This document shows positions 1 to 64,000 of a stretch of DNA of 64,000 nucleotides, one piece after another (position 1 is the first letter of the stretch; each line of letters opens with the position of its first letter). The DNA is from Candidatus Omnitrophota bacterium (GTDB taxonomy: Bacteria > Omnitrophota > Omnitrophia > Omnitrophales > Aquincolibacteriaceae): the NCBI GenBank assembly GCA_903856085.1, contig CAIOAT010000044.1:25402-89401 (forward strand). Reading direction: 5' to 3'. Made by a program: the position numbers and the translations under genes. The notes below the pieces were generated by a model. The model did not search any database. It was not told the origin of the DNA and saw only the letters and a list, made by a program, of their open reading frames with translations.

Positions 1-895
1 AAAGAATGCCCGTGCGTTCATGCTGCTTGCCATCATGCTTTTGATGACGGTCTATCTTCCTGTGATCGGACATTCGGCGGGCGGGGCACGGCGCTGGATC
101 CACATCGGAGGATTCCAGTTCCAGCCCGTGGAGTTCGCGAAACTGGCCTGTTGCATCTATCTGGCGGATTATATTGGACGGAAGATCGCCTGGGTACAAA
201 AGGGGGATGTCCGGGTATTTGTCCCACCGCTTATCTTGATCGGTTTTGTATGTGGTCTGACGCTTCTTGAACCGGACCTGGGTTCTGTGGCGTTCATCGT
301 CATGATGACTTCGGTCATTCTCTTTGTTTCGGGCCTTCAATTGCGTTATGTCTTTGGCGCCCTGGCGATTTTGATGCCGGCTCTGTATTTTTTGATCATT
401 CGCGTGCCGTATCGTCTGAGTCGTCTTGAGGCTTATCTGAATCCGTGGGAAGATCCTCAGGGGTCCGGTTTCCAGATCATCCAATCTTTTCTGGCATTTG
501 CTTCCGGCGGGGTACATGGAGTGGGGCTCGGACAGAGCACGCAAAAACTTTTTTATCTTCCCTCAAGCCATAACGATTTTATCCTCGCGGTAATCGGAGA
601 AGAGCTCGGGCTTATCGGCATTATGTTTGTGGTGGCTCTTTATATCCTGTTTTTTGTCTGCTGCATCCGGATGGCGCGAAGGGCGGATCAGCCGTTTGAG
701 AAGCTCTTGATCACGTCGATTACCCTTCTCATTATTTTGCAAACCGTGATCCATATGATGGTCGCGACCGGCCTTGTTCCGACCAAAGGGTTGCCATTAC
801 CTTTTATCAGCTATGGCGGAAGTTCGATCGTCGTGAATTTGATCGCGGTGGGCATTCTCGTGGCAATCGATCGTCGCAAACGCCACAGTATCTAA
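1..895 (+). CDS. ftsW: SEDS-family peptidoglycan glycosyltransferase FtsW/RodA, 5' end truncated by window start
   Basis: The frame is open from nt 2 and the first ATG is at 20. It has multi-pass TM character and the conserved motif GARRWIHIGGFQFQPVEFAKLA typical of FtsW/RodA/SpoVE. It sits directly upstream of murG as in dcw clusters. Confidence 0.85.
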   Translation, partial: KNARAFMLLAIMLLMTVYLPVIGHSAGGARRWIHIGGFQFQPVEFAKLACCIYLADYIGRKIAWVQKGDVRVFVPPLILIGFVCGLTLLEPDLGSVAFIVMMTSVILFVSGLQLRYVFGALAILMPALYFLIIRVPYRLSRLEAYLNPWEDPQGSGFQIIQSFLAFASGGVHGVGLGQSTQKLFYLPSSHNDFILAVIGEELGLIGIMFVVALYILFFVCCIRMARRADQPFEKLLITSITLLIILQTVIHMMVATGLVPTKGLPLPFISYGGSSIVVNLIAVGILVAIDRRKRHSI

Positions 896-896
896 C

Positions 897-2028
897 ATGC
901 CGGGAACTTCGGATACTCCAAAGGTCTCATCCCCAGCGATGCGCTTGGTGGTTTACGCCGGCCCCACAGGCGGTCATGTTTTCCCCGCGCAGTCGTTTAG
1001 CGAAGGATTTCGAAAGTACTTTCCGGATTCCCGGATCGATCTCGTTACATGTCGTCGGGCGAAATCCCTTATTGATAAAATGCCGCAGGGAATCTTTCAG
1101 TCGGTCTCGTATCTTCCCGAGTTTGGTTTTCCGGGAGGATTTTCTTGGAAAACTTTAAAGCCGTTTTTTCTTTTCCCGTATCTCCTTCTCCAGGCGTTAC
1201 TTTTTCTAAAGCGGACGAAACCGGATCTTTGTGTCGGGTTTGGAAGTTTCGTGTCGTATCCCGGCATGATGGTCGCGCATGGGCTCAAGATCCCGACGCT
1301 CATCCATGAACAAAACCGGGTTCCTGGAAAGGCCACTCACTGGCTTATACCGCATATGGACGTCGTTGCTGAAAGTTTTGAGGGAACGCGATTTCTTCAA
1401 AAACCAAAAATTCTTCATACGATCGGGTTACCTCTGCGGTCGTTTATCGTAGATGCGGCGGCGAGAGCGAAGGGGGGGGCGACCCCGCGTCCGTTTACAC
1501 TGCTTGTAGTCGGCGGATCCCAAGGTTCGCAAGGTTTAAATATGATTGTTACGGACGCGATCGCGTCTTTATCGGATGAAGAAAGGTCCAAAATAGCCGT
1601 TATTCATATTACGGGAGAGCGGGATAAAACTTGGGTTGCGGAGCGTTACGAGCAGCTGGTCTTATCCAATGAAGTTCATCCATTTTATAGTGGCATGGAT
1701 GAGCTTTTTCAAAAGGCGGATCTCGCCATTACCCGTGCCGGGGCGAACACGCTTTTTGAGTTGGCGGCATTCGGAGTTCCGGCGTTCGTGATCCCTTACC
1801 CGCATGCGGGGGGCCATCAAAAGTACAATGCTCAAAGCTTCGCGGAAAAAGGCGGGCTGATTTTTCATGATGAGGCCCCTGGGGCGAAGGACTGGCTGGT
1901 CAAACAGTTGAGGAAAACGATCGAAGATCCAGGATCCCTGGCCGAAATCTCGAAGGCGATGAGAGAGGTGGCGAGGCCCAAGGCCACGGAAGAACTTATT
2001 GAAATAGCCCGAAAGTTGATCGAAACCC

Positions 2029-2048
<20 letters not shown>
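897..2048 (+). CDS. murG: UDP-GlcNAc:lipid I GlcNAc transferase MurG
   Basis: N-terminal VVYAGPTGGHVFPA glycine-rich loop and GGSQGS motif, about 380 aa, in a dcw context between ftsW and murC. Confidence 0.9.
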
Positions 2049-3429
<1,381 letters not shown>

Positions 3430-4250
3430 CGTTCTGCTAGCGCCGCACACGACCCTCCGCATCGGCGGGCCGGCGGCTTATTTTGCCGAGCCGGAGAGCG
3501 AGGAAGAACTTTCCAAGCTTTTGAGCTGGGCCCAACGGGAAGGGATACCCTTTTTTATTTTTGGAAATGGCTCCAACGTGATCTTTGAGGATGCCGGCTA
3601 CGAGGGTCTTGTGATCTCGATGCGTCGTTTCCGGAACGATCTTATCCGAATGGATCTTTATCAATTACAAGTGACGGTCTCCGCGGGCGTGAGCCTAGCG
3701 CGGCTCGTCCGGTTTTGCCAGGAGTCTGGTCTCGCGGGCACCGAGTTTTTGGCGCAAATACCGGGGACAGTCGGGGGAGCGCTTGTGATGAACGCAGGAT
3801 TCAGCCGCCATGGCGGACAACGCAATGAAATCGGGGATCTTGTCCACGAGGTTCGGGCGCTTCAAAAAGATGGAATGCCCGTGACCTTGGGTCGTGAAGA
3901 CTTGAAATTTTCCTACCGACACTCGGGCCTTGAAAAGTATTTGCTTCTGGAAGCGACATTGAAATTGTGGCGTCGGTCGAAGGACCAGATCCAGAATGAG
4001 ATGAAGGCGAATCATGATTTTCGTAAAATGCGGCAGGATATTACGGAGCCGAACGCGGGTTCGATCTTCAAGAATCCTCTCGGACTTTCTCCCGCCGCCG
4101 GAGCTTTGATCGAAAAAGCGGGAATGAAGGGGAAACGGGTCGGCGGGATCCAGGTCTCTGAGCAACACGCGAACTATTTTATAAATTTGGGCAACGCCAC
4201 TTCGGCGGATCTCATCCAACTCATTCAGGAAGTCCAAAAGGCTGTCTTTC

Positions 4251-5207
4251 ATGCAACCGGAATTACTCTCGAACCCGAAATTCACATCGCTCAAAAAAAT
4301 TAAAATCGGAGTGGTGCGCGGCGGCCTTTCGGCCGAACGTCGCATTTCACTCCGTTCTGGCCGTGCCGTGACCCGCGCGCTCAAACGGGTGGGTGTTTCG
4401 GCCTTTCCGATCGATCCTGCTGACCCGAAGACTTTTTCCAGGAAAATTAACGAGGCTGATATTCTTTTTATTGCCCTCCACGGCAAAGGAGGAGAGGATG
4501 GCGTTCTCCAAAAAATGTTGGAGCGGAAACGTCTCACCTTTACGGGGTCACCCTCCAAGGCCTGCGCGAAAAGTTTTGACAAAGGGATCAGCAAGCGCCA
4601 TTTTGAAGAGCTGGGTGTCCCGACGCCGGAATACGCGATTCTCAATAAAAAAAATTGGCGTAGAGTGGCGGCAGCATTTCCGGCGCCTTATTTTGCCAAG
4701 CCGCTCGACGGAGGGTCCAGTCAGGGCGTGTTCTTAGTTGAAGATTTTCAGGGATCAGCCGAAAGATTAAGACGGTCCGTGTTACGGTTTGGAAGGCTTT
4801 TGATCGAAAAAAAGATTGTTGGCCGGGAATTGACAGCGGGACTTCTCGGGAGTCTGAGACTCCCGATCGTGGAAGTGAAGCCATTGCGTTCCTTTTACGA
4901 TTATAAAGCAAAATACACCAAGGGCATGACGACCTATGAAGTGCCGGCCAAGATTCCGGTCAAGGTTGCCAGGAAGATCCAGGCCATCGCCTATCGGGTT
5001 TACCGGGGTCTCGGGCTTAAAGGATTTTCGAGAGTAGATGTGATGTTGGATCAAAAGAACCGGCCGTATGTGCTGGAAGTGAACAGCATCCCCGGGCTCA
5101 CGGAATTCAGTCTCCTGCCGAAAGCGGCGCGGTCGGTCGGGATCAGTTTTGAGGAATTATGTTTACGGGTTCTTCGGGATGCTTATGAACAAAAAGGAAA
5201 GAAATAA
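4251..5207 (+). CDS. ddl: D-alanine--D-alanine ligase
   Basis: N-terminal KKIKIGVVRGGLSAERRISL matches the Ddl N-domain and the C-terminal ATP-grasp has EVNSIPGLT. The 5' end overlaps murB by about 50 nt, so the true start may be slightly downstream. Confidence 0.85.
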   Translation: MQPELLSNPKFTSLKKIKIGVVRGGLSAERRISLRSGRAVTRALKRVGVSAFPIDPADPKTFSRKINEADILFIALHGKGGEDGVLQKMLERKRLTFTGSPSKACAKSFDKGISKRHFEELGVPTPEYAILNKKNWRRVAAAFPAPYFAKPLDGGSSQGVFLVEDFQGSAERLRRSVLRFGRLLIEKKIVGRELTAGLLGSLRLPIVEVKPLRSFYDYKAKYTKGMTTYEVPAKIPVKVARKIQAIAYRVYRGLGLKGFSRVDVMLDQKNRPYVLEVNSIPGLTEFSLLPKAARSVGISFEELCLRVLRDAYEQKGKK

Positions 5208-5213
5208 TCTTCC

Positions 5214-6029
5214 ATGGGTAAGAAAAAATTCAAAAAAGGTAAAAAAGGATGGTTTTTTTCCGCGCTTGGTGCGATGTTCCGCGGGATCTTCTGGATTCTC
5301 TGGAAATTACTTCCGGTCGTGGTCATTGCCGGGGTGCTGACCTATGCCGGATTTGCCGTGAAGAAAGGTCTGTGCGAAGATCGTTGGCTCAGGGTTCAGG
5401 AGATCCGGATCGTTCCACCGGATGTTCTTTCCCCTCAAAGTATTCGTACGCTCGAGGAAAAGATCCTTGGCAAGAATATCCTGCTGCTTGATCTGAAAAA
5501 GATCGAAAGTACAATAGAGCTCGGACCAGGCGCGCAAAGTGTGCGTGTCGTTCGCGAGATGCCGACAACGATCCGTATCGAGATCAAGAAACGCAGGCCT
5601 ATCGCGAACGTGCAGTTGAGACCCGGAGGCCCGTATGCGATCACGTCAGATGACGGATTTATCATCGATAGCCGTCCGGCCCTCGATCCCGCATGGATCC
5701 TCGTTGAGGATTTCAGCGAATCATTCAAAGAGCCCCGGATCGGCGCGCGTCTTCAGAACAAAGGTTTTGCGGAGGCGCTGCGGTTCATGAAGGCTTTCCG
5801 GAGTCATGAGCTTGCGCGTCGCGAAACCGTGACCCGCATCAGTCTGGATCCGAACGGGTATGTTACGATTAAGCTTGGGGAAGGACCGGATTTTAAGCTG
5901 GGTCGCAAAGCCTCCGAGTGCATCAATGCCTTGACCAATGCCGTCTATCTTTTAAAAACCGAGCCGCGCGAGAATATCGAATACATGGATTTGCAATACG
6001 ACCGCGTCGCAGTTAAGAGGAAATTATGA
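5214..6029 (+). CDS. ftsQ: Cell division protein FtsQ/DivIB (POTRA domain)
   Basis: Basic N-terminus, a single TM helix (ILWKLLPVVVIAGVLTYAGFAV) and a periplasmic POTRA-like region. It lies between ddl and ftsA. Confidence 0.7.
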   Translation: MGKKKFKKGKKGWFFSALGAMFRGIFWILWKLLPVVVIAGVLTYAGFAVKKGLCEDRWLRVQEIRIVPPDVLSPQSIRTLEEKILGKNILLLDLKKIESTIELGPGAQSVRVVREMPTTIRIEIKKRRPIANVQLRPGGPYAITSDDGFIIDSRPALDPAWILVEDFSESFKEPRIGARLQNKGFAEALRFMKAFRSHELARRETVTRISLDPNGYVTIKLGEGPDFKLGRKASECINALTNAVYLLKTEPRENIEYMDLQYDRVAVKRKL

Positions 6030-7276
6030 GTCTCCCTGTTGATATGAAAAACAAATGCGTGGTGGTTTATATCGGCACCCGGAAGCTCGTGGTGATGTTG
6101 GGGGATACGGGAAGCAGTAATCCGCAGGTGCTCCGTCATGAAGAAACCCTCTTCCCTGAAGGTTTTGAAAAGGGATTGGTTTCGAATCTCCAGAACGCGA
6201 GTGCCTCACTTGAAAAGTTGATGAAGGTGCTCTTGCCGCCTGAGGCCTGGGAACAGGTTTCGATCTATGTGGTGCTTGGGAACAGCCGTTTCAAGATGTA
6301 TCGTTTCTCAAGCTGCGAATATTATTCTCCCGAACGGCGTACGATCAGTTCTCATGAGGTTCAGTCCGTGGTTCAGCAGACGCGGAATGTGGCGACGCTT
6401 CCCCTGAACGAATCGATCTTGCAGGCTATTCCAGAATCTTTCCTTGTCAACGACATGCCGGCGGTGCGCAATCCCATAGGCCTTGAGGCCGAGCGCCTCG
6501 GTGTGACGCTACAGATCTACACCATGGAATTCCAAGCCTTTCGCAATATTGCCAAGATCTTTGAGACGCTAGATCTCGATGTGGAGGGTTATTTCCCAAA
6601 GATCCTGCCGCTTTCCGAGGCTGTGTTGGGGGATGCCGAGAAGCAGGAAGGGGGCATGATCCTGGACATTGCAGATGATGCGACCCAGCTAGTGCTTTGG
6701 AAGAATGGCCTTTTGGCCGGAGTGCGGACACTTCCGATGGGCGGACATTATCTTACCCAGTGCTTGGCCAAGGATTGGAATATCGAGGAGCGGGATGCTG
6801 AGAAGGTGAAAGAAAAATTTGCGACGCTCGACATCCGTGAGCAGGAAAGCGAAGAGTTGGTGCCGCTTGTGACGCGTAACGAAAAAGTCCAGCAATCCAT
6901 CTCGCGCAAGGAATTCCTCCAGAAATTTTTCAAACATGCGCATGGATGGATGACCAAAATCCTGGAGTCCGCCGATGGATTCATGCAAGATGAGAAGGTC
7001 CGTTATCCGCACATTCTTTTCACGGGAGGGGCGGTGATGACGGAAGGTTTTCTCGAATGGGTCCAGAAAGAATTCTCGCGCGACGGGAAGCTTGGGATCT
7101 CACGCCATGTCGAAGCTCAACAGGAACTTGTCCGCGATCCGTCCATGGCGTCCGCCCTGGGCATGTTCCGGTGGATTATGACTTACAAGCGTTCCCAGGA
7201 GGCGCTCTTCACCCCGCGTGGTCTCGTCGCCAAGACCGCCGCCGCTGTTCGGGCTTGGATCACGAACTACTTCTAA
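6026..7276 (+). CDS. ftsA: Cell division protein FtsA (actin-like ATPase)
   Basis: N-terminal VVYIGTRKLVVMLGD phosphate-1-like motif and GLVSNL...SLEKLMK, similar to the FtsA GIVxDIEaa region. It has a 416-aa actin fold and directly follows ftsQ. There is no ftsZ downstream. Confidence 0.75.
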   Translation: MSLPVDMKNKCVVVYIGTRKLVVMLGDTGSSNPQVLRHEETLFPEGFEKGLVSNLQNASASLEKLMKVLLPPEAWEQVSIYVVLGNSRFKMYRFSSCEYYSPERRTISSHEVQSVVQQTRNVATLPLNESILQAIPESFLVNDMPAVRNPIGLEAERLGVTLQIYTMEFQAFRNIAKIFETLDLDVEGYFPKILPLSEAVLGDAEKQEGGMILDIADDATQLVLWKNGLLAGVRTLPMGGHYLTQCLAKDWNIEERDAEKVKEKFATLDIREQESEELVPLVTRNEKVQQSISRKEFLQKFFKHAHGWMTKILESADGFMQDEKVRYPHILFTGGAVMTEGFLEWVQKEFSRDGKLGISRHVEAQQELVRDPSMASALGMFRWIMTYKRSQEALFTPRGLVAKTAAAVRAWITNYF

Positions 7277-7505
7277 AAGCGGTCCGGTAGTACGGCCTGC
7301 TAAGCAGCCATTAAGATGCAAAGAAAGCTTGGGACAGTACTCATTTTCAATGGAACTTACAGCCCAAAGCAAGCGCGTACGGAGCAAAAGCGAAAAATTA
7401 CGACCCCTTGTGTCACCCGCCGTAAAAATTCGGGCTTTTCTTTTCTCCTCTAAACTTCTATAATGCGGTCTTCCTAGTTTCAAATTCAACCCGGCTTTTT
7501 CCCAT

Positions 7506-8603
7506 ATGACCATGATGTTAGAGACAGAACCGACGAAGCTTCCTCTGCACGAAGAGCATCTTCAAAAAGGCGCCCGGATGGGCGATTTTGGGGGATGGCT
7601 TGTCCCGCTTTTTTACTCGAGCATCATGGAAGAGCATACCGCTGTCCGTACGAAAGCCGGCATTTTTGATATATCTCACATGGGGGAATTTCTGCTCGAA
7701 GGTCCCGGTGCCCTGGACTATCTTGAGAAAAATCTTCCCAGAAGGATCACACCCGTTAGGCTCGGGCAAGCGATCTATATGCCCCTCGTCAATGACCAGG
7801 GCGGCATGGTGGATGACATTATCGTTTATCGCATGGCCGAGCAAAAATTCCTCATCATTGTGAATGCCGGCAATATCGAAAAAGATTTTGATTGGTTCAA
7901 CGCTCGCGTGACGCCAGGCGTGACGCTTACGAATTTGAGTGACGAGATGGGACTTTTGGCGCTTCAAGGGCCGCTTAGTCAAACGATTCTCCTCGAATGT
8001 TTTGGGGCTTTTTATAAGGATCTTCGCCGTTTTCACTATAAGGATTTTGAGGGGGGCGTGATCGCTCGGACGGGGTATACCGGTGAAGATGGCTACGAGA
8101 TTATGGTCCCCAAACATAAGCTCAAACAGATTTGGGATGTTCTGTTCCTCGTGGGGGCGAAACACGGGCTTTTGCCGATTGGTTTCGGAGCGCGTGACAC
8201 GTTGCGTTTGGAAGCTGCGATGCCCCTTTACGGGCATGAGCTCTCAGACGAGCTCACGCCGCTTGAGGCGGATCTGGAGTGGGCGATCGATCTCACGAAA
8301 GAAAATTTCCCGGGCAGTGCGGTCCTCAAAAAGCAGAAAGAGACTGGAATCCTAAAAAAAAGAGTCGGTTTTGAAATGACCGAACGTGGCATTCCTCGTC
8401 AGGGTTTTGAGATCCAAAAAGAGGGCAAAACGATCGGGGCAGTTACAAGCGGCAGTTTTATCCCGACCACGGGCAAAAATATCGGCATGGCTTATGTGAC
8501 GGCAGCAGAGGCGAAGACCGGCAACGCGATCGACGTGATGGTGCGCGGGAAACCCGTCAAGGCTGTTCTGGTTTCACTACCTTTTTACAAACGAAAAGGG
8601 TAG
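7506..8603 (+). CDS. gcvT: Glycine cleavage system aminomethyltransferase T protein
   Basis: KAGIFDISHMGEF motif and 365 aa; it is followed by gcvH, gcvPA and gcvPB. Confidence 0.9.
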   Translation: MTMMLETEPTKLPLHEEHLQKGARMGDFGGWLVPLFYSSIMEEHTAVRTKAGIFDISHMGEFLLEGPGALDYLEKNLPRRITPVRLGQAIYMPLVNDQGGMVDDIIVYRMAEQKFLIIVNAGNIEKDFDWFNARVTPGVTLTNLSDEMGLLALQGPLSQTILLECFGAFYKDLRRFHYKDFEGGVIARTGYTGEDGYEIMVPKHKLKQIWDVLFLVGAKHGLLPIGFGARDTLRLEAAMPLYGHELSDELTPLEADLEWAIDLTKENFPGSAVLKKQKETGILKKRVGFEMTERGIPRQGFEIQKEGKTIGAVTSGSFIPTTGKNIGMAYVTAAEAKTGNAIDVMVRGKPVKAVLVSLPFYKRKG

Positions 8604-8654
8604 AATACCGCCGTTCACCCCTGAAATTTCTGACATTCTTAACCGGAGGCTATC

Positions 8655-9047
8655 ATGGATTTTCCTGAAAATTTGCGCTATACCAAGACCCACGAGTGGA
8701 TTGCTGTGCAGGGCACCAAGGCCAAGGTCGGCGTGACCGAATACGCGCAAAAAGAGATTTCGGATGTTGTGTTTGTGGAATTGCCGAAAATGGGTCAGGT
8801 CGTCCAGCAGGCCAAGATGGCGGCGGTCGTGGAATCGGTTAAAGCGGCGTTCGATATCTACGCGCCGGTCTCCGGCAAGATCACCAACGCGAATAAAGCG
8901 CTTGAATCCAATCCTGCTCTCATCAATCAAAGTCCTTACGCGGAAGGCTGGATCTTTGAGCTGGAGCTTTCCAGTCCTGCCGAACTTGGTACTCTTATGA
9001 CGGCCGCACAGTATCATGAGGCTGTCCAGCAAGCCCCTAAACACTAA
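8655..9047 (+). CDS. gcvH: Glycine cleavage system H protein (lipoyl carrier)
   Basis: ESVKAA lipoyl-lysine motif, 130 aa. Confidence 0.9.
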   Translation: MDFPENLRYTKTHEWIAVQGTKAKVGVTEYAQKEISDVVFVELPKMGQVVQQAKMAAVVESVKAAFDIYAPVSGKITNANKALESNPALINQSPYAEGWIFELELSSPAELGTLMTAAQYHEAVQQAPKH

Positions 9048-9061
9048 ACTGAAAAGTTCTC

Positions 9062-10399
9062 ATGCCCTACCTTTCGCTCACCGAAGAAGAAAAAAAATCC
9101 ATGCTTGGGGAGATCGGTGTTCGCTCGTTTGACGAGCTGATCAAGGATATTCCGGTCTCGCTGCGTGATCCCAAGATTCTTCTTTCGCCCTCTTTAAGCG
9201 AACCCGAAGTCCAGGATTTGATCTCGAAGCTCGGGCGCAAGAACACTACGACCCGAGATGCCCTTTCATTTCTTGGCGCGGGAAGTTATGAGCATTTTAT
9301 CCCGGCCGCGGCAATTGAGATCGTCGGGCGCCAGGAATTCATGACGGCCTACACGCCTTATCAGCCCGAGGCTTCGCAGGGGACCTTGCAGGCCATCTAT
9401 GAATACCAAAGTCTCATGACAGAGCTCACTGGGCTGGATGTCTCCAATGCCTCCCATTATGATGGTGCTACAAGTCTTGCGGAAGCTGCACTTGTTGCTC
9501 TCAAGCACACAGACCGTTTGAAACTTCTTGTCGCGCGCTCATTGCATCCTCATTATCGGGAAACGATACGCACTTATCTTGCGGGGACGCCTTACAAGGT
9601 TGAGGAACTTGGCTTTGACGTAAAAGGAAATTTCAATCGGGAAGAGCTTACCGCCAAGCTCGACGCGAGCGTCGCCGGTGTCATTTTCCAGACCCCCAAT
9701 TTCTTTGGCAATGTAGAGGATCTTGAAGGCATCAGCGAACAACTCCACGCGAATGGTTCGCTTATGATCCTTACCGCGAATCCTTTATCGCTCGGCCTTT
9801 TTAAGTCGCCAGGCGAATGGGGTGCGGACATTGCGGCGGGAGAAGGGCAGCCGCTCGGTCTTTCTATGGAGTTCGGGGGCCCTTATCTGGGGTATTTTGT
9901 GACCACTCAGGCTTTGATGCGGCGCATTCCGGGAAGATTGGCGGGCCTTACCGAAGACGCAGACGGGAAACGAGCGTTCTGTCTGACTCTTCAGGCGCGC
10001 GAACAGCATATCCGCCGCGAACGAGCGAGTTCCAACATCTGCAGCAATCAGGCACTTTGCGCCTTGGCCGCGTGCGCTTACATGACGCTTCTCGGGAAAA
10101 AAGGCATTCGTGAGATTGCTGAGATCAATTGGGATCGGGCGAATTATTTACGGCAGAAGATCTCAAAACTCAAGAATTTTGAAGTCGATTCCGGATCGAT
10201 CATTTTCAATGAATTTCGGGTCAAGTCGAAGAAGCCGTTCGCTAGAATCGAAGAAAAACTGATGGCCCAGGGTATTTTCCCAGGAGTCGCGCTTGAGCTT
10301 TTCTATCCCGAGTTGAAAGACCAGTTTCTTGTCTGTGCGACCGAGACGAAATCCAAAGAGGCTCTTGACCGGTTTGTGGAGGCCTTAGCTAAATGTTGA
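9062..10399 (+). CDS. gcvPA: Glycine dehydrogenase (decarboxylating) subunit 1
   Basis: Split P-protein N-terminal subunit, 445 aa, with the conserved AYTPYQPEASQGTLQ motif. Confidence 0.9.
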   Translation: MPYLSLTEEEKKSMLGEIGVRSFDELIKDIPVSLRDPKILLSPSLSEPEVQDLISKLGRKNTTTRDALSFLGAGSYEHFIPAAAIEIVGRQEFMTAYTPYQPEASQGTLQAIYEYQSLMTELTGLDVSNASHYDGATSLAEAALVALKHTDRLKLLVARSLHPHYRETIRTYLAGTPYKVEELGFDVKGNFNREELTAKLDASVAGVIFQTPNFFGNVEDLEGISEQLHANGSLMILTANPLSLGLFKSPGEWGADIAAGEGQPLGLSMEFGGPYLGYFVTTQALMRRIPGRLAGLTEDADGKRAFCLTLQAREQHIRRERASSNICSNQALCALAACAYMTLLGKKGIREIAEINWDRANYLRQKISKLKNFEVDSGSIIFNEFRVKSKKPFARIEEKLMAQGIFPGVALELFYPELKDQFLVCATETKSKEALDRFVEALAKC

Positions 10400-11892
10400 T
10401 CTCCCTGGACGATCGCCTCAGTTTTGAAAAGAGCAAGCCAGGTCGCCGGGCGGTGAGCCTTCCCAAAGGGCGTTTCTCGGACGGAGATTCCCTCAGGAGT
10501 ATTCCCAAGGGCCTTTTGCGCCAGACTTCTATCGGTTTTCCGGAACTTAGCGAGCCCGATATTGTTCGGCATTTCATCAATCTCTCGCGAAAGAATTTTT
10601 CCGTCGATACGCATTTTTATCCGCTCGGAAGCTGCACCATGAAATACAATCCTAAAGTGAATGAATGGGCGGCCCGGCAGGAGAAATTCACTGCCCTGCA
10701 CCCGCTTCAATCCGATGCGACCGTGCAAGGGATGCTGCAGATTCTTTGGGAGCTCGAGGAAGGCCTAAAAGAGATCTCGGGGATGGACCGTTTCACGTTG
10801 CAGCCTGCGGCCGGCGCGCATGGAGAGTTGACGGGGATGATGCTGGTTCGGGCGTACCACGCCGCTCACGGTGGGCCCACGCGCACCAAAGTGCTTGTTC
10901 CGGATTCCAGTCACGGGACCAATCCGGCGAGTGCCGCGCTTTTTGGATATCACGTGGTTGAGATCAAATCCAATAGCCACGGGTGCGTGGATCTTGAAGA
11001 TTTGAAGCAACATCTGGATGAGCATGTGGCATGTCTTATGCTGACCAATCCGAACACGTTAGGACTTTTTGAAAAGAATATTCTCGAGATCACGAAACTC
11101 GTGCATCAGCACGGCGGACTTCTTTACTATGATGGTGCTAATCTGAATCCGCTCCTTGGGATCGCCCGGCCAGGCGACATGGGTTTTGACATCATTCACA
11201 TCAATCTCCACAAGACTTTTTCGACTCCGCACGGCGGTGGCGGGCCGGGTGCCGGGCCTGTAGGCGTGAAGAAACATTTGATACCGTTCCTCCCGGGTCC
11301 TCTTGTGGAACAGACCAAAAAAGGTTACGCCTGGGCCTCGCATAGTTCGCAATCGATCGGACGCGTCAAACTCTTCCACGGGAATGTCGGGGTCATGATC
11401 CGTGCTTATGCTTATTTGAAGACACTAGGCAAAGAAGGCCTCCGGAAAGTGAGCGAGGCTGCGATCCTGAACGCCAATTACATGAAAGAAATGCTCAAGG
11501 ACACTTTTAGGGTTGCGACCCAGGGGCCATGCATGCACGAGTTCGTGCTGTCGCTCAAGTCTTTTGCCGCTCAAGGTGTTCATGCGGGGGATGTGGGGAA
11601 GCGCCTTTTGGATTTCGGTTTTCACGCGCCGACGGTCCATTTCCCGCTTGTGGTTCCCGAGGCTCTTATGATCGAGCCCACAGAGACTGAAGCTCGTGAA
11701 ACTCTGGATCTTTTCATTGAGGCGATGAAAGAGATCGCCCGCGAGATTGTGACCGATCCCGAAAAAGTGAAAACCGCGCCGCACACGCTTCCGGTGCGCC
11801 GTCCCAACGATGTTCTCGCCGCGCGCAAGCCCATTCTCTCTTACCGCGATCAAGTTCGGGAAAAAGTGCTGTTGGCTGAAGCTGCAGCATGA
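10393..11892 (+). CDS. gcvPB: Glycine dehydrogenase (decarboxylating) subunit 2
   Basis: PLP-lysine motif NLHKTFSTPHGGGGPG, 499 aa. Confidence 0.9.
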   Translation: MLISLDDRLSFEKSKPGRRAVSLPKGRFSDGDSLRSIPKGLLRQTSIGFPELSEPDIVRHFINLSRKNFSVDTHFYPLGSCTMKYNPKVNEWAARQEKFTALHPLQSDATVQGMLQILWELEEGLKEISGMDRFTLQPAAGAHGELTGMMLVRAYHAAHGGPTRTKVLVPDSSHGTNPASAALFGYHVVEIKSNSHGCVDLEDLKQHLDEHVACLMLTNPNTLGLFEKNILEITKLVHQHGGLLYYDGANLNPLLGIARPGDMGFDIIHINLHKTFSTPHGGGGPGAGPVGVKKHLIPFLPGPLVEQTKKGYAWASHSSQSIGRVKLFHGNVGVMIRAYAYLKTLGKEGLRKVSEAAILNANYMKEMLKDTFRVATQGPCMHEFVLSLKSFAAQGVHAGDVGKRLLDFGFHAPTVHFPLVVPEALMIEPTETEARETLDLFIEAMKEIAREIVTDPEKVKTAPHTLPVRRPNDVLAARKPILSYRDQVREKVLLAEAAA

Positions 11893-12581
11893 ACTGGAGT
11901 TTGCTCCCCACGATCAGTGCGCCGATGCCGCTTCAAATGGCGCTTGATGAACTTCTCTTCGAATTACAAAAAAAAGAGCCTCAAGCTCCTTGCCTTCGAT
12001 TTTATTTCTCATCCGAACCTTGGATCAGCGTCGGTTGTTCGTTCCGGGAACCCGCAGATCTTTCGAAGTCGGATCTGATCCTGAAAAATCCAAGAGCGCC
12101 GATTTGTCACCGGATCACGGGAGGAGGCTGCGTGCTTCACGGCGGGGACCTGATCTTCTCGCTGACGGCACGGATGCAATCTGATCCTGAGAGACTTGGC
12201 TCTGTTCGAACCAGTTACGCGAAGATCCATGAGAGTGTTAGAATAGGTCTCCAAAGTTGTGGTCTTGATCCGAAATTCTACAGCAACAGCCAGGAGCTTC
12301 CGAAAGGGAATGATTGTTTTGACTTTCCCGTGGAAAGCGATTTGGCTTGGAATGGAAAAAAGATCGCGGGTGGCGCGCAGAAACGTTCCGAGGGCGTGCT
12401 TTTGCACCACGAATCGATCTTAACCCCGCCGGGCATTCATCGGGAGGATATGACCCGGGAGATCCGGAAAGCAGCGGAACAAGTGTTTGGAATATCCATC
12501 CGGAATGCGGATCTCGATCCGGGGATGTATTTTCAAGCTGAAACATTTAAAAAGACGGCAGTCCCAATTTCTGTCAATTGA
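11889..12581 (+). CDS. Lipoate-protein ligase A / octanoyltransferase family protein (BPL/LPL catalytic domain)
   Basis: Catalytic lysine motif GKKIAGGAQKR as in LplA/LipB. At 230 aa it has the catalytic domain only. It is translationally coupled to the gcvPB stop. Confidence 0.65.
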   Translation: MNWSLLPTISAPMPLQMALDELLFELQKKEPQAPCLRFYFSSEPWISVGCSFREPADLSKSDLILKNPRAPICHRITGGGCVLHGGDLIFSLTARMQSDPERLGSVRTSYAKIHESVRIGLQSCGLDPKFYSNSQELPKGNDCFDFPVESDLAWNGKKIAGGAQKRSEGVLLHHESILTPPGIHREDMTREIRKAAEQVFGISIRNADLDPGMYFQAETFKKTAVPISVN

Positions 12582-12663
12582 GGCGAAGCGGGATTGGGGG
12601 GAGTTCTGAATAGCGTTGATTTAGAGAAAATGAAAGCCAGGACGGGCAGTAGCCTGTGGTTGG

Positions 12664-13047
12664 GTGGAGATTATGGAAGAATCCAGCAGTTTTCTTAAAA
12701 AAATCGAAGACATTCTTGAAAAAGACCCGAGCTATAAGTTCGAGGCCTACACGTTTGTCCTGGCAGCGCTTCATGATACCGTGAGCGGGCTCAAAAAGCC
12801 GCGGCACATCACCGGCGGGGAACTTGCGTTGGGGATACGCAAATATGCGCTCGACCAATTTGGTCCGATGGCCCTGACGGTCCTTCATCACTGGGGGATA
12901 CGCAAGACGCTTGATTTCGGGAAGATCGTTTTTGCTTTGATCGACGTCAAGCTCTTGAGTAAGCAGCCCGAGGACAAGCTCGAAGATTTTGATAAGGTCT
13001 ACGAATTCGAGGAATCCTTCGGGAAATACAAGATCGAAGATGAATAA
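12664..13047 (+). CDS. Hypothetical acidic protein (127 aa)
   Basis: Clean ORF between the lipoyl transferase and the helicase. The track start is a GTG at 12664, but a likely ATG start at 12673 is preceded by GGTGGAG. No motif was recognised. Confidence 0.4.
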   Translation: MEIMEESSSFLKKIEDILEKDPSYKFEAYTFVLAALHDTVSGLKKPRHITGGELALGIRKYALDQFGPMALTVLHHWGIRKTLDFGKIVFALIDVKLLSKQPEDKLEDFDKVYEFEESFGKYKIEDE

Positions 13048-13136
13048 TTTAAAGGAAGCCGTTCGTACGGTGTGCGGAGTGCGGCGCAAAAACGTCACGG
13101 TACATCGTACGCCACGCACCGTACAAAGATCATAAA

Positions 13137-15284
13137 ATGAAAGACCTTTTAAGCGATTTGAATCCTGCACAGCGAGAGGCTGTCTCCTGGCCTCCAGTCC
13201 GGCCGTTGCTCATTCTGGCCGGGGCCGGAAGCGGGAAGACGCGCATTCTCACGCACCGGATTGCGTATCTGATCGAGCACGGCGTGCCGGCTTTTAATAT
13301 CCTCGGCGTTACGTTCACCAACAAGGCCGCTGCCGAAATGCGTAACCGCATTGAAAAACTTGTTTCCCAGCGGGTTTGGGTGAGTACTTTTCATTCCACC
13401 TGCCTCCGTATTCTTCGCCAGGATGGGCCCGCTATCGAACTCGACCGGAATTTCATTATCTACGACGAGTACGACCAACTTCAGGTCATCAAGGAATGCA
13501 TCGCGGAACTCAAGTTGAATGAAAAGGATGTGAATCCTAAAGCCGTGCGTGAGGAGATACAGCGTTCGAAAGATTATCTTGTTTTTCCTGCCCAGTATTT
13601 GGCGAAGGCGATGGATCTTTTTGGGGATTCTGCGGGAAAGGTTTATCAGCTTTATGAAACCCGGATGAAGCGTCTGAAGGCGTGTGATTTCGGAGACCTG
13701 ATCCTGAAAACCGTGGTGCTTTTTGATAAGCATCCCAAAGTTCTCAAGACGTGGCAGGATCGCTTCCAGCATATCCTGATCGATGAGTATCAGGACACGA
13801 ATCACGCACAGTACCGTTTTGTAAAACTTTTAGCTTCCGCCAGGCGCCAGATCACCGTCGTCGGAGACCCGGACCAGTCCATTTATGGATGGCGGGGGGC
13901 GGATATCAAGAACATTCTTAATTTTGAGGCTGATTACCCGGAATCCGGTGCGATCCGCATGGAACAGAATTACCGCTCCACACCCGTGATCCTCGATGCT
14001 GCGAACCATTTGATCAAGAACAACTCGATGCGCAAGCCCAAGGCGCTTTGGACCGAGCAAAAAGGCGGTGCAAAGATCGAGCTTTTTAACGCGGACGATG
14101 AGATCTCAGAGGGCAAGTATGCGGTTGGCAATATCCTGAAATATAAAACTCAGGGCCGCAGTTTTGCGGATCAGGTGATCTTTTACCGTGTTCACGCTCA
14201 GTCGCGTGTGATGGAAGAAGCTTTGATGCGTGCGAATATTCCCTACAAGATCGTGGGCGGGACGCGTTTCTACGACCGTAAGGAGATCAAGGATGTCATC
14301 GCCTATCTCCGGATCGTGGCATACCCTCATGATGAGATCAGCCTGAAGCGCGTGATCAATGTTCCGCCGCGAGGGATTGGGAAAAAGGCGATGGAAACAT
14401 TGGAAGCTGAAGCTCTCGGAAAGACCTGGGAAGAGGCGCTCCAAAATCTTTCGAATATCCAGGGATTGACCCCCAAGGTTCAAAAATCCCTTGGTGCCTT
14501 CTACGCGTGGCTTTCGAAACTCCGGAAAAAGCAGTGCGAGATGACGATCCATGAGATCCTCGAGAGGATCCTGGAGGATACGGGTTATGTGACGGCGCTC
14601 GAGGCTGAACGTACCCCGGAGGCTCAGGCTCGACTCGAGAATATCGAGGAGTTCTACAGCGTGATCGAGGACTTCATCGATAGAGCCGAGGACAGTCCTT
14701 CGACCACAGACCATAGAAAGCCAACGCTTCAAACGGAGTACGGCGTACGAAGTGCGGCGCAAGAGTCTCAAGATGCTTCGGATGCTGCGCGCGATTCCGT
14801 ACTTATGGGGTTTCTTGATTCCATTGAATTGGTGACGGATCTTGATGCATGGGACCAGGGGACGAATGTGCTGACGCTTATGACGCTTCATACGGCTAAG
14901 GGACTGGAATTTCCGATCGTTTTCATGGTTGGATTGGAAGAGGGGATATTTCCGCATGTGAATTCCTTTGTGGGGCCCTCCGACGAGATCGAGGAAGAGC
15001 GGCGGCTTTGTTATGTCGGTATCACGCGCGCGCGGGAAAAACTGCATCTTTCCTACGCCACCCAGCGGCGTATGTATGGGGCGACGCATCACAATCTTCC
15101 GTCGCGTTTTCTGACTGAAATTCCCGCCGGTCTCTATGATGTCCGCGCCATGCATTCCGCGGGCGGTTATCGGGATGAAGACGAAGACCAGTCACGGGAC
15201 GACCTTTCCATTCACGATCCGGACCCCGTCATCGAATTCGATGAGGACCCTCCGACCGCATCCTCCGGCCGCTATTCCCGTTGA
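13137..15284 (+). CDS. uvrD: ATP-dependent DNA helicase UvrD/PcrA (SF1)
   Basis: Walker A GAGSGKT and motifs DEYQDTN, VVGDPDQSIY, YRST. It is 715 aa with an acidic linker insertion. Confidence 0.9.
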   Translation: MKDLLSDLNPAQREAVSWPPVRPLLILAGAGSGKTRILTHRIAYLIEHGVPAFNILGVTFTNKAAAEMRNRIEKLVSQRVWVSTFHSTCLRILRQDGPAIELDRNFIIYDEYDQLQVIKECIAELKLNEKDVNPKAVREEIQRSKDYLVFPAQYLAKAMDLFGDSAGKVYQLYETRMKRLKACDFGDLILKTVVLFDKHPKVLKTWQDRFQHILIDEYQDTNHAQYRFVKLLASARRQITVVGDPDQSIYGWRGADIKNILNFEADYPESGAIRMEQNYRSTPVILDAANHLIKNNSMRKPKALWTEQKGGAKIELFNADDEISEGKYAVGNILKYKTQGRSFADQVIFYRVHAQSRVMEEALMRANIPYKIVGGTRFYDRKEIKDVIAYLRIVAYPHDEISLKRVINVPPRGIGKKAMETLEAEALGKTWEEALQNLSNIQGLTPKVQKSLGAFYAWLSKLRKKQCEMTIHEILERILEDTGYVTALEAERTPEAQARLENIEEFYSVIEDFIDRAEDSPSTTDHRKPTLQTEYGVRSAAQESQDASDAARDSVLMGFLDSIELVTDLDAWDQGTNVLTLMTLHTAKGLEFPIVFMVGLEEGIFPHVNSFVGPSDEIEEERRLCYVGITRAREKLHLSYATQRRMYGATHHNLPSRFLTEIPAGLYDVRAMHSAGGYRDEDEDQSRDDLSIHDPDPVIEFDEDPPTASSGRYSR

Positions 15285-15335
15285 TTTCAGGTCCTTCGGG
15301 TTCTAGGTGGCAAAAAGCTGTTCCCAATAGAGAGT

Positions 15336-16169
15336 TTGGCCGCTAAAATGCCCGCAATGAAGATTCACAAAGAGAAGGCACTCAGCTTCTGGGCAGAGCT
15401 TTTTTATTCCCTTGTCATGTGGGGCGGTACTATCTTCCTGACGATCCTTGCTTCGACTTTGGATATTGTCATCATTTTCCCGTTATCCCTTCTCTTTGAC
15501 CGGGGGACACGGCGGATGGTCCATCAGAACTCGATCTGGTGGGCACGGTCGATCATCGGGTTTAGTCCTATCTGGCGCATTCTCGTGACCGGCCGCGAGC
15601 ATCTTCAAAAAGGGAAGCATTACATTATTGTTGCTAATCATCAAAGCCTTCTGGATATTCTGGCAGTCTGTGCTGCGCTGCCGATCAATTTTAAATTCCT
15701 GGCCAAACGCGAACTTTTTCAAATCCCGCTCATGGGTTGGGGGATGGCGTCTGCAGGCTATATTCCAGTCGATCGTGCGAGTCACAGGAGCGGTCGGGAA
15801 GCCATGCAGCGGATCACCCGGGTTCTGAACATGGGTGTGAGCGTCCTTCTTTTTCCAGAAGGGACGCGTAGCCCGGACGGGAAGATCCATGCGTTCAAGA
15901 TGGGGGCTTTCAAGCTCGCGCGTGAAAATAGAGTTGAGATTCTTCCGGTCGTGGTTGATGGAACCGGGCAGGCGCTTCCGAAGAATTCGTGGCTTATCAA
16001 AAAGAAGAGCGCCTTCATCGTCTCGATTGGAAAGCCGGTATCGCTTGAAGATTTCGCGGATAGCTCCATGGATGAAGCCAAAGAAAAGATTCGCCACGAG
16101 ATGATCGGGCGCTTGGAGCATATAAGACACGGATCGGTTCAGAAAGAAAAAGTTGTCGGAAACGGGTAA
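15336..16169 (+). CDS. plsC: 1-acyl-sn-glycerol-3-phosphate acyltransferase
   Basis: HX4D motif (NHQSLLDIL) and FPEGTRS motif; N-terminal TM helices. Confidence 0.85.
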   Translation: MAAKMPAMKIHKEKALSFWAELFYSLVMWGGTIFLTILASTLDIVIIFPLSLLFDRGTRRMVHQNSIWWARSIIGFSPIWRILVTGREHLQKGKHYIIVANHQSLLDILAVCAALPINFKFLAKRELFQIPLMGWGMASAGYIPVDRASHRSGREAMQRITRVLNMGVSVLLFPEGTRSPDGKIHAFKMGAFKLARENRVEILPVVVDGTGQALPKNSWLIKKKSAFIVSIGKPVSLEDFADSSMDEAKEKIRHEMIGRLEHIRHGSVQKEKVVGNG

Positions 16170-16226
16170 CGGAAAATCTTTTTTCGTTGTGCGTTCCTCG
16201 CAAGCATTTCCCAGAGGATTTCCATT

Positions 16227-16964
16227 ATGAAAATACTAACATTAAATACCTGGCAGGAGCGCGGCCCGTGGCGTGAACGGTGGGAGCTTATCTTTCGCGG
16301 ACTCAAGGTTTATGACGCTGATATTGTCGGGTTTCAAGAAGTTTTTAACATGGAATGGGCCGAGGAGATCCAGAAGCGGAGCGGATATCCCTACCTTGCG
16401 GTCAGCGGCGAGCATTCAGGCCTGATATTCCTTTCGAAATTCAAACCCGTTGAACAAGAGTGCCTGGTAATGAAGGCCAAGTCGGCGACGGAGGATTATC
16501 TCCGCTATGTTTTTTATATCAGGGTCGATAGGGACGGGGAGGAGATCGCATTTTTTAACACGCATCTTTCGTGGCGGGCGGATGAGAACGATGTTCGCAT
16601 GAAGCAGACGCTGGAACTTGAGGTGTTCGTGAATCAAAAGATGGGCGACTTTCCTGCGGCGGTCATGGGGGATTTCAACGGTGCCGCTAACACACCGCCG
16701 GTGGTCTACCTCCGGGAGATCCGCAAGTGGATCGATACGTTTTGGGCCAAAAATCCTGGAGATTTTGGGCTCACCTGGGATTATCGGAATCCTTATGCGG
16801 AAGCGGAGCGAGAGAAAATGGCTGAACGGCGCATCGATTATATTTTTATTCGTGAGAAAATCGGGGCCTTTGCAAAGATAGGAGCCTCACGCGTGGTGTT
16901 TAACGAACCGTCCCCTGAAGGCGTCTGGCCGTCGGATCATTTTGGGGTGATGACGCAATTTTAA
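16227..16964 (+). CDS. Endonuclease/exonuclease/phosphatase (EEP) family protein
   Basis: N-terminal LTLNTW...GFQEV and C-terminal SDHFGV, matching conserved EEP catalytic motifs. Confidence 0.7.
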   Translation: MKILTLNTWQERGPWRERWELIFRGLKVYDADIVGFQEVFNMEWAEEIQKRSGYPYLAVSGEHSGLIFLSKFKPVEQECLVMKAKSATEDYLRYVFYIRVDRDGEEIAFFNTHLSWRADENDVRMKQTLELEVFVNQKMGDFPAAVMGDFNGAANTPPVVYLREIRKWIDTFWAKNPGDFGLTWDYRNPYAEAEREKMAERRIDYIFIREKIGAFAKIGASRVVFNEPSPEGVWPSDHFGVMTQF

Positions 16965-16970
16965 GGTGGG

Positions 16971-18095
16971 ATGAGAACTATGGCCGATAAAGAGAAAGCA
17001 AAGGAATACCAGGAAATAAGACGAAAGCTGACGCTTTTCCAGCTTATCTTGACGCCTGCACTTCTCGGGATCCTGATTGCAAGCGGATGGACTTTTGGGA
17101 TGCGCCAGAATGCCGTTGCTTTTGCCGGGGGAAGTGACTGGGGCGTTGTGGCGGTCTATTTTATTCTGTTCTCACTCTTTTTTCTGGTTTTTGACCTGCC
17201 ACTTTCATTCTATTCGGGATTTTTTCTTGAGCATCAGTTCGGCCTCTCGAATCAAAATTTTAGCCAGTGGCTTATGGAACTCCTGAAGAAAACGCTTCTT
17301 TCGTTCGCGCTGTCGTTAGGGCTTCTAGAATGCCTTTACTGGATCATCCGTGTCGACCCTGCGCATTGGTGGTTTTGGTCGTGGGCGGCCTACGCTTTCG
17401 TGAGTTATATCCTCGGGAAGGTCTTTCCTGTCGTGATCGTGCCGCTCTTTTATAAGTATGGTAGGCTTGAAGATAAAGAGTTAGAGACGAAGGTCCTGAA
17501 GCTTGCCTCGCGGTTTGAAATGCCGGTCGGGAACGTCTATGCGCTCAATTTGAGCAAGACGACCAAAAAGGCGAACGCGGCATTCATGGGGATTGGGAGG
17601 ACCAAACGAGTGGTTCTAAGCGATACATTGATTGAAAACTTTACACACGTCGAGGTGGAGGTGGTCGTAGCTCATGAGCTGGGGCACTACAAGCACCACG
17701 ATGTTTGGCGGCTTCTGTCGTTTGGCCTCGTGGCTTCGCTCATCGCGTTTGCCACTGGATTTTTTGGAATGAATGCACTTGCGTCGGCGTTGTTGCTTGG
17801 TTCTACAGCCGATGTGGCCGGTTTGCCGTTGCTTTTTCTGATCTTCTATGTTGTCAACCTTATCCTGATGCCGCTCATGAATGGTTATTCCAGGCGTCGC
17901 GAGTGGGCGGCGGATATTTTTGCATTGAAGGCGCTCGAAACCCCGGAAACTTTTATTTCGTGTATGGAAAAACTTGGCGAGCAGAACCTCGCGGACCCGG
18001 AGCCGCCGGCATGGTATGAGTGGTTCTTTTACGACCACCCGTCGATCGTTAAGCGGATTGAAATGGCAAAAAATTGGAAAACGGATATCGGATGA
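16971..18095 (+). CDS. M48 family zinc metallopeptidase (Ste24/HtpX-like)
   Basis: HELGHYKHHD HExxH motif with multiple TM helices and a C-terminal EW...ADI motif. Confidence 0.8.
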   Translation: MRTMADKEKAKEYQEIRRKLTLFQLILTPALLGILIASGWTFGMRQNAVAFAGGSDWGVVAVYFILFSLFFLVFDLPLSFYSGFFLEHQFGLSNQNFSQWLMELLKKTLLSFALSLGLLECLYWIIRVDPAHWWFWSWAAYAFVSYILGKVFPVVIVPLFYKYGRLEDKELETKVLKLASRFEMPVGNVYALNLSKTTKKANAAFMGIGRTKRVVLSDTLIENFTHVEVEVVVAHELGHYKHHDVWRLLSFGLVASLIAFATGFFGMNALASALLLGSTADVAGLPLLFLIFYVVNLILMPLMNGYSRRREWAADIFALKALETPETFISCMEKLGEQNLADPEPPAWYEWFFYDHPSIVKRIEMAKNWKTDIG

Positions 18096-19273
18096 TGGCG
18101 GATGTATTGAAGCTGGATCGTACAAAACCAAAAACAAAAGTTTTGTCGTCGTCCTGCACTCTGTGTTCTGCAGCCTTTGGCCTTCTTTTCCTGGCTTTAT
18201 GTTTTTTGTTTAGCGTTAGTGCCTACGCAGCGGTCAACGATGATGATCGCGGCAAAGAGGCTGTCGAACGCCGGCAAAAGATCGATATCGAAAGGTTCTA
18301 CGCAGGGAACGGCGGGAGTGTCCCGATGACGCCTATGGCAATCGAGCTTTACAACGACGCGGTCAAGTTCTTCGAGAAGAGTGAATTCGAGCTCGCTCGT
18401 GACGCGCTCCATGAATCGCTCTCGCTGGAACCCCGCAATGCTTTGGCCCTGGAACTTTTGGGCGAGATTGAAAATCTCCAGCAGAATTTCAAGGGGGCTG
18501 AAAATTATTATAAACAAAGCTATCTCGTAAACCCTTCGCCGCGCGTGCGTCAGAAGATCGAACAACTCCAAAAAGAGAATTCCGTCGAAAAAAATCTGGA
18601 TACTGACGACGAAGAGCACTTCATTATTAAGTACCGGAAGGGTGAACAGGGCTACGAAGGCTATTGGCTGAAGAATCTCTTGAGGGAAGCGTATCGCCAG
18701 ATTTCGCAGGATTTTGGGTCTTATTTTAATCATAAGACGGCAGTGCTTTTTTATAGCGGTAATGAGTTCCACGATGTGACGGGGCAGTCCCTGTGGATCG
18801 GCGGGCTCTATGACGGAAAAATACGGCTTCCGGCCTATCACCAGGGTTTTAGAGAGCTTGACCTGCGTGCGGCTGCGGTTCACGAAATGACGCATGCGTT
18901 CGTAGCTTTCCTGAGCGGCATGCGCGCTCCGGCCTGGATTCACGAAGGCTTGGCCGAATATGAACAGAATAAGGTCCAGCCGGTGGACACGGCTGTTTTC
19001 GCCGAGGCCGTTCGGACGAAAGCGCTCATGCCGATGAGCCGGTTACTTTCCGAGAATTTGCAAATAGACAAGATGGATCCTCTGGAGGTCGCGCTTTTTT
19101 ATCAAGAGGTTTTTGCACTTGTCAGCTATATGGTTGAGCGTTTTCAGATGTATCGTATGAAAGAAATCCTTTTGAAGTTCAAGGAAGGGAAACCCGCGGA
19201 ACAGGCGATCGAGGAAGAGCTTGGAATCTCAACCTCACAATTGGAGAATGAATGGCTCGCCACGATAAAATAA
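18074..19273 (+). CDS. TPR-repeat protein fused to a gluzincin-like (HExxH...E) putative peptidase domain
   Basis: Signal/TM segment, TPR-like helices, then HEMTHAF followed by HEGLAEYE about 25 aa later. The true start is probably the ATG at about 18092, since 18074 overlaps the upstream gene. Confidence 0.55.
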   Translation: MENGYRMMADVLKLDRTKPKTKVLSSSCTLCSAAFGLLFLALCFLFSVSAYAAVNDDDRGKEAVERRQKIDIERFYAGNGGSVPMTPMAIELYNDAVKFFEKSEFELARDALHESLSLEPRNALALELLGEIENLQQNFKGAENYYKQSYLVNPSPRVRQKIEQLQKENSVEKNLDTDDEEHFIIKYRKGEQGYEGYWLKNLLREAYRQISQDFGSYFNHKTAVLFYSGNEFHDVTGQSLWIGGLYDGKIRLPAYHQGFRELDLRAAAVHEMTHAFVAFLSGMRAPAWIHEGLAEYEQNKVQPVDTAVFAEAVRTKALMPMSRLLSENLQIDKMDPLEVALFYQEVFALVSYMVERFQMYRMKEILLKFKEGKPAEQAIEEELGISTSQLENEWLATIK

Positions 19274-20274
19274 AAACCCCGGCAAGGACGGGTCGATCCT
19301 CCACGCGCCAGGTGTGTGGAATACTTTCTCGGGGTGTGAAAGCGGTGAGGGATATCAGGACGGCCGGGCCGTTTTGTTATCGGTACCGGTTGGACGACGC
19401 GGAGCTTCTGGTGTCAGTTAAGGCGCTCGGGGTTCTGATGCCTGTCGTTGTGACGAATGACGAGCGTCCTGTCGTGATTGCGGGCCACAAACGCTTCCAT
19501 GCGGCACAGGTCTTGAAGATGAAGGAAATTCCTGTGCTTGTGACAGCGGAAATGGAGTCGAAAGACGCATTTCTTTTGAATCTCGTTTCTAACTGGAAAC
19601 AAGGAGTCTCCGACATGGACCGGGCCCGGGCGATTGGGATGGCGGTTCGGGAATTCCATTTTAAAGAGAAGGAACTTTTTTCGATGGTGATGCCCCTTCT
19701 CGGGCTTTCGGAAGATAAGGCTGTGCTGGAGTTTTACCAAAAGGCCGATCAATTTCCACGGTCGTTCAAGGACCTTGTGGAAGACGGGCAGTTACCCCTC
19801 CGAGGGGTCCCGTCTTTTTTAAAATTTTCGGGGGATGACCAGGATTATTTCGCCAAAAATATCGGGATGAAAGTGAAATTGACAAGTTCTCAGCTGCTTC
19901 AGGCCGGAGAATGGCTGTTGGATCTCATGAAGGGGACGGGGAAATGCCTCCGGGAGCTTTGCAAGGAGCATGGGATCCTTGCGAAGTTGGACATGCGCGG
20001 CATGGACCCGCGCACTAAGGCGGATCGGTTCTTTGCTCGCGTCAAGCGGTTGCGTTTTCCGGGATATTCGCTTTATCTCGAAGCATTCGAAGAGCGACGG
20101 GCGGATATCCTTCGCGATGCCAAAGAGCTCCGGCTGGAGCCTGTCCAGGGGTTTGAAGAGCCCGGATTTGAACTCCACGCGCGTGTGAAAAGCCCGGGGG
20201 AACTCGATCGACTTCTCCAGAAACTTTCGGTGAAGCGTTCTTCACTTAACTCGTTGTTTGAAATTGTGTTGTGA
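19252..20274 (+). CDS. ParB/Sulfiredoxin-like N-terminal domain protein (orphan, no ParA partner)
   Basis: LLVSVKALGVLMPVVV...VVIAGHKRFHAAQ resembles the ParB-N box (GERRWRAA). Confidence 0.5.
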   Translation: MARHDKIKTPARTGRSSTRQVCGILSRGVKAVRDIRTAGPFCYRYRLDDAELLVSVKALGVLMPVVVTNDERPVVIAGHKRFHAAQVLKMKEIPVLVTAEMESKDAFLLNLVSNWKQGVSDMDRARAIGMAVREFHFKEKELFSMVMPLLGLSEDKAVLEFYQKADQFPRSFKDLVEDGQLPLRGVPSFLKFSGDDQDYFAKNIGMKVKLTSSQLLQAGEWLLDLMKGTGKCLRELCKEHGILAKLDMRGMDPRTKADRFFARVKRLRFPGYSLYLEAFEERRADILRDAKELRLEPVQGFEEPGFELHARVKSPGELDRLLQKLSVKRSSLNSLFEIVL

Positions 20275-20307
20275 TTCCTATACAATACCCGCTTCAGTGA
20301 CCCTTAT

Positions 20308-22230
20308 ATGAGAAAAATCCTTTTAGCGACAATCATCCTTTGGGGCGTTATGGCCCCATCCCTCCAGGCCGAGGAAGTTCGTGTGTCTGCCAGCCTGAAC
20401 AAGCGTGTAGTGCAGGTGGGAGAAGAGGTGCGTCTTAATATCCGGATTTCCGGGGCAAACACAAACCTTCAGGCGCCACGTCTCGCGCAGCTCGCGGGCG
20501 TTGAAGCTTACTACACCGGTCGCGCTTCGCATATCGCGTTCGTTAACGGGGTTTCTTCCTCAAATGTTGAATTTAACTACACGTTGATTCCACGGGCGAT
20601 CGGTCATTTTACGCTGAATCCCATTGACGTGCAGGTGGGACAGAGTGTGTTCCAGACGGAAGCGCTTGAGATCGAAGTATCGGGAGGCCAAAGCCAGGCG
20701 GTGGGGTCCCAGTCCCAGGGGCCAGCACAGCGTGTTCCGTCGCAGTCCCAGATGCCACCCTCGGTGCCCCAGGCCGTTCCCCAGGATCAGGTTTTTTCGG
20801 CGTCTCCTGGCACGGATGACAATATTTTTGTCCAGGCGGTGGTCGACCGAAAGACGCTCTACCAAAACGAGCAGATGCTTCTAACCTATTCGCTTTACAC
20901 TCGTTATGACACGCGCTATGAGGGATTCGACAAAGAGCCCGAAACAAGCGGGTTCTGGATTGAGGAATTTCCGATGGTGGACCGGGATGTTCCTCGTGAG
21001 ACGGTTCGCATGAACGGCAAGCGCTACGTCAAGGCGGATGTGAAAAAGCTAGCACTTTTCCCGACCGCTCCCGGTAATTACACGATCCAACCCGGGACTC
21101 TCAAGGTCTCGATCCGCGAGGAACCGCAAGGGTCGAATGCTTTCGATGAATTTTTTAGCGATAGTTTTTTTACGGGGGGTGCTTTTTTCGCGCGGAGACA
21201 GAATCGTTTGCTCGTGCCTCCTCCGATTCAGCTTGTCGTGAAGCCGTTGCCCGAGAATGGAAAACCGGCAAGCTTCCAGGGTGCGGTGGGGGCCTTCCGT
21301 CTTTCGGCGACGATCGATAAAGATAAAGTGAAACAGAATGAGCCTGTGACGCTCAAAATGGTTATCGAGGGCGAAGGGAATATCGAGACGATTACGCGGC
21401 CGAAGGTTCCGGTGCTTACGGGTTTTAAGACCTATGATGCGGACACTAATTCCAAACTTTTTCAGGCCGAGAATGTGATTGGGGGCACGAAGAGTTTCGA
21501 GATTGTTTTTATTCCCAAGGAGGAGGGGAGTTCTTTTGTTCCCCCGATCGAGTTCAGCTTCTTTGACCCCCGTCAGGAAAAGTATGTGACCTTGAAAACT
21601 CCGAATTTTCCGATACAGGTGGAGCATTCAGATCAGAATTTCCAGATGCCACAGGAGCTTGCTGGAAATGCCATTTTTCAAAAACAGGTAAAGTCGGAAG
21701 GGAAAGACATCCGTTATATCGACGAAAAAGTTCCCGAAGCCTTTTCGGCTCACGCTGTGGATTGGATCTATACGATCCTTCTATGGGGTGACCTGCTCCT
21801 CTTGGCGTTCCTGCTGCTACTTTGGATGAAGGACCGCCAGGACCGTCTTTTTTCAAAAGACCAGGCGCTGCGGCGGCGGAAGACGGCTCGAGGGGCGGCG
21901 TCGGCCAACATGAATAGACTTAAAAAACTTGCGCATTCCTCAAAAGAAGAGGATGACGTGGCCTTTTTCGTGGAGCTTGAAAAGGCCATGATCCAGTATC
22001 TCGCGGACAAATGGAATCTTTCGACCTACGGGGTGACACGACAGGACTTGGAAGAGACTCTCACAGCGCATTTCGGCGCGGAGGACGCACATCTGAAAGA
22101 CGTATTTGAGCTTTACCGGCTTTGTGATGAATCTCGTTTTGGTAAAGGTTCGGTCCCTCAGGCGTCAAAAAAAATCGGGCTCAAGATCTTTCAAGATACT
22201 GTGAACAGGATCGAGAGGATGCGAAAATGA
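20308..22230 (+). CDS. BatD-like (aerotolerance operon) membrane-anchored periplasmic protein
   Basis: Signal peptide MRKILLATIILWGVMAPSLQA, a large beta-rich ectodomain, a single C-terminal TM (ILLWGDLLLLAFLLLLW) and a ~130-aa cytoplasmic tail. It is followed by a BatE-like gene. Confidence 0.5.
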   Translation: MRKILLATIILWGVMAPSLQAEEVRVSASLNKRVVQVGEEVRLNIRISGANTNLQAPRLAQLAGVEAYYTGRASHIAFVNGVSSSNVEFNYTLIPRAIGHFTLNPIDVQVGQSVFQTEALEIEVSGGQSQAVGSQSQGPAQRVPSQSQMPPSVPQAVPQDQVFSASPGTDDNIFVQAVVDRKTLYQNEQMLLTYSLYTRYDTRYEGFDKEPETSGFWIEEFPMVDRDVPRETVRMNGKRYVKADVKKLALFPTAPGNYTIQPGTLKVSIREEPQGSNAFDEFFSDSFFTGGAFFARRQNRLLVPPPIQLVVKPLPENGKPASFQGAVGAFRLSATIDKDKVKQNEPVTLKMVIEGEGNIETITRPKVPVLTGFKTYDADTNSKLFQAENVIGGTKSFEIVFIPKEEGSSFVPPIEFSFFDPRQEKYVTLKTPNFPIQVEHSDQNFQMPQELAGNAIFQKQVKSEGKDIRYIDEKVPEAFSAHAVDWIYTILLWGDLLLLAFLLLLWMKDRQDRLFSKDQALRRRKTARGAASANMNRLKKLAHSSKEEDDVAFFVELEKAMIQYLADKWNLSTYGVTRQDLEETLTAHFGAEDAHLKDVFELYRLCDESRFGKGSVPQASKKIGLKIFQDTVNRIERMRK

Positions 22231-22982
22231 AACGGTTAACGTGGCTTTTACTGATCGCCTTATGGTTCGCGCCCGCCGTTTGCACGGGTGCCGAAACGGC
22301 GAAGATCTTTCAAGAGGCCAACACGAGTTACCGGACCGGGGACCACGCGAAAGCCGCGGAACTTTATGAGTCTTTGACCGAGCGGGAACCGGGCGTTGCG
22401 ACCTTTTATTACAATCTGGCGAATACATATGTGCGGCTTGGAAAACTGAGCCGTGCGATCCTGAATTATGAAAAAGCCCTGCGCCTCGATCCTCGGAACG
22501 GGGATGTCCGGGAGAATTTGCGTTACACTCGCGGACTTTTGGAATACCGCGTTGAGGATACGCGCAATTGGTACTTGAAGGCCACGGAGGTCGTTCTGAA
22601 GTATGTGACCGAACGTGAAGTCTTTGCCGTGGTTCTCGCGGTCTTGTTCGTTTTTCTGATAGGGGGAATTCTTTTCTTTCTGAACGGGCGCGGCGTTTTC
22701 TGGAATCCATGGCAGCAATTCGTTTTTGTCGTGCTCTTGCTTGCGGCGCTTGTGGCTTTTGGCAAACAGGTGCAAAGTAATGTGATCCGCGATGCAATCG
22801 TGATGCAAAAAGAGTGTGAAGCTCGTTACGGGCCGTCGGAACACGACCAGGTCGCGTTTCGTATGGGCGAGGGTATCAAAGTGTTCGTGATGGACCGGCG
22901 CGAAGATTGGAGCCGTGTGCTCTTGACGAATGGGGAGAGCGGCTGGGTGAAAGATTCCGATATCGCTGAGGTTAAGGTGTGA
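22227..22982 (+). CDS. BatE-like TPR + SH3b domain membrane protein
   Basis: Signal peptide, TPR repeats (AAELYESL..., [11 protein letters not shown]...[13 protein letters not shown]), TM helices and a C-terminal SH3b-like segment (...[19 protein letters not shown]). Confidence 0.5.
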
Positions 22983-24160
22983 GGAATCTTCCAGACGCAA
23001 AAGGCCATTTTGGTCCTTACGGTGGACGCTATGTCCCCGAAACACTTGTGAAAGCTTGCGAGGAATTGACCTCGGCTTATCGAACGATCAAAAACGATAA
23101 AAAATTCCGGAAAGAACTAAGTATTTATCTTGAGACCTACGCCGGACGACCGACCCCGCTTTATGAAGCAAAAAATCTTGCCGCGCATTTCGGTCATGGC
23201 AGGATTTTCCTCAAACGCGAGGATCTTCTTCATACCGGTGCGCATAAGATCAATAACACACTCGCCCAAGGGCTTTTAGCCAAACGGCTCGGCAAGACGC
23301 GTATCGTGGCCGAGACCGGCGCCGGACAGCACGGCGTCGCATCTGCGACGGCGGCCTGTGTGTTTGGGCTCAAGTGTGTGGTTTATATGGGCGCGGTGGA
23401 TATGGAGCGCCAGGCGTTGAACGTTTATAAGATGAAATTACTGGGCGCGGAAGTACGGCCAGTTCACTCAGGCTCCAAGACGCTCAAGGATGCGACCAAC
23501 GAGGCGATTCGGGATTGGGTCACGAATGTTGAAGACACTCATTATCTTTTAGGTTCGGTCGTTGGGCCGCATCCTTATCCGTCGATGGTCCGCGATTTTC
23601 AGGAAGTTATTGGCAGGGAAACGCGCCGTCAAATCGTCAAGGCCGCGGGACATCTACCGAGTTATCTTATGGCCTGTGTCGGCGGTGGCAGTAATTCCAT
23701 GGGATTTTTCCATCCGTTCCTCAGGGATCGGAGCGTTCGCATGATCGGCATCGAAGCGGCCGGCGAAGGAGTAGAAACTTCTCATCATGCGGCCTCGATT
23801 ACAAAGGGGAGACCCGGTATTCTTCACGGTATGAAAAGTTATTTGCTTCAGGATAAGAACGGGCAGGTTCAGCTTGCACATTCGATCTCCGCAGGGCTGG
23901 ATTATCCGTCCGTGGGTCCAGAACATTCCTATCTGAAGGATTCGGGGCGTGTGGCCTATCAGGCTGTAACGGATGCTGATGCGCTCAAGGGCTTCGATCT
24001 TCTGACAAAACTTGAAGGGATTATGCCGGCGCTTGAACCTGCACACGCCCTGGGCTATTTACCCAAGCTGATGCCCAAGACCCGGAGATCGGATACTGTG
24101 GTCGTTTGCCTTTCCGGCCGCGGCGACAAAGATATTCACACGGTGCAGCAGCATCTATAA
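22979..24160 (+). CDS. trpB: Tryptophan synthase beta chain
   Basis: PLP-lysine motif HTGAHKINN and GGGSNSMG motif; 393 aa. Confidence 0.92.
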
Positions 24161-24242
24161 AAGTCTACAGACTTTAGGCCTCGGGCAACGGTAAAAACTA
24201 ATGTTTCTCCGTGTTTCTAAACGATTATCGAGGAAATGAAAA

Positions 24243-25031
24243 TTGAAGAATTACTTAACGCTTAAAATTCAAGAAGTCCGGAGAAAAAAGCGTAAGCTTT
24301 TTTGCGTTTTTTTGACGCTAGGGTATCCCAGTATCGCTGCGACGGAGCGGCTCATTCTGTCTTCCGAACAGGCGGGGGTGGATATCATCGAATTGGGTTT
24401 TCCTTTCTCGGATCCTCTCGCGGACGGGCCGACAATCCAGTATTCATCGGAACAGGCCATTAAAAAAAACGTTACGATCAAAGACGCGTTGGCTCTCGTG
24501 CGCCGTCTTCGTCAAAAAGGTTCCAAGATTCCGATTCTCTTTTTTGGCTATTTCAACCCGGTCTTTTCGTACGGCGGGAAAGATTTTGCCCGGGACGCTA
24601 GAGATTCGGGGATGGACGGTTTGATCATTCCGGACTTGCCGCCCGAAGAAGAAGTGGCGTTCCAAAAAATATGTCGGAAACAAAAGCTTCACAGGGTACA
24701 GTTGGTTGCTCCGACGACCAAGGATGCAAGGGCTAAGATGCTTGTTGGGAAGTCTCAAGAGTTCATCTATTATGTTTCGCTCAAAGGCGTGACGGGCGCG
24801 CAAAAAGCAATGCCTGCGGACCTTAAGGCACACCTCTCAAAATTAAAACGAATGACCGCGAAGCCGGTTTTGGCTGGGTTCGGTATCTCCACACCCGAGC
24901 AGGCGCGGGCTATCTCCCAGATGAGCGATGGCGTGATCGTTGGCAGTGCGGTGATCGAACACTTGAAGCGTGGAGTTCCTGTGGCTGAACGGTTTATTCT
25001 TAAAATGTCACGTGCGATACACGGTTCATGA
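24243..25031 (+). CDS. trpA: Tryptophan synthase alpha chain
   Basis: ELGFPFSDPLADGPTIQ motif. The start is an apparent TTG at 24243, preceded by GAGGAAA. Confidence 0.88.
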   Translation: MKNYLTLKIQEVRRKKRKLFCVFLTLGYPSIAATERLILSSEQAGVDIIELGFPFSDPLADGPTIQYSSEQAIKKNVTIKDALALVRRLRQKGSKIPILFFGYFNPVFSYGGKDFARDARDSGMDGLIIPDLPPEEEVAFQKICRKQKLHRVQLVAPTTKDARAKMLVGKSQEFIYYVSLKGVTGAQKAMPADLKAHLSKLKRMTAKPVLAGFGISTPEQARAISQMSDGVIVGSAVIEHLKRGVPVAERFILKMSRAIHGS

Positions 25032-25453
25032 GTGGCGCGCTTCTGGGTCTTGACCTCGGCGAGAAAAGAATTGGGGTTGCGTTCGTGCCGGCTGGAACAA
25101 CGATCGCGTTTCCTGTGAAGACGATCGAGGTGAAAGGCCGGGAACAGGTTCTGCTCCAGATCCAGAAATTGATCCTTGAGCATAAAGCGGAAAAGGTCGT
25201 GGTCGGGCTTCCGATAACGCTCAAGGGCGAGATGGGGATCGCAGCGAAGAAGCGGGTCCAAGAAGTCGAGTGGTATCAGTCTCGAATTGCGGTGCCGGTG
25301 GTGATGTGGGACGAGAGGTTATCCTCCAAAGAAGTAGAGCGCATGCTGATCTCGGCAGATGTGAGTCGTGAGAGGCGCAAAGAAGTCATTGATCAGTTGG
25401 CCGCTCAAAGAATATTGCAGAATTATTTAGACAGTACGATTGCTAACGCATAA
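25028..25453 (+). CDS. ruvX: RuvX/YqgF Holliday-junction-resolvase-like pre-16S rRNA nuclease
   Basis: LGLDLGEKRIGVA motif; 141 aa. Confidence 0.85.
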   Translation: MSGALLGLDLGEKRIGVAFVPAGTTIAFPVKTIEVKGREQVLLQIQKLILEHKAEKVVVGLPITLKGEMGIAAKKRVQEVEWYQSRIAVPVVMWDERLSSKEVERMLISADVSRERRKEVIDQLAAQRILQNYLDSTIANA

Positions 25454-25462
25454 AGGGGAATC

Positions 25463-26743
25463 ATGACCTATCAATTGACGACGTTTGAAAATGGACTCAG
25501 GGTTTTGACGGTTCCCATGGCCAATCGCGAATCGGCGGCCGTGGCAATTTGGGTCAAGGCCGGAGGTCGCTACGAACCCAAGAAGATCTCGGGGATATCG
25601 CATTTTCTGGAGCATCTGATGTTTAAGGGTACGCCGACGCGGAGCACGCGTCAGATCAAGGAAGAGATCGAGGGCGTTGGCGGAATCCTGAATGCTTTCA
25701 CCGGGGAAGAAATGACCTGCTATTTTGCGAAGCTTCTAAAGCAATATTATCCCCGGGCGCTTGACGTTCTTTCCGATATGGTGCTCCATTCGACAATCCC
25801 GGCGGATGAACTGGTTAAGGAAAGGACTGTGATCCTGGAAGAGATCAAGATGTATCGCGATGTGCCTTCCCATCACGTGCATGATCTGATGGGGGAGCTT
25901 CTGTGGCCGGATCAGCCGCTTGGCCGGACGCTCGCTGGTTCACCGGAAACGGTTTCCCGGATGACGCGTGGCGACATTCTGAAATATAAGGATAATTATT
26001 ACCATAACAGCAATATTCTGGTTTCGGTTTCCGGAAATGTGGATCACGATGAGGTCCTGGCGCGCGTTGCTGATATTTACAAAACGCGGCAACCGAAGAA
26101 GCCATCCGTTTTTGTTCCGGCGAAAAGCGTGCAGACTAAGCCGCGCACCCATTACTACGAGAAGGCGACAGAGCAGACGCATTTGGTGATCGGTCTCCAC
26201 GCCCTTCCGCGTATGCATCCGGACCGTTACAAACTGGGTCTTCTGCATGTGATCCTTGGGGCGAATATGTCGAGCCGTCTTTTCGAGGAAGTACGCGAAA
26301 AACGAGGCCTGGCTTACGAGATCAAGTCTGGAATGTCCGGCTATCAGGATGCCGGGGCTTTTACCGTGTCGGCCGGTGTAGAAACGAAAAAGACCGTGCG
26401 GGCTGTGGCGGTGATCATGAAGGAACTTACGAAAGTGCGGAAAAGTTTTGTGAAGTCTGGCGAACTCCGCCGCGCAAAGGATTATTTCATGAGCCAAGTC
26501 TCCTTGGGCGTTGAAGACACGCTGGATCATCTGCTTTGGGCGGGTGAAAAGGCTCTTTGCTCGGGAGAATTGCCGAACAAAACGGAAATCCGTCAAAAGA
26601 TAGAGACTGTGACGTTGGAAGACATTCAAGGGGTCGCGCAGAAGATCTTCCGTACTGGAAATTTAAATCTTTCACTGATCGGGCCGGTGCCGGAGAAGAT
26701 GCAGCGCGAAATCACCAAAAATCTAATTATCGAAGCAGTTTGA
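25463..26743 (+). CDS. M16 family zinc peptidase (insulinase/pitrilysin-like)
   Basis: Inverted zinc motif HFLEHLMFKG (HxxEH) and 426 aa. Confidence 0.85.
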   Translation: MTYQLTTFENGLRVLTVPMANRESAAVAIWVKAGGRYEPKKISGISHFLEHLMFKGTPTRSTRQIKEEIEGVGGILNAFTGEEMTCYFAKLLKQYYPRALDVLSDMVLHSTIPADELVKERTVILEEIKMYRDVPSHHVHDLMGELLWPDQPLGRTLAGSPETVSRMTRGDILKYKDNYYHNSNILVSVSGNVDHDEVLARVADIYKTRQPKKPSVFVPAKSVQTKPRTHYYEKATEQTHLVIGLHALPRMHPDRYKLGLLHVILGANMSSRLFEEVREKRGLAYEIKSGMSGYQDAGAFTVSAGVETKKTVRAVAVIMKELTKVRKSFVKSGELRRAKDYFMSQVSLGVEDTLDHLLWAGEKALCSGELPNKTEIRQKIETVTLEDIQGVAQKIFRTGNLNLSLIGPVPEKMQREITKNLIIEAV

Positions 26744-26753
26744 GGAGAATATC

Positions 26754-27404
26754 GTGAAGAAAATAATGATTGCCCCCAGTTTGCTTTCTGCGGATTTCAG
26801 CCGGTTGGCCGAAGAGATCCGGGATGTGGAAAAAGCCGGATGTGACGCGCTTCATATCGATGTAATGGATGGGCATTTTGTGCCGAATCTAACGATTGGG
26901 CCGCTCGTTGTGAGTGCGATCCGCAAGGTCACAAAGCTGCCGCTGGATGTTCATTTGATGATCGATGCGCCGTCCCGCTATGTAGGCGAATTCCGTAAGG
27001 CCGGTGCCGATTGGATCACGATCCACATCGAAGCGGAAAACGATGTACTGAAAACTCTACAAGAGATTAAAAAACTTGGAGCCAAGGCTGGAATTTCGCT
27101 TCGCCCAAAGACTCCCGTGGAAACGATTCTTCCTTATCTTTCGGAGCTGGATCTCGCTCTCGTTATGTCAGTCGAGCCGGGGTTTGGTGGACAATCGTTC
27201 ATGCCCGATATGATGGCAAAGGTCAAAGTGCTGCGTTCGAAGTTTCAAGGGCTCATTTCCGTGGATGGCGGTATTGGTGCCGGGAATGCGTTTCAGGCGC
27301 TTGAGGCAGGGGCTGATATCCTGGTTGCGGGAAGTGCTGTTTTCGGAAAAGCGGATCGTGTGAAGGCAATCCAGGAATTTCGTGAGATTTTTAAGAAATT
27401 CTGA
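26754..27404 (+). CDS. rpe: Ribulose-phosphate 3-epimerase
   Basis: [22 protein letters not shown] and VDGGI motifs. Confidence 0.9.
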
Positions 27405-29185
27405 TGATCCCCTCCCAAATTCGTAATTTCTCCATCATCGCGCATATTGACCACGGTAAATCCACGCTTGCGGACCGTTTGCTCTTGCACACCGGGGCCA
27501 TCACCAAGCGAGAGTTCCGCGAACAGATTCTGGATGATATGGAACTGGAACGTGAGCGAGGGATTACGATCAAGGCGCGTGCGGTGCGCATTCACTATAA
27601 GGATCATTGGCTCAATCTCATCGACACGCCGGGTCATATCGATTTCACTTATGAAGTCTCCAAAAGCCTCGCGGCTTGCGAGGGTGTCCTGCTTCTTGTG
27701 GATGCCGGGCAAGGGATCCAGGCGCAGACTGTGACGAATCTTTATCTGGCCATGGAGCGCAATCTCAAGATCATTCCCATTGTGACGAAGATCGATCTTC
27801 CGACCGCAGAGCCGGAGCGGGTTAAAAAAGAGATTGTTGATTTTCTCGGGGTCGATGAAAAAGAGATTATTCTGTCGAGTGCGAAGACCGGGGAGGGTGC
27901 CGAGGAAATCCTGACGGCCATTATCGACAAAATACCGCCGCCACAAGGGGATCTTGAAAAACCTTTACGTGCGCTCATTTTTGATTCCAAATTCGATAGC
28001 TATCAGGGGGTCGTGGCCTATTTCCGCATTTTTGACGGAAGGCTCCGGACGCACGACCAAGTTCTGATGATGCAGACCGGGCATCACCACGAGGTCGATC
28101 AGATCGGGATTTTTAATCCAAACCCGGAGGCTGTCGATGAACTTGGGGCTGGTGCGGTGGGCTATGTGAATGCAAACATCAAGGACATTTCCGAGGTCAA
28201 GATCGGGGATACCCTGACGCTTGCGTCGAATCCGGCACCGGAAGCGTTGCCGGGTTACCAGGACGTGAAACCCATGGTTTTTTGCGGCCTTTATCCGATC
28301 CAAGCGAATGATTTTGCGCTGTTGCGGGACGCTCTCGCGAAGCTCAGGCTCAATGACTCCTCATTTGTTTATGAACCGGAATCTTCGGCATCGCTAGGGC
28401 ATGGGTATCGTTGTGGATTTTTGGGCCTTTTGCATATGGATATCATCAAGGAGCGGCTTGAGCGAGAATTCAATCTTCAGCTTATCATTACCGCGCCGAA
28501 TGTCCGGTACAAAGTGCTAACGACCAAGGGGGATATTGTTGACATCGAGAATCCTACCCACTTGCCGCCGGTGCAGCAGATCGAGATCATTGAGGAGCCG
28601 TATATCCGGGCGCATGTGATGATCCCTTCGACGGCACTTGGGGTGATCATGCAGCTTTGTCAGGACCGCCGAGGCACTTATATCAGCACGGAATATCTCG
28701 ACGCGAAGCGTGCCGTGCTCACTTACGAGATCCCGTTCTCGGAGATTGTGATGGATTTCTATGATAAGATCAAATCGCTTACGGCCGGATATGGATCGCT
28801 CAATTATGAATTCATCGGGCATAAGCCGTCGGATCTTGTTAAAATGGACATCTTGATTAATGGGGAGCCCGTCGATGCGCTTGCGATCATCACCTGGAAA
28901 GAGAAAGCCTATCCGCGGGGTAAGGCGCTTGTCGAGAAGCTCAAGGAGGTGATTCCGCGGCAGATGTTTGAGGTGGTAATCCAGGCGGCAATCGGAGCGA
29001 AGGTAATCGCTCGAGATTCAATCGCTGCGATCAAGAAGAACGTGACGGCTAAATGCTACGGGGGCGACATCACACGTAAGCGCAAACTTTGGGAAAAACA
29101 GAAGGAAGGGAAGAAGCGTATGAAAAAGATCGGGAAAGTGGATCTTCCGCAAGAAGCATTCATCAGTATTTTAAAGGTGGAATAA
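27404..29185 (+). CDS. lepA: Elongation factor 4 (LepA)
   Basis: [17 protein letters not shown]-domain; 593 aa with a conserved LepA C-terminal domain. Confidence 0.93.
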
Positions 29186-29186
29186 T

Positions 29187-29852
29187 ATGGAATTGGATCT
29201 TATTCAAGTTATTCGAAAATATTTATGGGTCTTGCCGGTGGCGTTGGTTTTGGCCTACACGTATAGAGCAAAACTCGCTCATGAGTGGCGATTCGCCTGG
29301 GCCGAGCCCCGCCGGTGGCTTTTTGAAAAATGGAAGAACTGGGGTGAGCCTCTTTTGATCGCGGCGGTGCTTGCCATTCTAATTCGCACGTTCATTTTTG
29401 GACCGTACAAGATTCCGACCGGTTCCATGATACCGACTTTTATGGAACAGGATAAAATCTTTGTCGATAAGCTGAGTTATCGTTTTCACTTGCCCGAACG
29501 CGGAGATATCATTGTGTTCAAGTATCCGCTTGATCGCAAAAAGGATTTTGTTAAACGGCTTGCGGGGCTTCCGGGAGAAACGCTTGAGATACGCAAGGGA
29601 GTGTTGCTTGTCAATGGAAAGCCGATGACGGACCCTCCGTTTTCCAGGAACACCTACTACAATGTTGAAGACTGGAAGTTTGGCAAGTCCGGTCAGGTGA
29701 TTCGTGTGCCGGACGGCCATTATTTTGCGCTGGGGGACAATTCCGCGCACTCGGCCGATAGCCGCCAGTGGGGATTCGTGTCCAAAAAAGATCTGGTGGG
29801 GAAAGCCTTCATGATCTGGTGGCCACCGCAACGCATCAGACTCACAAAGTAG
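29187..29852 (+). CDS. lepB: Signal peptidase I
   Basis: Ser box GSMIPT, Lys box VKRLAGLPG, and the GDNSAHSADSR box. Confidence 0.88.
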   Translation: MELDLIQVIRKYLWVLPVALVLAYTYRAKLAHEWRFAWAEPRRWLFEKWKNWGEPLLIAAVLAILIRTFIFGPYKIPTGSMIPTFMEQDKIFVDKLSYRFHLPERGDIIVFKYPLDRKKDFVKRLAGLPGETLEIRKGVLLVNGKPMTDPPFSRNTYYNVEDWKFGKSGQVIRVPDGHYFALGDNSAHSADSRQWGFVSKKDLVGKAFMIWWPPQRIRLTK

Positions 29853-29860
29853 TCGCACCT

Positions 29861-29956
29861 CGCCTGATTCTCAATCAAAAAAGAGATCAGAAATCAGAGC
29901 AGTTCTGGTTTTCGAATAAAGCTCTTCAGGAAAACCAGGGCGCCTGATTCTCAATA
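29861..29956. repeat. Two copies of the direct repeat CGCCTGATTCTCAAT (29861-29875, 29941-29955) flanking a 9-bp hairpin CTGGTTTTC/GAAAACCAG
   Basis: Exact 15-nt direct repeat 80 bp apart in the lepB-to-SPOR intergenic region. The inverted repeat between them is at about 29905-29939. Confidence 0.45.
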
Positions 29957-30087
29957 ATCTTTTCAATGGAAGACCAGTGCTGTCCTGGTTTTTCAGCGTT
30001 TCTATGCGTGGCGTGCTGAAATTTATTTCGATTCTTATTAAATCTTCCGTGCGAGTTGCCGTAAATGTATACACGGAGGATTTAACC

Positions 30088-30693
30088 ATGCAAACGGAAT
30101 TATTCGATCTGCCATTGCCCCGGACTCTTTCAGAGGATTCGACAGTTTCAAAGACTTCTTTCCTTGAAAAGACCTTCATCACGTTGCGTCTTGACCAGGC
30201 GATTGGGTTGACGCTTATCCTGCTTGTCATCTATGTACTGACCTTTTCTTGGGGAGTTGAAAAGGGAAAGAAGGCTTCACGCGAAAGCCAGGTGATTCGT
30301 ACGGGTTCTGCTGAGGTTCTTTCTTCGGAAACCTCACAAACTGTTGTTGCTTCGGTCGCCAAGACGCCCTTAGCGGCTATGGCTGATGAGTCTGTTTCCA
30401 AGGAAGTTCCGATCACAGTTGCAGACTTGCCTAAGCCTGTAGCGAAGGTCATGAAACCTGACGGGAAGTTCACCATCCAGCATGTGACCTATATTACCCG
30501 ATCTGCAGCGGATCGTGAGATCCAAAAACTTGCCCAGCGGGGATACAGTTCCTTTGTGATCCCGAGCGGAAAGCACTTGCAGGTTTGTATTGCGGCATTC
30601 CAGTCGCGTCAGGATGCGTCTCTGCTCCTCAAACAGCTGAGGGCTCAGGGCCTTGTTTCAGGCGACGCCTATGTGCGGCCGATGGTTCGCTGA
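30088..30693 (+). CDS. SPOR-domain protein (septal peptidoglycan binding); the ORF track gives an alternative start at 29977
   Basis: C-terminal SPOR fold (FTIQHVTYITRSAADREIQKLAQRGYSSFVIP...QVCIAAFQSRQDASLLLKQL). The ATG at 30088 has a GGAGGA RBS 7 nt upstream. It has a TM helix. Confidence 0.65.
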   Translation: MQTELFDLPLPRTLSEDSTVSKTSFLEKTFITLRLDQAIGLTLILLVIYVLTFSWGVEKGKKASRESQVIRTGSAEVLSSETSQTVVASVAKTPLAAMADESVSKEVPITVADLPKPVAKVMKPDGKFTIQHVTYITRSAADREIQKLAQRGYSSFVIPSGKHLQVCIAAFQSRQDASLLLKQLRAQGLVSGDAYVRPMVR

Positions 30694-30773
30694 CCGCGCT
30701 GACTTCGTGTTAAAATAGCTTAAAAATAGAATGTTTGCGCACTTTTCAGCTAGCCATTTTCCTTCCGCATCAG

Positions 30774-30779
30774 TATAAT
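30774..30779 (+). promoter_or_regulatory. -10 box TATAAT upstream of the small basic protein gene (weak -35)
   Basis: cagTATAATacg in an AT-rich intergenic region. The -35 region AGCCAT is poor. Confidence 0.3.
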
Positions 30780-30823
30780 ACGCTCCTCCAACAGCATAAC
30801 TGTTCGGATCGATCCAATTCACT

Positions 30824-30860
30824 AATACTGCGTTTCTATTGATTTAAGGGTCGCAGTATT
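30824..30860. promoter_or_regulatory. Perfect 9-bp inverted repeat AATACTGCG-N19-CGCAGTATT in the leader of the small basic protein gene
   Basis: Arms at 30824-30832 and 30852-30860, read directly. They lie downstream of the TATAAT box at 30774-30779 and upstream of the RBS at 30902. Confidence 0.4.
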
Positions 30861-30919
30861 GTACCGGTAACTCCTAAAATCAAATGGAGAACGGTACTAA
30901 CAAAGGAGTCCAGTGTCTT

Positions 30920-31216
30920 ATGTCTCAACATCCTAGCCTGCGTTCTGACAGTGTCGGAGCCAAACACCGAAATGTTTTCAAACGTCTTGAACGCGTCAAG
31001 AAACTCCAAGAAATGGGCAAGTGGAGCGAAAATGCAACGGCTTACAATCTTCCGAAAGTGAAGTCGCAGAAGATCAAGATGAAGAAGGTTAAAGAGGCGA
31101 AGGCAGGAGCCGCTGAAGGAGCCGCAGCTCCCGGTGCTGCAGCGCCCGCAGCCGGCGCGAAACCCGCAGCAGGTAAAGCTGCCGGAAAACCAGCCGGCGA
31201 TAGCAAAAAAGCTTAA
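30920..31216 (+). CDS. Small basic protein with a Lys/Ala/Pro-rich histone-H1-like tail; the track start at 30884 is probably too early
   Basis: The ATG at 30920 is preceded by AAAGGAG. The C-terminus is AKAGAAEGAAAPGAAAPAAGAKPAAGKAAGKPAGDSKKA. It has a long AT-rich upstream region with a TATAAT box. Confidence 0.5.
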   Translation: MSQHPSLRSDSVGAKHRNVFKRLERVKKLQEMGKWSENATAYNLPKVKSQKIKMKKVKEAKAGAAEGAAAPGAAAPAAGAKPAAGKAAGKPAGDSKKA

Positions 31217-31237
31217 CGGAGCCAAGAAAACTTTTCT

Positions 31238-31735
31238 ATGATTACGATCCGAAGATCTGTGCAGGATGATGACGCGGCAGTGGTCGATCTTATCACCAGT
31301 ATTATGGATAGCGAGTTTCATGACGCTAAGCACGCTTATCCGACGGAGGATGTCGAGTGCATTGAGAAGGCCTATGGCGGAATCGGTGAAGCGTTCTTTG
31401 TGGCGGTGGATAATAAATCACACAAAGTCGTTGGCACCGTTGCCATCAAGAAAGAGGATGGCCGTGTCGCATTGCTCCGACGATTGTTTGTCGCGCCCAC
31501 GCATCGCAATCTGAAGATCGGTAAGAAGTTGATTGATCGTGCGCTTGATTTTTGCCGTGAGGTGGGTTACGAAGAAGTCGTTTTTAAAACAACCTCGAAG
31601 ATGTCGGGGGCGATCGATCTTTGTCGCAAGAACGGTTTTGTTCAGCGAGCACATATCGTTTTGGGGCCCGTCGAACTTATCAAGTTATCGCTGTGCCTTC
31701 GTGAAGATGTCCATGCCATGAGGGGGAAAGATTAG
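31238..31735 (+). CDS. GNAT family N-acetyltransferase
   Basis: Motif A-like segment LFVAPTHRNLKIGKKLIDRALDF; 165 aa. Confidence 0.7.
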   Translation: MITIRRSVQDDDAAVVDLITSIMDSEFHDAKHAYPTEDVECIEKAYGGIGEAFFVAVDNKSHKVVGTVAIKKEDGRVALLRRLFVAPTHRNLKIGKKLIDRALDFCREVGYEEVVFKTTSKMSGAIDLCRKNGFVQRAHIVLGPVELIKLSLCLREDVHAMRGKD

Positions 31736-31736
31736 C

Positions 31737-32738
31737 ATGGGGTTTTTTAGCAAGAAGAAAAATGCCGACGCATCCTCATCGGTGCTTTCGGAATCTGAAA
31801 TTCAGAAAAGGCTGTATGGCGAGTTTTCTGCGGGAGCTTCTCATGTCGTGATCGGGGATCGGGAGCATCTCAAGGAGCCTGCTCCGGCGCCGTTCATGCC
31901 GAAAGAACCTGCTCTGGAGAAAGATTCGGCTCTCGATCTTTTTAACGTGCAAAGAGATGCGTTGTCTGAACCCCGCCCTGCTTCGCATCAGGTTTCTCCA
32001 GAACAAAAGCCGGCCGATCATGCATCGCGCTATGTCCCGCTTCATGATTTTGAAAAAAAACCTGTCTCTTCCGCTTCGGCGCCCTCCAGTTCGGATTCCT
32101 ACGCTCGTTTTCGTTATAACCGTCCTCAGGAAAATAAGTTAGCTGCGTTCCTGGATCTGTTTAGAGGCTTTTCCGAAAAAATAGGCGAGCTGGTCAAATT
32201 ATTTTTAGACCCCAAACAGGTGGCCATCCGACGTGTTTTTTATTGGGGCGCTGCGGTCCTTGTTGTTTTTCTCCTTTTTTGGGGAGTGAACGCACTCAAT
32301 TCTCAACGGGAAGAAGCACTACGTGCCCGGTATAAGATTCCTTCCGTAAAGATTCCGGGTGCTGTGGCGGTGGTTGCTCCTGCTAATCCTGTGGCGGAAC
32401 GTCCCGTGGTCATCACTCCGGCTCCTGTCAGATCGAAAAAAACGCATGCTCCCGAGGGGAGTACAGCGCCCGCGGCTCCGGTGAGTGGATCTTATGTGAT
32501 CCAGGTCGTGACCTATCCGACTAAACAGGATGCGGATCAGGTTGTGGAAACGTTTAAGCGCGCAGGTTTTCATGCTTTTGTTAAAGAGAATACACGGCCG
32601 AGCGGGCGACTTTTTTATCTCGTGCTTCTCGGAGGGTTCCGCACCGAGTCGGAAGCCCAGGCTCAGCTTTTGAGATTTCGCGCTAAAGATGTCGCACGTC
32701 CCTTTCAGGACGCTTTTGTGAAATCGAGCCGATCATGA
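31737..32738 (+). CDS. SPOR-domain membrane protein
   Basis: Central TM (VFYWGAAVLVVFLLFWGV), a Pro/Ala-rich linker and a C-terminal SPOR (YVIQVVTYPTKQDADQVVETFKRAGFHAFV...LGGFRTESEAQ). Confidence 0.65.
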   Translation: MGFFSKKKNADASSSVLSESEIQKRLYGEFSAGASHVVIGDREHLKEPAPAPFMPKEPALEKDSALDLFNVQRDALSEPRPASHQVSPEQKPADHASRYVPLHDFEKKPVSSASAPSSSDSYARFRYNRPQENKLAAFLDLFRGFSEKIGELVKLFLDPKQVAIRRVFYWGAAVLVVFLLFWGVNALNSQREEALRARYKIPSVKIPGAVAVVAPANPVAERPVVITPAPVRSKKTHAPEGSTAPAAPVSGSYVIQVVTYPTKQDADQVVETFKRAGFHAFVKENTRPSGRLFYLVLLGGFRTESEAQAQLLRFRAKDVARPFQDAFVKSSRS

Positions 32739-33103
32739 ACTCGCTCTGGGACGGTTTTAATAAACGGAAATTTCCAAGGCTTCATCTGACCTGTGAGGTG
32801 GCGATCCAGCCGGTGGGTAAGCAAAAGGCCTTTACCGCAAGCACGGAGGATGTGGGGATGGGGGGTGTCTCGGTGATGCTTCCGGAGCCTTTGGAGCGGT
32901 TCGATCGTTGCAAAATCAGTCTGGAACTTAAGGACGGCGAGCCTCCTGTCCAGTGCACCGGACGTAGTGTGTGGGTGATTCCGAGCCAGGACCGGAAATC
33001 TTCAAAAAAGAATTTTGACATAGGCTTCGAGTTCCTGGATCTGGACGAACTCTCCCGTAAGCGTTTGAAAACCTTTATCACTCCGCCCCTAAAGAAAGCT
33101 TAA
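32735..33103 (+). CDS. PilZ domain protein (c-di-GMP receptor)
   Basis: RxxxR-like KRKFPRLHL and DxSxGG-like EDVGMGGVSV motifs; 122 aa. Confidence 0.7.
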   Translation: MNSLWDGFNKRKFPRLHLTCEVAIQPVGKQKAFTASTEDVGMGGVSVMLPEPLERFDRCKISLELKDGEPPVQCTGRSVWVIPSQDRKSSKKNFDIGFEFLDLDELSRKRLKTFITPPLKKA

Positions 33104-33118
33104 CCGGTTTTTCGACCG

Positions 33119-33622
33119 ATGGCTCAACTCTCCTCATTCGATATCGTTTCACAGATTGATCTTCAGGAAGTCGACAACGCAGTCAATCAGGCGAAGAAAG
33201 AGCTCCAGACCCGTTTCGATTTCAAAGGAAGTCAAAGTTCTGTGGAATTCCTTAAGGATGAGAAAGAGAAAAAAATACGGTTGATCGCGGATGACGATAT
33301 GAAGTTGCGGAATCTGCAGGATATTCTCAAGACGAGAATGGCTAGCCGGAAAATTTCTCAGAAGGCGCTCGATTTTAAAACCGCGGAGAAGGCCTTCGAC
33401 GGTTGTCTCCGGCAGGAAGTGACTCTCGCTCAGGGAATTTCCCAGGAGAAGGCCAAGGAAATCGTGAAGATCATCAAGGACCTTCCTGTGAAGGTTCAGG
33501 CGGCCATTCAGGGGGACGAAATCCGGGTCTCCTCAAAGAATAAAGATGATCTTCAGTTCGTGATCCAGCACCTGCGGACCGCACCCCTGACCCTGCCAAT
33601 TCAGTTTGTGAATTTTCGATAA
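33119..33622 (+). CDS. yajQ: YajQ/UPF0234 family nucleotide-binding protein
   Basis: N-terminal SFDIVSQIDLQEVDNAVNQAKKELQTRFDFKG, characteristic of YajQ; 167 aa. Confidence 0.85.
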   Translation: MAQLSSFDIVSQIDLQEVDNAVNQAKKELQTRFDFKGSQSSVEFLKDEKEKKIRLIADDDMKLRNLQDILKTRMASRKISQKALDFKTAEKAFDGCLRQEVTLAQGISQEKAKEIVKIIKDLPVKVQAAIQGDEIRVSSKNKDDLQFVIQHLRTAPLTLPIQFVNFR

Positions 33623-33884
33623 CCATTTTATCTATAATGGGTTACAACGTTTTATAGGTTGTTCCCCATCGGCTTTGTCAGTGGGTGGATTTCAGAGCAC
33701 CAGAAGGTCGTTTTTCGACAAAAAAATCACCTCGCTCCCTTGTAAAATCCAAAACCATGTGCTACTTTTCCCTTGTCTGACGATGTTTTAAATTAATTAA
33801 ACCCATAAAAAAGTCGATACATAACCAACGGAAAGTCTGGCTTTTTCCGGTAATGGCGAATGCGAAAAAATAAAGGAGGAAGCG

Positions 33885-34274
33885 ATGGAAAGAGATAAGC
33901 GCAAGTTCAAGCGCTTTGACGCGTACATGAGCGTGAAGTTCACCGGAACCGAAGCGACGTCTGTTAAAGGAATCGGGTTGAGCCGGGATCTTTGCCGCGA
34001 AGGGTTGCAAATCAATTCAGACAAGTCGCTTCAGGAAGGGACTCCATTGGATTTGGAGATCACAATCCCGGATGATCCGAAGCCTATTTTCAGCTCTGGG
34101 TTGGTTATGTGGTCAAGGCCTTCCGAGGGAACGGACCAGGGCTATGACCAGGGAGTTCGGCTGCTGAACATGGATCCGGTCGATAAATTCCGCGTCCTGG
34201 ATTATGCGTACAATCACTGGCTTGAAACTAAGGTCAATGACTACGCGGATCCCGAAAGCGTTCAGGAGTGGTAA
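33885..34274 (+). CDS. PilZ-like domain protein
   Basis: KRKFKRFDAYMSV (RxxxR) and GIGLSRDLCREGLQI segments; an AAAGGAGG RBS upstream. Confidence 0.55.
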   Translation: MERDKRKFKRFDAYMSVKFTGTEATSVKGIGLSRDLCREGLQINSDKSLQEGTPLDLEITIPDDPKPIFSSGLVMWSRPSEGTDQGYDQGVRLLNMDPVDKFRVLDYAYNHWLETKVNDYADPESVQEW

Positions 34275-34300
34275 GACAGGACTCTTGAGGGCGTTTTTTC
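34259..34300 (+). terminator. Intrinsic terminator after the PilZ-like gene
   Basis: Stem CAGGAGT (34263-34269) / ACTCTTG (34281-34287) with a G-U pair and an 11-nt loop, followed by GGGCG-TTTTTT (T-run 34294-34299). Confidence 0.5.
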
Positions 34301-34368
34301 TTAGTTTCCTTTCCCTCTGTCTGAGACAGTCTTTTGGTATTTTACGGTTTAAAAGTTCTGCAGCTTCA

Positions 34369-34400
34369 GGGGGCGCCTCCGGCGCCCCTTGCTTATTTCC
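34369..34400. terminator. GC-rich perfect palindrome hairpin GGGGGCGCC-tcc-GGCGCCCC followed by a T-rich tract
   Basis: 8-9 bp GC stem with a 3-nt loop, then TTGCTTATTT. It lies in the 240-bp leader upstream of the cNMP-patatin gene and could be a second terminator or an attenuator. Confidence 0.4.
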
Positions 34401-34514
34401 GTGCCTGAGGTTTATTCCCTGACGGGTCACAAGGATTGCCCCAATCTCTGCTTTGCTTCGATTGATGGGTATTGGGACTGTAAGGTGAATTGTCTTTCCT
34501 GCCGATAATCCGCC

Positions 34515-36548
34515 ATGATGAATTTTTTCTCTTTTTGGAAAAAAATAAAGCCTGAGGTGAAAGAAGGGTATCTCGCGGAATCGATATCTCTTTTTTCATC
34601 CCTAACGTCGGACGAACAAACCCTGATCGAGCAGCATTCTCGATTGGTGGGGTTTAAACGTGGCGACATCGTTTATGAAGAGGGGGCGGTGCCCGACGCC
34701 TTCTATATTATTATTTCGGGGCGCTTTCGCCTTTTCACCCGCGCTCGCGGTCCAGAAAAGGAGTCTACGCTTCTTTTTTTCTATCGCGGAGAGCATTTTG
34801 GCGAAACCTCTCTTTTGACCGGTAGCGTTCATAGCGCGTCGGTAGAGGCTAAGACGGATGCCGTGGCGCTCAAGATCAGCGCCGAAAGTTTTCAGCAGCT
34901 TCTTCAGAAGATTCCGGCACTGGCGCTTCATCTAAGTCGCTCTCTTGGGCGGCATCTGACCCGGGAAGAGTTGGGGTACAGTCATCACCGGCGTGAGGTC
35001 CGCATTGCGGCTTTCTATTTTGCGGCTTCCACCGAGGGGATGGCGTGCTTCCTCATGGATTTCATCAAGACCTTACGGCGTGAGACCCAAAGTAAGGTGT
35101 TGCTTCTGGACCTCTCGGGAAAATTAAAGAATCTTCTTCCGGCGGAGTTCCGCCGTGGCGATGCTTCTGGATTCGATCTTAAAACAATGGATCCGTCCAA
35201 TGAATTATCGATTCAAAGGTCCATTCTGGCCCATGAAACTAGCTTTGATCTCCTGTCTTTTGCAGTGAATGCGGCCTTGGACGAGGATGAAAAGAAATTC
35301 ACGACACTCCTGACCTATTTGACCTACCGTTATGACTATCTCGTGCTCTGTCTGCCGGACCGCAATACCCCCGTCGCCGTTAAGGCCCTCAATTACTCAG
35401 ATCGTGTTTATCTTTGGGCGGAAAAAAGAACGGATGTTTTTACATTTGCTTCTAAAAAAGCAGGAGAGCTCTGTCAGGACTTCGGCTTTAGCAAAAACGA
35501 GATCAAGATCATCATGCCATCCCAGGAGGGGAAGGCTTTTTCTGCGGACGGTCTGGGTGTAGCTGCGGAGATACAGCTCTTTTCCACGCTTCCATCGCTT
35601 CAATATCAGCGGTATCAGTACGAAAAGACCATGACCTTTTTGGCGAAGGAATGGTCGGAACGGTTGGTGGGGTTGGTCTTGGGCAGTGGCGCCGCGTACG
35701 GTCTTTCGCACATTGGGGTGCTTCGGGTTCTGGAACAAGAGAAGATCCCCGTGGACGTTCTCGCGGGCTCTAGTATCGGAGCTCTTATCGGTACGCTATG
35801 GGCTGCCGGTTATGATTCGCATGAGATAGAAAAGATCGCTAAATCTCTGCACAAGAAGAATGCGTTCTTCAAGCTGCTGGGATTTCGGGACATTTCGGCG
35901 ATCCACCGCGGATTTTTTAAGGGCAATCAGATCACTCAATTTCTGTCTGCGTATTTGAAAGATATGACCTTCTTGGATCTTAAGGTTCCAGTCAAGGTAG
36001 TGGCCACGGACCTTTTAACCTCAGAAGAGGTGGTGTTAGACTCCGGGAGTGTGCTCAACGCGGTCCGCGCATCGATCTCGATTCCAGGTTTTCTGCGTCC
36101 TTATCCTTATAAGGGAAGTTATCTGATCGACGGCGGAATCGTGGATCCTTTGCCGGTGAAAATCCTTTCTAATATGGGCGTTCGCAAGATCATTGCGGTC
36201 AATGTCCTGCCGGCTCCCAAAGATCTGATCGAGCGAAATGAGCTGCGGCGCAAGGCTTTTCACCAGGGGTTCCAGCGGCGGGGCTATTGGCAACGAATCG
36301 TGATGAAGACTCTGGACCGCGTCCAGCGGCGCTATACCGCCAACATCTTTAACGTCATGATGAATTCCATCATGTTTACCGAATTCGAGATCGCGCGCAT
36401 GGCAGGAAGTGAAGCCGATGTTTTTATCCACGCGGCTGTCCCCGATGCTCACTGGATCGAATTTTTTTCAGCGGACAAATTTATCGATGAAGGCGTGAAG
36501 AAGACTCGTGAACAGCTGGCGGACATACGCCAGCTTCTGCTAGAATAA
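34515..36548 (+). CDS. Cyclic-nucleotide-binding domain fused to a patatin-like phospholipase
   Basis: cNMP-binding signature GEHFGETSLL...ASVEA. Patatin motifs GLVLGSGAAYGLSHIGV (GxGxxG), GSSIGALIG (GxSxG) and DGGIVDPLP (catalytic Asp). Confidence 0.85.
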   Translation: MMNFFSFWKKIKPEVKEGYLAESISLFSSLTSDEQTLIEQHSRLVGFKRGDIVYEEGAVPDAFYIIISGRFRLFTRARGPEKESTLLFFYRGEHFGETSLLTGSVHSASVEAKTDAVALKISAESFQQLLQKIPALALHLSRSLGRHLTREELGYSHHRREVRIAAFYFAASTEGMACFLMDFIKTLRRETQSKVLLLDLSGKLKNLLPAEFRRGDASGFDLKTMDPSNELSIQRSILAHETSFDLLSFAVNAALDEDEKKFTTLLTYLTYRYDYLVLCLPDRNTPVAVKALNYSDRVYLWAEKRTDVFTFASKKAGELCQDFGFSKNEIKIIMPSQEGKAFSADGLGVAAEIQLFSTLPSLQYQRYQYEKTMTFLAKEWSERLVGLVLGSGAAYGLSHIGVLRVLEQEKIPVDVLAGSSIGALIGTLWAAGYDSHEIEKIAKSLHKKNAFFKLLGFRDISAIHRGFFKGNQITQFLSAYLKDMTFLDLKVPVKVVATDLLTSEEVVLDSGSVLNAVRASISIPGFLRPYPYKGSYLIDGGIVDPLPVKILSNMGVRKIIAVNVLPAPKDLIERNELRRKAFHQGFQRRGYWQRIVMKTLDRVQRRYTANIFNVMMNSIMFTEFEIARMAGSEADVFIHAAVPDAHWIEFFSADKFIDEGVKKTREQLADIRQLLLE

Positions 36549-36586
36549 GTCCTCAGAACTGTGTAACCTCAGCGGAGAATTCTTGA

Positions 36587-37774
36587 ATGAAAGAGATCGT
36601 CATCGCCGGTGCGGTCCGAACGGCTCAAGCGAAATTGGGCGGGGCTTTTAAGGATCTTACAAATCAAAAGCTTGGGGAGGTCATCCTTCGAGGGCTTTTG
36701 GAACGCACGCATCTGGATCCGAAAGCCGTGGACGAGGTTATATTTGGTTGCGTGGGACAGCAATCGGATGCCCATAATGTGGCTCGTGTCATTGCTTTGA
36801 TGGCTGGTATCCCGCAGTCGGTTCCAGCCTTTACCGTCAACAGGAATTGCGCTTCAGGGATGCAGGCGATTGTGAGTGCGGCCCAGATGATCCTGGCGGG
36901 GGATGCTGATCTGGTGGTGGCGGGCGGGGTCGAGGTGATGTCCTCGTTGCCATTCGTCAACCGTGATCTTCGATTTGGGAAAAAGCTTCGTGATTCCAAA
37001 ATGATTGATTCTCTTTGGGAAGGCCTCCGGGATCCTGTGTCTGGAATGATGATGGGAGAAACTGCGGAGGTTTTGGCTGAAGAATTCAAGATCAGTCGAG
37101 CAGCGCAAGATGAATTCGCGCTTGAATCGCACAAAAAAGCTGTTCAGGCCGTGCAATCCGGCAAGTTCAAGGCCGAGATCCTTCCGGTGATTTTGCCTCC
37201 GAGGTCTAAACGGGATAAAACTCAGGAGATCTTCATCGATGATGAAAGCCCCAATCCGGCATTGACCCTCCAAGAACTTCAAGGCTATTCGTCCGTTTTT
37301 AAAGAACAGGGGACTGTGACAGCCGGAAATTCGTGTCCTATTTCAGACGGTGCCGCCGCGGTACTGGTGACCCATCGGGGCAAGGCCGAAGAGCTTGGTT
37401 TGCAGGTCCTCGCGACGCTCCGGAGCTGGGCTTTTAGTGGAGTGGATCCTCGGCGCATGGGGATTGGTCCCGTGGATTCGACCCGGAAGGCGCTTCAAAA
37501 AGCAAAGCTTGTCATGAGGGATATCAATCTTGTGGAGATTAATGAGGCTTTTGCGGCGCAGTGTTGTGCGGTGGAAAGGGCGCTTGCGATTGACCGCTCA
37601 ATCGTCAATGTGAATGGCGGGGCGATCGCGTTGGGTCATCCTGTCGGTGCCACAGGGGTGAGGATTGTTGTGACCTTGCTTCATGAGATGAAAAGACGAA
37701 ATTCCTCCTTGGGACTGGTCTCTCTTTGTATTGGCGGCGGACAGGGTGGTAGCATGATCTTGGAGCGTCAGTAG
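36587..37774 (+). CDS. Acetyl-CoA C-acyltransferase (thiolase)
   Basis: Active-site Cys in NRNCASGMQA, NVNGGAIALGHPVGATGVR, CIGGGQG. Confidence 0.9.
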   Translation: MKEIVIAGAVRTAQAKLGGAFKDLTNQKLGEVILRGLLERTHLDPKAVDEVIFGCVGQQSDAHNVARVIALMAGIPQSVPAFTVNRNCASGMQAIVSAAQMILAGDADLVVAGGVEVMSSLPFVNRDLRFGKKLRDSKMIDSLWEGLRDPVSGMMMGETAEVLAEEFKISRAAQDEFALESHKKAVQAVQSGKFKAEILPVILPPRSKRDKTQEIFIDDESPNPALTLQELQGYSSVFKEQGTVTAGNSCPISDGAAAVLVTHRGKAEELGLQVLATLRSWAFSGVDPRRMGIGPVDSTRKALQKAKLVMRDINLVEINEAFAAQCCAVERALAIDRSIVNVNGGAIALGHPVGATGVRIVVTLLHEMKRRNSSLGLVSLCIGGGQGGSMILERQ

Positions 37775-37867
37775 GCCAAAAAAATAGTGCTTTAGTTTCA
37801 TAGGACGATATATAATAATACCCTGATTTTTTAAAACCACATTTGCACCTCCTGGGGGCTACTCGTT

Positions 37868-38707
37868 ATGAAAAAGAGTTTGGGTTTTGCATTTTTGATC
37901 TTAGCATTGATTCATTGCGGAGCTTCGGCGCCCCGCCAAGGGGGAACCGGCGATGTGGCGGGAACTCCTAAAAAGGCCGGAAGTAGTAAGGCGTCAGTTT
38001 CACCCCAAGGTTTTGCGGCAGATCAGATTATGAAATTCTTTGGTCGCAAGACCGGCAATGACCTCATGATCGAAAAAAAGAGCAAGAAGCAAGAAAATGC
38101 GACTGTGTCTTCAAAGGGTGTGGCAAACACGGCCAAGGGGTTTGACTTGCCGCCTAAACCCATGTCTCGGTATGCATCGAGCCCTACGAAAGCTACGGGG
38201 ATTGATGTGCCAGCGCCGGCTTTTCAACTCCCTTCGAAGCCTGTGCCTGGAAATGTTTCGGGTATCCTGAAAAGTCAAAAAAGAGTGGTGCCAGCACCTG
38301 TTTTTCAGATGCCGGCTAAGCCCGTGCCTGTGAATGTGCCGAGTGTTATGAAGGTGAAAAAAATCGTGATTCCGCCACCTCAGGCGATGGGTCCTTCGGT
38401 TGTGGCAATCCGCGAAGAGATCCAAAAGATCTTTAGCTTGAATAAGTCGATTAGCCAGATGAATGCAAAACGGGCTGCTCAAATCGCTAAGGCTCAGGGA
38501 AAAGCGAGTGTTCATGAAAAAATTCTGGATGTGAAAGGAGACACGCAGAAGCCGTCCGTTGGTCGAGGGATGCCTGGTAAAAGTGAACTTTTGGCGCAGG
38601 AAAAATTACGTAGCGCTCATGAAGAAATCCAGCGCAATGCTCAAATGACCGATGAGCTCAATGGAATTCCCACTGTCGCGGGCCCAGAACCAGAAAAAAA
38701 ATCATAG
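37868..38707 (+). CDS. Secreted proline-rich protein with tandem PAPxFQxPxKPVPxNV repeats
   Basis: Signal peptide MKKSLGFAFLILALIHCGASA and two ~27-aa repeats at 38210-38370. Confidence 0.5.
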   Translation: MKKSLGFAFLILALIHCGASAPRQGGTGDVAGTPKKAGSSKASVSPQGFAADQIMKFFGRKTGNDLMIEKKSKKQENATVSSKGVANTAKGFDLPPKPMSRYASSPTKATGIDVPAPAFQLPSKPVPGNVSGILKSQKRVVPAPVFQMPAKPVPVNVPSVMKVKKIVIPPPQAMGPSVVAIREEIQKIFSLNKSISQMNAKRAAQIAKAQGKASVHEKILDVKGDTQKPSVGRGMPGKSELLAQEKLRSAHEEIQRNAQMTDELNGIPTVAGPEPEKKS

Positions 38708-38731
38708 GCCACGCTTCCTGAGAGATGGCCC

Positions 38732-40603
38732 ATGGCCCTGAAGCGTTCTGGATTTCCGACAGATTGCGTCGAAGAAAATGGTAATCTAGTCCAGGTTTTC
38801 CGGGAACGTGCCCGTTTTTTTGGATCCAAGAAAGCCATTTTTTATAAGGTCCAAGGCGAATACGCCGGCTCGTACAGCTGGCAGGATTGGATGAAGATCG
38901 TCCGGGAAACCGCGATGGCTCTCCATTCGCTCGGCATACGTAAAGGCGACCATGTGGGGATTCTTTCGGAGAATAGTCCCGAATGGACTTTCGCCGATCT
39001 CGGGATTTTGAGCCTCGGCGCCGTGACTGTGCCCCTCTACCCTACCGCCTCTCTCGAGGACATTCGCTATATCATCGATCACGCCGATCTCAAGGCACTC
39101 TTCGTTTCTACGGAGGAACAATACCGCAAGATCGAAGGATTTAAATCAAAGTTTCTTCCGGCGGGCATTATCCTTTTTACTCCGGGTGGGGTGGGAGATG
39201 TTCCTGCCCTTGCAACGTTTCGAGAGATGGGGCGTTGCCATGATCTCAATCATGGCGATCTCTATGAGCAATGCGTTAGAAACGTTGGGCCAGATGATCT
39301 TGCGACTATTATTTATACCTCCGGCACGACTGGCGCTCCCAAGGGCGTGATGTTGACGCACCGGAATTTTATCGCGAATTATCAGGGCTCCTTCCAGCGT
39401 ATCCAGATCGACGACCGGGATTCCGTCCTGTCATTCCTTCCACTCAGCCACGTCTTTGAACGTCTGGCAGGCTATTATTATCAAGCTGCTTACGGAGTTT
39501 CGATCGCCTACGCCGAAAGTTTCATGACCGTTGCGGAAGATATCCGGAAGGTGAAACCAACTATTGTGGTAGCGGTGCCGAGGTTCTATGAAAAGACCTA
39601 TGCTCGGATCCTGGAAAAGGTCCAAAAGGCGCCTGTTTGGAAGCAGCGGCTTTTTTACTGGTCGGTTCGCATCGGGACAAAGACTGCGCAGATGAGGATG
39701 CGCGGGCATTCTGTTCCGATCTGGCTTGCTTTTTATAACTGGATCGCCAAGAGGGTCGTCTTTAACAAAATCAAACAAGCCATGGGCGGGCGCATCCGTT
39801 TTTTTATCTCGGGCGGCGCGCCGCTTTCCCGGGACCTGGCACGGTTCTTCTACGCGGCGGATATCATGATCTTGGAAGGCTATGGTCTGACAGAGACATC
39901 GCCTGTGATCGCGGTTAATGCCCTCGATGATTTCAGATTCGGAACTGTGGGAAAACCCATCGCCGGGATCCGTGTTAAGATCGCAGAAGATGGCGAAATT
40001 CTGACTCAAGGACCCTGCGTGATGAAAGGTTATTACAATAATCCTCAGGCGACAGCCGATTGCATTAAGGGAGGTTGGTTTCACACGGGAGATATTGGTC
40101 ACTTTGATGATGAAGGATTTCTGCATATCACGGATCGCAAAAAAGACATCATTGTTACTTCGGGAGGAAAGAACGTTTCCCCTCAAAATATTGAAGGGCG
40201 CATCCTCGGAGACAATCTCTTTTTTCAGGCCATTGTGCTAGGGGACAAACGGCCCTACCTTTGTGCCCTGCTTGTTCCCCATAAGCAGGAGATTCTCCGT
40301 TATGCCGAGCAACACCGCATCAGCGATCTCTCCTATGAGAAACTTCTGGAGCATTCTGGAATTCAGGCTTGGGTCCGTGAACGGCTTGAAAAACGCATGG
40401 AAGGTTTGGCGGGTTTTGAGACGGTGAGAGCTTTTATCCTCCTGCCGCAGGAGTTCACCCTGGCCTCAGGAGAAATGACGCCGACCCTGAAGATCAAGCG
40501 CCGCGTCGTGATGAAAGAGTATCAAAAGGCGATCGACGAACTTTACCGCAAGACCGACCATGAATGGGGGAAGCGGCAATCCTCCTCGGCAAGCGCATCG
40601 TGA
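38732..40603 (+). CDS. Long-chain fatty-acid--CoA ligase (AMP-binding)
   Basis: IYTSGTTGAPKGVMLTHRN AMP-binding motif, GYGLTETS, and the ITDRKKD/KIKRR C-terminal motifs. Confidence 0.88.
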   Translation: MALKRSGFPTDCVEENGNLVQVFRERARFFGSKKAIFYKVQGEYAGSYSWQDWMKIVRETAMALHSLGIRKGDHVGILSENSPEWTFADLGILSLGAVTVPLYPTASLEDIRYIIDHADLKALFVSTEEQYRKIEGFKSKFLPAGIILFTPGGVGDVPALATFREMGRCHDLNHGDLYEQCVRNVGPDDLATIIYTSGTTGAPKGVMLTHRNFIANYQGSFQRIQIDDRDSVLSFLPLSHVFERLAGYYYQAAYGVSIAYAESFMTVAEDIRKVKPTIVVAVPRFYEKTYARILEKVQKAPVWKQRLFYWSVRIGTKTAQMRMRGHSVPIWLAFYNWIAKRVVFNKIKQAMGGRIRFFISGGAPLSRDLARFFYAADIMILEGYGLTETSPVIAVNALDDFRFGTVGKPIAGIRVKIAEDGEILTQGPCVMKGYYNNPQATADCIKGGWFHTGDIGHFDDEGFLHITDRKKDIIVTSGGKNVSPQNIEGRILGDNLFFQAIVLGDKRPYLCALLVPHKQEILRYAEQHRISDLSYEKLLEHSGIQAWVRERLEKRMEGLAGFETVRAFILLPQEFTLASGEMTPTLKIKRRVVMKEYQKAIDELYRKTDHEWGKRQSSSASAS

Positions 40604-40616
40604 GAGCTCGCCCGTT

Positions 40617-41453
40617 ATGATTTCGAATTGGATCCAGAATTACTTTACAAGCCGGGATGGAACAAAGATCTTCTACCGTTTTTATCCGGTGTCCGGGGCG
40701 CGGCATACTGTGATCATGCTTCACGGTTACGGAGAGCATTCCGGACGTTATGAAAAGTTCCCAATCAGAATGGGGCGCCTTTCTGCGCAGTTTGCGGTGA
40801 TGGATCTTCGTGGCATGGGGAAGTCTGGAGGCCCGCGAGGCGATATCAGGTCTTTTGACGATTATTTGCAGGATGTCTCCGGGTTTGTGGAGCATCTCCG
40901 TGCAACCTATGCTATTCCCAAGAAGTTCATCTTGTTCGGACACAGTATGGGAGGCCTTGTCGCTGTGTATTGGGCCATGAAAAATCCGGAAGCCGTGAAG
41001 TTATTGATTCTTTCCGCGCCGTTCTTAGGACTCAAATTTTCGCGGTTCATTTCTCTGGTGAATCATCTCTTGCTTGCTTTCGCGCCTCGTTTTGTTTATC
41101 GCAATCCCGTGAGTTCTAAAGCGCTGAGTCATGACCCAGCCGAGATGGCGATCCATCGGAAGGATCCTCTGATCCTTCGTTATATCTCCGCCCGGTTGAT
41201 CGGAGAGATTTTCCGACGCACGGAAACGATGCGGACGCAGCCAATCCTTTCGATCCCATTTCCGGTCCATATGCTTGTGTCTGGGGAAGAGTACGTTGTA
41301 GATCCCAAGGCCTCCAGGCGTTTCTTTGATCGCCTTGTGGCGCCACGTAAAGACCGCACCTGTTTTGATGGTTTTTACCATGAGCTCTTTAACGAGAGGG
41401 AACAACAGAAGGCCTTCAATGTTTTGAAGACAATTATCGAAGATTGTGTATAA
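40617..41453 (+). CDS. Alpha/beta hydrolase, lysophospholipase/monoacylglycerol lipase-like
   Basis: HGYGEHSGRY and nucleophile elbow GHSMGG. The ATG at 40617 lies just past the upstream stop; the track start at 40560 overlaps. Confidence 0.8.
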   Translation: MISNWIQNYFTSRDGTKIFYRFYPVSGARHTVIMLHGYGEHSGRYEKFPIRMGRLSAQFAVMDLRGMGKSGGPRGDIRSFDDYLQDVSGFVEHLRATYAIPKKFILFGHSMGGLVAVYWAMKNPEAVKLLILSAPFLGLKFSRFISLVNHLLLAFAPRFVYRNPVSSKALSHDPAEMAIHRKDPLILRYISARLIGEIFRRTETMRTQPILSIPFPVHMLVSGEEYVVDPKASRRFFDRLVAPRKDRTCFDGFYHELFNEREQQKAFNVLKTIIEDCV

Positions 41454-41495
41454 TACCGCCCTGTTGCTTTGGATTTTCCCGCCTAATTTTGTTGT

Positions 41496-41568
41496 GGGCC
41501 TGTAGCTCAGCTGGTAGAGCGCTGCATTCGCATTGCAGAGGCCAGGAGTTCGACTCTCCTCAGGTCCA
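41496..41568 (+). tRNA. tRNA-Ala (anticodon CGC)
   Basis: 73-nt cloverleaf: acceptor GGGCCTG/CAGGTCC with the G3:U70 Ala identity pair, D-arm GCTC/GAGC, anticodon stem CTGCA/TGCAG with loop TTCGCAT, T-arm AGGAG/CTCCT with loop TTCGACT. There is no encoded CCA. Confidence 0.9.
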
Positions 41569-41590
41569 CTCTTTCCTTAATGCCTAAGAA

Positions 41591-41625
41591 GGACGAGTGC
41601 GCCGGTCCTCGTCATAATTTCTTGC
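41591..41625 (+). terminator. Weak hairpin after tRNA-Ala (GACGAG-N10-CTCGTC, then ATAATTTCTT)
   Basis: 6-bp stem at 41592-41597 / 41608-41613 followed by a T-rich tract. Confidence 0.3.
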
Positions 41626-41797
41626 CTTGATCGACTTGCGAGTACCGTCCCCATTTCAGACCTGCTGTAAAAGCTCATTTTTTGATAGAAAGAGCTTCTT
41701 TAAAGCCGGAGCTCTGTAAATAAAAAGCGACGCATTTTTTGCTGCAATTATTCACGTCCTTAGGCGGTCTGTTTAGGGATGCTTTTCCCCATAGCGC

Positions 41798-41826
41798 TTG
41801 TCAATACAGAGGGCGTGGGTTATCTT
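41798..41826 (+). promoter_or_regulatory. Candidate sigma70 promoter for G1: TTGTCA-17nt-TATCTT
   Basis: TTGTCA at 41798-41803, a 17-nt spacer, TATCTT at 41821-41826. The predicted 5'UTR is about 48 nt. It is flanked by a TCAATACA direct repeat. Confidence 0.3.
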
Positions 41827-41880
41827 TTATCAATACAAGCATTATAAAAGACTTAACCAATGAAGAGAGGATGACCCGTA

Positions 41881-44800
41881 ATGGCTGGAACTTTAACGGA
41901 CGATAAAGCCCGACGACGAGAGCGTTTCTCGAAGCGTCTCATTGCGATCTTTGTTGTCGTTGTTTTTACGCTTTTTGACGCCGTTCGCTATGCTCCACAA
42001 GGCTATGCGAGCCCTATTGCTACAGTCGTTGATCCTGTCCTTGCGTCTGTTTCGATTCCCAAGGAACTTGGTAAGGTGGAGGAATCCTTTCGCGGGACTG
42101 CGGGCAAGACTGTGATCTTCATTGAGGACGCCCATGATTCCCTTGAAGCCCAGGAGAATATCGCAAAGCTTATCGGGAAGCTCGTAAAAGAAAATGGGAT
42201 CAAAACGGTTTTTGAAGAGGGCTACGAAGGCTCGGTTCCTACGGATAAGTTTTTTGGTTTTATTCAAGATCCCAAGATCAAACAAAAAGTCTCCTATTTC
42301 CTTTTGGATAAACTCCGTGTCGGCGGCGCGGAATACGCGCATATCAATCGGGTAAACGATTTCAAGCTGATCGGGGTCGAGGATCTCGAGCTGTACGGCG
42401 AGAATATCCAGTCCTACCGAACCTCCTCCCGAAATAGGCAAAGCATCGATGAAGACTTGAAAGAATTGTTTTCACAAATCGCCGTCCTTGCCGACCGGTA
42501 TTTTTCAAAGGAACTAAGGCGTTGGCTAAAGCACAAGGATCGTTTCGGGGAGGGGCAACTGCCGCTTCTTGATTATCTGAAAAGAACGCGTGACATCTTT
42601 CTTCAAAAGTGCTCGGCGCGCATGTTTGGGCAGCAATATCCGGCGGTGACGATCCTTCTCGCTGCGAAGTCATCGCGGGATCCGAAGCTTCTCGATCAGC
42701 TGAACACTTTGGATCTTAAGGTTGTTTTTGACGAAGTTTTGAGGTTGGAACGGGATCTTTCCAAGAGTTTTCTTGAAAATGAGAGAGATCGCAAGATCTT
42801 CGATTATTATCAGGCCCTGGGGCTTCTTAAGAGATTGAATCGAATCGAACTGACTCAGCCGGAATATGAAGCAGCCCAAGAGACGCTTCAGAAATTCGAG
42901 ACGCAAGAATTAGCGAATTTCATAGTATCTCTCACTCATCATTCATTGGTTCTTTCCAAAGAGTGGGAGCATCACATCCAGGATGCTATCCGGTTCTATG
43001 ACGTGGCGCACGGGAGAGATCGATCAGTCGACGTTCGTCTCAGAGAATTTCTTCGGAATAAAGAAGGAGATTCTGCGATTCTTGTGTTTGGCGGGTTCCA
43101 TGCAAGCGGCATCAAGGAGATTCTAAGGCAGCAAGGTCTTTCTTACATCGTAATTTCGCCGAAGATTACTTCCGTTGATAAAAAGCACCGGGATTATTAC
43201 AAACGGCTAATGTCCGAAGGTCGTCACTCCTTCGAAACCCCACTTCTCGTGGCTCGAGCCAACAGGTCTCCGGGCTATTTTTATTTAGCCGCCACAGGCA
43301 AAGAAGAATTTGTTCGTGCGGAACTCCGAGATATTGCTTCTTCCGTCAAGGCGCTTGGAGAGAACGCTGACTCGCTGCTGATTGAGCGCGGCCTCGCTGC
43401 ATTTGATCAATCGCGGGAGCATCAGCTTGTCAATGCAGAGACTGAAACATCGCAGACTCGTTCCGAGGTGCACTTGGATACTGTTCATTTAAGTGCTTTT
43501 CAGCCGGCGGCGGTGGTGAGCCGCCGTTCGGAGATGCGGGTGATGGAACCGGAAGTGCGAAAAGTTCTGGATGAAAAGTTCCAGGCGGTGGCGAATTTTC
43601 TCTCTGCTCGTGAAGAGTATATGCCGGGTCGCAATGTTCCCCTCCGAGACCAATGGGCTCCGACTGAGATCAGTAAGCTTGCGTTTTTAAAAGGGGAGAA
43701 GATCCTTGTCATGATTCTCGGGACGTGGGAGGACAAGGTCGCTTTTGAGGCCGCGCCAATCATCCGGGATCTTCGGGCCCGTGGTTATGATATCAAGGTT
43801 TTGACCAGTGGGAAATACGGGAACAAACCCGGAGTATTCTTTGATGCGCAGGGAAACCGGCTTCCTGAAGCTGTCGGTTACAAGCAAATCTTAGAAAAAG
43901 AAGGGGTGTCCGTGGATTTTGTGGAGCCTGATTCGACGAATTCTGGAGACAATATCCTGTTTTCCAAGAAAAAAATCGATGAGGCCGGATACAAGCCTGA
44001 TGTGATCATCGTGATGCAGAACGGGCTTCTTCAAAAGCGGGCCGGGTTGAGCATTGTCCGCCAGCATTTTGGGATTAAAAATGAAAAAGAAGAACATGAG
44101 GCCAAGAGAAAATTCGACGCCTCCGGCCTCCGGCTCATCAGCTACGCGCCCTATGTACCCAATGTTTCCGGACAAAGCGATCCAGAGGTCCTGCTAACTC
44201 TTGAATACGCATTAAAAGAGGTCGAAGCCCTGAAAAACTATCCCGCAATAGGATATACCATTCCTGTAGCGATCCCAGAGGATGTCCGCCAAGCAGCGGC
44301 AGATCTGACCGCAATGCTGGCTGAAATCAACAAGAGGATCGAAGAAAAAGCTAAAATTAAAGAGCATGTTTCTGACCTCGGGCAGGTGAAAGAGCGTCTT
44401 CGCACCAAATGGAATGAGGTTCGTTGGGTTCACAACAGGATTCCCGGGAAGAAAAATATTCCTGAGCCCGTTGGGCAATGGACTCAAGATGGTTTTTTAT
44501 GGAAAGGCATTTATAACCAGATTGATCCTCATGCTCTGGAAACAGCGATCGATCCCAATCCACCCGCCGGGCAAGAGCCGGCAAAACCAGGCTGGGTATT
44601 CGGGGATTATCCGGATGCCTCTCAAGTTCTTTTTACGGTGGATATCGACGGAGAACAAGGCAGAGTGCTTGTGGCTGGGGACGCGCAGCTTTCCAACGAA
44701 TCCCTTCTTATTCTCGATCGCGATACGCATCTGGTCTTGACGGATGAAAAATCCAATCTTTCGCTTTTGAAATTCCACAGGCGAAGCGGACTGAAAGGTT

Positions 44801-47800
44801 ATATCAATTTATGGGGGATAGGTCAGTTCCCGCGCTTGCACGATCATTTGGTTGAAGATATGCCCATCTTCGGATTACCGCTGAGAAAATCAGGCGGAAA
44901 AGTTGATGGTCTCGAAATGCAGGAGCTTGGGAATTATGCGGCCTCAACGCTGGTTTATACGGATGATGACGATGCGAAGCTTGCGGCGGTCATGGCCAAG
45001 ACCGCGCAGGAATTGTTGGAGGAAAAGATCCCGCATCAGGTGTTTCTTGCGGCCGGAAAGGTCATTTTTGTTCTGCGCGGTAGCGATCCACAGACGCTTC
45101 ATAAAGTCGAAGGGGAAAATTTCGCCGGACGGTACCTTACGGGTCAATTTGTCGGAGGGGTTGTCGGGTATCCGAAGGCGAGTGCCGATAAGATCACGCC
45201 TGAAAAATATCAGGACATAATGAGACGGGTTAGTCAGCCGGTCTCGATACGTGCTCGGATCATTTCAAATTTGCAACAGAAGGGGGTGGTTTCTCCTGCC
45301 CGGAATAATAAACGTTCCGAGATGCGTAAAGATACGGCGGAACAAGTGACGACCGAGATCTATGATCCGAAGCAAGCGGGGATCGATGTCAGTGTGAATC
45401 CCGTGCCAAGCGGGCATTTCCGGTATGACCAGGCGTCGAAACAACATTTCTGGGATGGAAAACAGGTTCTTTTTCGTAAAGACGAAGGCATTGCTAGAGA
45501 ATCCGCAGCTCCAGGAGCCCGGACTTGGCCGGTCGATATTGCCTGGGAAGAACATGAAAAAGATTTTGCGGCGGCTCATCCGTTGTTCGATCTTCACTCC
45601 TATGGAAATCTTTACAACAACGCTGGGTTTGTTGTCTTTGACGGGAAAACAGGCATGCTTTATTACCAGGCCGGGGAAGCCTTTGAGAAAAAAGCGTATT
45701 CGATGCTGGTTTCTTGGAACGATCGCACCGTTACCTCCGAGAATGTCCGTTTCGAACAGATCGCCGGAGGCAAGGCCGGTAAAGTTCAGGTGTTTGTTGA
45801 TGGGCAGTCGGGACCGATTCAGGACAAGATCCGGTTCGCGGTGTTCGGACAGAGATTAATCCACAAAGGCGCCGTGGTGCCTCTTGAGGCGGTCGCAGAT
45901 CAATTCGAGGACCTGTTTCAGCTTTATCGGCTTCCTCAATTCATGCAATGGAGAGAAAACGCGGCGCCAGTCTATGGACGAACGATCGGTGTGGAGGAGT
46001 TGGCCCGTTGGAGGACTACCGGCGATCCCAGGGACAAGGCCTTATTTATGGACGTTGTTCGTCATGATGGCTACATGGAGATTGATCTGACAGGTTATTT
46101 GCGGGAAGAAAAAGACAGCAAAGTCACTGTCAGGACCCTCAAAGAGATCAAGGACGGGGCTCTTACTCCGTTTGGCTATAAAGAAGTGGGGCTCGCGGAG
46201 CCGCAGGCGTTAAAGCGAGGCGAATATTTTATCCAAGACAACAGGCTGCATATTCGTTTTCTCCCTTATCCGTACCCGCATCATGTGCTCGGGATCACGG
46301 CATCGGGGAAAGTCGTTTCGGTTCTTTACATAGGAGACAAATATAAAAAACAGGGCGTTACGCTCCAAGACCTTCCTGAGAGCGTTCGCGAGCGCTATGG
46401 GAATCAGGAGAAAGATCCCATCCAGGAACTCCTCGTGATTGCGCAGGGTCGGGACAGTTTCCGCCGTCGTGACGGAAGACTTTCCGAACGCAGTCCTTAT
46501 ATCAATCTCAAGGGAACTGCCGCCATCCTTTTTGAACGGATCATGCCACCTGCCGCATCTACTTCTCAGGATTTGCTTGCGCCTCGCTCCGAGATGCGGA
46601 ATGCTGATGCGTCAGCGGTAGGCATGGCTGCTGTAAAACGACAAGCCATGGAAGCTCCCGACCCAGAGGGTTTCCTGAAAGTTGTAACAGCGTATCGCCT
46701 CGGAAAAGGATTGCTGACCACCGATAAGACTTTTTTCCTAACGGGTATTTATGACTTTCTTGGAAACACCGATCCCATTATCTCGACTCTGGAAGATATC
46801 GAAAGACGCACGAAGACCGGGCGGCAGCTTTTAGAGGACGTTTGGCAGGATCCTCAACAGCGTTCCAAGCTGTTTGATTTTGCCATTTCATACCATTACA
46901 GCTACACGCGCGAAGACCGGCTTCTAGAATTGGTTCGTAAACTTATCGAGGGGATCCAACAGCGGGGGGATTTTGCTTCGCAGGAAAAAATAACCATTCT
47001 GGACATAGGAACCGCTCCTAAGAAGTTTGGCTCTCCGACCTCGATGCAGACGATGGAAATGTTCCGCGCTGCTTTCCCAGACAAGCAAATAGAACTTAGC
47101 TCCGTAGACATGCAATTCCCAGCTTCATTTAAATTTAATGCCGAAGGAGTATATGTTGATGAGCGGACAGGTATCCGTTACGTCAACTACGACATCCGTA
47201 AGGGACCGTTGCCATCCGCTGATATTGTTATTGCCGTGAATCTGTTGGATCTTTATCAGGATGTTCAGGAGAGGAAACGTATTCGGAAGAATATTTTTCA
47301 ATCCAGCTTGAAGTATGTCGTTACTGGCGTCAAGAGTACGGAGGATATTTTCCGGCGTTCTAACGAGCAATCTGATCAATGGACAAAGATCGCAACAGTC
47401 CAGTTAATGGAGGAATGGTATGCGCAAAGTCTCTACCAAGGATTGGGTTTTTCTTCAGAAAACATAGGCTTCCAGAATTTGGCGGTGCGAAACGACTTGT
47501 ACGTCAATTACGAGTTCATGAAACCGCTTTTCGCGTTGCTCGAGAAGACAAAAACAAGCCGTTATCATGCCGCGTTCCAGGTTCTTACCGTGCTCTTTTT
47601 GCGCGGGGAATTGGAGGCACTTGTGTCGGGTGAGACGGTGAGTTTTCCAATGGAAGGCAGGCCTTTAGCAAAGTACTTTCCCGCAGAGAAGGATCGGGAG
47701 GTTATCCACCAGTTTCTGGTTTTTATGCAGGATCTGAAAAAGACGAGGGTTTTGAAGAATGAGGCATCGAACGATCCGAATCATGTGATCCCCCGGTTCT

Positions 47801-50187
47801 ATGAGTTGATCAATTTGTTTATTCTTGACCAGCACCAAAGGGGCGTGCTTCCGAAGTCTGGAAAAACATTGAAGATCTTATTACTCCAGGCAAGAGCGGA
47901 ACCGTTCGGATATGTTCCGGCCTATCTTCCCATAGGATTACCGGCACTGACGGCTGCTCTGAAAGGGGATGATTATCAGGCGCGCTTGTTCTCGCGTTTA
48001 TTGGTAGATCCCGATATTTACGAAAACTATTTAACCACGGATAAAGATGTTCGAGCGATCGATTTTCAGACCAAGGAGGCGTCATTTGAATTCGAAAAAT
48101 ATCTGTCGGAATTCAAGCCCGACATTGTCGGAATAAGAACGGTTTCAGCTTCCATCAAGGAATCCCAAAGGCTGGCCCGGGTCGCCAGGGCGGTTTTGGG
48201 GAATCATGCGCAGATCCATTTTGGAGGTTATCACATTACTGCGTTGCCAGAGGAAACGATGGCGGAGAACAAGGGGATTGTGGACGTTGGGTTTCTTCAA
48301 GAAGCTGAAGAATCCTATCCGCATTACTTGGCCATGTTCGTCAGCGGTCAGGATCCTGCCTCTGTGCCAGGGATATGCTATTACGACCACACCGGAAAAC
48401 TAGTTAAAACCGCCCCGAGAAGACCCGTGATCCCTTTTGATTATTATCCTTCCTTTATGGATTTTTTCGACATGCTTCCGGATCTTGATCGCTATGCGGA
48501 GCTGATCGTCGATAGCAAGCATGGGAAGATAACTTCCAAGATGGCTTTACTTGTGACGGAGCGAGGATGTAAGGCCCACTGCGCCTTTTGTCCGACTCGC
48601 ATCATGTTTGGCGCTTCGGGGATCAGATTTGATTCTGTCGAAACCGTTCTCAGCATTATGGAGGCCTATTATAAAAGGGGCTATCGGATATTCAATTTCC
48701 GGGATGATAATTTCACCGGGGATAGGCAGAGGGTGATGGCTTTGTCGGATGCCATTATCAAGAAAGGCTGGAAGATAGCATGGACATGCATGTCACGGGC
48801 CGACACGGTGGATGAAGAACTACTGACTAAGATGTACGACAGCGGCCTTTCGATGATCGCTTTTGGGGTGGAAAGCGGATCGGAGGATATTTTAAAGTCC
48901 ATGGGCAAGAGAGAGCTCTTATGGCCGATCAGAAAAGCCAATGTGTGGAGCCGGAAGCTAGGAATCTATTACAAAAATTATTATATGGTGGGTGCCCCAG
49001 GGGAGCAATGGCAGCATATCCTGAGGACATTGCTTTTCATGGCGGATTCCTTCGGAGGTTTTTCAACCATCAATCAAGCCGTTCAAGAAGGTCATGTCGT
49101 TAATGATGGAGAATATAGCGCAGCCTTTGATGGCTTGGTCAAAGAGGTTTCAGGTGCGGGGGAGGGCCTGGAACAATTCCTGACGAGGGAATTGAATTTT
49201 GTTGGGATGAAGCAGGATTCCGTTAACGTGGCTTACGCGATGCCGTATCCCGGTTCCACATGGTATAACCAGATAGGAAAAAAGATATGGATGGAGACCG
49301 ATCTTTTCCGGCATGGTCCCGCGGATCGCGACAATCTTGGCGTTTATAAATCTCCGACGCATACGGTAGAAATGACCCGTGAGGAAATTTCGGAAGCGAG
49401 GGAAGCGGTTGTGGGTTTTTACAAGGCTTTGGAGCAAAAAGATCGCGGAAAAATACTGGAGATCTTGGGAAAAGTTATTGGAAGAAGTCGCTCTGAGCTG
49501 CATGGACCGGAACGCAATCACGAAGAGCTGAAGACTTTGATTTCCCCATCAGGAAAACGTTCCGAAATGCGAGTTGCCCCAGAGGCGATATTAGGGGATG
49601 GCGGAACTCTTCGCGGGATCCCGAGCGCTAGTCCTGTAAAGGCTGTTTCTCGGGCGCGTGCTGACCGGATGATCCGGAGTGTCGGGAAAAATGTGCAGGG
49701 AGCAACGGTGTTCGTGGACGCGGAAGATTTTCCGAACCTCTCTCTGGAACAAAAACAGGAATATTTGATCGTGGCGCTTTCGAATAAAGCGCTTCACGTA
49801 GTAGTCTATAATGAGCATGAGCAGGTGCGTGACGAGTTGTTGGATGCTCTTCTCAAGCTTGACCGCGTGACGAGGACCGACAAAGACCTCGTCGGGGCCC
49901 AAATCAGTTTTGACCGGCCGAATGCGCCGAGCATTCATCTTTCCAAGCGGAACCTTCCATCCCCGGAAATGGTCCAACGTTTCAGGAAGAGGATCGCGTT
50001 TTTCAAAACGCAGGGACAAAATGGTGGAACTTTGGCTGCAGCGCTTCTTTGGTCGTGGTCGGGCGGGGAGGAATCCCGATTGAGGGAGGTGACCATGCAG
50101 GATGGATTCTGGGTCGTTGCTGAGTCCTTGGTTAATGCGCTTCAAGCCAGCTATGAAAGCAATCTTGCTTTTGCGGTCGCGGCCTAA
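41881..50187 (+). CDS. Giant (2768 aa) membrane-anchored multi-module protein G1 (module list in evidence)
   Basis: Single uninterrupted ORF with a GAGAGGA RBS and an N-terminal TM (LIAIFVVVVFTLFDAV). Modules: a TraB/GumN-like N-module, a DUF218/YdcF-like module, a phosphodiester-glycosidase-like module, a class-I methyltransferase-like module and a B12-binding radical-SAM module. The CxxxCxxC motif GCKAHCAFCP is at nt 48568-48591, followed by GYRIFNFRDDNF. R-S-E-M-R recurs four times at module borders. Confidence 0.85.
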   Translation: MAGTLTDDKARRRERFSKRLIAIFVVVVFTLFDAVRYAPQGYASPIATVVDPVLASVSIPKELGKVEESFRGTAGKTVIFIEDAHDSLEAQENIAKLIGKLVKENGIKTVFEEGYEGSVPTDKFFGFIQDPKIKQKVSYFLLDKLRVGGAEYAHINRVNDFKLIGVEDLELYGENIQSYRTSSRNRQSIDEDLKELFSQIAVLADRYFSKELRRWLKHKDRFGEGQLPLLDYLKRTRDIFLQKCSARMFGQQYPAVTILLAAKSSRDPKLLDQLNTLDLKVVFDEVLRLERDLSKSFLENERDRKIFDYYQALGLLKRLNRIELTQPEYEAAQETLQKFETQELANFIVSLTHHSLVLSKEWEHHIQDAIRFYDVAHGRDRSVDVRLREFLRNKEGDSAILVFGGFHASGIKEILRQQGLSYIVISPKITSVDKKHRDYYKRLMSEGRHSFETPLLVARANRSPGYFYLAATGKEEFVRAELRDIASSVKALGENADSLLIERGLAAFDQSREHQLVNAETETSQTRSEVHLDTVHLSAFQPAAVVSRRSEMRVMEPEVRKVLDEKFQAVANFLSAREEYMPGRNVPLRDQWAPTEISKLAFLKGEKILVMILGTWEDKVAFEAAPIIRDLRARGYDIKVLTSGKYGNKPGVFFDAQGNRLPEAVGYKQILEKEGVSVDFVEPDSTNSGDNILFSKKKIDEAGYKPDVIIVMQNGLLQKRAGLSIVRQHFGIKNEKEEHEAKRKFDASGLRLISYAPYVPNVSGQSDPEVLLTLEYALKEVEALKNYPAIGYTIPVAIPEDVRQAAADLTAMLAEINKRIEEKAKIKEHVSDLGQVKERLRTKWNEVRWVHNRIPGKKNIPEPVGQWTQDGFLWKGIYNQIDPHALETAIDPNPPAGQEPAKPGWVFGDYPDASQVLFTVDIDGEQGRVLVAGDAQLSNESLLILDRDTHLVLTDEKSNLSLLKFHRRSGLKGYINLWGIGQFPRLHDHLVEDMPIFGLPLRKSGGKVDGLEMQELGNYAASTLVYTDDDDAKLAAVMAKTAQELLEEKIPHQVFLAAGKVIFVLRGSDPQTLHKVEGENFAGRYLTGQFVGGVVGYPKASADKITPEKYQDIMRRVSQPVSIRARIISNLQQKGVVSPARNNKRSEMRKDTAEQVTTEIYDPKQAGIDVSVNPVPSGHFRYDQASKQHFWDGKQVLFRKDEGIARESAAPGARTWPVDIAWEEHEKDFAAAHPLFDLHSYGNLYNNAGFVVFDGKTGMLYYQAGEAFEKKAYSMLVSWNDRTVTSENVRFEQIAGGKAGKVQVFVDGQSGPIQDKIRFAVFGQRLIHKGAVVPLEAVADQFEDLFQLYRLPQFMQWRENAAPVYGRTIGVEELARWRTTGDPRDKALFMDVVRHDGYMEIDLTGYLREEKDSKVTVRTLKEIKDGALTPFGYKEVGLAEPQALKRGEYFIQDNRLHIRFLPYPYPHHVLGITASGKVVSVLYIGDKYKKQGVTLQDLPESVRERYGNQEKDPIQELLVIAQGRDSFRRRDGRLSERSPYINLKGTAAILFERIMPPAASTSQDLLAPRSEMRNADASAVGMAAVKRQAMEAPDPEGFLKVVTAYRLGKGLLTTDKTFFLTGIYDFLGNTDPIISTLEDIERRTKTGRQLLEDVWQDPQQRSKLFDFAISYHYSYTREDRLLELVRKLIEGIQQRGDFASQEKITILDIGTAPKKFGSPTSMQTMEMFRAAFPDKQIELSSVDMQFPASFKFNAEGVYVDERTGIRYVNYDIRKGPLPSADIVIAVNLLDLYQDVQERKRIRKNIFQSSLKYVVTGVKSTEDIFRRSNEQSDQWTKIATVQLMEEWYAQSLYQGLGFSSENIGFQNLAVRNDLYVNYEFMKPLFALLEKTKTSRYHAAFQVLTVLFLRGELEALVSGETVSFPMEGRPLAKYFPAEKDREVIHQFLVFMQDLKKTRVLKNEASNDPNHVIPRFYELINLFILDQHQRGVLPKSGKTLKILLLQARAEPFGYVPAYLPIGLPALTAALKGDDYQARLFSRLLVDPDIYENYLTTDKDVRAIDFQTKEASFEFEKYLSEFKPDIVGIRTVSASIKESQRLARVARAVLGNHAQIHFGGYHITALPEETMAENKGIVDVGFLQEAEESYPHYLAMFVSGQDPASVPGICYYDHTGKLVKTAPRRPVIPFDYYPSFMDFFDMLPDLDRYAELIVDSKHGKITSKMALLVTERGCKAHCAFCPTRIMFGASGIRFDSVETVLSIMEAYYKRGYRIFNFRDDNFTGDRQRVMALSDAIIKKGWKIAWTCMSRADTVDEELLTKMYDSGLSMIAFGVESGSEDILKSMGKRELLWPIRKANVWSRKLGIYYKNYYMVGAPGEQWQHILRTLLFMADSFGGFSTINQAVQEGHVVNDGEYSAAFDGLVKEVSGAGEGLEQFLTRELNFVGMKQDSVNVAYAMPYPGSTWYNQIGKKIWMETDLFRHGPADRDNLGVYKSPTHTVEMTREEISEAREAVVGFYKALEQKDRGKILEILGKVIGRSRSELHGPERNHEELKTLISPSGKRSEMRVAPEAILGDGGTLRGIPSASPVKAVSRARADRMIRSVGKNVQGATVFVDAEDFPNLSLEQKQEYLIVALSNKALHVVVYNEHEQVRDELLDALLKLDRVTRTDKDLVGAQISFDRPNAPSIHLSKRNLPSPEMVQRFRKRIAFFKTQGQNGGTLAAALLWSWSGGEESRLREVTMQDGFWVVAESLVNALQASYESNLAFAVAA

Positions 50188-50579
50188 TCGAACCAATGCT
50201 TATTCAGTCTTTTTTGTGATTTTAGCTGATTAAAACCATCAGACATCCTCTTTCCATGCCTGCGGAGAGTTGCTGTATTTTTTAAATGCCTTTTCGTCGA
50301 AGTTCTCGGCGGTTTCTGGCAAGCTTTCACTAGTAGGCCCCTCCTGAATTTCAAAAAAATCTTCAAGCTTAAAATTGGTTAATTTTAAAAAACTTTTTAT
50401 TATCATGATAAATACGCTTATCTTAAAAATCAAATTTTAGCCAAAAAGTCTCTGTTTTGTGTGTTTCATAATGCTATAAGAAATTATAAGGAATATTTTA
50501 TAAGTTAATATATTTTAAAGGAGTGTTATAACCAGTTGCTTGGTAACAGGTTACATCATTAAATTTTTTTTAGCTTTGC

Positions 50580-50608
50580 TTGACTGGGAACCTTCTATTG
50601 TGTATATT
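50580..50608 (+). promoter_or_regulatory. Near-consensus sigma70 promoter for G2: TTGACT-17nt-TATATT
   Basis: TTGACT at 50580-50585, an exact 17-nt spacer, TATATT at 50603-50608. It sits in a ~30% GC spacer about 107 nt upstream of the G2 ATG. Confidence 0.5.
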
Positions 50609-50714
50609 TCTATTAGGTTCTTAAGACTTTAAAATAAGTTTTATATCGTAGTTACCAATCAGCTATGAGCGCGTAGAGTAGTTTTAATCGAATCTGAGAG
50701 AGGACGGCAATCCG

Positions 50715-53700
50715 ATGATCAGCTGGCAGCAACCGATGATCAAGCCTTGGCTAAGAACCGTCGCCTGCCTGACCGCCTTTGTTTTTCTTTTTACGAGCGT
50801 GGTCTGGGATGGTGGCGTCAAAGCCTATGCCGCCGCCTCTAATTCCGTAAGCGTCACCCCCATCGAGACATTCAAAGCCAATGCCGCGTCTTCTCTGATC
50901 GACCGTCCCGATCTTCCGGACAGCTACGGAACGATCAAGGGAACTTTTAAAGGGAGTCGCGACCAGATTGTCCTTCACATCCAGGACGCGCACGTCAACG
51001 ATGAAGCCCAGCGCAACATTGCGCACATCCTCCAGTATTTTTCCGAGAAATACCAACTTGGCCTCGTGAGCCTTGAGGGTGCCTCCGGCGAACTTTACCC
51101 CGAACTTTTTTCTTTTTTCCCGAACAAACAGGCTCGCCAGAATGTTGCCGATTACTTCCTGAAAGAAGGCCGCCTCACGGGTCCAGAATATCTTGCGATC
51201 GTCGAAAAGCCCGCGATGACGCTTTATGGCGTGGAAGATAAGGAGCTTTACGAGGAAAACCGGAAGGCCTATGTGGATGCGCTCCAGTTCAAGGACCGCG
51301 ATGAGAAGATCTTGGCGGAACTGAATAAGGTCCTTGAAGGCATCAGTCGTTTTGTGTTTCCCGAGGAAATGCGCGAACTCGTTCGTCGCCGTGCCGCGTT
51401 CCAAGAAGGCGGACCGGAGCTGGTCTCTTATGTCCGCTATCTGGTGGAACTTGCCCGTAAGCACAATATCGCGCTTGATGAATATCCCGGGATGCACTCT
51501 CTGATTAAGCTGGTGGATCTTGAGAAGCAGGTTGATTTCGACAAGGCCGAAAAAGAAACCGATGCATTGATTAACGATCTCAAGCATGTGCTGACGCATG
51601 AGAAACTCTCCCGCTTTCTCACCAACACCGTTCACTTCCGTATGAAGAAGATGAAACGCGCCGCCTATTATGGGTACCTCCAGGATGAGATCCAGGGCGT
51701 GAGCGTGGCTCAAAGTGGCGGGGAGGAACTGACTACCAAGTACGCCAATGTGATGGCCTATGTGGAGTATATGAAACTTTATGATGCGATCGATGTTTCG
51801 ATCTTTGACGAGATCGATTTCCTTGAGAAGACCGTCAAGAACAAGCTCTTCACGAATCCTGAGCAGGTCCAACTCGATCACATCCTTCGAATCTATGACA
51901 TCTATTGCAAGATGTTCGATTTTACATTGACCAAGCAGGACGCCGAGTTCTATTACACCTATCAGAATGAGTTCAAGTCAGAGACTTTTGTAAGTTTTCT
52001 CACACCGCTCATGTCGAAGTACCACTTCACCTACGGATTGCCGTCCCAAGTGAAGACACTCGATCAGGATCTGCCGCGCGTGGAGCGCTTTTATAAAGCC
52101 GCTCTGGAACGCGACCAGGTGTTGATCGAGCGAGCGGTTGAGAAAACCCTTGCCAGCGGGCAGAAGATATCCGCCATCGTTACAGGCGGTTTTCATACGC
52201 CCGGGATCGAGAAGTACCTTCGTGAGAAGGACATCTCCTATATAGTAGTCGCCCCGCGTATCACCAAGACGATTGATAAGAAAAAGGAAAGCGCGCTCTA
52301 TGACGCCGCTTTGCGCCAAGCCCCGCTTTCGATCGAAAAAGTTCTCACGGAAACATTTCTCCAACCCAAAACCGGCGTTCTGAACGATCCTCGGTTCCAG
52401 TTGCAGGCATGGTTGGCGATTTCTCCCAAAGGAGAATTTGATTTCAAGTCCGATGTGGCTTTGTTCTTCCCCCTGACCGCCGCAACGAATATTTTTGAAG
52501 TCGTGAATGCGGCAAGAGAGCAGGCCCGGCAGGAGGGGAAGTCGCTCTCCAATGAGCAGATCACACCCTTAGTGGCCAGCGAGATCGAAAGGATGAAAAA
52601 AGATGCGGCCAGGGATTTGTCGGGAGGTGATCTGAGTAAAGTCGAGGCGTTGCTCAGTATGTTTCACCCCGAAGCATTCTCAGGTAATGTGCTCTGGGTA
52701 CCTGCGGGAAACAGTGGGGACTTCCTGGCTTTTGTGCTCCACGGTAAGACGGAAAAAATAAGCGAAGAACCGGGAGCTGTGCGGGGGACTCGACAGACTG
52801 TTTCATTTGGGCCAGAAGAAAAGACAGCGCTGTCTTTCTATCGGGTGCGTGGCTCTTTTGTTCCGGACGCGATCAGAGGAATGGTTCGTGCTGAGGCGCG
52901 TGTTCTGGCGACCCCTCAGACAGGACCTATTGCGGTCGTGGCGGGTCCAAACGCGAAGCAAGAGGCTCGTGATCGAGAAATAGCAGCCCAGATCCAAGCG
53001 ATCAGGGCGGAAGCCAGGATGAAGGCAACAAAGGAAGACGTCAGGGCCGCGGCTAGAGTTCAGGCGAATCTCCCCATGTTTTTGGATTTCATAAAAGCAT
53101 TTGGCTATAAAGGCCCCATCGATAGGATCCAGGCCGCAGTGATAAGGCCTGCCGATCCCAAGGAAGATAAACCTACGGTCGAGTTCCTGAAAATTCTTTC
53201 AGATCCTGAACTCAAACAGCGTCTCCAGGCCCTCGCAGTATTCTTGTCATCATTGAATCCGGAAGAGCTTGCGACAAAGAAATTGTCGCAGAATGAGTTG
53301 CGTCTCTTCTTGCTCTGGGGGGCTAAAGCTAACGGGCTCAAAAAATATCCGGAACTGGCCAAGATTTTAGAGGACATTCTCGCAGGTCGAACCCCGTCCG
53401 TTTCGCAGGCTGCGACTCCTGCAGAGGTTTCTGCGGCAAAAGCTCCTGCGGTGACTACTCCTGCGGCTATTCCTACAGCAGCAACTCTTGCAACCGAAAC
53501 GGCGGATCAGGTCAAGGCGCGGGTTGAAAAGGAACAGGGCGGTTACTTCGGCTCGTATGTCCGGCGCGGAGTTCTCGGGTGGAGTGCTGTCGGACTTATC
53601 GCCGGATTACTTTTGGGGATGATCATGCCGGCCACAGTGGTAGCTTTTCCACTTGTTTTCGGATTCGTAGCGTTCGTGTTGCGGGCGTTGAGGGCCTGGT

Positions 53701-56700
53701 CTGTTAAGAGTGGGATCACCGTTCAGGCCAATCCGAAGGGTGCCGGATGGATTGTCACTTCAGCAAACGGAAAGAAATGGCTCGAAGGTCTTTCGGCTCC
53801 TGATTTGTCGACGATCCAGGATAAAAACGAACAGCGGCAGGCTTCCATTGATTACAAACTTCAAAATTGGCCGGCATATCGGAAAATGCACGAAAGTAAA
53901 ATTTTCAGCGATGATTCCGAGTCCGAAGCTGCCGCTAAGGCTGAGGCATCCGCAAAGAAAAGGATCCTCCAGTTTGTGGGGATTGGGACGGCTGTAGGCG
54001 TTATTTTGGGGGCCACGACCGTACTTCCCGTGGTGGCGACAGTTGCTGTTTCCGCGATAACCGCCGGGTTTTTAGCTGCCGCTGTGTTGAAAACACGGGC
54101 GGAGTGGAAAAAACAGGGCGGGACGCAGAATATAATGAAGCAGGGTGTTTTTACGGCGATCGGCCTTGCTCTCAAAATTTTTGTGAGCATGCCCTTTCAT
54201 CTTCTTGATGGTTTTATCCTCCAATATTTCCGCCTTCGCATCAATTATTTTATCTTGGGCGCCAAGAATCAACGCTGGATCACGAATGCCGAAACGCAAG
54301 CGATGGTTGAAAATGCCAGGACCCATGAAGCCGATAAGAATCTTTCACGGACAGACCGTTTTATCCGTACGGATCTGGGATACGGGATCTGGGTCACACT
54401 CCAGGCTTCGCAGATCGCCGCTCTCTATGAATTTTTTCAAAAACGGGCCAAACTTTTTGTCTATGGCCAGCTCAGTGGTATTGTTTTAACAGCCGCCGGA
54501 ACCTCGCTTCCCGTCTTCGCGGTTTTGGGCGTCGGATTCTGGGGCTATATTATTGTGAAGCAGGTTCTAGCTTATCGTGCCGCCCAGGCGAAGGGACAAA
54601 ATCTGCCGGCCCATTGGCTCCGGAATCGCATTCTCGGGCATTTGATCTTCGCGACGATCTTTGGCGGTCTGATGTGGCTGGGCGTTTCTCCTCCGTCCTG
54701 GGCTGTGGCGTCTCCGGGTACCGGAGATGTGGCCACGAAAGCGTTGAATCTTTTTGGAATACCCATACCCTCTTTTCCCGCTATTCCCGGCGTCCCTCAT
54801 TTTGATCTTCTGAATCTTGGGGCCGTAATTCAAACGAAGGGCACGATATTTGGATTTTTAGGGGATAAGGTCCACCTCACTTTTCAGGCCATTGCCAGCT
54901 CTGCAACACTGAATTTTCTTTTGGCAGTGACGACTCAGATCCCGAACAAAATGCGTGAGATCATGATGCGCGACACGATGGTCGATATGGCCCGCATTTT
55001 AGTTCCCCAAGCAAAAAATCTTAAGGAAGCATTCGACGGGCTTGCCAAGTATGGGATCACACCCTCAAATTTTTCTCTTTCGGGGATTTTGGCTCTGTCG
55101 GGTGAGAAACAAACGCCGGAATGGATGGCCCTTTCTGCTGAGCAGCGGGCGATTGTTCTCAAGCTTATCGAGCGCGATCTGAAGGATCGCATTTATGGAA
55201 TGAACCGTTACGATGCGGGGCTCGCTCTTACCGCTCTGGGTCGCGCCATTCGTGAAAATGATCCCGAAGGTCAGGTTTCTATTCCCGAAAAACTCGCACG
55301 AGGACAGGGGATTGGCTATCGCATGCGGGTGAACGCCGCCGCTCGCCGTGAAGTTTTAACGAGTGGGTCTTTTTGGGTTTCGATGGTTTTTGGGACTTTT
55401 TCGATGTGGGTGGTGACGCACGAGATCGCGGCTATCGTTCATTATGCTGAAGGTATTGATAAAATAATCAGTTCGGCTTTGGGTGTGGATTTTCATCTTT
55501 TCGGTACAGGTATTAAAGGGATCGAAGGAGACCAGTTGAAGCAGAAGGAACATGCCGAGATGGCCCAAAGGGGAGAGCATGTTGCTTTCACGGATCGTTT
55601 GATCGCATCGGGACTGCTCAGTAGTCTTCAAACGAGTGTACAAGAAGTCTCCACGAACTTTGTGGTGCAGCCTTACATGATCGCCAAGCGGACGGCAGAT
55701 CAATTGCCGGCCATAAAAGCGAACCTTGGGAAAATAGCGGATGAACGTTTTGGTTTTGCGCCCACCAAGGCAAAAGCTGATTTTATTGACAGCGCTCACC
55801 GGCAAATTGCCGTAATGGAAAAAGCAACTTACTGGTCTATTGTTGGCCAGAAATTGGAGGGGGTTGCCCATTTTGCGGGATCGGCGTTCAATGCATTAGG
55901 CTCTGTCCTTGTGACATCGGCGAGAGCTGAATCGTTGCCTCCGATGATGGTTCCACAAACTGAAGTCAAGGAAGGTCTGCAAGCCGAAATTCCGGCAACG
56001 AAACCTGCTGAAGTTGCGGCGGTAGCGCCTGTTCTGCCTGCTCCCGAGGCGCCGAGAGTTTCTGTTGAGGCTCCGGCGGAAGTAACGAAACCGGCTGAAG
56101 TTGCGGTGGTTGCTCCTGTCCAGCCTGCTCCTGAAGTGCCGAAAGCTGAAGTCAAAGAAGCCCCTGCGGTTCCTGAAACTGCGTTGAAACTCGAAATGCC
56201 TTCGCCGTCGTTGAGGCCTCTGACGGATGTTCAGCCTGCTCCTGAGGCGCCCAAAGTTTCCGTTGAAGCTCCGGCGGAAGTAGCGAACCCCAAAACGGTG
56301 GCTCAGCCGGCGCTTCCGACAAAAATATTTGAGATTAGTCGGGAGAATGTGAGGGAGGGGGCAAAAGGTGCGGAGCGGATTGCTGCGAAAACTATTGTCC
56401 TGACTCTCAAGGCCGAGGATATGGAAGCGCTTATTCGAGAAGGAAAGGCTCTTGCTTTTTCATATAAGGATAACGGGTTCTGGAAAGCGAAGACCAAAAT
56501 TCCGAGAGCTTTGAATGATCCCGAGGTCACACACTTCAGTATTGGTAATGATGTCTATAAGATCGGTTTACCCACGACGGTGGTGGGTGTGCAGGCGACT
56601 CCAAAAGCTGTGACGTCATCCACTTCAGTCAAAGCCCCTCAACCCGTTGCCGCGAAGCAATCGCCTGCCCAAAAAATCGGTTTGGCCGCTGCGGCGGCCG

Positions 56701-59700
56701 GTCCCGTGGCTGCTGCGTCAGAGTTGTTCGTTTCCGCGCTGGAGCCGGCCTCGGCAAAATTTACCACCATGGATCTTCCTATGCCGACGACGGGGATACG
56801 CGATATTTTGATTACTGCCATGAAAGATAATCCCATGTCGCGGCAGGCTGGGGTTGAAAAGGGCATTAAGGATAAAACCGTTGAGTCGTTCGCTTGGTGG
56901 TACCGCTGGATCACCCTAGACCTGCAAGTTTCATATAATTTTATGCCGCGCGATCTTCCCTTGTATCAGAATAAGTCCGGATCGGGACCCAGCAAAGATG
57001 TGGATTTTTCATTGGGTTGGGAGGATGCCGGAAGCGGGAACATAAATCTCGGGCTTCCGATCTATTCCCCCGAGGGATATCCCGCCGAGCACATGGAGGC
57101 TGTTCCTATTCTCGATGCGAATGGACAACCGACCGGGGACACAGCGCTTGTTAGCAGACCGGGTATCCCCACAACGCCATTGACGCAAAGTCAGTTTGAT
57201 GCGCTACGGGGCGTGACTTTCACTCCAGACGGCAACAACTATGTGCTGTCGGGATATCAGCCCGTGCTGGATAGTGTTGTCATTCCGATGGGAGATGTCA
57301 ATATCACCAAAGGGCTCCTGGTGCAAAACCTGAATGCGATCGCCGGGAACGAAAGCTTTTGGAAGCTCTTCAATCTCCCTGCCGGCACGGCTTCCCAACT
57401 GGTCAGTGATCCGGCCTATCAAAAGGCCATGGGATTTGCGAGCTATTTTGCGTCGCGCTATGACAACCCGCTTAATACGGGCGATAACCTCAAAACTGTT
57501 TTTAAAGGCGCGACTCTTCCGCAGATCATGGAATCGATGGCGCGCATGAAAGCGACGGCAAGAAAGAATCTTGGCCGTGATTTTAGTTTGGATAATCCCT
57601 ATGATGCGGCGCTTCTGACTTATCTTTCCAGAGCGGATCTCACGGATCAGGCGGAAGGAACTACGATCGTCCGCGAGATCTTAAAAGAGCGGGATTGGGA
57701 AGCGAAACTGATCCTGCGTTTTGAACCCCTGAACCTGGCTCGAAGCCGCCAGGCGAAGATCAGCAAGGCGGAAGCGGAAGCTGCGAATGCGGACCTCCTG
57801 AAAACCGAGACGACCGTCCTTCGGAACACTACCCAGCAGCTTTATGTGATCGCGCTGGCGAATCAACAGATTGCTGACAAAGAAAAACTTATCATAGCGT
57901 TTGAAGCGGACGATGCCGAGCAGCGCGCTGTGCGGGGTGTCGAGGATAACTCCCTGACGCATACCCGCATTACAAGTGAACTCCAAAAACTCAAGATCCA
58001 GATCATCGTCCTGAAGACCGAGCGGGACGAGGCCAAAAGGAAAGTCCTCGAACTGGCGGGGCGGCAGCCGGGTATAGATCTGGGTTATCCGGTCGAGGAC
58101 ATTACTCTTAAAGTCGTCGGTGATGCTGTTGCCCAGGTACCACTTTCGCAGGCCGATGTTCAGGCCGTGATCGAAAGAGCGTTCGCGAGTTTGCATCAGG
58201 CCGTGGCATCGAAGGCAGCGCTAGGTGGAATTGACGCAACTTTGGCCGTTCCGCAAGTCACCGTTGACATTTTAAGGATGGCAGGGATATGGGACCTCGG
58301 CGATAAGGTTGCCGTCGAGATCCGCTTAGATCTCAGTTGGCAGATCAAAAGTCTTTTTGAGAGTAAGGTTGCAAATGCCCTCTTTGAATCCGAAGCCTAC
58401 AAGTTCGCGTCACGCCTTCGCGGGATCTACGAACGGCATAACCTGCTTGAGCGAGAAAGTGTCCATACCGCAGAATTTATCAAATCGTTGGAAAATGGGG
58501 TTTCAGCGCAGGATCGTTTGATTGCTGAGATCAAGAACGATTCTAACAAGCACTATCGCCGAGATCTGAGTCTTGTGCAAGCCCAGAAAGACCGGGAGAA
58601 AATGCAGGAAGACCTCGACGGTTCCAGGCTGGCTCTCCAGTTGATTCAGGATGAGTTGCGGAATTATACAAAAACGGACGCCCAGATCGGGAAGCTGCTC
58701 GGAGAATTCACCAAGAAGGATTCCGGACGAGCGAAGATCATACAGACCGCGATTAGCGCCATGCGGGCCGATGTCGCGAAGGCATGGGCTGCTCAAGATT
58801 CTGTAAATCGTGATGCTATGATCCAAGAGGCTCAGACTCTGGCGGATCGATTAGCTTCGAGCGAGGCGGAATCGGCGCGGGTCCATGAGGAGATCTTACG
58901 CGAAGCAGATTATAACCTTGCCAGCATTCGTAAAGATGCAAAACTGGATGCCCTCAATTATAACGTCTCCAATTGGCTGCGACTTTCCTTGTCGGGTGGA
59001 ATCGGTTGGGGGTGGGGAGATCGAAATGAAAAGGATATTACGCTTGAAGCGACGCAGTGGAAATTACGCGCGGACGCTCAGGCGACCGCCAAAGTTACTT
59101 TGTATGATCCGACACTTTGGGCAAGAGGTCGTCAGCGGCAATTGGCCCAAGATACTGCTAAAAAACTTTTAGACCGGTCAGGTGCAGAACTGGCCGCGTC
59201 CGTCTCCGGATGGCTGAACAATGTTCGTCGTGAATCCGAACTCCTCAATCTGACCGAAGCGACATTGAAGACGAAGCAAATCGAGCTTAAAGGCGCCAAG
59301 GACGAGGCCGATGCCGAGTTGGGTCGTACTACGCCGGCCAAGGATCGTCTGGCGGTCTTAGCAAAGTCTGAAGGAGAGCGTCAAAAGCTTTATTCCTGGC
59401 GGGCGAAGGTCAGGATCGCCAGCGCAGAGGCGAATGTCGAAGCGGCGAGGATCAAGGACGAGGCCGCACGCAATAATCTTTTCAAAGTCATGATGCAATT
59501 CAAGTCGTTTGCTTTTGCCGGGGATAAATCGCCCGCGGCAGCAAAGCCGATTGCTCCCTCTAAGGAGGCGCAGCCGTCGATCAGCATGTCACCTTTTGCA
59601 CCCATCACGGATGCCGCGGGTAGAATCTCTGAATCCGGGACTGCACAACTGAAGATTTTGGCCAAGGATTTTGACGAACTATTTCGCAGCCTCGTCAGGG

Positions 59701-62700
59701 AGACAGAGGATCAGACTTCGGGTATGGGGAGCATGAGCACAAACCGGCTCCGGTACGAACAGCTTTATGACGTGAACCGCTTGCTGATGCCGCTTCAGTC
59801 CCGTTTGTCCTTGAATGATCAGGAACAGGTTCAGAAGATTCTTGGGATTTTGAAGAGTATCGATCCGGAAAAAAATGCTTCTTTGGGCAAGGAATTGTCG
59901 ACGATCGGCCGGGCGATTTTGACCAATGAAAAACTTACGGATCGACAGAGAGTGGAGAAGCTTTTTAAAGCATTTGAAGGGAAACTCGATGCTAAAAAAT
60001 ACCCGGCTCTCCGGCAACAGCTCATGAGTGTCCGAACCGCCATGTTGCACAGTGATGAAGCGATGGTAAACGAAGTTCTAAAAGCCATACCGGGGGCGAT
60101 GGATCCCGCGAAATATCCGGAGATTTTCAAAGCCAGCCGCGAGCTCCGGGCGATGCAAGCGAAGCTCGTCGCTCGGATCAAGGAAATCCAGAACCCGAAA
60201 CTTACGGCTACCGAAAAACTCAATCGACTGACCGAGCCCCTGCAGAGCTATCTTGAAAAGCAGAAGAAATTTCAGCAGCTTTTCCAGGTCGTAGAGCAGA
60301 CGGCCCTCATCGACAGGGAGTTGAAAGATATCCTTGAAAATTCCAAGGGCTACTCGGAGCCCGTACGGTTGACGATGCTTACCGGAGTGATCAGGGATTA
60401 TCTTGCCGCGGAGATCCTTTACGCCAAGAGCGACTATTTCATTAAAGATCACAAACCAAAATTGTGGAGAGAATTCGAAAAAACACGACGCCAGATCAGC
60501 GAGATTTCAAATATTGCCGCGGTCGAAGAGGTTATGCGCAAACTGGACAGCTCGGTTTGGGAAAAGAGGGAATTTGCCCATCAACTGGGCCTTGAAAAGT
60601 GGGCGTTCGGGGTCAGCGTTGGTTACAGCATTGGTTTTACCAAGGATGGCGTCTCGTCGACGTCTTTCGGGGTAACTCCATGGTGGGGGATGATGCCGTG
60701 GGCGGCGGACAAAGCCATTGGGTGGGTTCCTTTGCTCGGGAAACCGATCACCGATATTCTAGGCGTCAATCAAGATGGAAAGAATATGCAGATCCGGAAA
60801 TACATGACCGACATGAGTATCGGCGTGTTGTCGGCAGAGCAGACCCTGCGCAGCCTGGATATCACCTCAAGCCAGTTCCGGAATGAATACGCCTATTTGG
60901 TCCGGATGAAGCAGCTAACCACAGGTTTGGCGGCGGCGATCGAGGCATGGAGAAACCAGCATAAAGAGTTTTTGAATACGATCGGTGTGGATGCTACCGA
61001 AGCGGCGCTTTCCGGGGATACGACCATGGAGGCGCGTCAGCTTGCCGAGATTCTTAAGCTTGAAGAAAAAATACGGCACATCAACGGAGAATTAAGGAAT
61101 GTTCAGAACCGGTTGAGAGAGCACGGTGTGGATCCTGAAACTGTGACGACCGAGGGAGTGGCCAACGGCGATGATGTGCGGCAAGCGTGGCGGACGGGGA
61201 AGGGTCCGCTGGCAGGCCACGTAGGCGGTATGGAATCCCTTGGAACCACGGGGGGGGAGACACTTGATGATATTGCCCGGCAATCCACCGAGTATCAGAT
61301 GGCCGTGTTAGGGCAGAAAGTTTCGGCAATGGAAGAGGAATATACGACCCGCACGCACAGTTTTGGAGATTTTCCAGGAGTCACTTCATCCGGTCTCTTT
61401 TCCGATAATCCGTTCGATTCACCCGTCCGTGCCTTTGGCCAGGTTGAGAGGATCGATGGGGTTTATGATTCAGCGGGAACACGGGTTGGCACACAAACGT
61501 TCGATGTTACCGCGACCGATCTTTCGAGGACCATCACAGTCGATCTGAATCTGGGCGAGATTCTCGGAGGGTTCCAGGGGTCGGTTTACCGTTTGCGTGC
61601 TGAGAATGCCGGCATTGAGGCCGAGCGGATCCTGAAGGAAAAGAAAGCGGAGATCGCGCAGGCCATTTTTGATTATGAAACAGAAGCCGCGGCGATCGAG
61701 AAGATGGAACCTCAGGATCGACTCATGGTTTACGCGATCGTGAGCGGTAATCAAAAGCTCCAGGCGACCCTTCAGGCGACTCGAGGTGAACTTTTACAGA
61801 CCGAGAGTGAGATCCACGGCGCGGCAGTGCGATATATGGAAGCTCGCAATACGCTCAACAGCAAGAAAAGCGAACTTTTGGGGAAAGTCGGGTTCCGGAT
61901 CGAGAAGCTCCCGGATACGAGTCGTGAGGAAGGCCAGGGTTTATCACTCATCGGCGCAGATGAAATGCTCAAGGCCATGACTTCACCTGAAAAATCAAAG
62001 GCGTTCGTGGAGAAGTTAAAGAGTACAGGGATGCAAGATCCGAAGATTCAGACGCTTCAAAATGAACTGGAGCAATTGTCTCTGAATCGCAGGAGCCTCT
62101 GGAGCGATGCGGTGACAAGCGTGTGGTTCCAGGGCGGCTATCAGGATAGTGCGCTAAGAGCCAAGGCAGGGCTTGATCGCCGGCTTTGGGGGGGCGACAT
62201 GTGGGTTCGACTTCACGAAAACAAGGAACGTCAGGCTCAGGTTCGGATTGCGATGGAGGCCCAGGATAACAAGACTCGTCACGCATTTGAGACCTACCGT
62301 GCGAGGCTCAAGAGTACAGATGCTCAGGTGCAGCTCGACCAGGAACGCTTGAATGATCTCATGAAAAGATTCCCGGAGGTGACCCAGGGCGGGTTGGTCC
62401 GCGAGGTTGGGATCGATTTCGCGTTGGATTTTATGCGGGAACTGAATGAATCCTACCGGGCTTATTTTTTCGCGGTCAGGACGCATGCCCGCAACCAGCT
62501 GGAACTGGTGCAATTCCTCAATCAGAACAATATCGATGTCTCCAAGGTGGGTCTTGAATGGACGGACACCGCCATTCCAATGTTGCCCGTCGTCCCGGAG
62601 GTCGCAAAAGACATGACGGCTGGGACGGTCGAGAAGATTACCGTTGGGCCAGGGCAGGAAATAGATCTGGATACTTTTAAACAGCCTGATCCCGCAAAAA

Positions 62701-64000
62701 ATGAAAAACCATTTTTACTTCCGCAAGAAAATAGATTTCCGATTGGGCTCGATGGTGAAGCGCTCGGGATCATGGAAGCGCTTTCAGTTCGAACGGTTCC
62801 GGATCCGAAGGCTCCGCCCAAAGAACAAGCCACTCAGCAACGGATCATTCATGATAATCAGGTCATGCTGGCGAATATCACGAGCGTCGTGGCGGATCAG
62901 CATAACCTGACCCAGACCCTGGGGGATGAATTGGGTCCGCGATGGTTGGATCCGTTGAAGGAAATAGCCCAATTAAATACTAAAAACAGGATTTTGGAGC
63001 GGCTTCTGCTGCGTCCCGGCGAATCACTGGATACTGTCTCAAGAGAAGAACTTCTTCGCAGGCTGAAGGCCTCCTGGTCGCAGGACTGGTTGCCGACTTA
63101 CAGGACATCCCCGTCGGTAACTGATCAAATGAAAGATTCCGGGATCAATCTTAGGGAGATCGGCCTGCTTGATTTTATCGCCCGTCACGTTGATATGATG
63201 CTCAGTAGCGAAAAATTCAGTCAGGAGACCGGGATCAATACTCCGCAGCAAGCGACCGAATTCATCAAGACGGTTTTTGAGTCGTTGCCGGAAGCCAAGG
63301 CTATTCTTGACGAACAATACCGGTCACTCAAGGCTCCTGCCAAGGGGGCCAGTGACAAACGAGGTATTCCTCTCAATATTAATGATCCTAATGAATTTGG
63401 AATGATCTGGGGTGTGGTGTTCTATTCCAGGCTGGAAGTCGCCAAAGCTGAAAAGGAAATTGCAAAAATATCTGCGGTCCTAAAGACGCGTACGCTTGAA
63501 GAAAGTGAAAGCCAAAGGCTGAACGAATTACGAGCACGGATCCATGATCTTAAGGCCTTGAAGTTCAGTGATAAGGAGAGAAAGCTTCTTGAGGAAAAAT
63601 TTCCGGGGTATTCGCTGAATAAACGCTGGCGCGATGTCATGGATTTCCGTCTGAATCGCGACAAGCAGGATGCCGGCTATGAACTTGCCAGATTGTTCCG
63701 ATCGATCGCGGAAGGGAAATTTGATCCTGTGACGGGCGTTGTCACTTTGAAACAAATCCAGGCTGACAAGATGTCGGAAGATGCCCGGACGCTGGCGATC
63801 CAATCTTGGCTGAAGCTTTCGGGGGTCGATCAGAACGATTGGACCAAAGTCGCCTATGTGACGGGCCGGCTTGTGAGTTTGTTTGCGGATACCAAACAAA
63901 TGCCGATCCCGACGAGTCAGGACATCGAAAACTATCCCGGATTGGCAAAAGCTGCTGAGGCCACTGACCGGTTGGCAAAGCATAGAATTTCGCTCAGCAA
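50715..64000 (+). CDS. Giant protein G2, 3' end beyond window (>=4428 codons): paralogous TraB/GumN-like N-module, polytopic membrane region, Pro/Ala-rich repeats, coiled-coil tail
   Basis: Frame 0 (positions divisible by 3) stays open from the ATG at 50715 to the window end. An in-frame TAA at 50685 bounds it upstream. Codons were checked by hand at 52260, 52980, 53400, 58500 and 63960. It is absent from the ORF track only because no stop is reached, and the track has no >=60-aa frame-0 plus-strand ORFs after 50187. Signal/TM LRTVACLTAFVFLFTSVVW. IQDAHVNDEAQRNIA and GGFHTPGIEKYLREKDISYIVVAPRITKTIDKK align with G1. Confidence 0.8.
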   Translation, partial: MISWQQPMIKPWLRTVACLTAFVFLFTSVVWDGGVKAYAAASNSVSVTPIETFKANAASSLIDRPDLPDSYGTIKGTFKGSRDQIVLHIQDAHVNDEAQRNIAHILQYFSEKYQLGLVSLEGASGELYPELFSFFPNKQARQNVADYFLKEGRLTGPEYLAIVEKPAMTLYGVEDKELYEENRKAYVDALQFKDRDEKILAELNKVLEGISRFVFPEEMRELVRRRAAFQEGGPELVSYVRYLVELARKHNIALDEYPGMHSLIKLVDLEKQVDFDKAEKETDALINDLKHVLTHEKLSRFLTNTVHFRMKKMKRAAYYGYLQDEIQGVSVAQSGGEELTTKYANVMAYVEYMKLYDAIDVSIFDEIDFLEKTVKNKLFTNPEQVQLDHILRIYDIYCKMFDFTLTKQDAEFYYTYQNEFKSETFVSFLTPLMSKYHFTYGLPSQVKTLDQDLPRVERFYKAALERDQVLIERAVEKTLASGQKISAIVTGGFHTPGIEKYLREKDISYIVVAPRITKTIDKKKESALYDAALRQAPLSIEKVLTETFLQPKTGVLNDPRFQLQAWLAISPKGEFDFKSDVALFFPLTAATNIFEVVNAAREQARQEGKSLSNEQITPLVASEIERMKKDAARDLSGGDLSKVEALLSMFHPEAFSGNVLWVPAGNSGDFLAFVLHGKTEKISEEPGAVRGTRQTVSFGPEEKTALSFYRVRGSFVPDAIRGMVRAEARVLATPQTGPIAVVAGPNAKQEARDREIAAQIQAIRAEARMKATKEDVRAAARVQANLPMFLDFIKAFGYKGPIDRIQAAVIRPADPKEDKPTVEFLKILSDPELKQRLQALAVFLSSLNPEELATKKLSQNELRLFLLWGAKANGLKKYPELAKILEDILAGRTPSVSQAATPAEVSAAKAPAVTTPAAIPTAATLATETADQVKARVEKEQGGYFGSYVRRGVLGWSAVGLIAGLLLGMIMPATVVAFPLVFGFVAFVLRALRAWSVKSGITVQANPKGAGWIVTSANGKKWLEGLSAPDLSTIQDKNEQRQASIDYKLQNWPAYRKMHESKIFSDDSESEAAAKAEASAKKRILQFVGIGTAVGVILGATTVLPVVATVAVSAITAGFLAAAVLKTRAEWKKQGGTQNIMKQGVFTAIGLALKIFVSMPFHLLDGFILQYFRLRINYFILGAKNQRWITNAETQAMVENARTHEADKNLSRTDRFIRTDLGYGIWVTLQASQIAALYEFFQKRAKLFVYGQLSGIVLTAAGTSLPVFAVLGVGFWGYIIVKQVLAYRAAQAKGQNLPAHWLRNRILGHLIFATIFGGLMWLGVSPPSWAVASPGTGDVATKALNLFGIPIPSFPAIPGVPHFDLLNLGAVIQTKGTIFGFLGDKVHLTFQAIASSATLNFLLAVTTQIPNKMREIMMRDTMVDMARILVPQAKNLKEAFDGLAKYGITPSNFSLSGILALSGEKQTPEWMALSAEQRAIVLKLIERDLKDRIYGMNRYDAGLALTALGRAIRENDPEGQVSIPEKLARGQGIGYRMRVNAAARREVLTSGSFWVSMVFGTFSMWVVTHEIAAIVHYAEGIDKIISSALGVDFHLFGTGIKGIEGDQLKQKEHAEMAQRGEHVAFTDRLIASGLLSSLQTSVQEVSTNFVVQPYMIAKRTADQLPAIKANLGKIADERFGFAPTKAKADFIDSAHRQIAVMEKATYWSIVGQKLEGVAHFAGSAFNALGSVLVTSARAESLPPMMVPQTEVKEGLQAEIPATKPAEVAAVAPVLPAPEAPRVSVEAPAEVTKPAEVAVVAPVQPAPEVPKAEVKEAPAVPETALKLEMPSPSLRPLTDVQPAPEAPKVSVEAPAEVANPKTVAQPALPTKIFEISRENVREGAKGAERIAAKTIVLTLKAEDMEALIREGKALAFSYKDNGFWKAKTKIPRALNDPEVTHFSIGNDVYKIGLPTTVVGVQATPKAVTSSTSVKAPQPVAAKQSPAQKIGLAAAAAGPVAAASELFVSALEPASAKFTTMDLPMPTTGIRDILITAMKDNPMSRQAGVEKGIKDKTVESFAWWYRWITLDLQVSYNFMPRDLPLYQNKSGSGPSKDVDFSLGWEDAGSGNINLGLPIYSPEGYPAEHMEAVPILDANGQPTGDTALVSRPGIPTTPLTQSQFDALRGVTFTPDGNNYVLSGYQPVLDSVVIPMGDVNITKGLLVQNLNAIAGNESFWKLFNLPAGTASQLVSDPAYQKAMGFASYFASRYDNPLNTGDNLKTVFKGATLPQIMESMARMKATARKNLGRDFSLDNPYDAALLTYLSRADLTDQAEGTTIVREILKERDWEAKLILRFEPLNLARSRQAKISKAEAEAANADLLKTETTVLRNTTQQLYVIALANQQIADKEKLIIAFEADDAEQRAVRGVEDNSLTHTRITSELQKLKIQIIVLKTERDEAKRKVLELAGRQPGIDLGYPVEDITLKVVGDAVAQVPLSQADVQAVIERAFASLHQAVASKAALGGIDATLAVPQVTVDILRMAGIWDLGDKVAVEIRLDLSWQIKSLFESKVANALFESEAYKFASRLRGIYERHNLLERESVHTAEFIKSLENGVSAQDRLIAEIKNDSNKHYRRDLSLVQAQKDREKMQEDLDGSRLALQLIQDELRNYTKTDAQIGKLLGEFTKKDSGRAKIIQTAISAMRADVAKAWAAQDSVNRDAMIQEAQTLADRLASSEAESARVHEEILREADYNLASIRKDAKLDALNYNVSNWLRLSLSGGIGWGWGDRNEKDITLEATQWKLRADAQATAKVTLYDPTLWARGRQRQLAQDTAKKLLDRSGAELAASVSGWLNNVRRESELLNLTEATLKTKQIELKGAKDEADAELGRTTPAKDRLAVLAKSEGERQKLYSWRAKVRIASAEANVEAARIKDEAARNNLFKVMMQFKSFAFAGDKSPAAAKPIAPSKEAQPSISMSPFAPITDAAGRISESGTAQLKILAKDFDELFRSLVRETEDQTSGMGSMSTNRLRYEQLYDVNRLLMPLQSRLSLNDQEQVQKILGILKSIDPEKNASLGKELSTIGRAILTNEKLTDRQRVEKLFKAFEGKLDAKKYPALRQQLMSVRTAMLHSDEAMVNEVLKAIPGAMDPAKYPEIFKASRELRAMQAKLVARIKEIQNPKLTATEKLNRLTEPLQSYLEKQKKFQQLFQVVEQTALIDRELKDILENSKGYSEPVRLTMLTGVIRDYLAAEILYAKSDYFIKDHKPKLWREFEKTRRQISEISNIAAVEEVMRKLDSSVWEKREFAHQLGLEKWAFGVSVGYSIGFTKDGVSSTSFGVTPWWGMMPWAADKAIGWVPLLGKPITDILGVNQDGKNMQIRKYMTDMSIGVLSAEQTLRSLDITSSQFRNEYAYLVRMKQLTTGLAAAIEAWRNQHKEFLNTIGVDATEAALSGDTTMEARQLAEILKLEEKIRHINGELRNVQNRLREHGVDPETVTTEGVANGDDVRQAWRTGKGPLAGHVGGMESLGTTGGETLDDIARQSTEYQMAVLGQKVSAMEEEYTTRTHSFGDFPGVTSSGLFSDNPFDSPVRAFGQVERIDGVYDSAGTRVGTQTFDVTATDLSRTITVDLNLGEILGGFQGSVYRLRAENAGIEAERILKEKKAEIAQAIFDYETEAAAIEKMEPQDRLMVYAIVSGNQKLQATLQATRGELLQTESEIHGAAVRYMEARNTLNSKKSELLGKVGFRIEKLPDTSREEGQGLSLIGADEMLKAMTSPEKSKAFVEKLKSTGMQDPKIQTLQNELEQLSLNRRSLWSDAVTSVWFQGGYQDSALRAKAGLDRRLWGGDMWVRLHENKERQAQVRIAMEAQDNKTRHAFETYRARLKSTDAQVQLDQERLNDLMKRFPEVTQGGLVREVGIDFALDFMRELNESYRAYFFAVRTHARNQLELVQFLNQNNIDVSKVGLEWTDTAIPMLPVVPEVAKDMTAGTVEKITVGPGQEIDLDTFKQPDPAKNEKPFLLPQENRFPIGLDGEALGIMEALSVRTVPDPKAPPKEQATQQRIIHDNQVMLANITSVVADQHNLTQTLGDELGPRWLDPLKEIAQLNTKNRILERLLLRPGESLDTVSREELLRRLKASWSQDWLPTYRTSPSVTDQMKDSGINLREIGLLDFIARHVDMMLSSEKFSQETGINTPQQATEFIKTVFESLPEAKAILDEQYRSLKAPAKGASDKRGIPLNINDPNEFGMIWGVVFYSRLEVAKAEKEIAKISAVLKTRTLEESESQRLNELRARIHDLKALKFSDKERKLLEEKFPGYSLNKRWRDVMDFRLNRDKQDAGYELARLFRSIAEGKFDPVTGVVTLKQIQADKMSEDARTLAIQSWLKLSGVDQNDWTKVAYVTGRLVSLFADTKQMPIPTSQDIENYPGLAKAAEATDRLAKHRISLS
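55990..56291 (+). repeat. In-frame imperfect tandem ~87-nt repeats encoding Pro/Ala/Val/Glu-rich units (KPAEVAAVAPVLPAPEAPRVSVEAPAEVT ...) inside G2
   Basis: Units at about 56001-56087 and 56088-56170, with a third partial unit at 56229-56291 highly similar to the first. The minus-strand shadow ORF 55829-56155 is a reverse-strand reading of these repeats. Confidence 0.6.

Follow-up and report, generated by a model that had tools for sequence, protein, structure and literature searches.

The window analysed here, a stretch of 64,000 nucleotides, carries a giant modular open reading frame, G1 (41881..50187, stop codon counted in; 2768 aa), which like every feature described below lies on the forward strand. 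A tRNA-Ala (CGC) gene stands 311 nt 5' of it (41496..41569; ARAGORN; Rfam RF00005, 68.7 bits), and on its other side a second giant open reading frame of the same family, G2, which has a paralogous N-domain (50715..63998), encodes at least 4421 aa and extends past the window end. The genomic setting is that of a cellular chromosome, with dcw, glycine-cleavage, LepA and LepB genes adjoining; none of the window's ~40 other genes is a cobalamin gene.

Nucleotides 47386..49488 of G1 (aa 1836-2536) encode a radical-SAM enzyme unit, complete and apparently functional, of the class B type with a cobalamin-binding domain, laid out as a ~160-aa N-extension, a B12-like Rossmann domain, a radical-SAM barrel and C-terminal helices. 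Its identity is far above chance level: a B12-binding-type Rossmann domain (PF02310; aa 2017-2144, 47929..48312; E 2.6e-11, 43.8 bits against a cutoff of 32.1) is followed by a radical-SAM core (PF04055; aa 2228-2386, 48562..49038; E 1.3e-15, 58.4 bits against 29.5) that Foldseek and PDB-profile searches also matched. Both domains thus pass their Pfam thresholds at the spot, in the class-B order and inside a giant rather than a free-standing protein, as the preliminary description had claimed, and its strings and coordinates were correct, GCKAHCAFC beginning at nt 48568. The CxxxCxxC cluster motif, CKAHCAFC (48568..48591), comprises Cys2230, Cys2234 and Cys2237 of the six cysteines in the whole of G1 (the others being 244, 2166 and 2303). 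These three are near-invariant in alignment A2 of 30 sequences and retained in free-standing orthologues, as GCIGKCTFC (P0121) and GCTGNCTFC (L081). Indeed, in the 30-sequence alignment the G1 module retains all invariant or near-invariant columns (PDIVG, GGxH, RGCxxxCxxC, DDxF, GVESG and others), GGYHIT being the aligned counterpart of the family GGxHxT. The module had been placed at aa ~2000-2400; the location holds, and the full unit is longer, matching a free-standing ~740-aa orthologue. P0121, a free-standing gene, is 49% identical across 94% of the query, and L081 (5890-8111) aligns with G1 aa 1836-2199 onward at 37% identity (1e-66).

An AlphaFold2 model of the module (pLDDT 82.8, pTM 0.85; a lineage-specific insert in the B12-type domain, aa ~2041-2066, model residues 68-93, is of low confidence with pLDDT<50) led Foldseek to TsrM (2.8e-21), AprD4 (TMt 0.74) and MgmA (TMt 0.70), and also to OxsB, CysS and TokK. 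A PDB profile search with the module and 29 relatives gave AprD4 (1.5e-57) and MgmA (4e-45), together with OxsB, TokK, TsrM and CysS. With these class B enzymes the G1 unit shares the B12-type Rossmann domain, then a partial TIM barrel with CxxxCxxC, the GGxH, DDxF and GVESG columns, and predicted-fold matches at E 1e-17 to 1e-21. It differs in its identity to the solved enzymes (just 14-18%), in two lineage-specific inserts and the N-extension, and in its place within a modular protein behind a signal-like N-terminus. None of the NCBIfam equivalog cutoffs was reached by the module (best HpnJ, 122.5 against 577.6 bits), nor was that of any named methylase family. AprD4, one of the closest matches by structure, acts as a diol dehydratase and not as a methylase, and is not known to use cobalamin. 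Of the earlier assignment to a class-B enzyme for methylation or rearrangement, then, the architecture stands; cobalamin use is putative, as binding of the cofactor is not something that a sequence reveals.

Omnitrophota MAGs contain a very large protein family of which G1 is a member. Relatives of its N-domain form 8671 clusters (50% identity) at E<=1e-3 and 3519 at <=1e-30, and in the best 150 matches the domain is N-terminal or nearly so. Wherever a phylum was named for the 80 genome loci kept, it was Omnitrophota/Omnitrophica; one locus was labelled Planctomycetales and many only 'uncultured bacterium'. Several paralogues occur per MAG, with shuffled cargo. The family plan is a signal-peptide-like N-terminus, a ~460-aa N-domain, variable unrelated enzyme modules and, often, a ~180-aa C-terminal domain: aa ~50-450 are common to 118-119 of 119 homologues and the C-domain to 26. 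In G1 the latter (aa ~2590-2768, 49648..50184, ending ...NLAFAVAA-COOH) shares 45-75% identity with the very C-terminal ends of those 26, with one weaker partial match more, and has no significant relative in PDB or Pfam. The radical-SAM unit is one cargo module of G1. Such units recur, with PF04055 in 12 of the 120 family proteins listed and PF02310 alongside in 4, so that the reported embedding in a giant stands but not as a one-off fusion. Within module 2 (aa 554-1144, 43540..45312), aa ~631-729 (nt 43771-44067) bear a weak resemblance to DUF218/YdcF (E 2.3e-5, 24.8 bits, short of the cutoff of 27.6). The module is 73% identical to aa 3848-4431 of P0002, where RSEIR 3844 and RSEVR 4432 enclose the unit, and it comes first among the modules in G1 and last in P0002. 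Module 3 (aa 1150-1568, 45328..46584), itself without a Pfam match, is a divergent phosphodiester-glycosidase (NAGPA)-like segment assigned via homologues only: BLAST matched P0031 (35%, 2e-64), P0014 (26%, 2e-18) and P0003 (1e-13), and PF09992 is above cutoff in the aligned parts of P0014 (52 bits) and P0003 (29 bits).

Modules are separated by a pentapeptide, R-[S/A]-E-[V/L/M/A/I/T]-R, in disordered linkers (pLDDT<50 in predicted structures). G1 has six such sites, two of which end in H rather than R. RSEVH (aa 527-531, 43459..43473) lies in such a linker at the N-domain end, at a position conserved family-wide; in alignment A1, R527 and E529 are invariant and R at 531 is at least 90% conserved. 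RSEMR forms the left boundary of module 2 (aa 549-553, 43525..43539), homology to P0002 and P0003 starting directly after it, and recurs at aa 1145-1149 (45313..45327) and aa 1569-1573 (46585..46599). RSELH (aa 2537-2541, 49489..49503) stands directly 3' of the radical-SAM unit's last helix and makes a doublet with an RSEMR 18 residues away (aa 2560-2564, 49558..49572). The 119 homologues hold 570 copies of R-[S/A]-E-[V/L/M/A/I]-R, led by RSEVR (147), RSELR (140), RSEMR (128), RSEAR (78) and RSEIR (42), each with fewer than one expected. The motif, whose density among family proteins is 1.4-1.7 per 1000 aa, was absent from 126,475 aa of 377 ordinary ORFs adjoining family genes, from 59.5k aa of radical-SAM homologues and from 12.5k aa of other ORFs in the window. 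Some members, P0046, P0052 and P0058, have few or none, and G2 has two RAEAR only. Spacing has a median of 320 aa, which is the length of a single enzyme, and doublets <60 aa apart make up 18% of family spacings.

Homology between family proteins begins and ends at the motif. In a comparison of G1 with P0002, the 30 aa leading up to the left motif are 0% identical, the 30 aa beyond it are 63% identical, and identity stops near the right motif; in P0009, 9 of 9 Pfam domains lie between motifs, the B12 and radical-SAM pair filling a module at 1758-2457. Modules bounded by the motif are swapped whole between family members. Conservation is confined to the five residues and does not reach the flanks. 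The alternation of S and A, with small residues at -1 and +1, suggests a protease or binding subsite rather than a phospho-acceptor, and on sequence grounds the recurring RSExR mark resembles a series of cleavage sites. Its codons vary synonymously with R, S and E kept, and are biased (CGY 74% against a background of 41%, TCN 95% against 70%), which may reflect a DNA-level or common-descent contribution. The literature searched on Omnitrophota/Omnitrophica held no description of the motif or of the N-domain fold.

The N-terminus of G1 (aa 1-43, 41881..42009) is signal-peptide-like: a basic KARRRERFSKR and a 13-residue hydrophobic core, LIAIFVVVVFTLF (aa 20-32), are followed by DAVRYAPQGYA|SP. 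This core is the sole strong hydrophobic peak, and no further candidate transmembrane segment was found in G1, so that the label 'membrane protein' was overstated. Across 161 family members the core is almost always 13 residues long (IQR 13-14), preceded by a stretch with a net charge of about +3; this pattern gives the look of a cleavable signal peptide rather than of a membrane anchor. A radical-SAM enzyme behind a predicted export signal remains a paradox, as we know of no means by which an enzyme dependent on [4Fe-4S], SAM and reductant works outside the cytoplasm.

The family-defining N-domain (aa ~57-521, 42049..43443) is recognised by no Pfam or NCBIfam model. It has a TIKI/erythromycin-esterase/TraB-like alpha/beta core, sharing with TIKI, TraB-PrgY, erythromycin esterase and ChaN a parallel beta-sheet with helices alongside; domains of the TIKI/TraB superfamily are frequently extracytoplasmic (Tiki, PrgY). 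It departs from that superfamily in a ~220-aa helical insert, in Asp for the first Glu and in always heading a multi-kilodalton modular protein. Its invariant residues include D83-A84-H85, E112-E113, R146, H154, R157 and G404-G405-F406-H407, giving the conserved pattern D-x-H...E...R...H. RRSP and BcR135 have a like acidic-x-His, Glu, Arg, His pattern with equal His-to-Glu spacing. The catalytic set of RRSP is E3900, H3902, E3930 and H4030, plus R4001, and BcR135 uses H85/E113 (PMC6254334); the G1 counterparts are the invariant D83-x-H85, E113 (at the 28-residue spacing of RRSP), R146/R157 and H407. The superfamily also holds esterases and non-enzymes (EreC, ChaN, PMT), which counts against a protease reading.

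That radical SAM occurs in Omnitrophota giants is already known: it is a frequent Pfam in the very long proteins of the phylum, in 90 of 916 (Nielsen & Lui, bioRxiv 2026, 10.64898/2026.06.07.730766). Like G1, the Omnitrophota 'multi-enzyme metabolic cluster' proteins (10.64898/2026.06.07.730766; 10.1101/2023.11.21.568195) have unrelated enzyme Pfams tiling one polypeptide, and cytoplasm-type enzymes are predicted outside, most of the proteins having a signal peptide or transmembrane helices; the catalogues cover proteins of at least 10,000 aa, whereas G1 has 2768. The words cleavage, linker, processing and polyprotein are absent from Nielsen & Lui 2026, and West-Roberts et al. (bioRxiv 2023, 10.1101/2023.11.21.568195) state cleavage points as unknown. 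Two further systems offer parallels. MARTX (multifunctional autoprocessing repeats-in-toxin) proteins are likewise giant and secreted, with conserved N- and C-regions around variable, recombining enzyme modules, and their internal protease frees modules by cutting linkers, as we infer for G1. Unlike MARTX, G1 lacks both RTX repeats and a C80-type cysteine protease domain, since its only Pfam domains are the two of the radical-SAM unit; its candidate protease is N-terminal and of another fold, its N-terminus is Sec-signal-like rather than of type I secretion, and its cargo is metabolic-type enzymes, not known toxins. Viral polyproteins likewise join several unrelated enzymes in one ORF, with a short conserved peptide at junctions and an in-chain hydrolase-like domain (in viruses the protease) whose boundary bears the motif. 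In contrast, G1 resides on a cellular chromosome, with many paralogues per genome and shuffled cargo, and its cleavage is putative.

We consider it about an even bet that G1 is a polyprotein-like array that undergoes processing at RSExR, perhaps through its own N-domain, with the radical-SAM enzyme as cargo. Members with few or no motifs, the two H-ending sites of G1 and an unsplit module 4a (below) count against processing. G1 could instead be a multi-enzyme scaffold that is never cleaved, one long chain of 'beads on a string', which we hold possible but somewhat doubtful; RSExR would then, with the same reserve, serve as a hinge, as a place where a partner or the N- or C-domain docks, or as a modification site, and the radical-SAM unit would, as tentatively, act in cis with neighbouring modules on one substrate. 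The flexible linkers around the motifs, the motif-free junction of module 4a, doublets 20-45 aa apart (odd for simple cleavage) and the 2026 preprint's view of these giants as multi-enzyme clusters that are intact and membrane-associated fit this scaffold. The unrelated enzymes and their shuffled order, as in module 2, argue against an ordered pathway, however; a strict pentapeptide with its need for a small S/A and unconserved flanks fits a protease site better than a hinge, and every member is headed by a hydrolase-like domain with conserved catalytic-type residues. Very improbable, in our judgement, is a signal at the nucleic-acid or translational level, be it an in-frame internal start (x = ATG/GTG/TTG) for separate translation of each module or recombination microhomology through which modules are shuffled. 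In favour of such a signal, position 4 is dominated by M, V and L, GTG makes up 55% of Val codons (background 29%), CGY and TCC are used in excess at positions 1-2, and the motif coincides with module boundaries. Nevertheless, an NTG codon occurs in just ~41-47% of instances, third-base G is likewise enriched in codons unable to initiate, those of Ala (GCG) and Thr (ACG), and R, S and E persist through synonymous changes; CGYTCCGAR is no Shine-Dalgarno sequence, and 15 degenerate bases are rather short for homologous recombination.

A different proposal concerns module 4a (aa 1574-1835, 46600..47385), the orphan segment holding the strings that the preliminary description called methyltransferase-like. 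One giant envelope or membrane protein would then carry a SAM-methyltransferase and a B12 radical-SAM methylase in tandem for difficult methylation. In its favour, both the radical-SAM and the B12-binding domain do exist, module 4a adjoins their unit with no motif intervening, fusions of this kind occur elsewhere (e.g. P0200), and the sole alignment in G1 of a class-I methyltransferase profile built here falls on the described motif-I string. That placement scored -2.7 bits, though; Pfam gave no match to the putative methyltransferase region (aa ~1702-1820) even at E<=10, and a 5.8-billion-protein search found no homologues of module 4a, leaving the assignment statistically unsupported. The free-standing orthologue starts at aa 1836, which puts that region outside the conserved enzyme unit; with one short hydrophobic segment in G1 and no methylase family cutoff reached, we think the tandem improbable. 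As for an artefact, a chimeric assembly or decayed pseudogene with the radical-SAM domain not truly within one protein, the source is probably a metagenome assembly, but the frame is open without interruption over 8.3 kb with even composition, an independent ENA assembly holds a 99%-identical second copy of 2768 aa (P0001), thousands of family members match the architecture, and the conserved catalytic columns are undamaged. We regard the chance of an artefact as negligible.

If G1 is indeed a processed array, the precursor would be cut at its RSExR marks after synthesis, probably after Sec export. The best candidate protease would be its own N-domain, given the TIKI/RRSP/erythromycin-esterase likeness and the matching D/E-x-H...E...R...H constellation, and cutting at the first motif, ~6 residues past its last predicted helix, would free the N-domain itself. 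The released radical-SAM unit, of ~80-110 kDa, would, by means of its [4Fe-4S] cluster, split SAM to give a 5'-deoxyadenosyl radical and, with or without cobalamin, may methylate or rearrange an unactivated carbon. The DUF218-like and phosphodiester-glycosidase-like neighbours, with HpnJ and AprD4 as the closest families that have names, hint that the substrate is a glycan or lipid.

The open reading frame G1 (window 41881-50187, plus strand) encodes 2768 amino acids, is of even composition along the gene, and is matched in an independent ENA assembly by a protein (P0001) of the same length and 99% identity. The preliminary description had placed a B12-binding radical-SAM enzyme near the C terminus of this protein, and its strings and coordinates were exact on rechecking. 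In the whole of G1, Pfam recognizes two families, both over their curated cutoffs: B12-binding (PF02310, residues 2017-2144; E 2.6e-11, 43.8 bits against 32.1) and Radical_SAM (PF04055, residues 2228-2386; E 1.3e-15, 58.4 bits against 29.5). By Pfam and by fold, the B12-type Rossmann domain is N-terminal to the radical-SAM core, which is the class B order. Six cysteines are present in the entire protein. Three of them, within CKAHCAFC (residues 2230, 2234 and 2237; window 48568-48591), are the CxxxCxxC of the radical-SAM superfamily and are near-invariant in an alignment of the module with 29 relatives. This alignment runs end to end with free-standing B12 radical-SAM proteins of 430-500 residues, at 23-28% identity, and the G1 module retains all of its invariant or near-invariant columns (PDIVG, GGxH, RGCxxxCxxC, DDxF and GVESG). 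GGYHIT of G1 falls on the GGxHxT column, while FRDDNF and FGVESGSEDIL fall on the invariant columns D302/D303 and G356-V357-E358-S359-G360, which, from the alignment only and general knowledge of the superfamily, we take to be SAM-binding elements. Two inserts, one in the Rossmann domain and the other of about 60 residues after the barrel, are limited to the G1 module and its closest relatives.

The structural comparisons are consistent with this assignment. The AlphaFold2 model of the module (pLDDT 82.8, pTM 0.85) has the partial TIM barrel of the radical-SAM superfamily and was matched by Foldseek to AprD4, MgmA, OxsB, TokK, TsrM and CysS at E 2.8e-21 to 1e-16, and the same six proteins were matched when the alignment profile was searched against a structure database. 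None of the NCBIfam equivalog cutoffs was reached among the 20 listed B12 radical-SAM families: the best score was for HpnJ (TIGR03471; 122.5 bits against 577.6), and the module fell far under the cutoffs for ApyD, PhpK, BchE, HpnR, BzaD and MgmA. Because all 20 scores are far under their cutoffs, the module belongs to no named subfamily; taken alone, it adds a member to a superfamily that is already known.

The fold of the unit matches the cobalamin-bound structures of TsrM, OxsB and TokK. Use of cobalamin by the G1 unit itself is an inference: AprD4, also among the best structural matches, is a diol dehydratase, not a methylase, and is not known to use cobalamin, and no sequence motif is known to be diagnostic for cobalamin binding. 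The window's other genes include no cob, btu or other cobalamin genes. The methyltransferase-like module that the preliminary description placed just before the radical-SAM unit found no support. Residues 1574-1835 have no Pfam match even at E<=10 and no homologue in a search of 5.8 billion proteins, and a profile made from 13 methyltransferase domains of family members scored -2.7 bits against G1. The sole alignment of this profile was the string that had been read as motif I, where a class I enzyme is expected to have GxGxG and G1 (residues ~1702-1820) reads GTAPKK. A methyltransferase identity for residues ~1702-1820 is therefore unsupported by the sequence. The free-standing orthologue of the radical-SAM unit begins downstream of the 1574-1835 segment.

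The nearest relatives of the unit are free-standing genes. P0121, a protein of 540 residues, is 49% identical over 94% of the query, and its gene has an in-frame stop about 30 nt 5' of the called start. A second gene, of about 740 codons (locus L081, positions 5890-8111), is interrupted only by a run of N, matches G1 over residues 1836-2199 and beyond (37%, E 1e-66), and lies among the housekeeping genes TrmE, FolE and AccA. It has its own signal-like N terminus (MKAKTIKLISIILAMTFLYQQMGWG). All three cluster cysteines are kept in both orthologues, as the radical-SAM assignment of the preliminary description predicts. From P0121 and L081 we conclude that the conserved enzyme unit is residues 1836-2536. 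Its relatives came from metagenome protein data only; no close relatives were found in GTDB representative genomes.

A search with the whole of G1 retrieved giant proteins of about 1,500-4,800 residues that share only 15-30% of it and that come, where a phylum is named, from Candidatus Omnitrophota/Omnitrophica, except for two labelled Verrucomicrobiae. When coverage was mapped over 119 homologues, a head domain (the N-domain, residues ~50-450 in this mapping) was common to 118-119 of them and a C-terminal domain (residues ~2590-2768) to 26, with nothing common in between. Neither domain is recognized by a Pfam or NCBIfam model, and a profile of the C-terminal domain has no significant PDB match (best E 0.33). 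The N-domain profile matches 8671 clusters at 50% identity with E<=1e-3, and 3519 at <=1e-30; in the best 150 cluster matches the domain is at or near the N terminus, in proteins of up to 6720 residues. Among GTDB representative genomes, 166 stretches encode it. In the best 80 of these, the named phyla are all Omnitrophota/Omnitrophica, bar one labelled Planctomycetales, and several MAGs have 3-5 loci each. Family C termini end in small residues, -x-[A/S]-A-COOH (…AFAVAA in G1, window 50167-50184; …KSA, …QSA, …KAA, …VSA, …TAA and …SAA in homologues), even where the C-terminal domains diverge, and these ends recall C-terminal recognition tags.

Directly downstream of G1 lies a second member, G2 (window 50715-63998 and past the window end, plus strand; at least 4421 residues), whose N-domain is TIKI-like and a paralogue of that of G1 (IQDAH..., GGFH). 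G2 has some ten hydrophobic segments, at residues ~940-1560, only two motifs, both RAEAR, and no Pfam match in its 4421 residues. A minus-strand frame at 50751-51881 (376 residues) was judged a shadow of G2. Like G1 and G2, family genes are often in same-strand tandem: in 8 of 80 loci a motif-bearing giant reading frame ends just 5' of the next N-domain gene (upstream part of L004, L012, L019, L020, L021, L031, L054 and L061).

The N-domain is predicted to be an alpha/beta fold with a parallel beta-sheet core, as in the TIKI/erythromycin esterase/TraB superfamily. Its tabulated structural relatives are RRSP, a MARTX effector (9.0), a TraB-family protein (8.5), ChaN (8.4), EreC (8.4), BcR135-type proteins (8.3 and 7.7), HopBA1 (7.8) and PMT (6.7), which are the TIKI superfamily as defined by the RRSP structure paper (PMC6254334). 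Foldseek places BcR135 and EreC on top, weakly (E 0.03-0.15). The catalytic residues of RRSP are E3900, H3902, E3930 and H4030, plus R4001, and the catalytic pair of BcR135 is H85/E113 (PMC6254334). In 18 N-domain sequences, D83-x-H85, E113, R146/R157 and H407 (in GGFH) are invariant. The residue order and the 28-residue spacing from His to Glu appear equal to those of RRSP and BcR135, although the G1 domain has Asp where RRSP has its first Glu. Judged by order and spacing, these putative catalytic residues are a good match to the set of two His and two Glu, plus a conserved basic residue, of the TIKI superfamily, whose members include peptidases, esterases and non-enzymes.

Giants of this family carry a recurrent pentapeptide, RSExR. 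In G1 it occurs as RSEVH at residue 527, RSEMR at 549, 1145, 1569 and 2560, and RSELH at 2537. Past residue 450, the commonest 5-mers in the 119 homologues are RSEVR (147), RSELR (140), RSEMR (128), RSEAR (78) and RSEIR (42), with an expected count of <1 for each. Family proteins contain 1.4-1.7 motifs per 1000 residues. There are none in 59.5k residues of radical-SAM homologues, none in 12.5k residues of the window's other reading frames, and none in 126,475 residues from 377 complete ordinary reading frames flanking family genes. In the logo, apart from small residues at -1 and +1, conservation is confined to five positions, which read R, then S (84%) or A (15%), then E, V/L/M/A/I and R. The median spacing is 320 residues, and doublets less than 60 residues apart make up 18% of spacings. 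Family members keep the first motif in the same place, where the N-domain ends, with R527 and E529 invariant. G1 has two doublets of the form RSE[V/L]H, 17-18 residues, RSEMR (window 43459-43539 and 49489-49572), one immediately following the N-domain, the other immediately preceding the C-terminal domain; a doublet directly after the N-domain is also seen in many homologues.

In 362 motif instances from 80 Omnitrophota loci, R, S, E and R are written in varying synonymous codons, implying that selection acts on the peptide. Usage is also skewed: CGY encodes the first Arg in 74% (background 41%), TCN encodes Ser in 95% (background 70%), and third-base G is enriched at position 4 for Val, Ala and Thr alike. 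This pattern suggests that the copies share an ancestor or that local context biases codon choice. Internal translation starts at the motif were rejected on these codon counts, because GCG and ACG are as enriched as GTG.

The motif bounds modules that have moved between proteins. Module 2 of G1 (residues 554-1144) is 73% identical to residues 3848-4431 of the homologue P0002, where its counterpart is bounded by RSEIR at 3844 and RSEVR at 4432; the unit opens the cargo series in G1 and closes it in P0002. Identity between the two is 0% over the 30 residues before the left motif and 63% over the 30 after it, and the homology of a further protein, P0003, starts at the same place as that of P0002. 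Module 3 matches P0031 from just past its motif at 1516, and is related through P0014 and P0003 to phosphodiester glycosidases (PF09992). In P0009, nine of nine Pfam domains lie between motifs, and a B12 and radical-SAM pair occupies the module at 1758-2457. Structure models place the motifs in linkers of low confidence or immediately past the last helix. The free-standing L081 orthologue ends in …RLRSETIASQI, with a motif-like remnant six residues before the stop, a possible sign that the unit was taken up by a modular giant or set free from one.

The topology of these proteins poses a problem. G1 has one hydrophobic segment, residues 20-32. Across 161 family members, the uncharged core is 13 residues long at the median (IQR 13-14) and is preceded by a net charge of about +3, and many of the 40 N termini listed have D/Q/N followed by ...YA or ...FA about 10 residues on. 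Going by what is generally known of signal peptides, this combination of core, charge and residue pattern resembles a cleavable Sec signal more than an anchor. Tat, the export route of folded cofactor proteins, was also considered; by inspection, the basic stretch of the N termini has no consistent twin-arginine motif across the family, and a Tat signal was judged unlikely. A Sec-like signal would imply export of the cargo, which is awkward for the domains that the family carries: radical-SAM units, NDP-sugar epimerases, ROK kinases, sigma-70 regions, helicases and the like. We know of no radical-SAM enzyme that functions behind an export-like signal; either the topology rule or the presumed site of action must yield. 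An equal export problem is faced by a 2026 preprint on proteins of at least 10 kAA (Nielsen & Lui, 10.64898/2026.06.07.730766).

Window 1-33700 is ordinary chromosome, so G1 is not on an obvious mobile element: it holds the dcw genes FtsW, MurG, MurC, MurB, Ddl, FtsQ and FtsA, a glycine cleavage system, an LplA/LipB-type ligase, UvrD, M48 and M16 peptidases, BatD, TrpA, Rpe, LepA, signal peptidase I and SPOR proteins. A lipid-type gene run follows 5' of G1 (34515-41453), comprising a cNMP-binding patatin-like phospholipase, a thiolase, a 279-residue protein without a Pfam match, an acyl-CoA synthetase-like AMP-binding enzyme and an S33 alpha/beta hydrolase. Between the hydrolase gene and the giant genes is a tRNA-Ala (CGC) (41496-41569), 311 nt 5' of G1; tRNA genes are common integration points. 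Rfam found the tRNA only, and promoter and terminator counts at 41300-50800 were no higher than in shuffles.

Overall, G1 is a member of a modular family with a peptide mark at its module boundaries, and it joins a hydrolase-like head domain to an intact radical-SAM unit that has free-standing orthologues. We propose that the chain may be cleaved at RSExR, most economically by the protein's own N-domain; the radical-SAM unit, cut free, would then be a separate enzyme that performs SAM-radical chemistry on a substrate that is perhaps a glycan or lipid. The main rival is an uncleaved chain of tethered enzymes, with RSExR as a linker or docking element. Proteolysis was raised as a speculation by West-Roberts et al. 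(2023, 10.1101/2023.11.21.568195), who described the cleavage points as unknown. Cleavage at RSExR could be part of a wider scheme, which we think improbable: G1 and its thousands of relatives would be self-processing polyproteins, exported by a signal peptide and cut at RSExR by the TIKI-like N-domain, with the C-terminal domain in targeting or translocation, so that shuffled enzymes of cytoplasmic type, including an oxygen-sensitive B12-type radical-SAM enzyme, act outside the producer. Were that so, the site of action would most plausibly be inside the host or prey cell of parasitic or predatory nanobacteria, and the family would represent a MARTX-like principle of effector delivery built from different parts.

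The layout of G1 does resemble MARTX toxins, as well as viral polyproteins. MARTX toxins are characterized by glycine-rich RTX-type repeats, an inositol-hexakisphosphate-activated cysteine protease domain and type I secretion, whereas G1 has a Sec-like N terminus; the likeness is confined to layout. Membership was excluded, since the Pfam scan of the whole protein gave Radical_SAM and B12-binding only. Omnitrophota giants that combine many enzymes, radical-SAM domains included, have been catalogued (Nielsen & Lui 2026, 10.64898/2026.06.07.730766); G1 agrees with them in phylum and multi-enzyme layout but, at 2768 residues, is too short for their criterion of at least 10,000. The literature searched contains no mention of RSEMR-type strings as punctuation and no paper linking TIKI or a polyprotein to Omnitrophota. 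Nor did that literature, Pfam or NCBIfam yield a description or model of RSExR as punctuation, of the TIKI-like head domain and the residues conserved in it, of the C-terminal domain that members share, or of module exchange bounded by the motif.

With about 8,700 clusters at 50% identity, this is a large family that lacks a Pfam or NCBIfam model, and RSExR offers a simple rule for splitting its giants into modules for annotation and structure prediction. Earlier work left open whether Omnitrophota giants act whole or cut. RSExR now supplies exact and testable candidate cleavage sites, and the N-domain is a candidate protease with named residues for mutation. Finally, the radical-SAM unit of G1 is a class-B-type enzyme that evolution moves between two settings, a gene of its own and a place within a modular giant.

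Follow-up and report, generated by a model that had tools for sequence, protein, structure and literature searches.

The window (the whole stretch of 64,000 nucleotides analysed in this work) ends inside an open reading frame that starts with an ATG at position 50715, and the question raised by this locus is whether the frame is a real gene and, if so, what kind of protein it encodes. Translation of 50715-63998 yielded 4,428 codons without a stop, and the nearest in-frame stop 5' of the ATG was the TAA at 50685, as described in the initial annotation, which had fixed the start by this TAA; alternative in-frame starts are the ATG at 50736 and the GTG at 50799. The remaining five frames of 50715-64000 contained 68-229 stops each, and none of them stayed open for more than 408 codons. 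As had also been pointed out, the program-made list of ORFs shows only minus-strand shadow ORFs in this region (e.g. 50751-51881, 57681-58196); the list omits ORFs leaving the window. The probability of finding no stop in 4,428 codons, computed from base composition, was ~1e-92. GC contents at codon positions 1/2/3 of the giant frame (0.586/0.406/0.569) agreed with those of 18 Pfam-confirmed genes in the same window (0.582/0.388/0.582), and the correlation of relative synonymous codon usage (RSCU) with these genes was 0.86 in frame, as compared to 0.70 and 0.60 out of frame. Two of the checks proposed with the first reading of the frame, six-frame translation and codon-usage and GC3 statistics, came out in its favour.

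On the source contig (ENA ERZ27313059 k141_390834, 111,765 bp) an independent gene call, using the same ATG (position 18835 of locus L001, which equals window position 50715), predicted a product of 9,219 residues. This provides the true length that the initial annotation had left unknown. The gene is 27,660 nt (27.66 kb) long, of which 13,286 nt were read directly and the rest is known from the source-contig gene call; by coordinate arithmetic it ends inside the 111,765-bp contig, and the stop would be at the window-equivalent position ~78374. The window covers the first 4,428 of the 9,219 residues, whereas 4,791 residues (more than half) lie beyond it, and the domain searches described below cover the first 4,428. 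These results show that the open frame is part of a real gene, which encodes a protein of an uncultured Omnitrophota bacterium. The gene is surrounded by dcw, gcv and lipid-metabolism genes, with PilZ genes nearby. The features of the locus are listed in Table 1.

Table 1. Features of the giant gene and its surroundings, with positions in the window
Feature	Position	Strand	Basis
Paralogous 2,768-aa neighbour	41881..50187	+	Pfam/NCBIfam; BLASTP
Promoter-like TTGACT-17-TATATT	50580..50608	+	consensus scan, 10/12 matches; conserved in L003
Shine-Dalgarno-like GAGAGAGGA, 10-nt spacer, ATG	50696..50717	+	sequence context; identical in L003 through ATG
Giant gene, first 13,286 nt (4,428 codons) of 27,660 nt	50715..64000	+	no stops; coding statistics; source-contig gene call
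N-terminal candidate signal peptide/signal anchor, aa 1-41	50715..50837	+	hydropathy
N-module, aa ~57-548, alpha/beta domain of the TIKI/TraB/PrgY/GumN/ChaN/erythromycin-esterase superfamily	50883..52358	+	
Ala/Thr/Pro-rich linker, aa 893-925	53391..53489	+	direct reading of translation
Polytopic membrane region, aa ~953-1326	53571..54692	+	Kyte-Doolittle scan
Segment rich in Pro and Ala; peptide repeat in three degenerate copies (KPAEVAxVAPVxPAPExP[KR] ... EAPAEV)	55977..56324	+	
TolC-like unit 1 (candidate), aa 2239-2667	57429..58715	+	hhalign segment scan; Foldseek
TolC-like unit 2 (candidate), aa 2711-3108	58845..60038	+	hhalign; TolC-HMM search
Charged, mostly helical region, aa 3109-4428, continuing past the window	60039..63998	+	composition

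In the syntenic relative L003 the promoter-like site is conserved together with ~230 nt upstream, and so are the GAGAGGA Shine-Dalgarno sequence at about 50698-50704 and the ATG. TTGACT-17-TATATT is called promoter-like on account of its consensus match and its conservation, which are not proof of function. Within the first 41 residues of the protein, the positive charges K10 and R14 are accompanied by a hydrophobic core at aa 12-31 (aa 12-30 in the hydropathy scan), and an AYA motif followed by A stands at aa 38-41. Averaged over 162 family members, the number of K+R residues was 2.7 before and 1.3 after the N-terminal helix, and this bias suggests that the helix is oriented N-in, with the next domain outside the cytoplasm.

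This next domain (N-module or head) has a central parallel beta-sheet with flanking helices, as found in the TIKI fold, and its core is split by a helical insertion of ~300 aa (aa 176-481). The invariant residues are D91, H93, Q99, E121, R466 and G491-G492-F493-H494; D91, H93, E121 and H494 (and R466) did not vary in 23 members of 23-86% identity. D91/H93, E121 and H494 come after strands 85-91, 117-120 and 485-491, respectively. In the TIKI superfamily a 2His/2Glu catalytic motif is located at the ends of core strands (PMC6254334), and the His-to-Glu spacing of 28 in the N-module equals that in RRSP and Bcr135; equivalence to the motif was judged by pattern and secondary structure rather than by residue-level superposition. 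The superfamily, as compared here, comprised TraB/PrgY/GumN, ChaN, erythromycin esterases (EreA/B/C, Bcr135/136), HopBA1, RRSP and Tiki. In the head, as in the superfamily, one strand is followed by an acid-x-His motif and the next by a Glu, 28 residues further on; a conserved Arg (ERD) and, behind a late strand, a GxxH motif are also shared, as is, with PrgY and Tiki, a location that is likely extracytoplasmic and membrane-proximal. The head differs in that its first acidic residue is Asp instead of the Glu of the superfamily motif, in its all-helical insertion, which classical TraB/PrgY proteins do not have, in scoring below significance with the superfamily Pfam models and in its place as a fused domain at the beginning of chains that run to thousands of residues.

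Support for this relationship from homology searches was uneven. No Pfam or NCBIfam model found the N-module in the giant protein or was significant anywhere in it, and at E <= 5 there was no match to PF01963, PF04187 or PF05139; PF04187 (ChaN) gave a weak match in 6 of 23 family members (best E 0.0059). Aligning the head with a PrgY/TraB alignment by hhalign yielded P 0.0016 with a probability of only 16% (reversed control, P 0.056). Foldseek found nothing significant with the head model, EreC being second-ranked at E 0.34, and profile searches against PDB sequences, with head and tail, produced chance matches only. The initial annotation had described a TraB-like module extending to about 52400. 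Its end point agrees with the C-terminal boundary of the N-module at aa ~548-570 (nt ~52360-52420), whereas the label has to be qualified in view of the missing Pfam/NCBIfam match and the long insertion. At the level of fold or profile, the head is a TIKI/TraB-superfamily domain with invariant His/Asp/Glu/His residues of catalytic type. We infer that it is a putative hydrolase, most likely a peptidase.

The head was found in 10,391 protein clusters, and in all of the best 150 of these it was located at, or not more than ~60 residues from, the N-terminus. What follows it in homologues varies widely (PMM, SecA, GGDEF, radical SAM, kinases), and in the closest relatives of the giant protein the head is 60-88% identical, whereas identity in the remainder is 21-34% or undetectable. 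Because the head is conserved while the downstream parts are swapped or divergent, it may serve a generic step in the maturation or processing of large envelope proteins. In some family members cytoplasm-type enzymes stand behind a single N-terminal helix, an observation that speaks against an exported head.

Homologues numbered 242 (2,500-7,700 aa), the named ones being almost all from Omnitrophota, and 25 related genome loci came from Omnitrophota/Omnitrophica MAGs or unclassified bins. At these loci 14 of 17 ORFs were at least 3,900 aa long and reached the end of the DNA examined. A complete relative in a syntenic locus has 7,727 aa and ends in TGA. No relatives of the last 400 residues encoded in the window were found in scans of genome contigs and metagenome contigs.

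The head is followed by ~400 poorly conserved residues and then by the Ala/Thr/Pro-rich linker, which the initial annotation had placed at about 53400 and which was seen in the translation at aa 893-925. The at least five hydrophobic helices described between about 53570 and 54700 were recovered by Kyte-Doolittle hydropathy as a cluster at aa ~953-1326, in which 5-8 helices, about 6-7, were counted. The count is ambiguous; two of the hydrophobic stretches measure 36-37 residues and could represent helical hairpins. Similar clusters were present in 15 of 17 relatives at variable positions. Open frame, gene call, hydropathy and coding statistics together support the earlier view of a very long real gene for a giant polytopic membrane protein. 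The Pro/Ala repeats noted at about 56000 exist at the peptide level as three degenerate copies, with motif positions at aa 1763/1792, 1775/1804/1841 and 1785/1851 (nt ~56000-56270). TRF found no DNA tandem repeat at this segment and self-BLAST no internal repeats; a recent tandem-repeat expansion was rejected. A beta-rich region lies between the Pro/Ala repeats and the segment described next.

In hhalign scans similarity to TolC was limited to aa 2240-3110, where two protomer-length alignments were obtained. Residues 2239-2667 aligned with TolC 10-446 over 399 columns (P 3.5e-4) and residues 2708-3009 with TolC 7-299 (score 48.1, P 5.8e-5, probability 66%), whereas reversed, shuffled and off-target controls scored 10.5-26.0. 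In unit 1, candidate beta-hairpins at ~2290-2335 and ~2505-2545 have long helical hairpins between them; in unit 2, a candidate beta-hairpin (WLRLSLSGGIGWGWG...AKVTLYDPTLWA) is followed by helices of 70-80 residues. When a model of aa 2250-3015 was used as Foldseek query, the top 37 matches were all TolC-family channels, nearly all with a probability of 0.97-1.00 over ~350 columns, but with E values of at least 1.2e-3 and TM scores of 0.3-0.46. The query model is weak (mean pLDDT 53.8, no beta-strands predicted), and the stretches modelled with low confidence are those in which the candidate beta-hairpins lie. Among all real and reversed sequences searched with a TolC HMM (hmmsearch), the top-scoring domain was aa 2784-2890, with only 7.3 bits; Pfam OEP (PF02321) gave no match at E <= 5-10 in the giant protein or in seven homologous tail segments.

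With moderate confidence, drawn from alignments and a predicted model, we regard aa ~2240-3110 as two tandem units resembling TolC-type outer-membrane factors. In comparison with the family (TolC, OprM, OprN, CusC, SilC, MtrE, VceC, CmeC; Pfam OEP PF02321), the units appear to have the same order of elements, a beta-hairpin and a very long helical hairpin, repeated twice; they are of protomer length (~400-430 residues), and in the alignment their candidate hairpins are in register with the TolC barrel strands. In contrast, TolC is a free-standing protein of ~450 aa with its own signal peptide or lipobox, whereas here two units stand in tandem within a 9,219-aa chain, at aa 2239-3108. They are only 9-16% identical to TolC proteins, the Pfam OEP model is silent, the weak model predicts no beta-barrel, and two units per chain do not obviously give the threefold 12-strand barrel of TolC. 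A third unit was considered at aa 1854-2217 and rejected: the signal was weak (P 0.004-0.007) and the segment is Pro-rich and beta-rich, not helical. Long helical hairpins can converge on similar shapes.

Beyond the TolC-like units, homology of aa 3109-4428 was limited to two proteins (P0001 and P0002, 22-34% identity). This region had no Pfam match and no TolC-like signal (hhalign P > 0.18), and ten overlapping fragments of the giant protein compared with Pfam at E <= 5 gave nothing credible. The initial annotation had called the sequence heptad-rich to the end of the window. The charged composition (K+E+R+D 0.24-0.32) and the very long predicted helices fit this description; the few canonical coiled-coil windows and the presence of beta-type segments do not. 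Since a crude heptad scan gave few qualifying windows, we do not regard the tail as a coiled coil of the classical, continuous kind. The extended fibrous tail that had been proposed is also doubtful, since aa ~2240-3110 look more like TolC-type modules than like a generic coiled coil and since the only close relative that is complete (P0001) has another transmembrane cluster near its C-terminus, by which the long region is closed. Judging from this second cluster, a giant loop with a membrane anchor at either end is a likelier form of the long region than a free tail.

Giant proteins of Omnitrophota have been documented (Seymour et al. 2023, PMC10066038; West-Roberts et al. 2023, 10.1101/2023.11.21.568195; Nielsen & Lui 2026, 10.64898/2026.06.07.730766), and the protein described here belongs to this class, with its predicted signal peptide or anchor and its transmembrane helices. 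Its Omnitrophota origin follows from homologues and related loci, the ORF exceeds the >20 kb used as size criterion by Seymour et al. (27,660 nt by gene call, 13,286 nt verified directly), and hydropathy revealed an N-terminal helix with an AxA motif in addition to the cluster at aa 953-1326. With 9,219 aa it is just under the catalogue threshold of at least 10,000 aa (Nielsen & Lui 2026), a cut-off that is arbitrary, not biological; West-Roberts et al. focused on proteins of >10,000-30,000 aa. Like other members of the class it has PilZ genes nearby, is largely without Pfam domains (of the 916 proteins in the catalogue, 137 are likewise Pfam-dark) and is poorly conserved outside a small part. 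It differs in that the SecA-DEAD, C39/S8 peptidase, dockerin and TSP3 domains that define described subtypes were absent from the first 4,428 residues, even at E <= 5 with Pfam, and in that no type II secretion locus lies directly upstream of the gene. According to the three papers, N-terminal regions are generally without identifiable domains; the TIKI/TraB-like head and the TolC-like parts are new details, neither of which is mentioned there. MARTX and other large multidomain toxins or adhesins are similar in being very long secreted or membrane-associated chains with a TIKI-fold domain (RRSP) and in their proposed need for proteolytic processing. In contrast to MARTX, the giant lacks RTX repeats, a cysteine protease domain and nearby type I secretion partners, and the TIKI-fold domain is an internal effector in MARTX, whereas here it is a universally conserved N-terminal head.

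As to the arrangement of these parts in the cell, we lean towards an envelope-spanning protein. The N-terminal helix would take the head to the periplasmic side, where it would act as a hydrolase, most likely a peptidase, in the generic processing of large envelope proteins. The helix cluster would be the inner-membrane anchor of the chain, the TolC-like units would cross the periplasm toward or into the outer membrane, and the rest of the chain would form a surface or periplasmic scaffold for cell-cell interaction, a role that has been proposed in the literature for Omnitrophota giant proteins. A more far-reaching version, which we think unlikely, is a single-chain envelope-spanning machine: the TIKI-type peptidase head would be a universal maturation or autoprocessing module, TolC-like ducts would link inner and outer membrane, and ~6,000 residues would be displayed, or delivered to prey or host, through or alongside the ducts. 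To our knowledge, no fusion of a TolC-type channel into a giant polypeptide chain has been reported.

Alternatively, the protein could be a membrane-tethered cytoplasmic scaffold, with the N-terminal helix as uncleaved anchor, the head and most of the chain in the cytoplasm and the TolC likeness coincidental. Such an arrangement could be suspected from the paralogous neighbour, which has the same N-terminal anchor and N-module as the giant (BLASTP E 1e-17 between the N-modules), then ~1,450 unannotated residues and, at aa 2017-2390, a B12-binding/radical-SAM pair that needs cytoplasmic cofactors; it has no transmembrane helix beyond the N-terminal one. (The neighbour is missing from the syntenic locus L003; an identical neighbouring protein was found on 19 contigs from several assemblies.) Many family members contain phosphomannomutase, phosphofructokinase, kinase, GGDEF or SecA-DEAD domains, and the members with enzymes would need just such an arrangement; 56 of 169 long members lack a later transmembrane helix. 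Of long Omnitrophota proteins, 46% have been assigned to a TM-only class, in which most of the chain is predicted to lie in the cytoplasm (Nielsen & Lui 2026, 10.64898/2026.06.07.730766). However, the positive-inside bias seen around the N-terminal helix speaks for the opposite orientation, and the hydrophobic core of this helix is followed by an AxA motif. Bacterial TIKI-superfamily members (PrgY, ChaN, GumN) are typically extracytoplasmic, the TolC-like signal is region-specific and survives the controls, and Pfam/NCBIfam searches found no cytoplasm-type enzyme domain in the part of the giant that was read. We consider a cytoplasmic location of most of the chain rather improbable.

It is similarly doubtful that the protein is a structural surface fibre or adhesin ('coat'), essentially the view taken in the initial annotation, in which the head would be a non-catalytic binding or folding domain and the helical region a generic coiled-coil stalk without a channel. 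The charged, helix-rich region with its helices of 70-80 residues would suit a stalk, adhesion or coat roles have been proposed in the literature for Omnitrophota giant ORFs, ChaN, a structural relative of the head, binds haem and is not an enzyme, and some TIKI-fold proteins, e.g. PMT, lack the catalytic motif. The invariance of D91, H93, E121, H494 and R466 at 23-86% identity, on the other hand, would be unexpected in a mere scaffold. Canonical heptad windows are few, conserved beta-type segments align with the barrel hairpins of TolC, the complete relative ends in a second transmembrane cluster and not in a free tip, and adhesin-type domains (dockerin, discoidin, laminin-G) were not found in the part that was read.

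An artefactual origin of the long frame, from non-coding DNA, a chimeric assembly or the erroneous fusion of several genes, might be suspected from its unusual length, from the gene end outside the window and from the breaks of several assemblies at the very start of the giant gene (L002, L028). Such an origin is effectively refuted by the improbability of so long a frame without a stop, by codon statistics like those of known genes along the whole length of the frame, by the giant gene call on the 111-kb contig, by the homologous ORFs of at least 3,900 aa in 14 independent MAGs and by the TGA-terminated relative in the syntenic locus.

Omnitrophota genomes are small, and giant genes occupy a large part of them. 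For the export, anchoring, possible cleavage and use of the proteins that they encode, the locus is a compact, syntenic case that can be approached from two sides, and the head and the TolC-like parts suggest how such proteins are built. A well-folded head with an intact active site of hydrolase type, occurring in more than 10,000 clusters whatever follows it, points to a common step of biogenesis or processing, and it can be expressed and assayed separately from the giant chain. The N-module has no Pfam model; with one, thousands of giant proteins now listed as 'hypothetical' could be annotated. The TolC-like segment, if real, would place the long middle region in the periplasm and outer membrane and suggest a route to the cell surface. 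The conserved head, if it is indeed a peptidase, would make the cutting of giant proteins into pieces a testable question.

Translation from the ATG at 50715 (plus strand) gave 4,428 codons up to the window end with no stop, in agreement with the initial annotation, which had described an unterminated ORF of more than 13 kb. The closest in-frame stop 5' of this ATG is TAA 50685. Two further starts lie nearby, ATG 50736 and GTG 50799, and no others. The remaining five frames of 50715-64000 contain 68-229 stops each, with a longest open run of 408 codons; calculated from base composition, the chance of 4,428 codons without a stop is about 1e-92. GC contents at codon positions 1/2/3 (0.586/0.406/0.569) agree with the values pooled over 18 Pfam-confirmed genes elsewhere in the window (0.582/0.388/0.582). 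Compared with these genes, relative synonymous codon usage shows a correlation of 0.86 in frame, which falls to 0.70 and 0.60 out of frame; all 1.5-kb slices of the giant gene behave uniformly. Since neither an in-frame stop nor deviating codon usage or GC3 was found, the open-frame observation stands: the open frame is real. The ORF track shows only minus-strand shadow ORFs here because it leaves out ORFs that run off the window.

The source contig was traced by the exact sequence of the paralogous 2,768-residue neighbour gene. This sequence is present on 19 contigs, the longest among those listed being ENA ERZ27313059 k141_390834 (111,765 bp). The gene following the neighbour on this contig starts at locus position 18835, which is window position 50715, and its product was called as 9,219 residues. 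After coordinate conversion (w = 86365 - r, with w the window and r the record position), the gene would end at about record position 7991. This lies approximately 8 kb inside the contig, so a contig end does not cut the call short. The predicted length of 9,219 residues rests on the collection's gene call, not on translation in this analysis. The last 400 residues of the window part had no match in the genome and metagenome collections. Upstream, about 230 nt 5' of the start are kept in the syntenic relative locus L003, including a promoter-like sequence, the Shine-Dalgarno sequence and the ATG itself. Two short contigs of other assemblies break off at the start of the gene. One (CAIPVD010000035.1, 8543-8623) carries codons 1-27 with 100% identity and ends there; its MAG is labelled 'uncultured delta proteobacterium', probably a binning error. 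The other (Logan SRR3657432_7486, 9,188 bp) stops about 12 nt before the ATG. Such repeated assembly breaks suggest that the many paralogues of the N-terminal module fragment short-read assemblies.

Otherwise the window consists of ordinary chromosomal sequence, with nearly all genes on the plus strand. It contains a dcw cluster (FtsW, MurG, MurC, MurB, Ddl, FtsQ, FtsA), the glycine cleavage system, UvrD, LepA, LepB, SPOR proteins, two PilZ genes, YajQ, a cNMP-binding patatin, a thiolase, an AMP-dependent ligase, a hydrolase and tRNA-Ala. The PilZ-YajQ-PilZ arrangement is kept in L003; PilZ genes have been reported near Omnitrophota giant genes, usually downstream (West-Roberts et al., bioRxiv 10.1101/2023.11.21.568195). 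The lipid-related block just 5' of the tRNA and giant genes is also syntenic in L003. In L003 (9305-10000) a tRNA-Ala(CGC) lies directly before the conserved promoter region of the giant gene, whereas the window has the 8.3-kb radical-SAM giant gene between tRNA-Ala (41496-41569) and this promoter. Either one lineage gained the gene by insertion or the other lost it, in both cases beside a tRNA gene. Three weak minus-strand promoter-like sites (50433-50382) were found near a 55-residue gene in the spacer between the two giant genes; its product has no family match on record.

Features of the giant gene, its product and its surroundings (aa, residues of the giant protein unless stated otherwise)
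Feature	Location	Strand	Remarks
Two small PilZ-domain genes flanking a YajQ-family gene	32735-34274 (source-contig locus 855-2394)	+	~16 kb upstream of giant gene
Lipid-related block	34515-41453	+	cNMP-binding patatin-like phospholipase, thiolase, unannotated 279-aa protein, AMP-dependent ligase, alpha/beta hydrolase
Neighbour gene, 2,768 aa	41881-50187	+	giant's anchor and TIKI-like N-module; B12-binding + radical-SAM, its aa 2017-2390
55-residue gene	50239-50406	-	called on source contig, in 527-nt spacer between the giant genes
Promoter-like TTGACT-17-TATATT	50580-50608	+	inside stretch conserved with L003
Shine-Dalgarno GAGAGGA	before ATG 50715	+	conserved with L003, ATG shared
N-terminal hydrophobic helix	aa 12-30, then AYA|A	+	hydropathy
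Ala/Thr/Pro linker	aa 893-925	+	translation
Hydrophobic cluster	aa 953-1326	+	hydropathy
Three degenerate Pro/Ala repeats	aa ~1763-1856	+	translation
TolC-like unit 1	aa 2239-2667	+	aligns TolC 10-446, P 3.5e-4
TolC-like unit 2	aa 2711-3108	+	aligns TolC 14-446, P 1.7e-3
Second TM cluster of the relative P0001 (L003 10001-33184)	aa ~7160-7356 of P0001		~five hydrophobic helices, ~400 residues before C-terminus

The protein-collection search returned 242 homologues of 2,500-7,727 residues, those with names being nearly all from Candidatus Omnitrophota MAGs. The first 580 residues matched 25 genomic loci, all in Omnitrophota or unclassified MAGs; an ORF of at least 3,900 residues reaching the end of the fetched DNA was present in 14 of the 17 loci with enough sequence. 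Giant ORFs are a known trait of Omnitrophota (bioRxiv 10.1101/2023.11.21.568195; bioRxiv 10.64898/2026.06.07.730766). [quoted passage not shown] The gene studied here is a further member of this class, its 9,219 aa being slightly below the 10,000-aa cut-off of that catalogue. No match in either protein collection was longer than about 7,850 residues, and the 9,219-aa product itself was not among the matches, although a gene call for it is on record; the searchable protein collections may leave out the longest proteins, which would hide the largest family members.

The anatomy of the protein was studied in the window part, which is under half of the called product. No significant Pfam or NCBIfam family was found anywhere in this part, nor in ten fragments scanned at E <= 5. 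Other elements noted in the initial annotation were recovered: the Ala/Thr/Pro linker, the Pro/Ala repeats (degenerate at the peptide level, with no tandem repeat at the DNA level) and the group of at least five hydrophobic helices. As two hydrophobic stretches of that group measure 36-37 residues and might each form a hairpin, the number of helices comes to 5-8. All 120 homologues listed share only residues 1 to ~570; beyond that point, matches among them were found only in P0001 and P0002. In the closest relatives the head is 60-88% identical, the membrane region is recognisable in two only (L016, 60%; L013, 31%), and the region from aa 2016 on recurs at 21-34% identity in shifted positions. 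The proteins are therefore mosaics of a conserved head and fast-diverging or exchanged bodies.

An exhaustive search with the head profile found 10,391 representative clusters at E <= 1e-3 (7,242 at E <= 1e-30), and the best 150 of the 10,391 all have the start of the module no more than about 60 residues from the N-terminus. The neighbour carries it too (28% identity, E 1e-17). In an alignment of 23 trimmed modules, 23-86% identical to the query, P68, D91, H93, Q99, E121, G122, G172, F459, Y460, R466, G491, G492, F493, H494, P514 and Y529 are invariant. The AlphaFold2 model built on this alignment is good (pLDDT 79.6, pTM 0.69) and contains a six-strand alpha/beta core (strands 72-78, 85-91, 117-127, 169-173, 485-491, 508-514) split by an all-helical insertion (aa 176-481). 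The TIKI superfamily is defined by a core beta-sheet of parallel strands, to which active members add a 2His/2Glu motif, as in RRSP (E3900, H3902, E3930, H4030) and Bcr135 (H85-E113) (PMC6254334). The invariant residues of the head repeat this pattern: D91-x-H93 comes after one strand, E121 after the next and H494 (GGFH) after a late strand; the His-to-Glu spacing of 28 residues is that of RRSP and Bcr135. PrgY of plasmid pCF10 has the same four motifs (GTAH, LEW, ERD, GQAH), and hhalign aligned the ERD and GxxH parts (P 0.0016, probability 16%; reversed control P 0.056). PF04187 (ChaN, of the same superfamily) was matched weakly by six of the 23 modules (best E 0.0059). Foldseek with the head model gave no significant match and a profile search of PDB sequences gave none. 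Taken together, the head very probably belongs to the TIKI superfamily at the fold level, within which it is a new, divergent family; in this broad sense the earlier label 'TraB-like' holds.

Inspection of the translation by eye revealed short beta segments alternating with very long helices at aa ~2290-3010. The AlphaFold2 model of aa 2250-3015, built on three sequences only, is weak (pLDDT 53.8); its helices are up to 81 residues long, and its lowest confidence coincides with the candidate beta segments. The best 37 Foldseek matches of this model were all TolC-family outer-membrane factors (OprN, SilC, MtrE, CusC, OprM, TolC, ST50, VceC, CmeC), with probabilities of nearly all 0.97-1.00 over about 350 aligned columns and E-values of only 1.2e-3 to 0.15. 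Because a weak model can mislead, a model-independent hhalign comparison was made between a seven-sequence alignment of this region from Omnitrophota relatives and a nine-sequence TolC-family alignment built from E. coli TolC and seven plasmid-borne members (an eighth locus, L033, contributed a single-residue entry only). Residues 2708-3009 aligned with TolC 7-299 (score 48.1, P 5.8e-5, probability 66%), the WLRLSLSGGIGWGWG...VTLYDPTLWA segment falling on the first barrel hairpin of TolC. The controls were clean, with scores of 16.4 (reversed), 10.5-17.6 (20 column shuffles), at most 26.0 (20 shuffles of 7-residue blocks) and 15.3 (head alignment). A sliding scan of the whole window part confined the signal to aa ~2240-3110, and all other helical, charged segments gave P > 0.18. 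A plain TolC HMM, run on real and reversed sequences alike, had its highest-scoring domain at aa 2784-2890, at 7.3 bits only; the Pfam OEP model matched neither the giant protein nor seven homologous segments. We consider a genuine TolC-like architecture somewhat the likelier reading, with the reservation that a chain with two such units is not easily fitted to the threefold barrel of TolC.

K+R residues are more frequent before than after the N-terminal helix (family average 2.7 vs 1.3), with the same bias in the giant protein, which suggests export of the head. The bacterial relatives PrgY, ChaN and GumN act outside the cytoplasm. As judged from its residues, the hydrolase-type active site of the head is complete; since this set is intact while everything downstream is swapped or diverged, a generic role is likelier than a cargo-specific one. 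The head might, for instance, mature, cleave or quality-check envelope proteins of great length. Anchoring of the chain in the inner membrane would fall to the helix cluster; the TolC-like units, if real, would locate what follows to the periplasm or outer membrane. The initial reading of a giant polytopic membrane protein is largely correct, but its extended fibrous tail is doubtful: the complete relative P0001 (7,727 aa, stop TGA, syntenic locus) has a second TM cluster. In P0001, membrane-embedded clusters therefore lie on both sides of the long helical region, which is a loop of about 5,600 residues with an anchor at each end rather than a free tail. Some family members carry enzymes dependent on cytoplasmic cofactors and lack any TM helix beyond the N-terminal one; the radical-SAM/B12 neighbour, with no further predicted TM helix, is an example. 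Export of the head fits poorly with such members, a paradox also remarked in surveys (bioRxiv 10.1101/2023.11.21.568195; bioRxiv 10.64898/2026.06.07.730766).

No mention of a TIKI-like head or a TolC-like duct was found in the main papers on Omnitrophota giant proteins. What is new here is the fold assignment of a widespread N-terminal module and a possible built-in TolC-like duct, both of which are directly testable.
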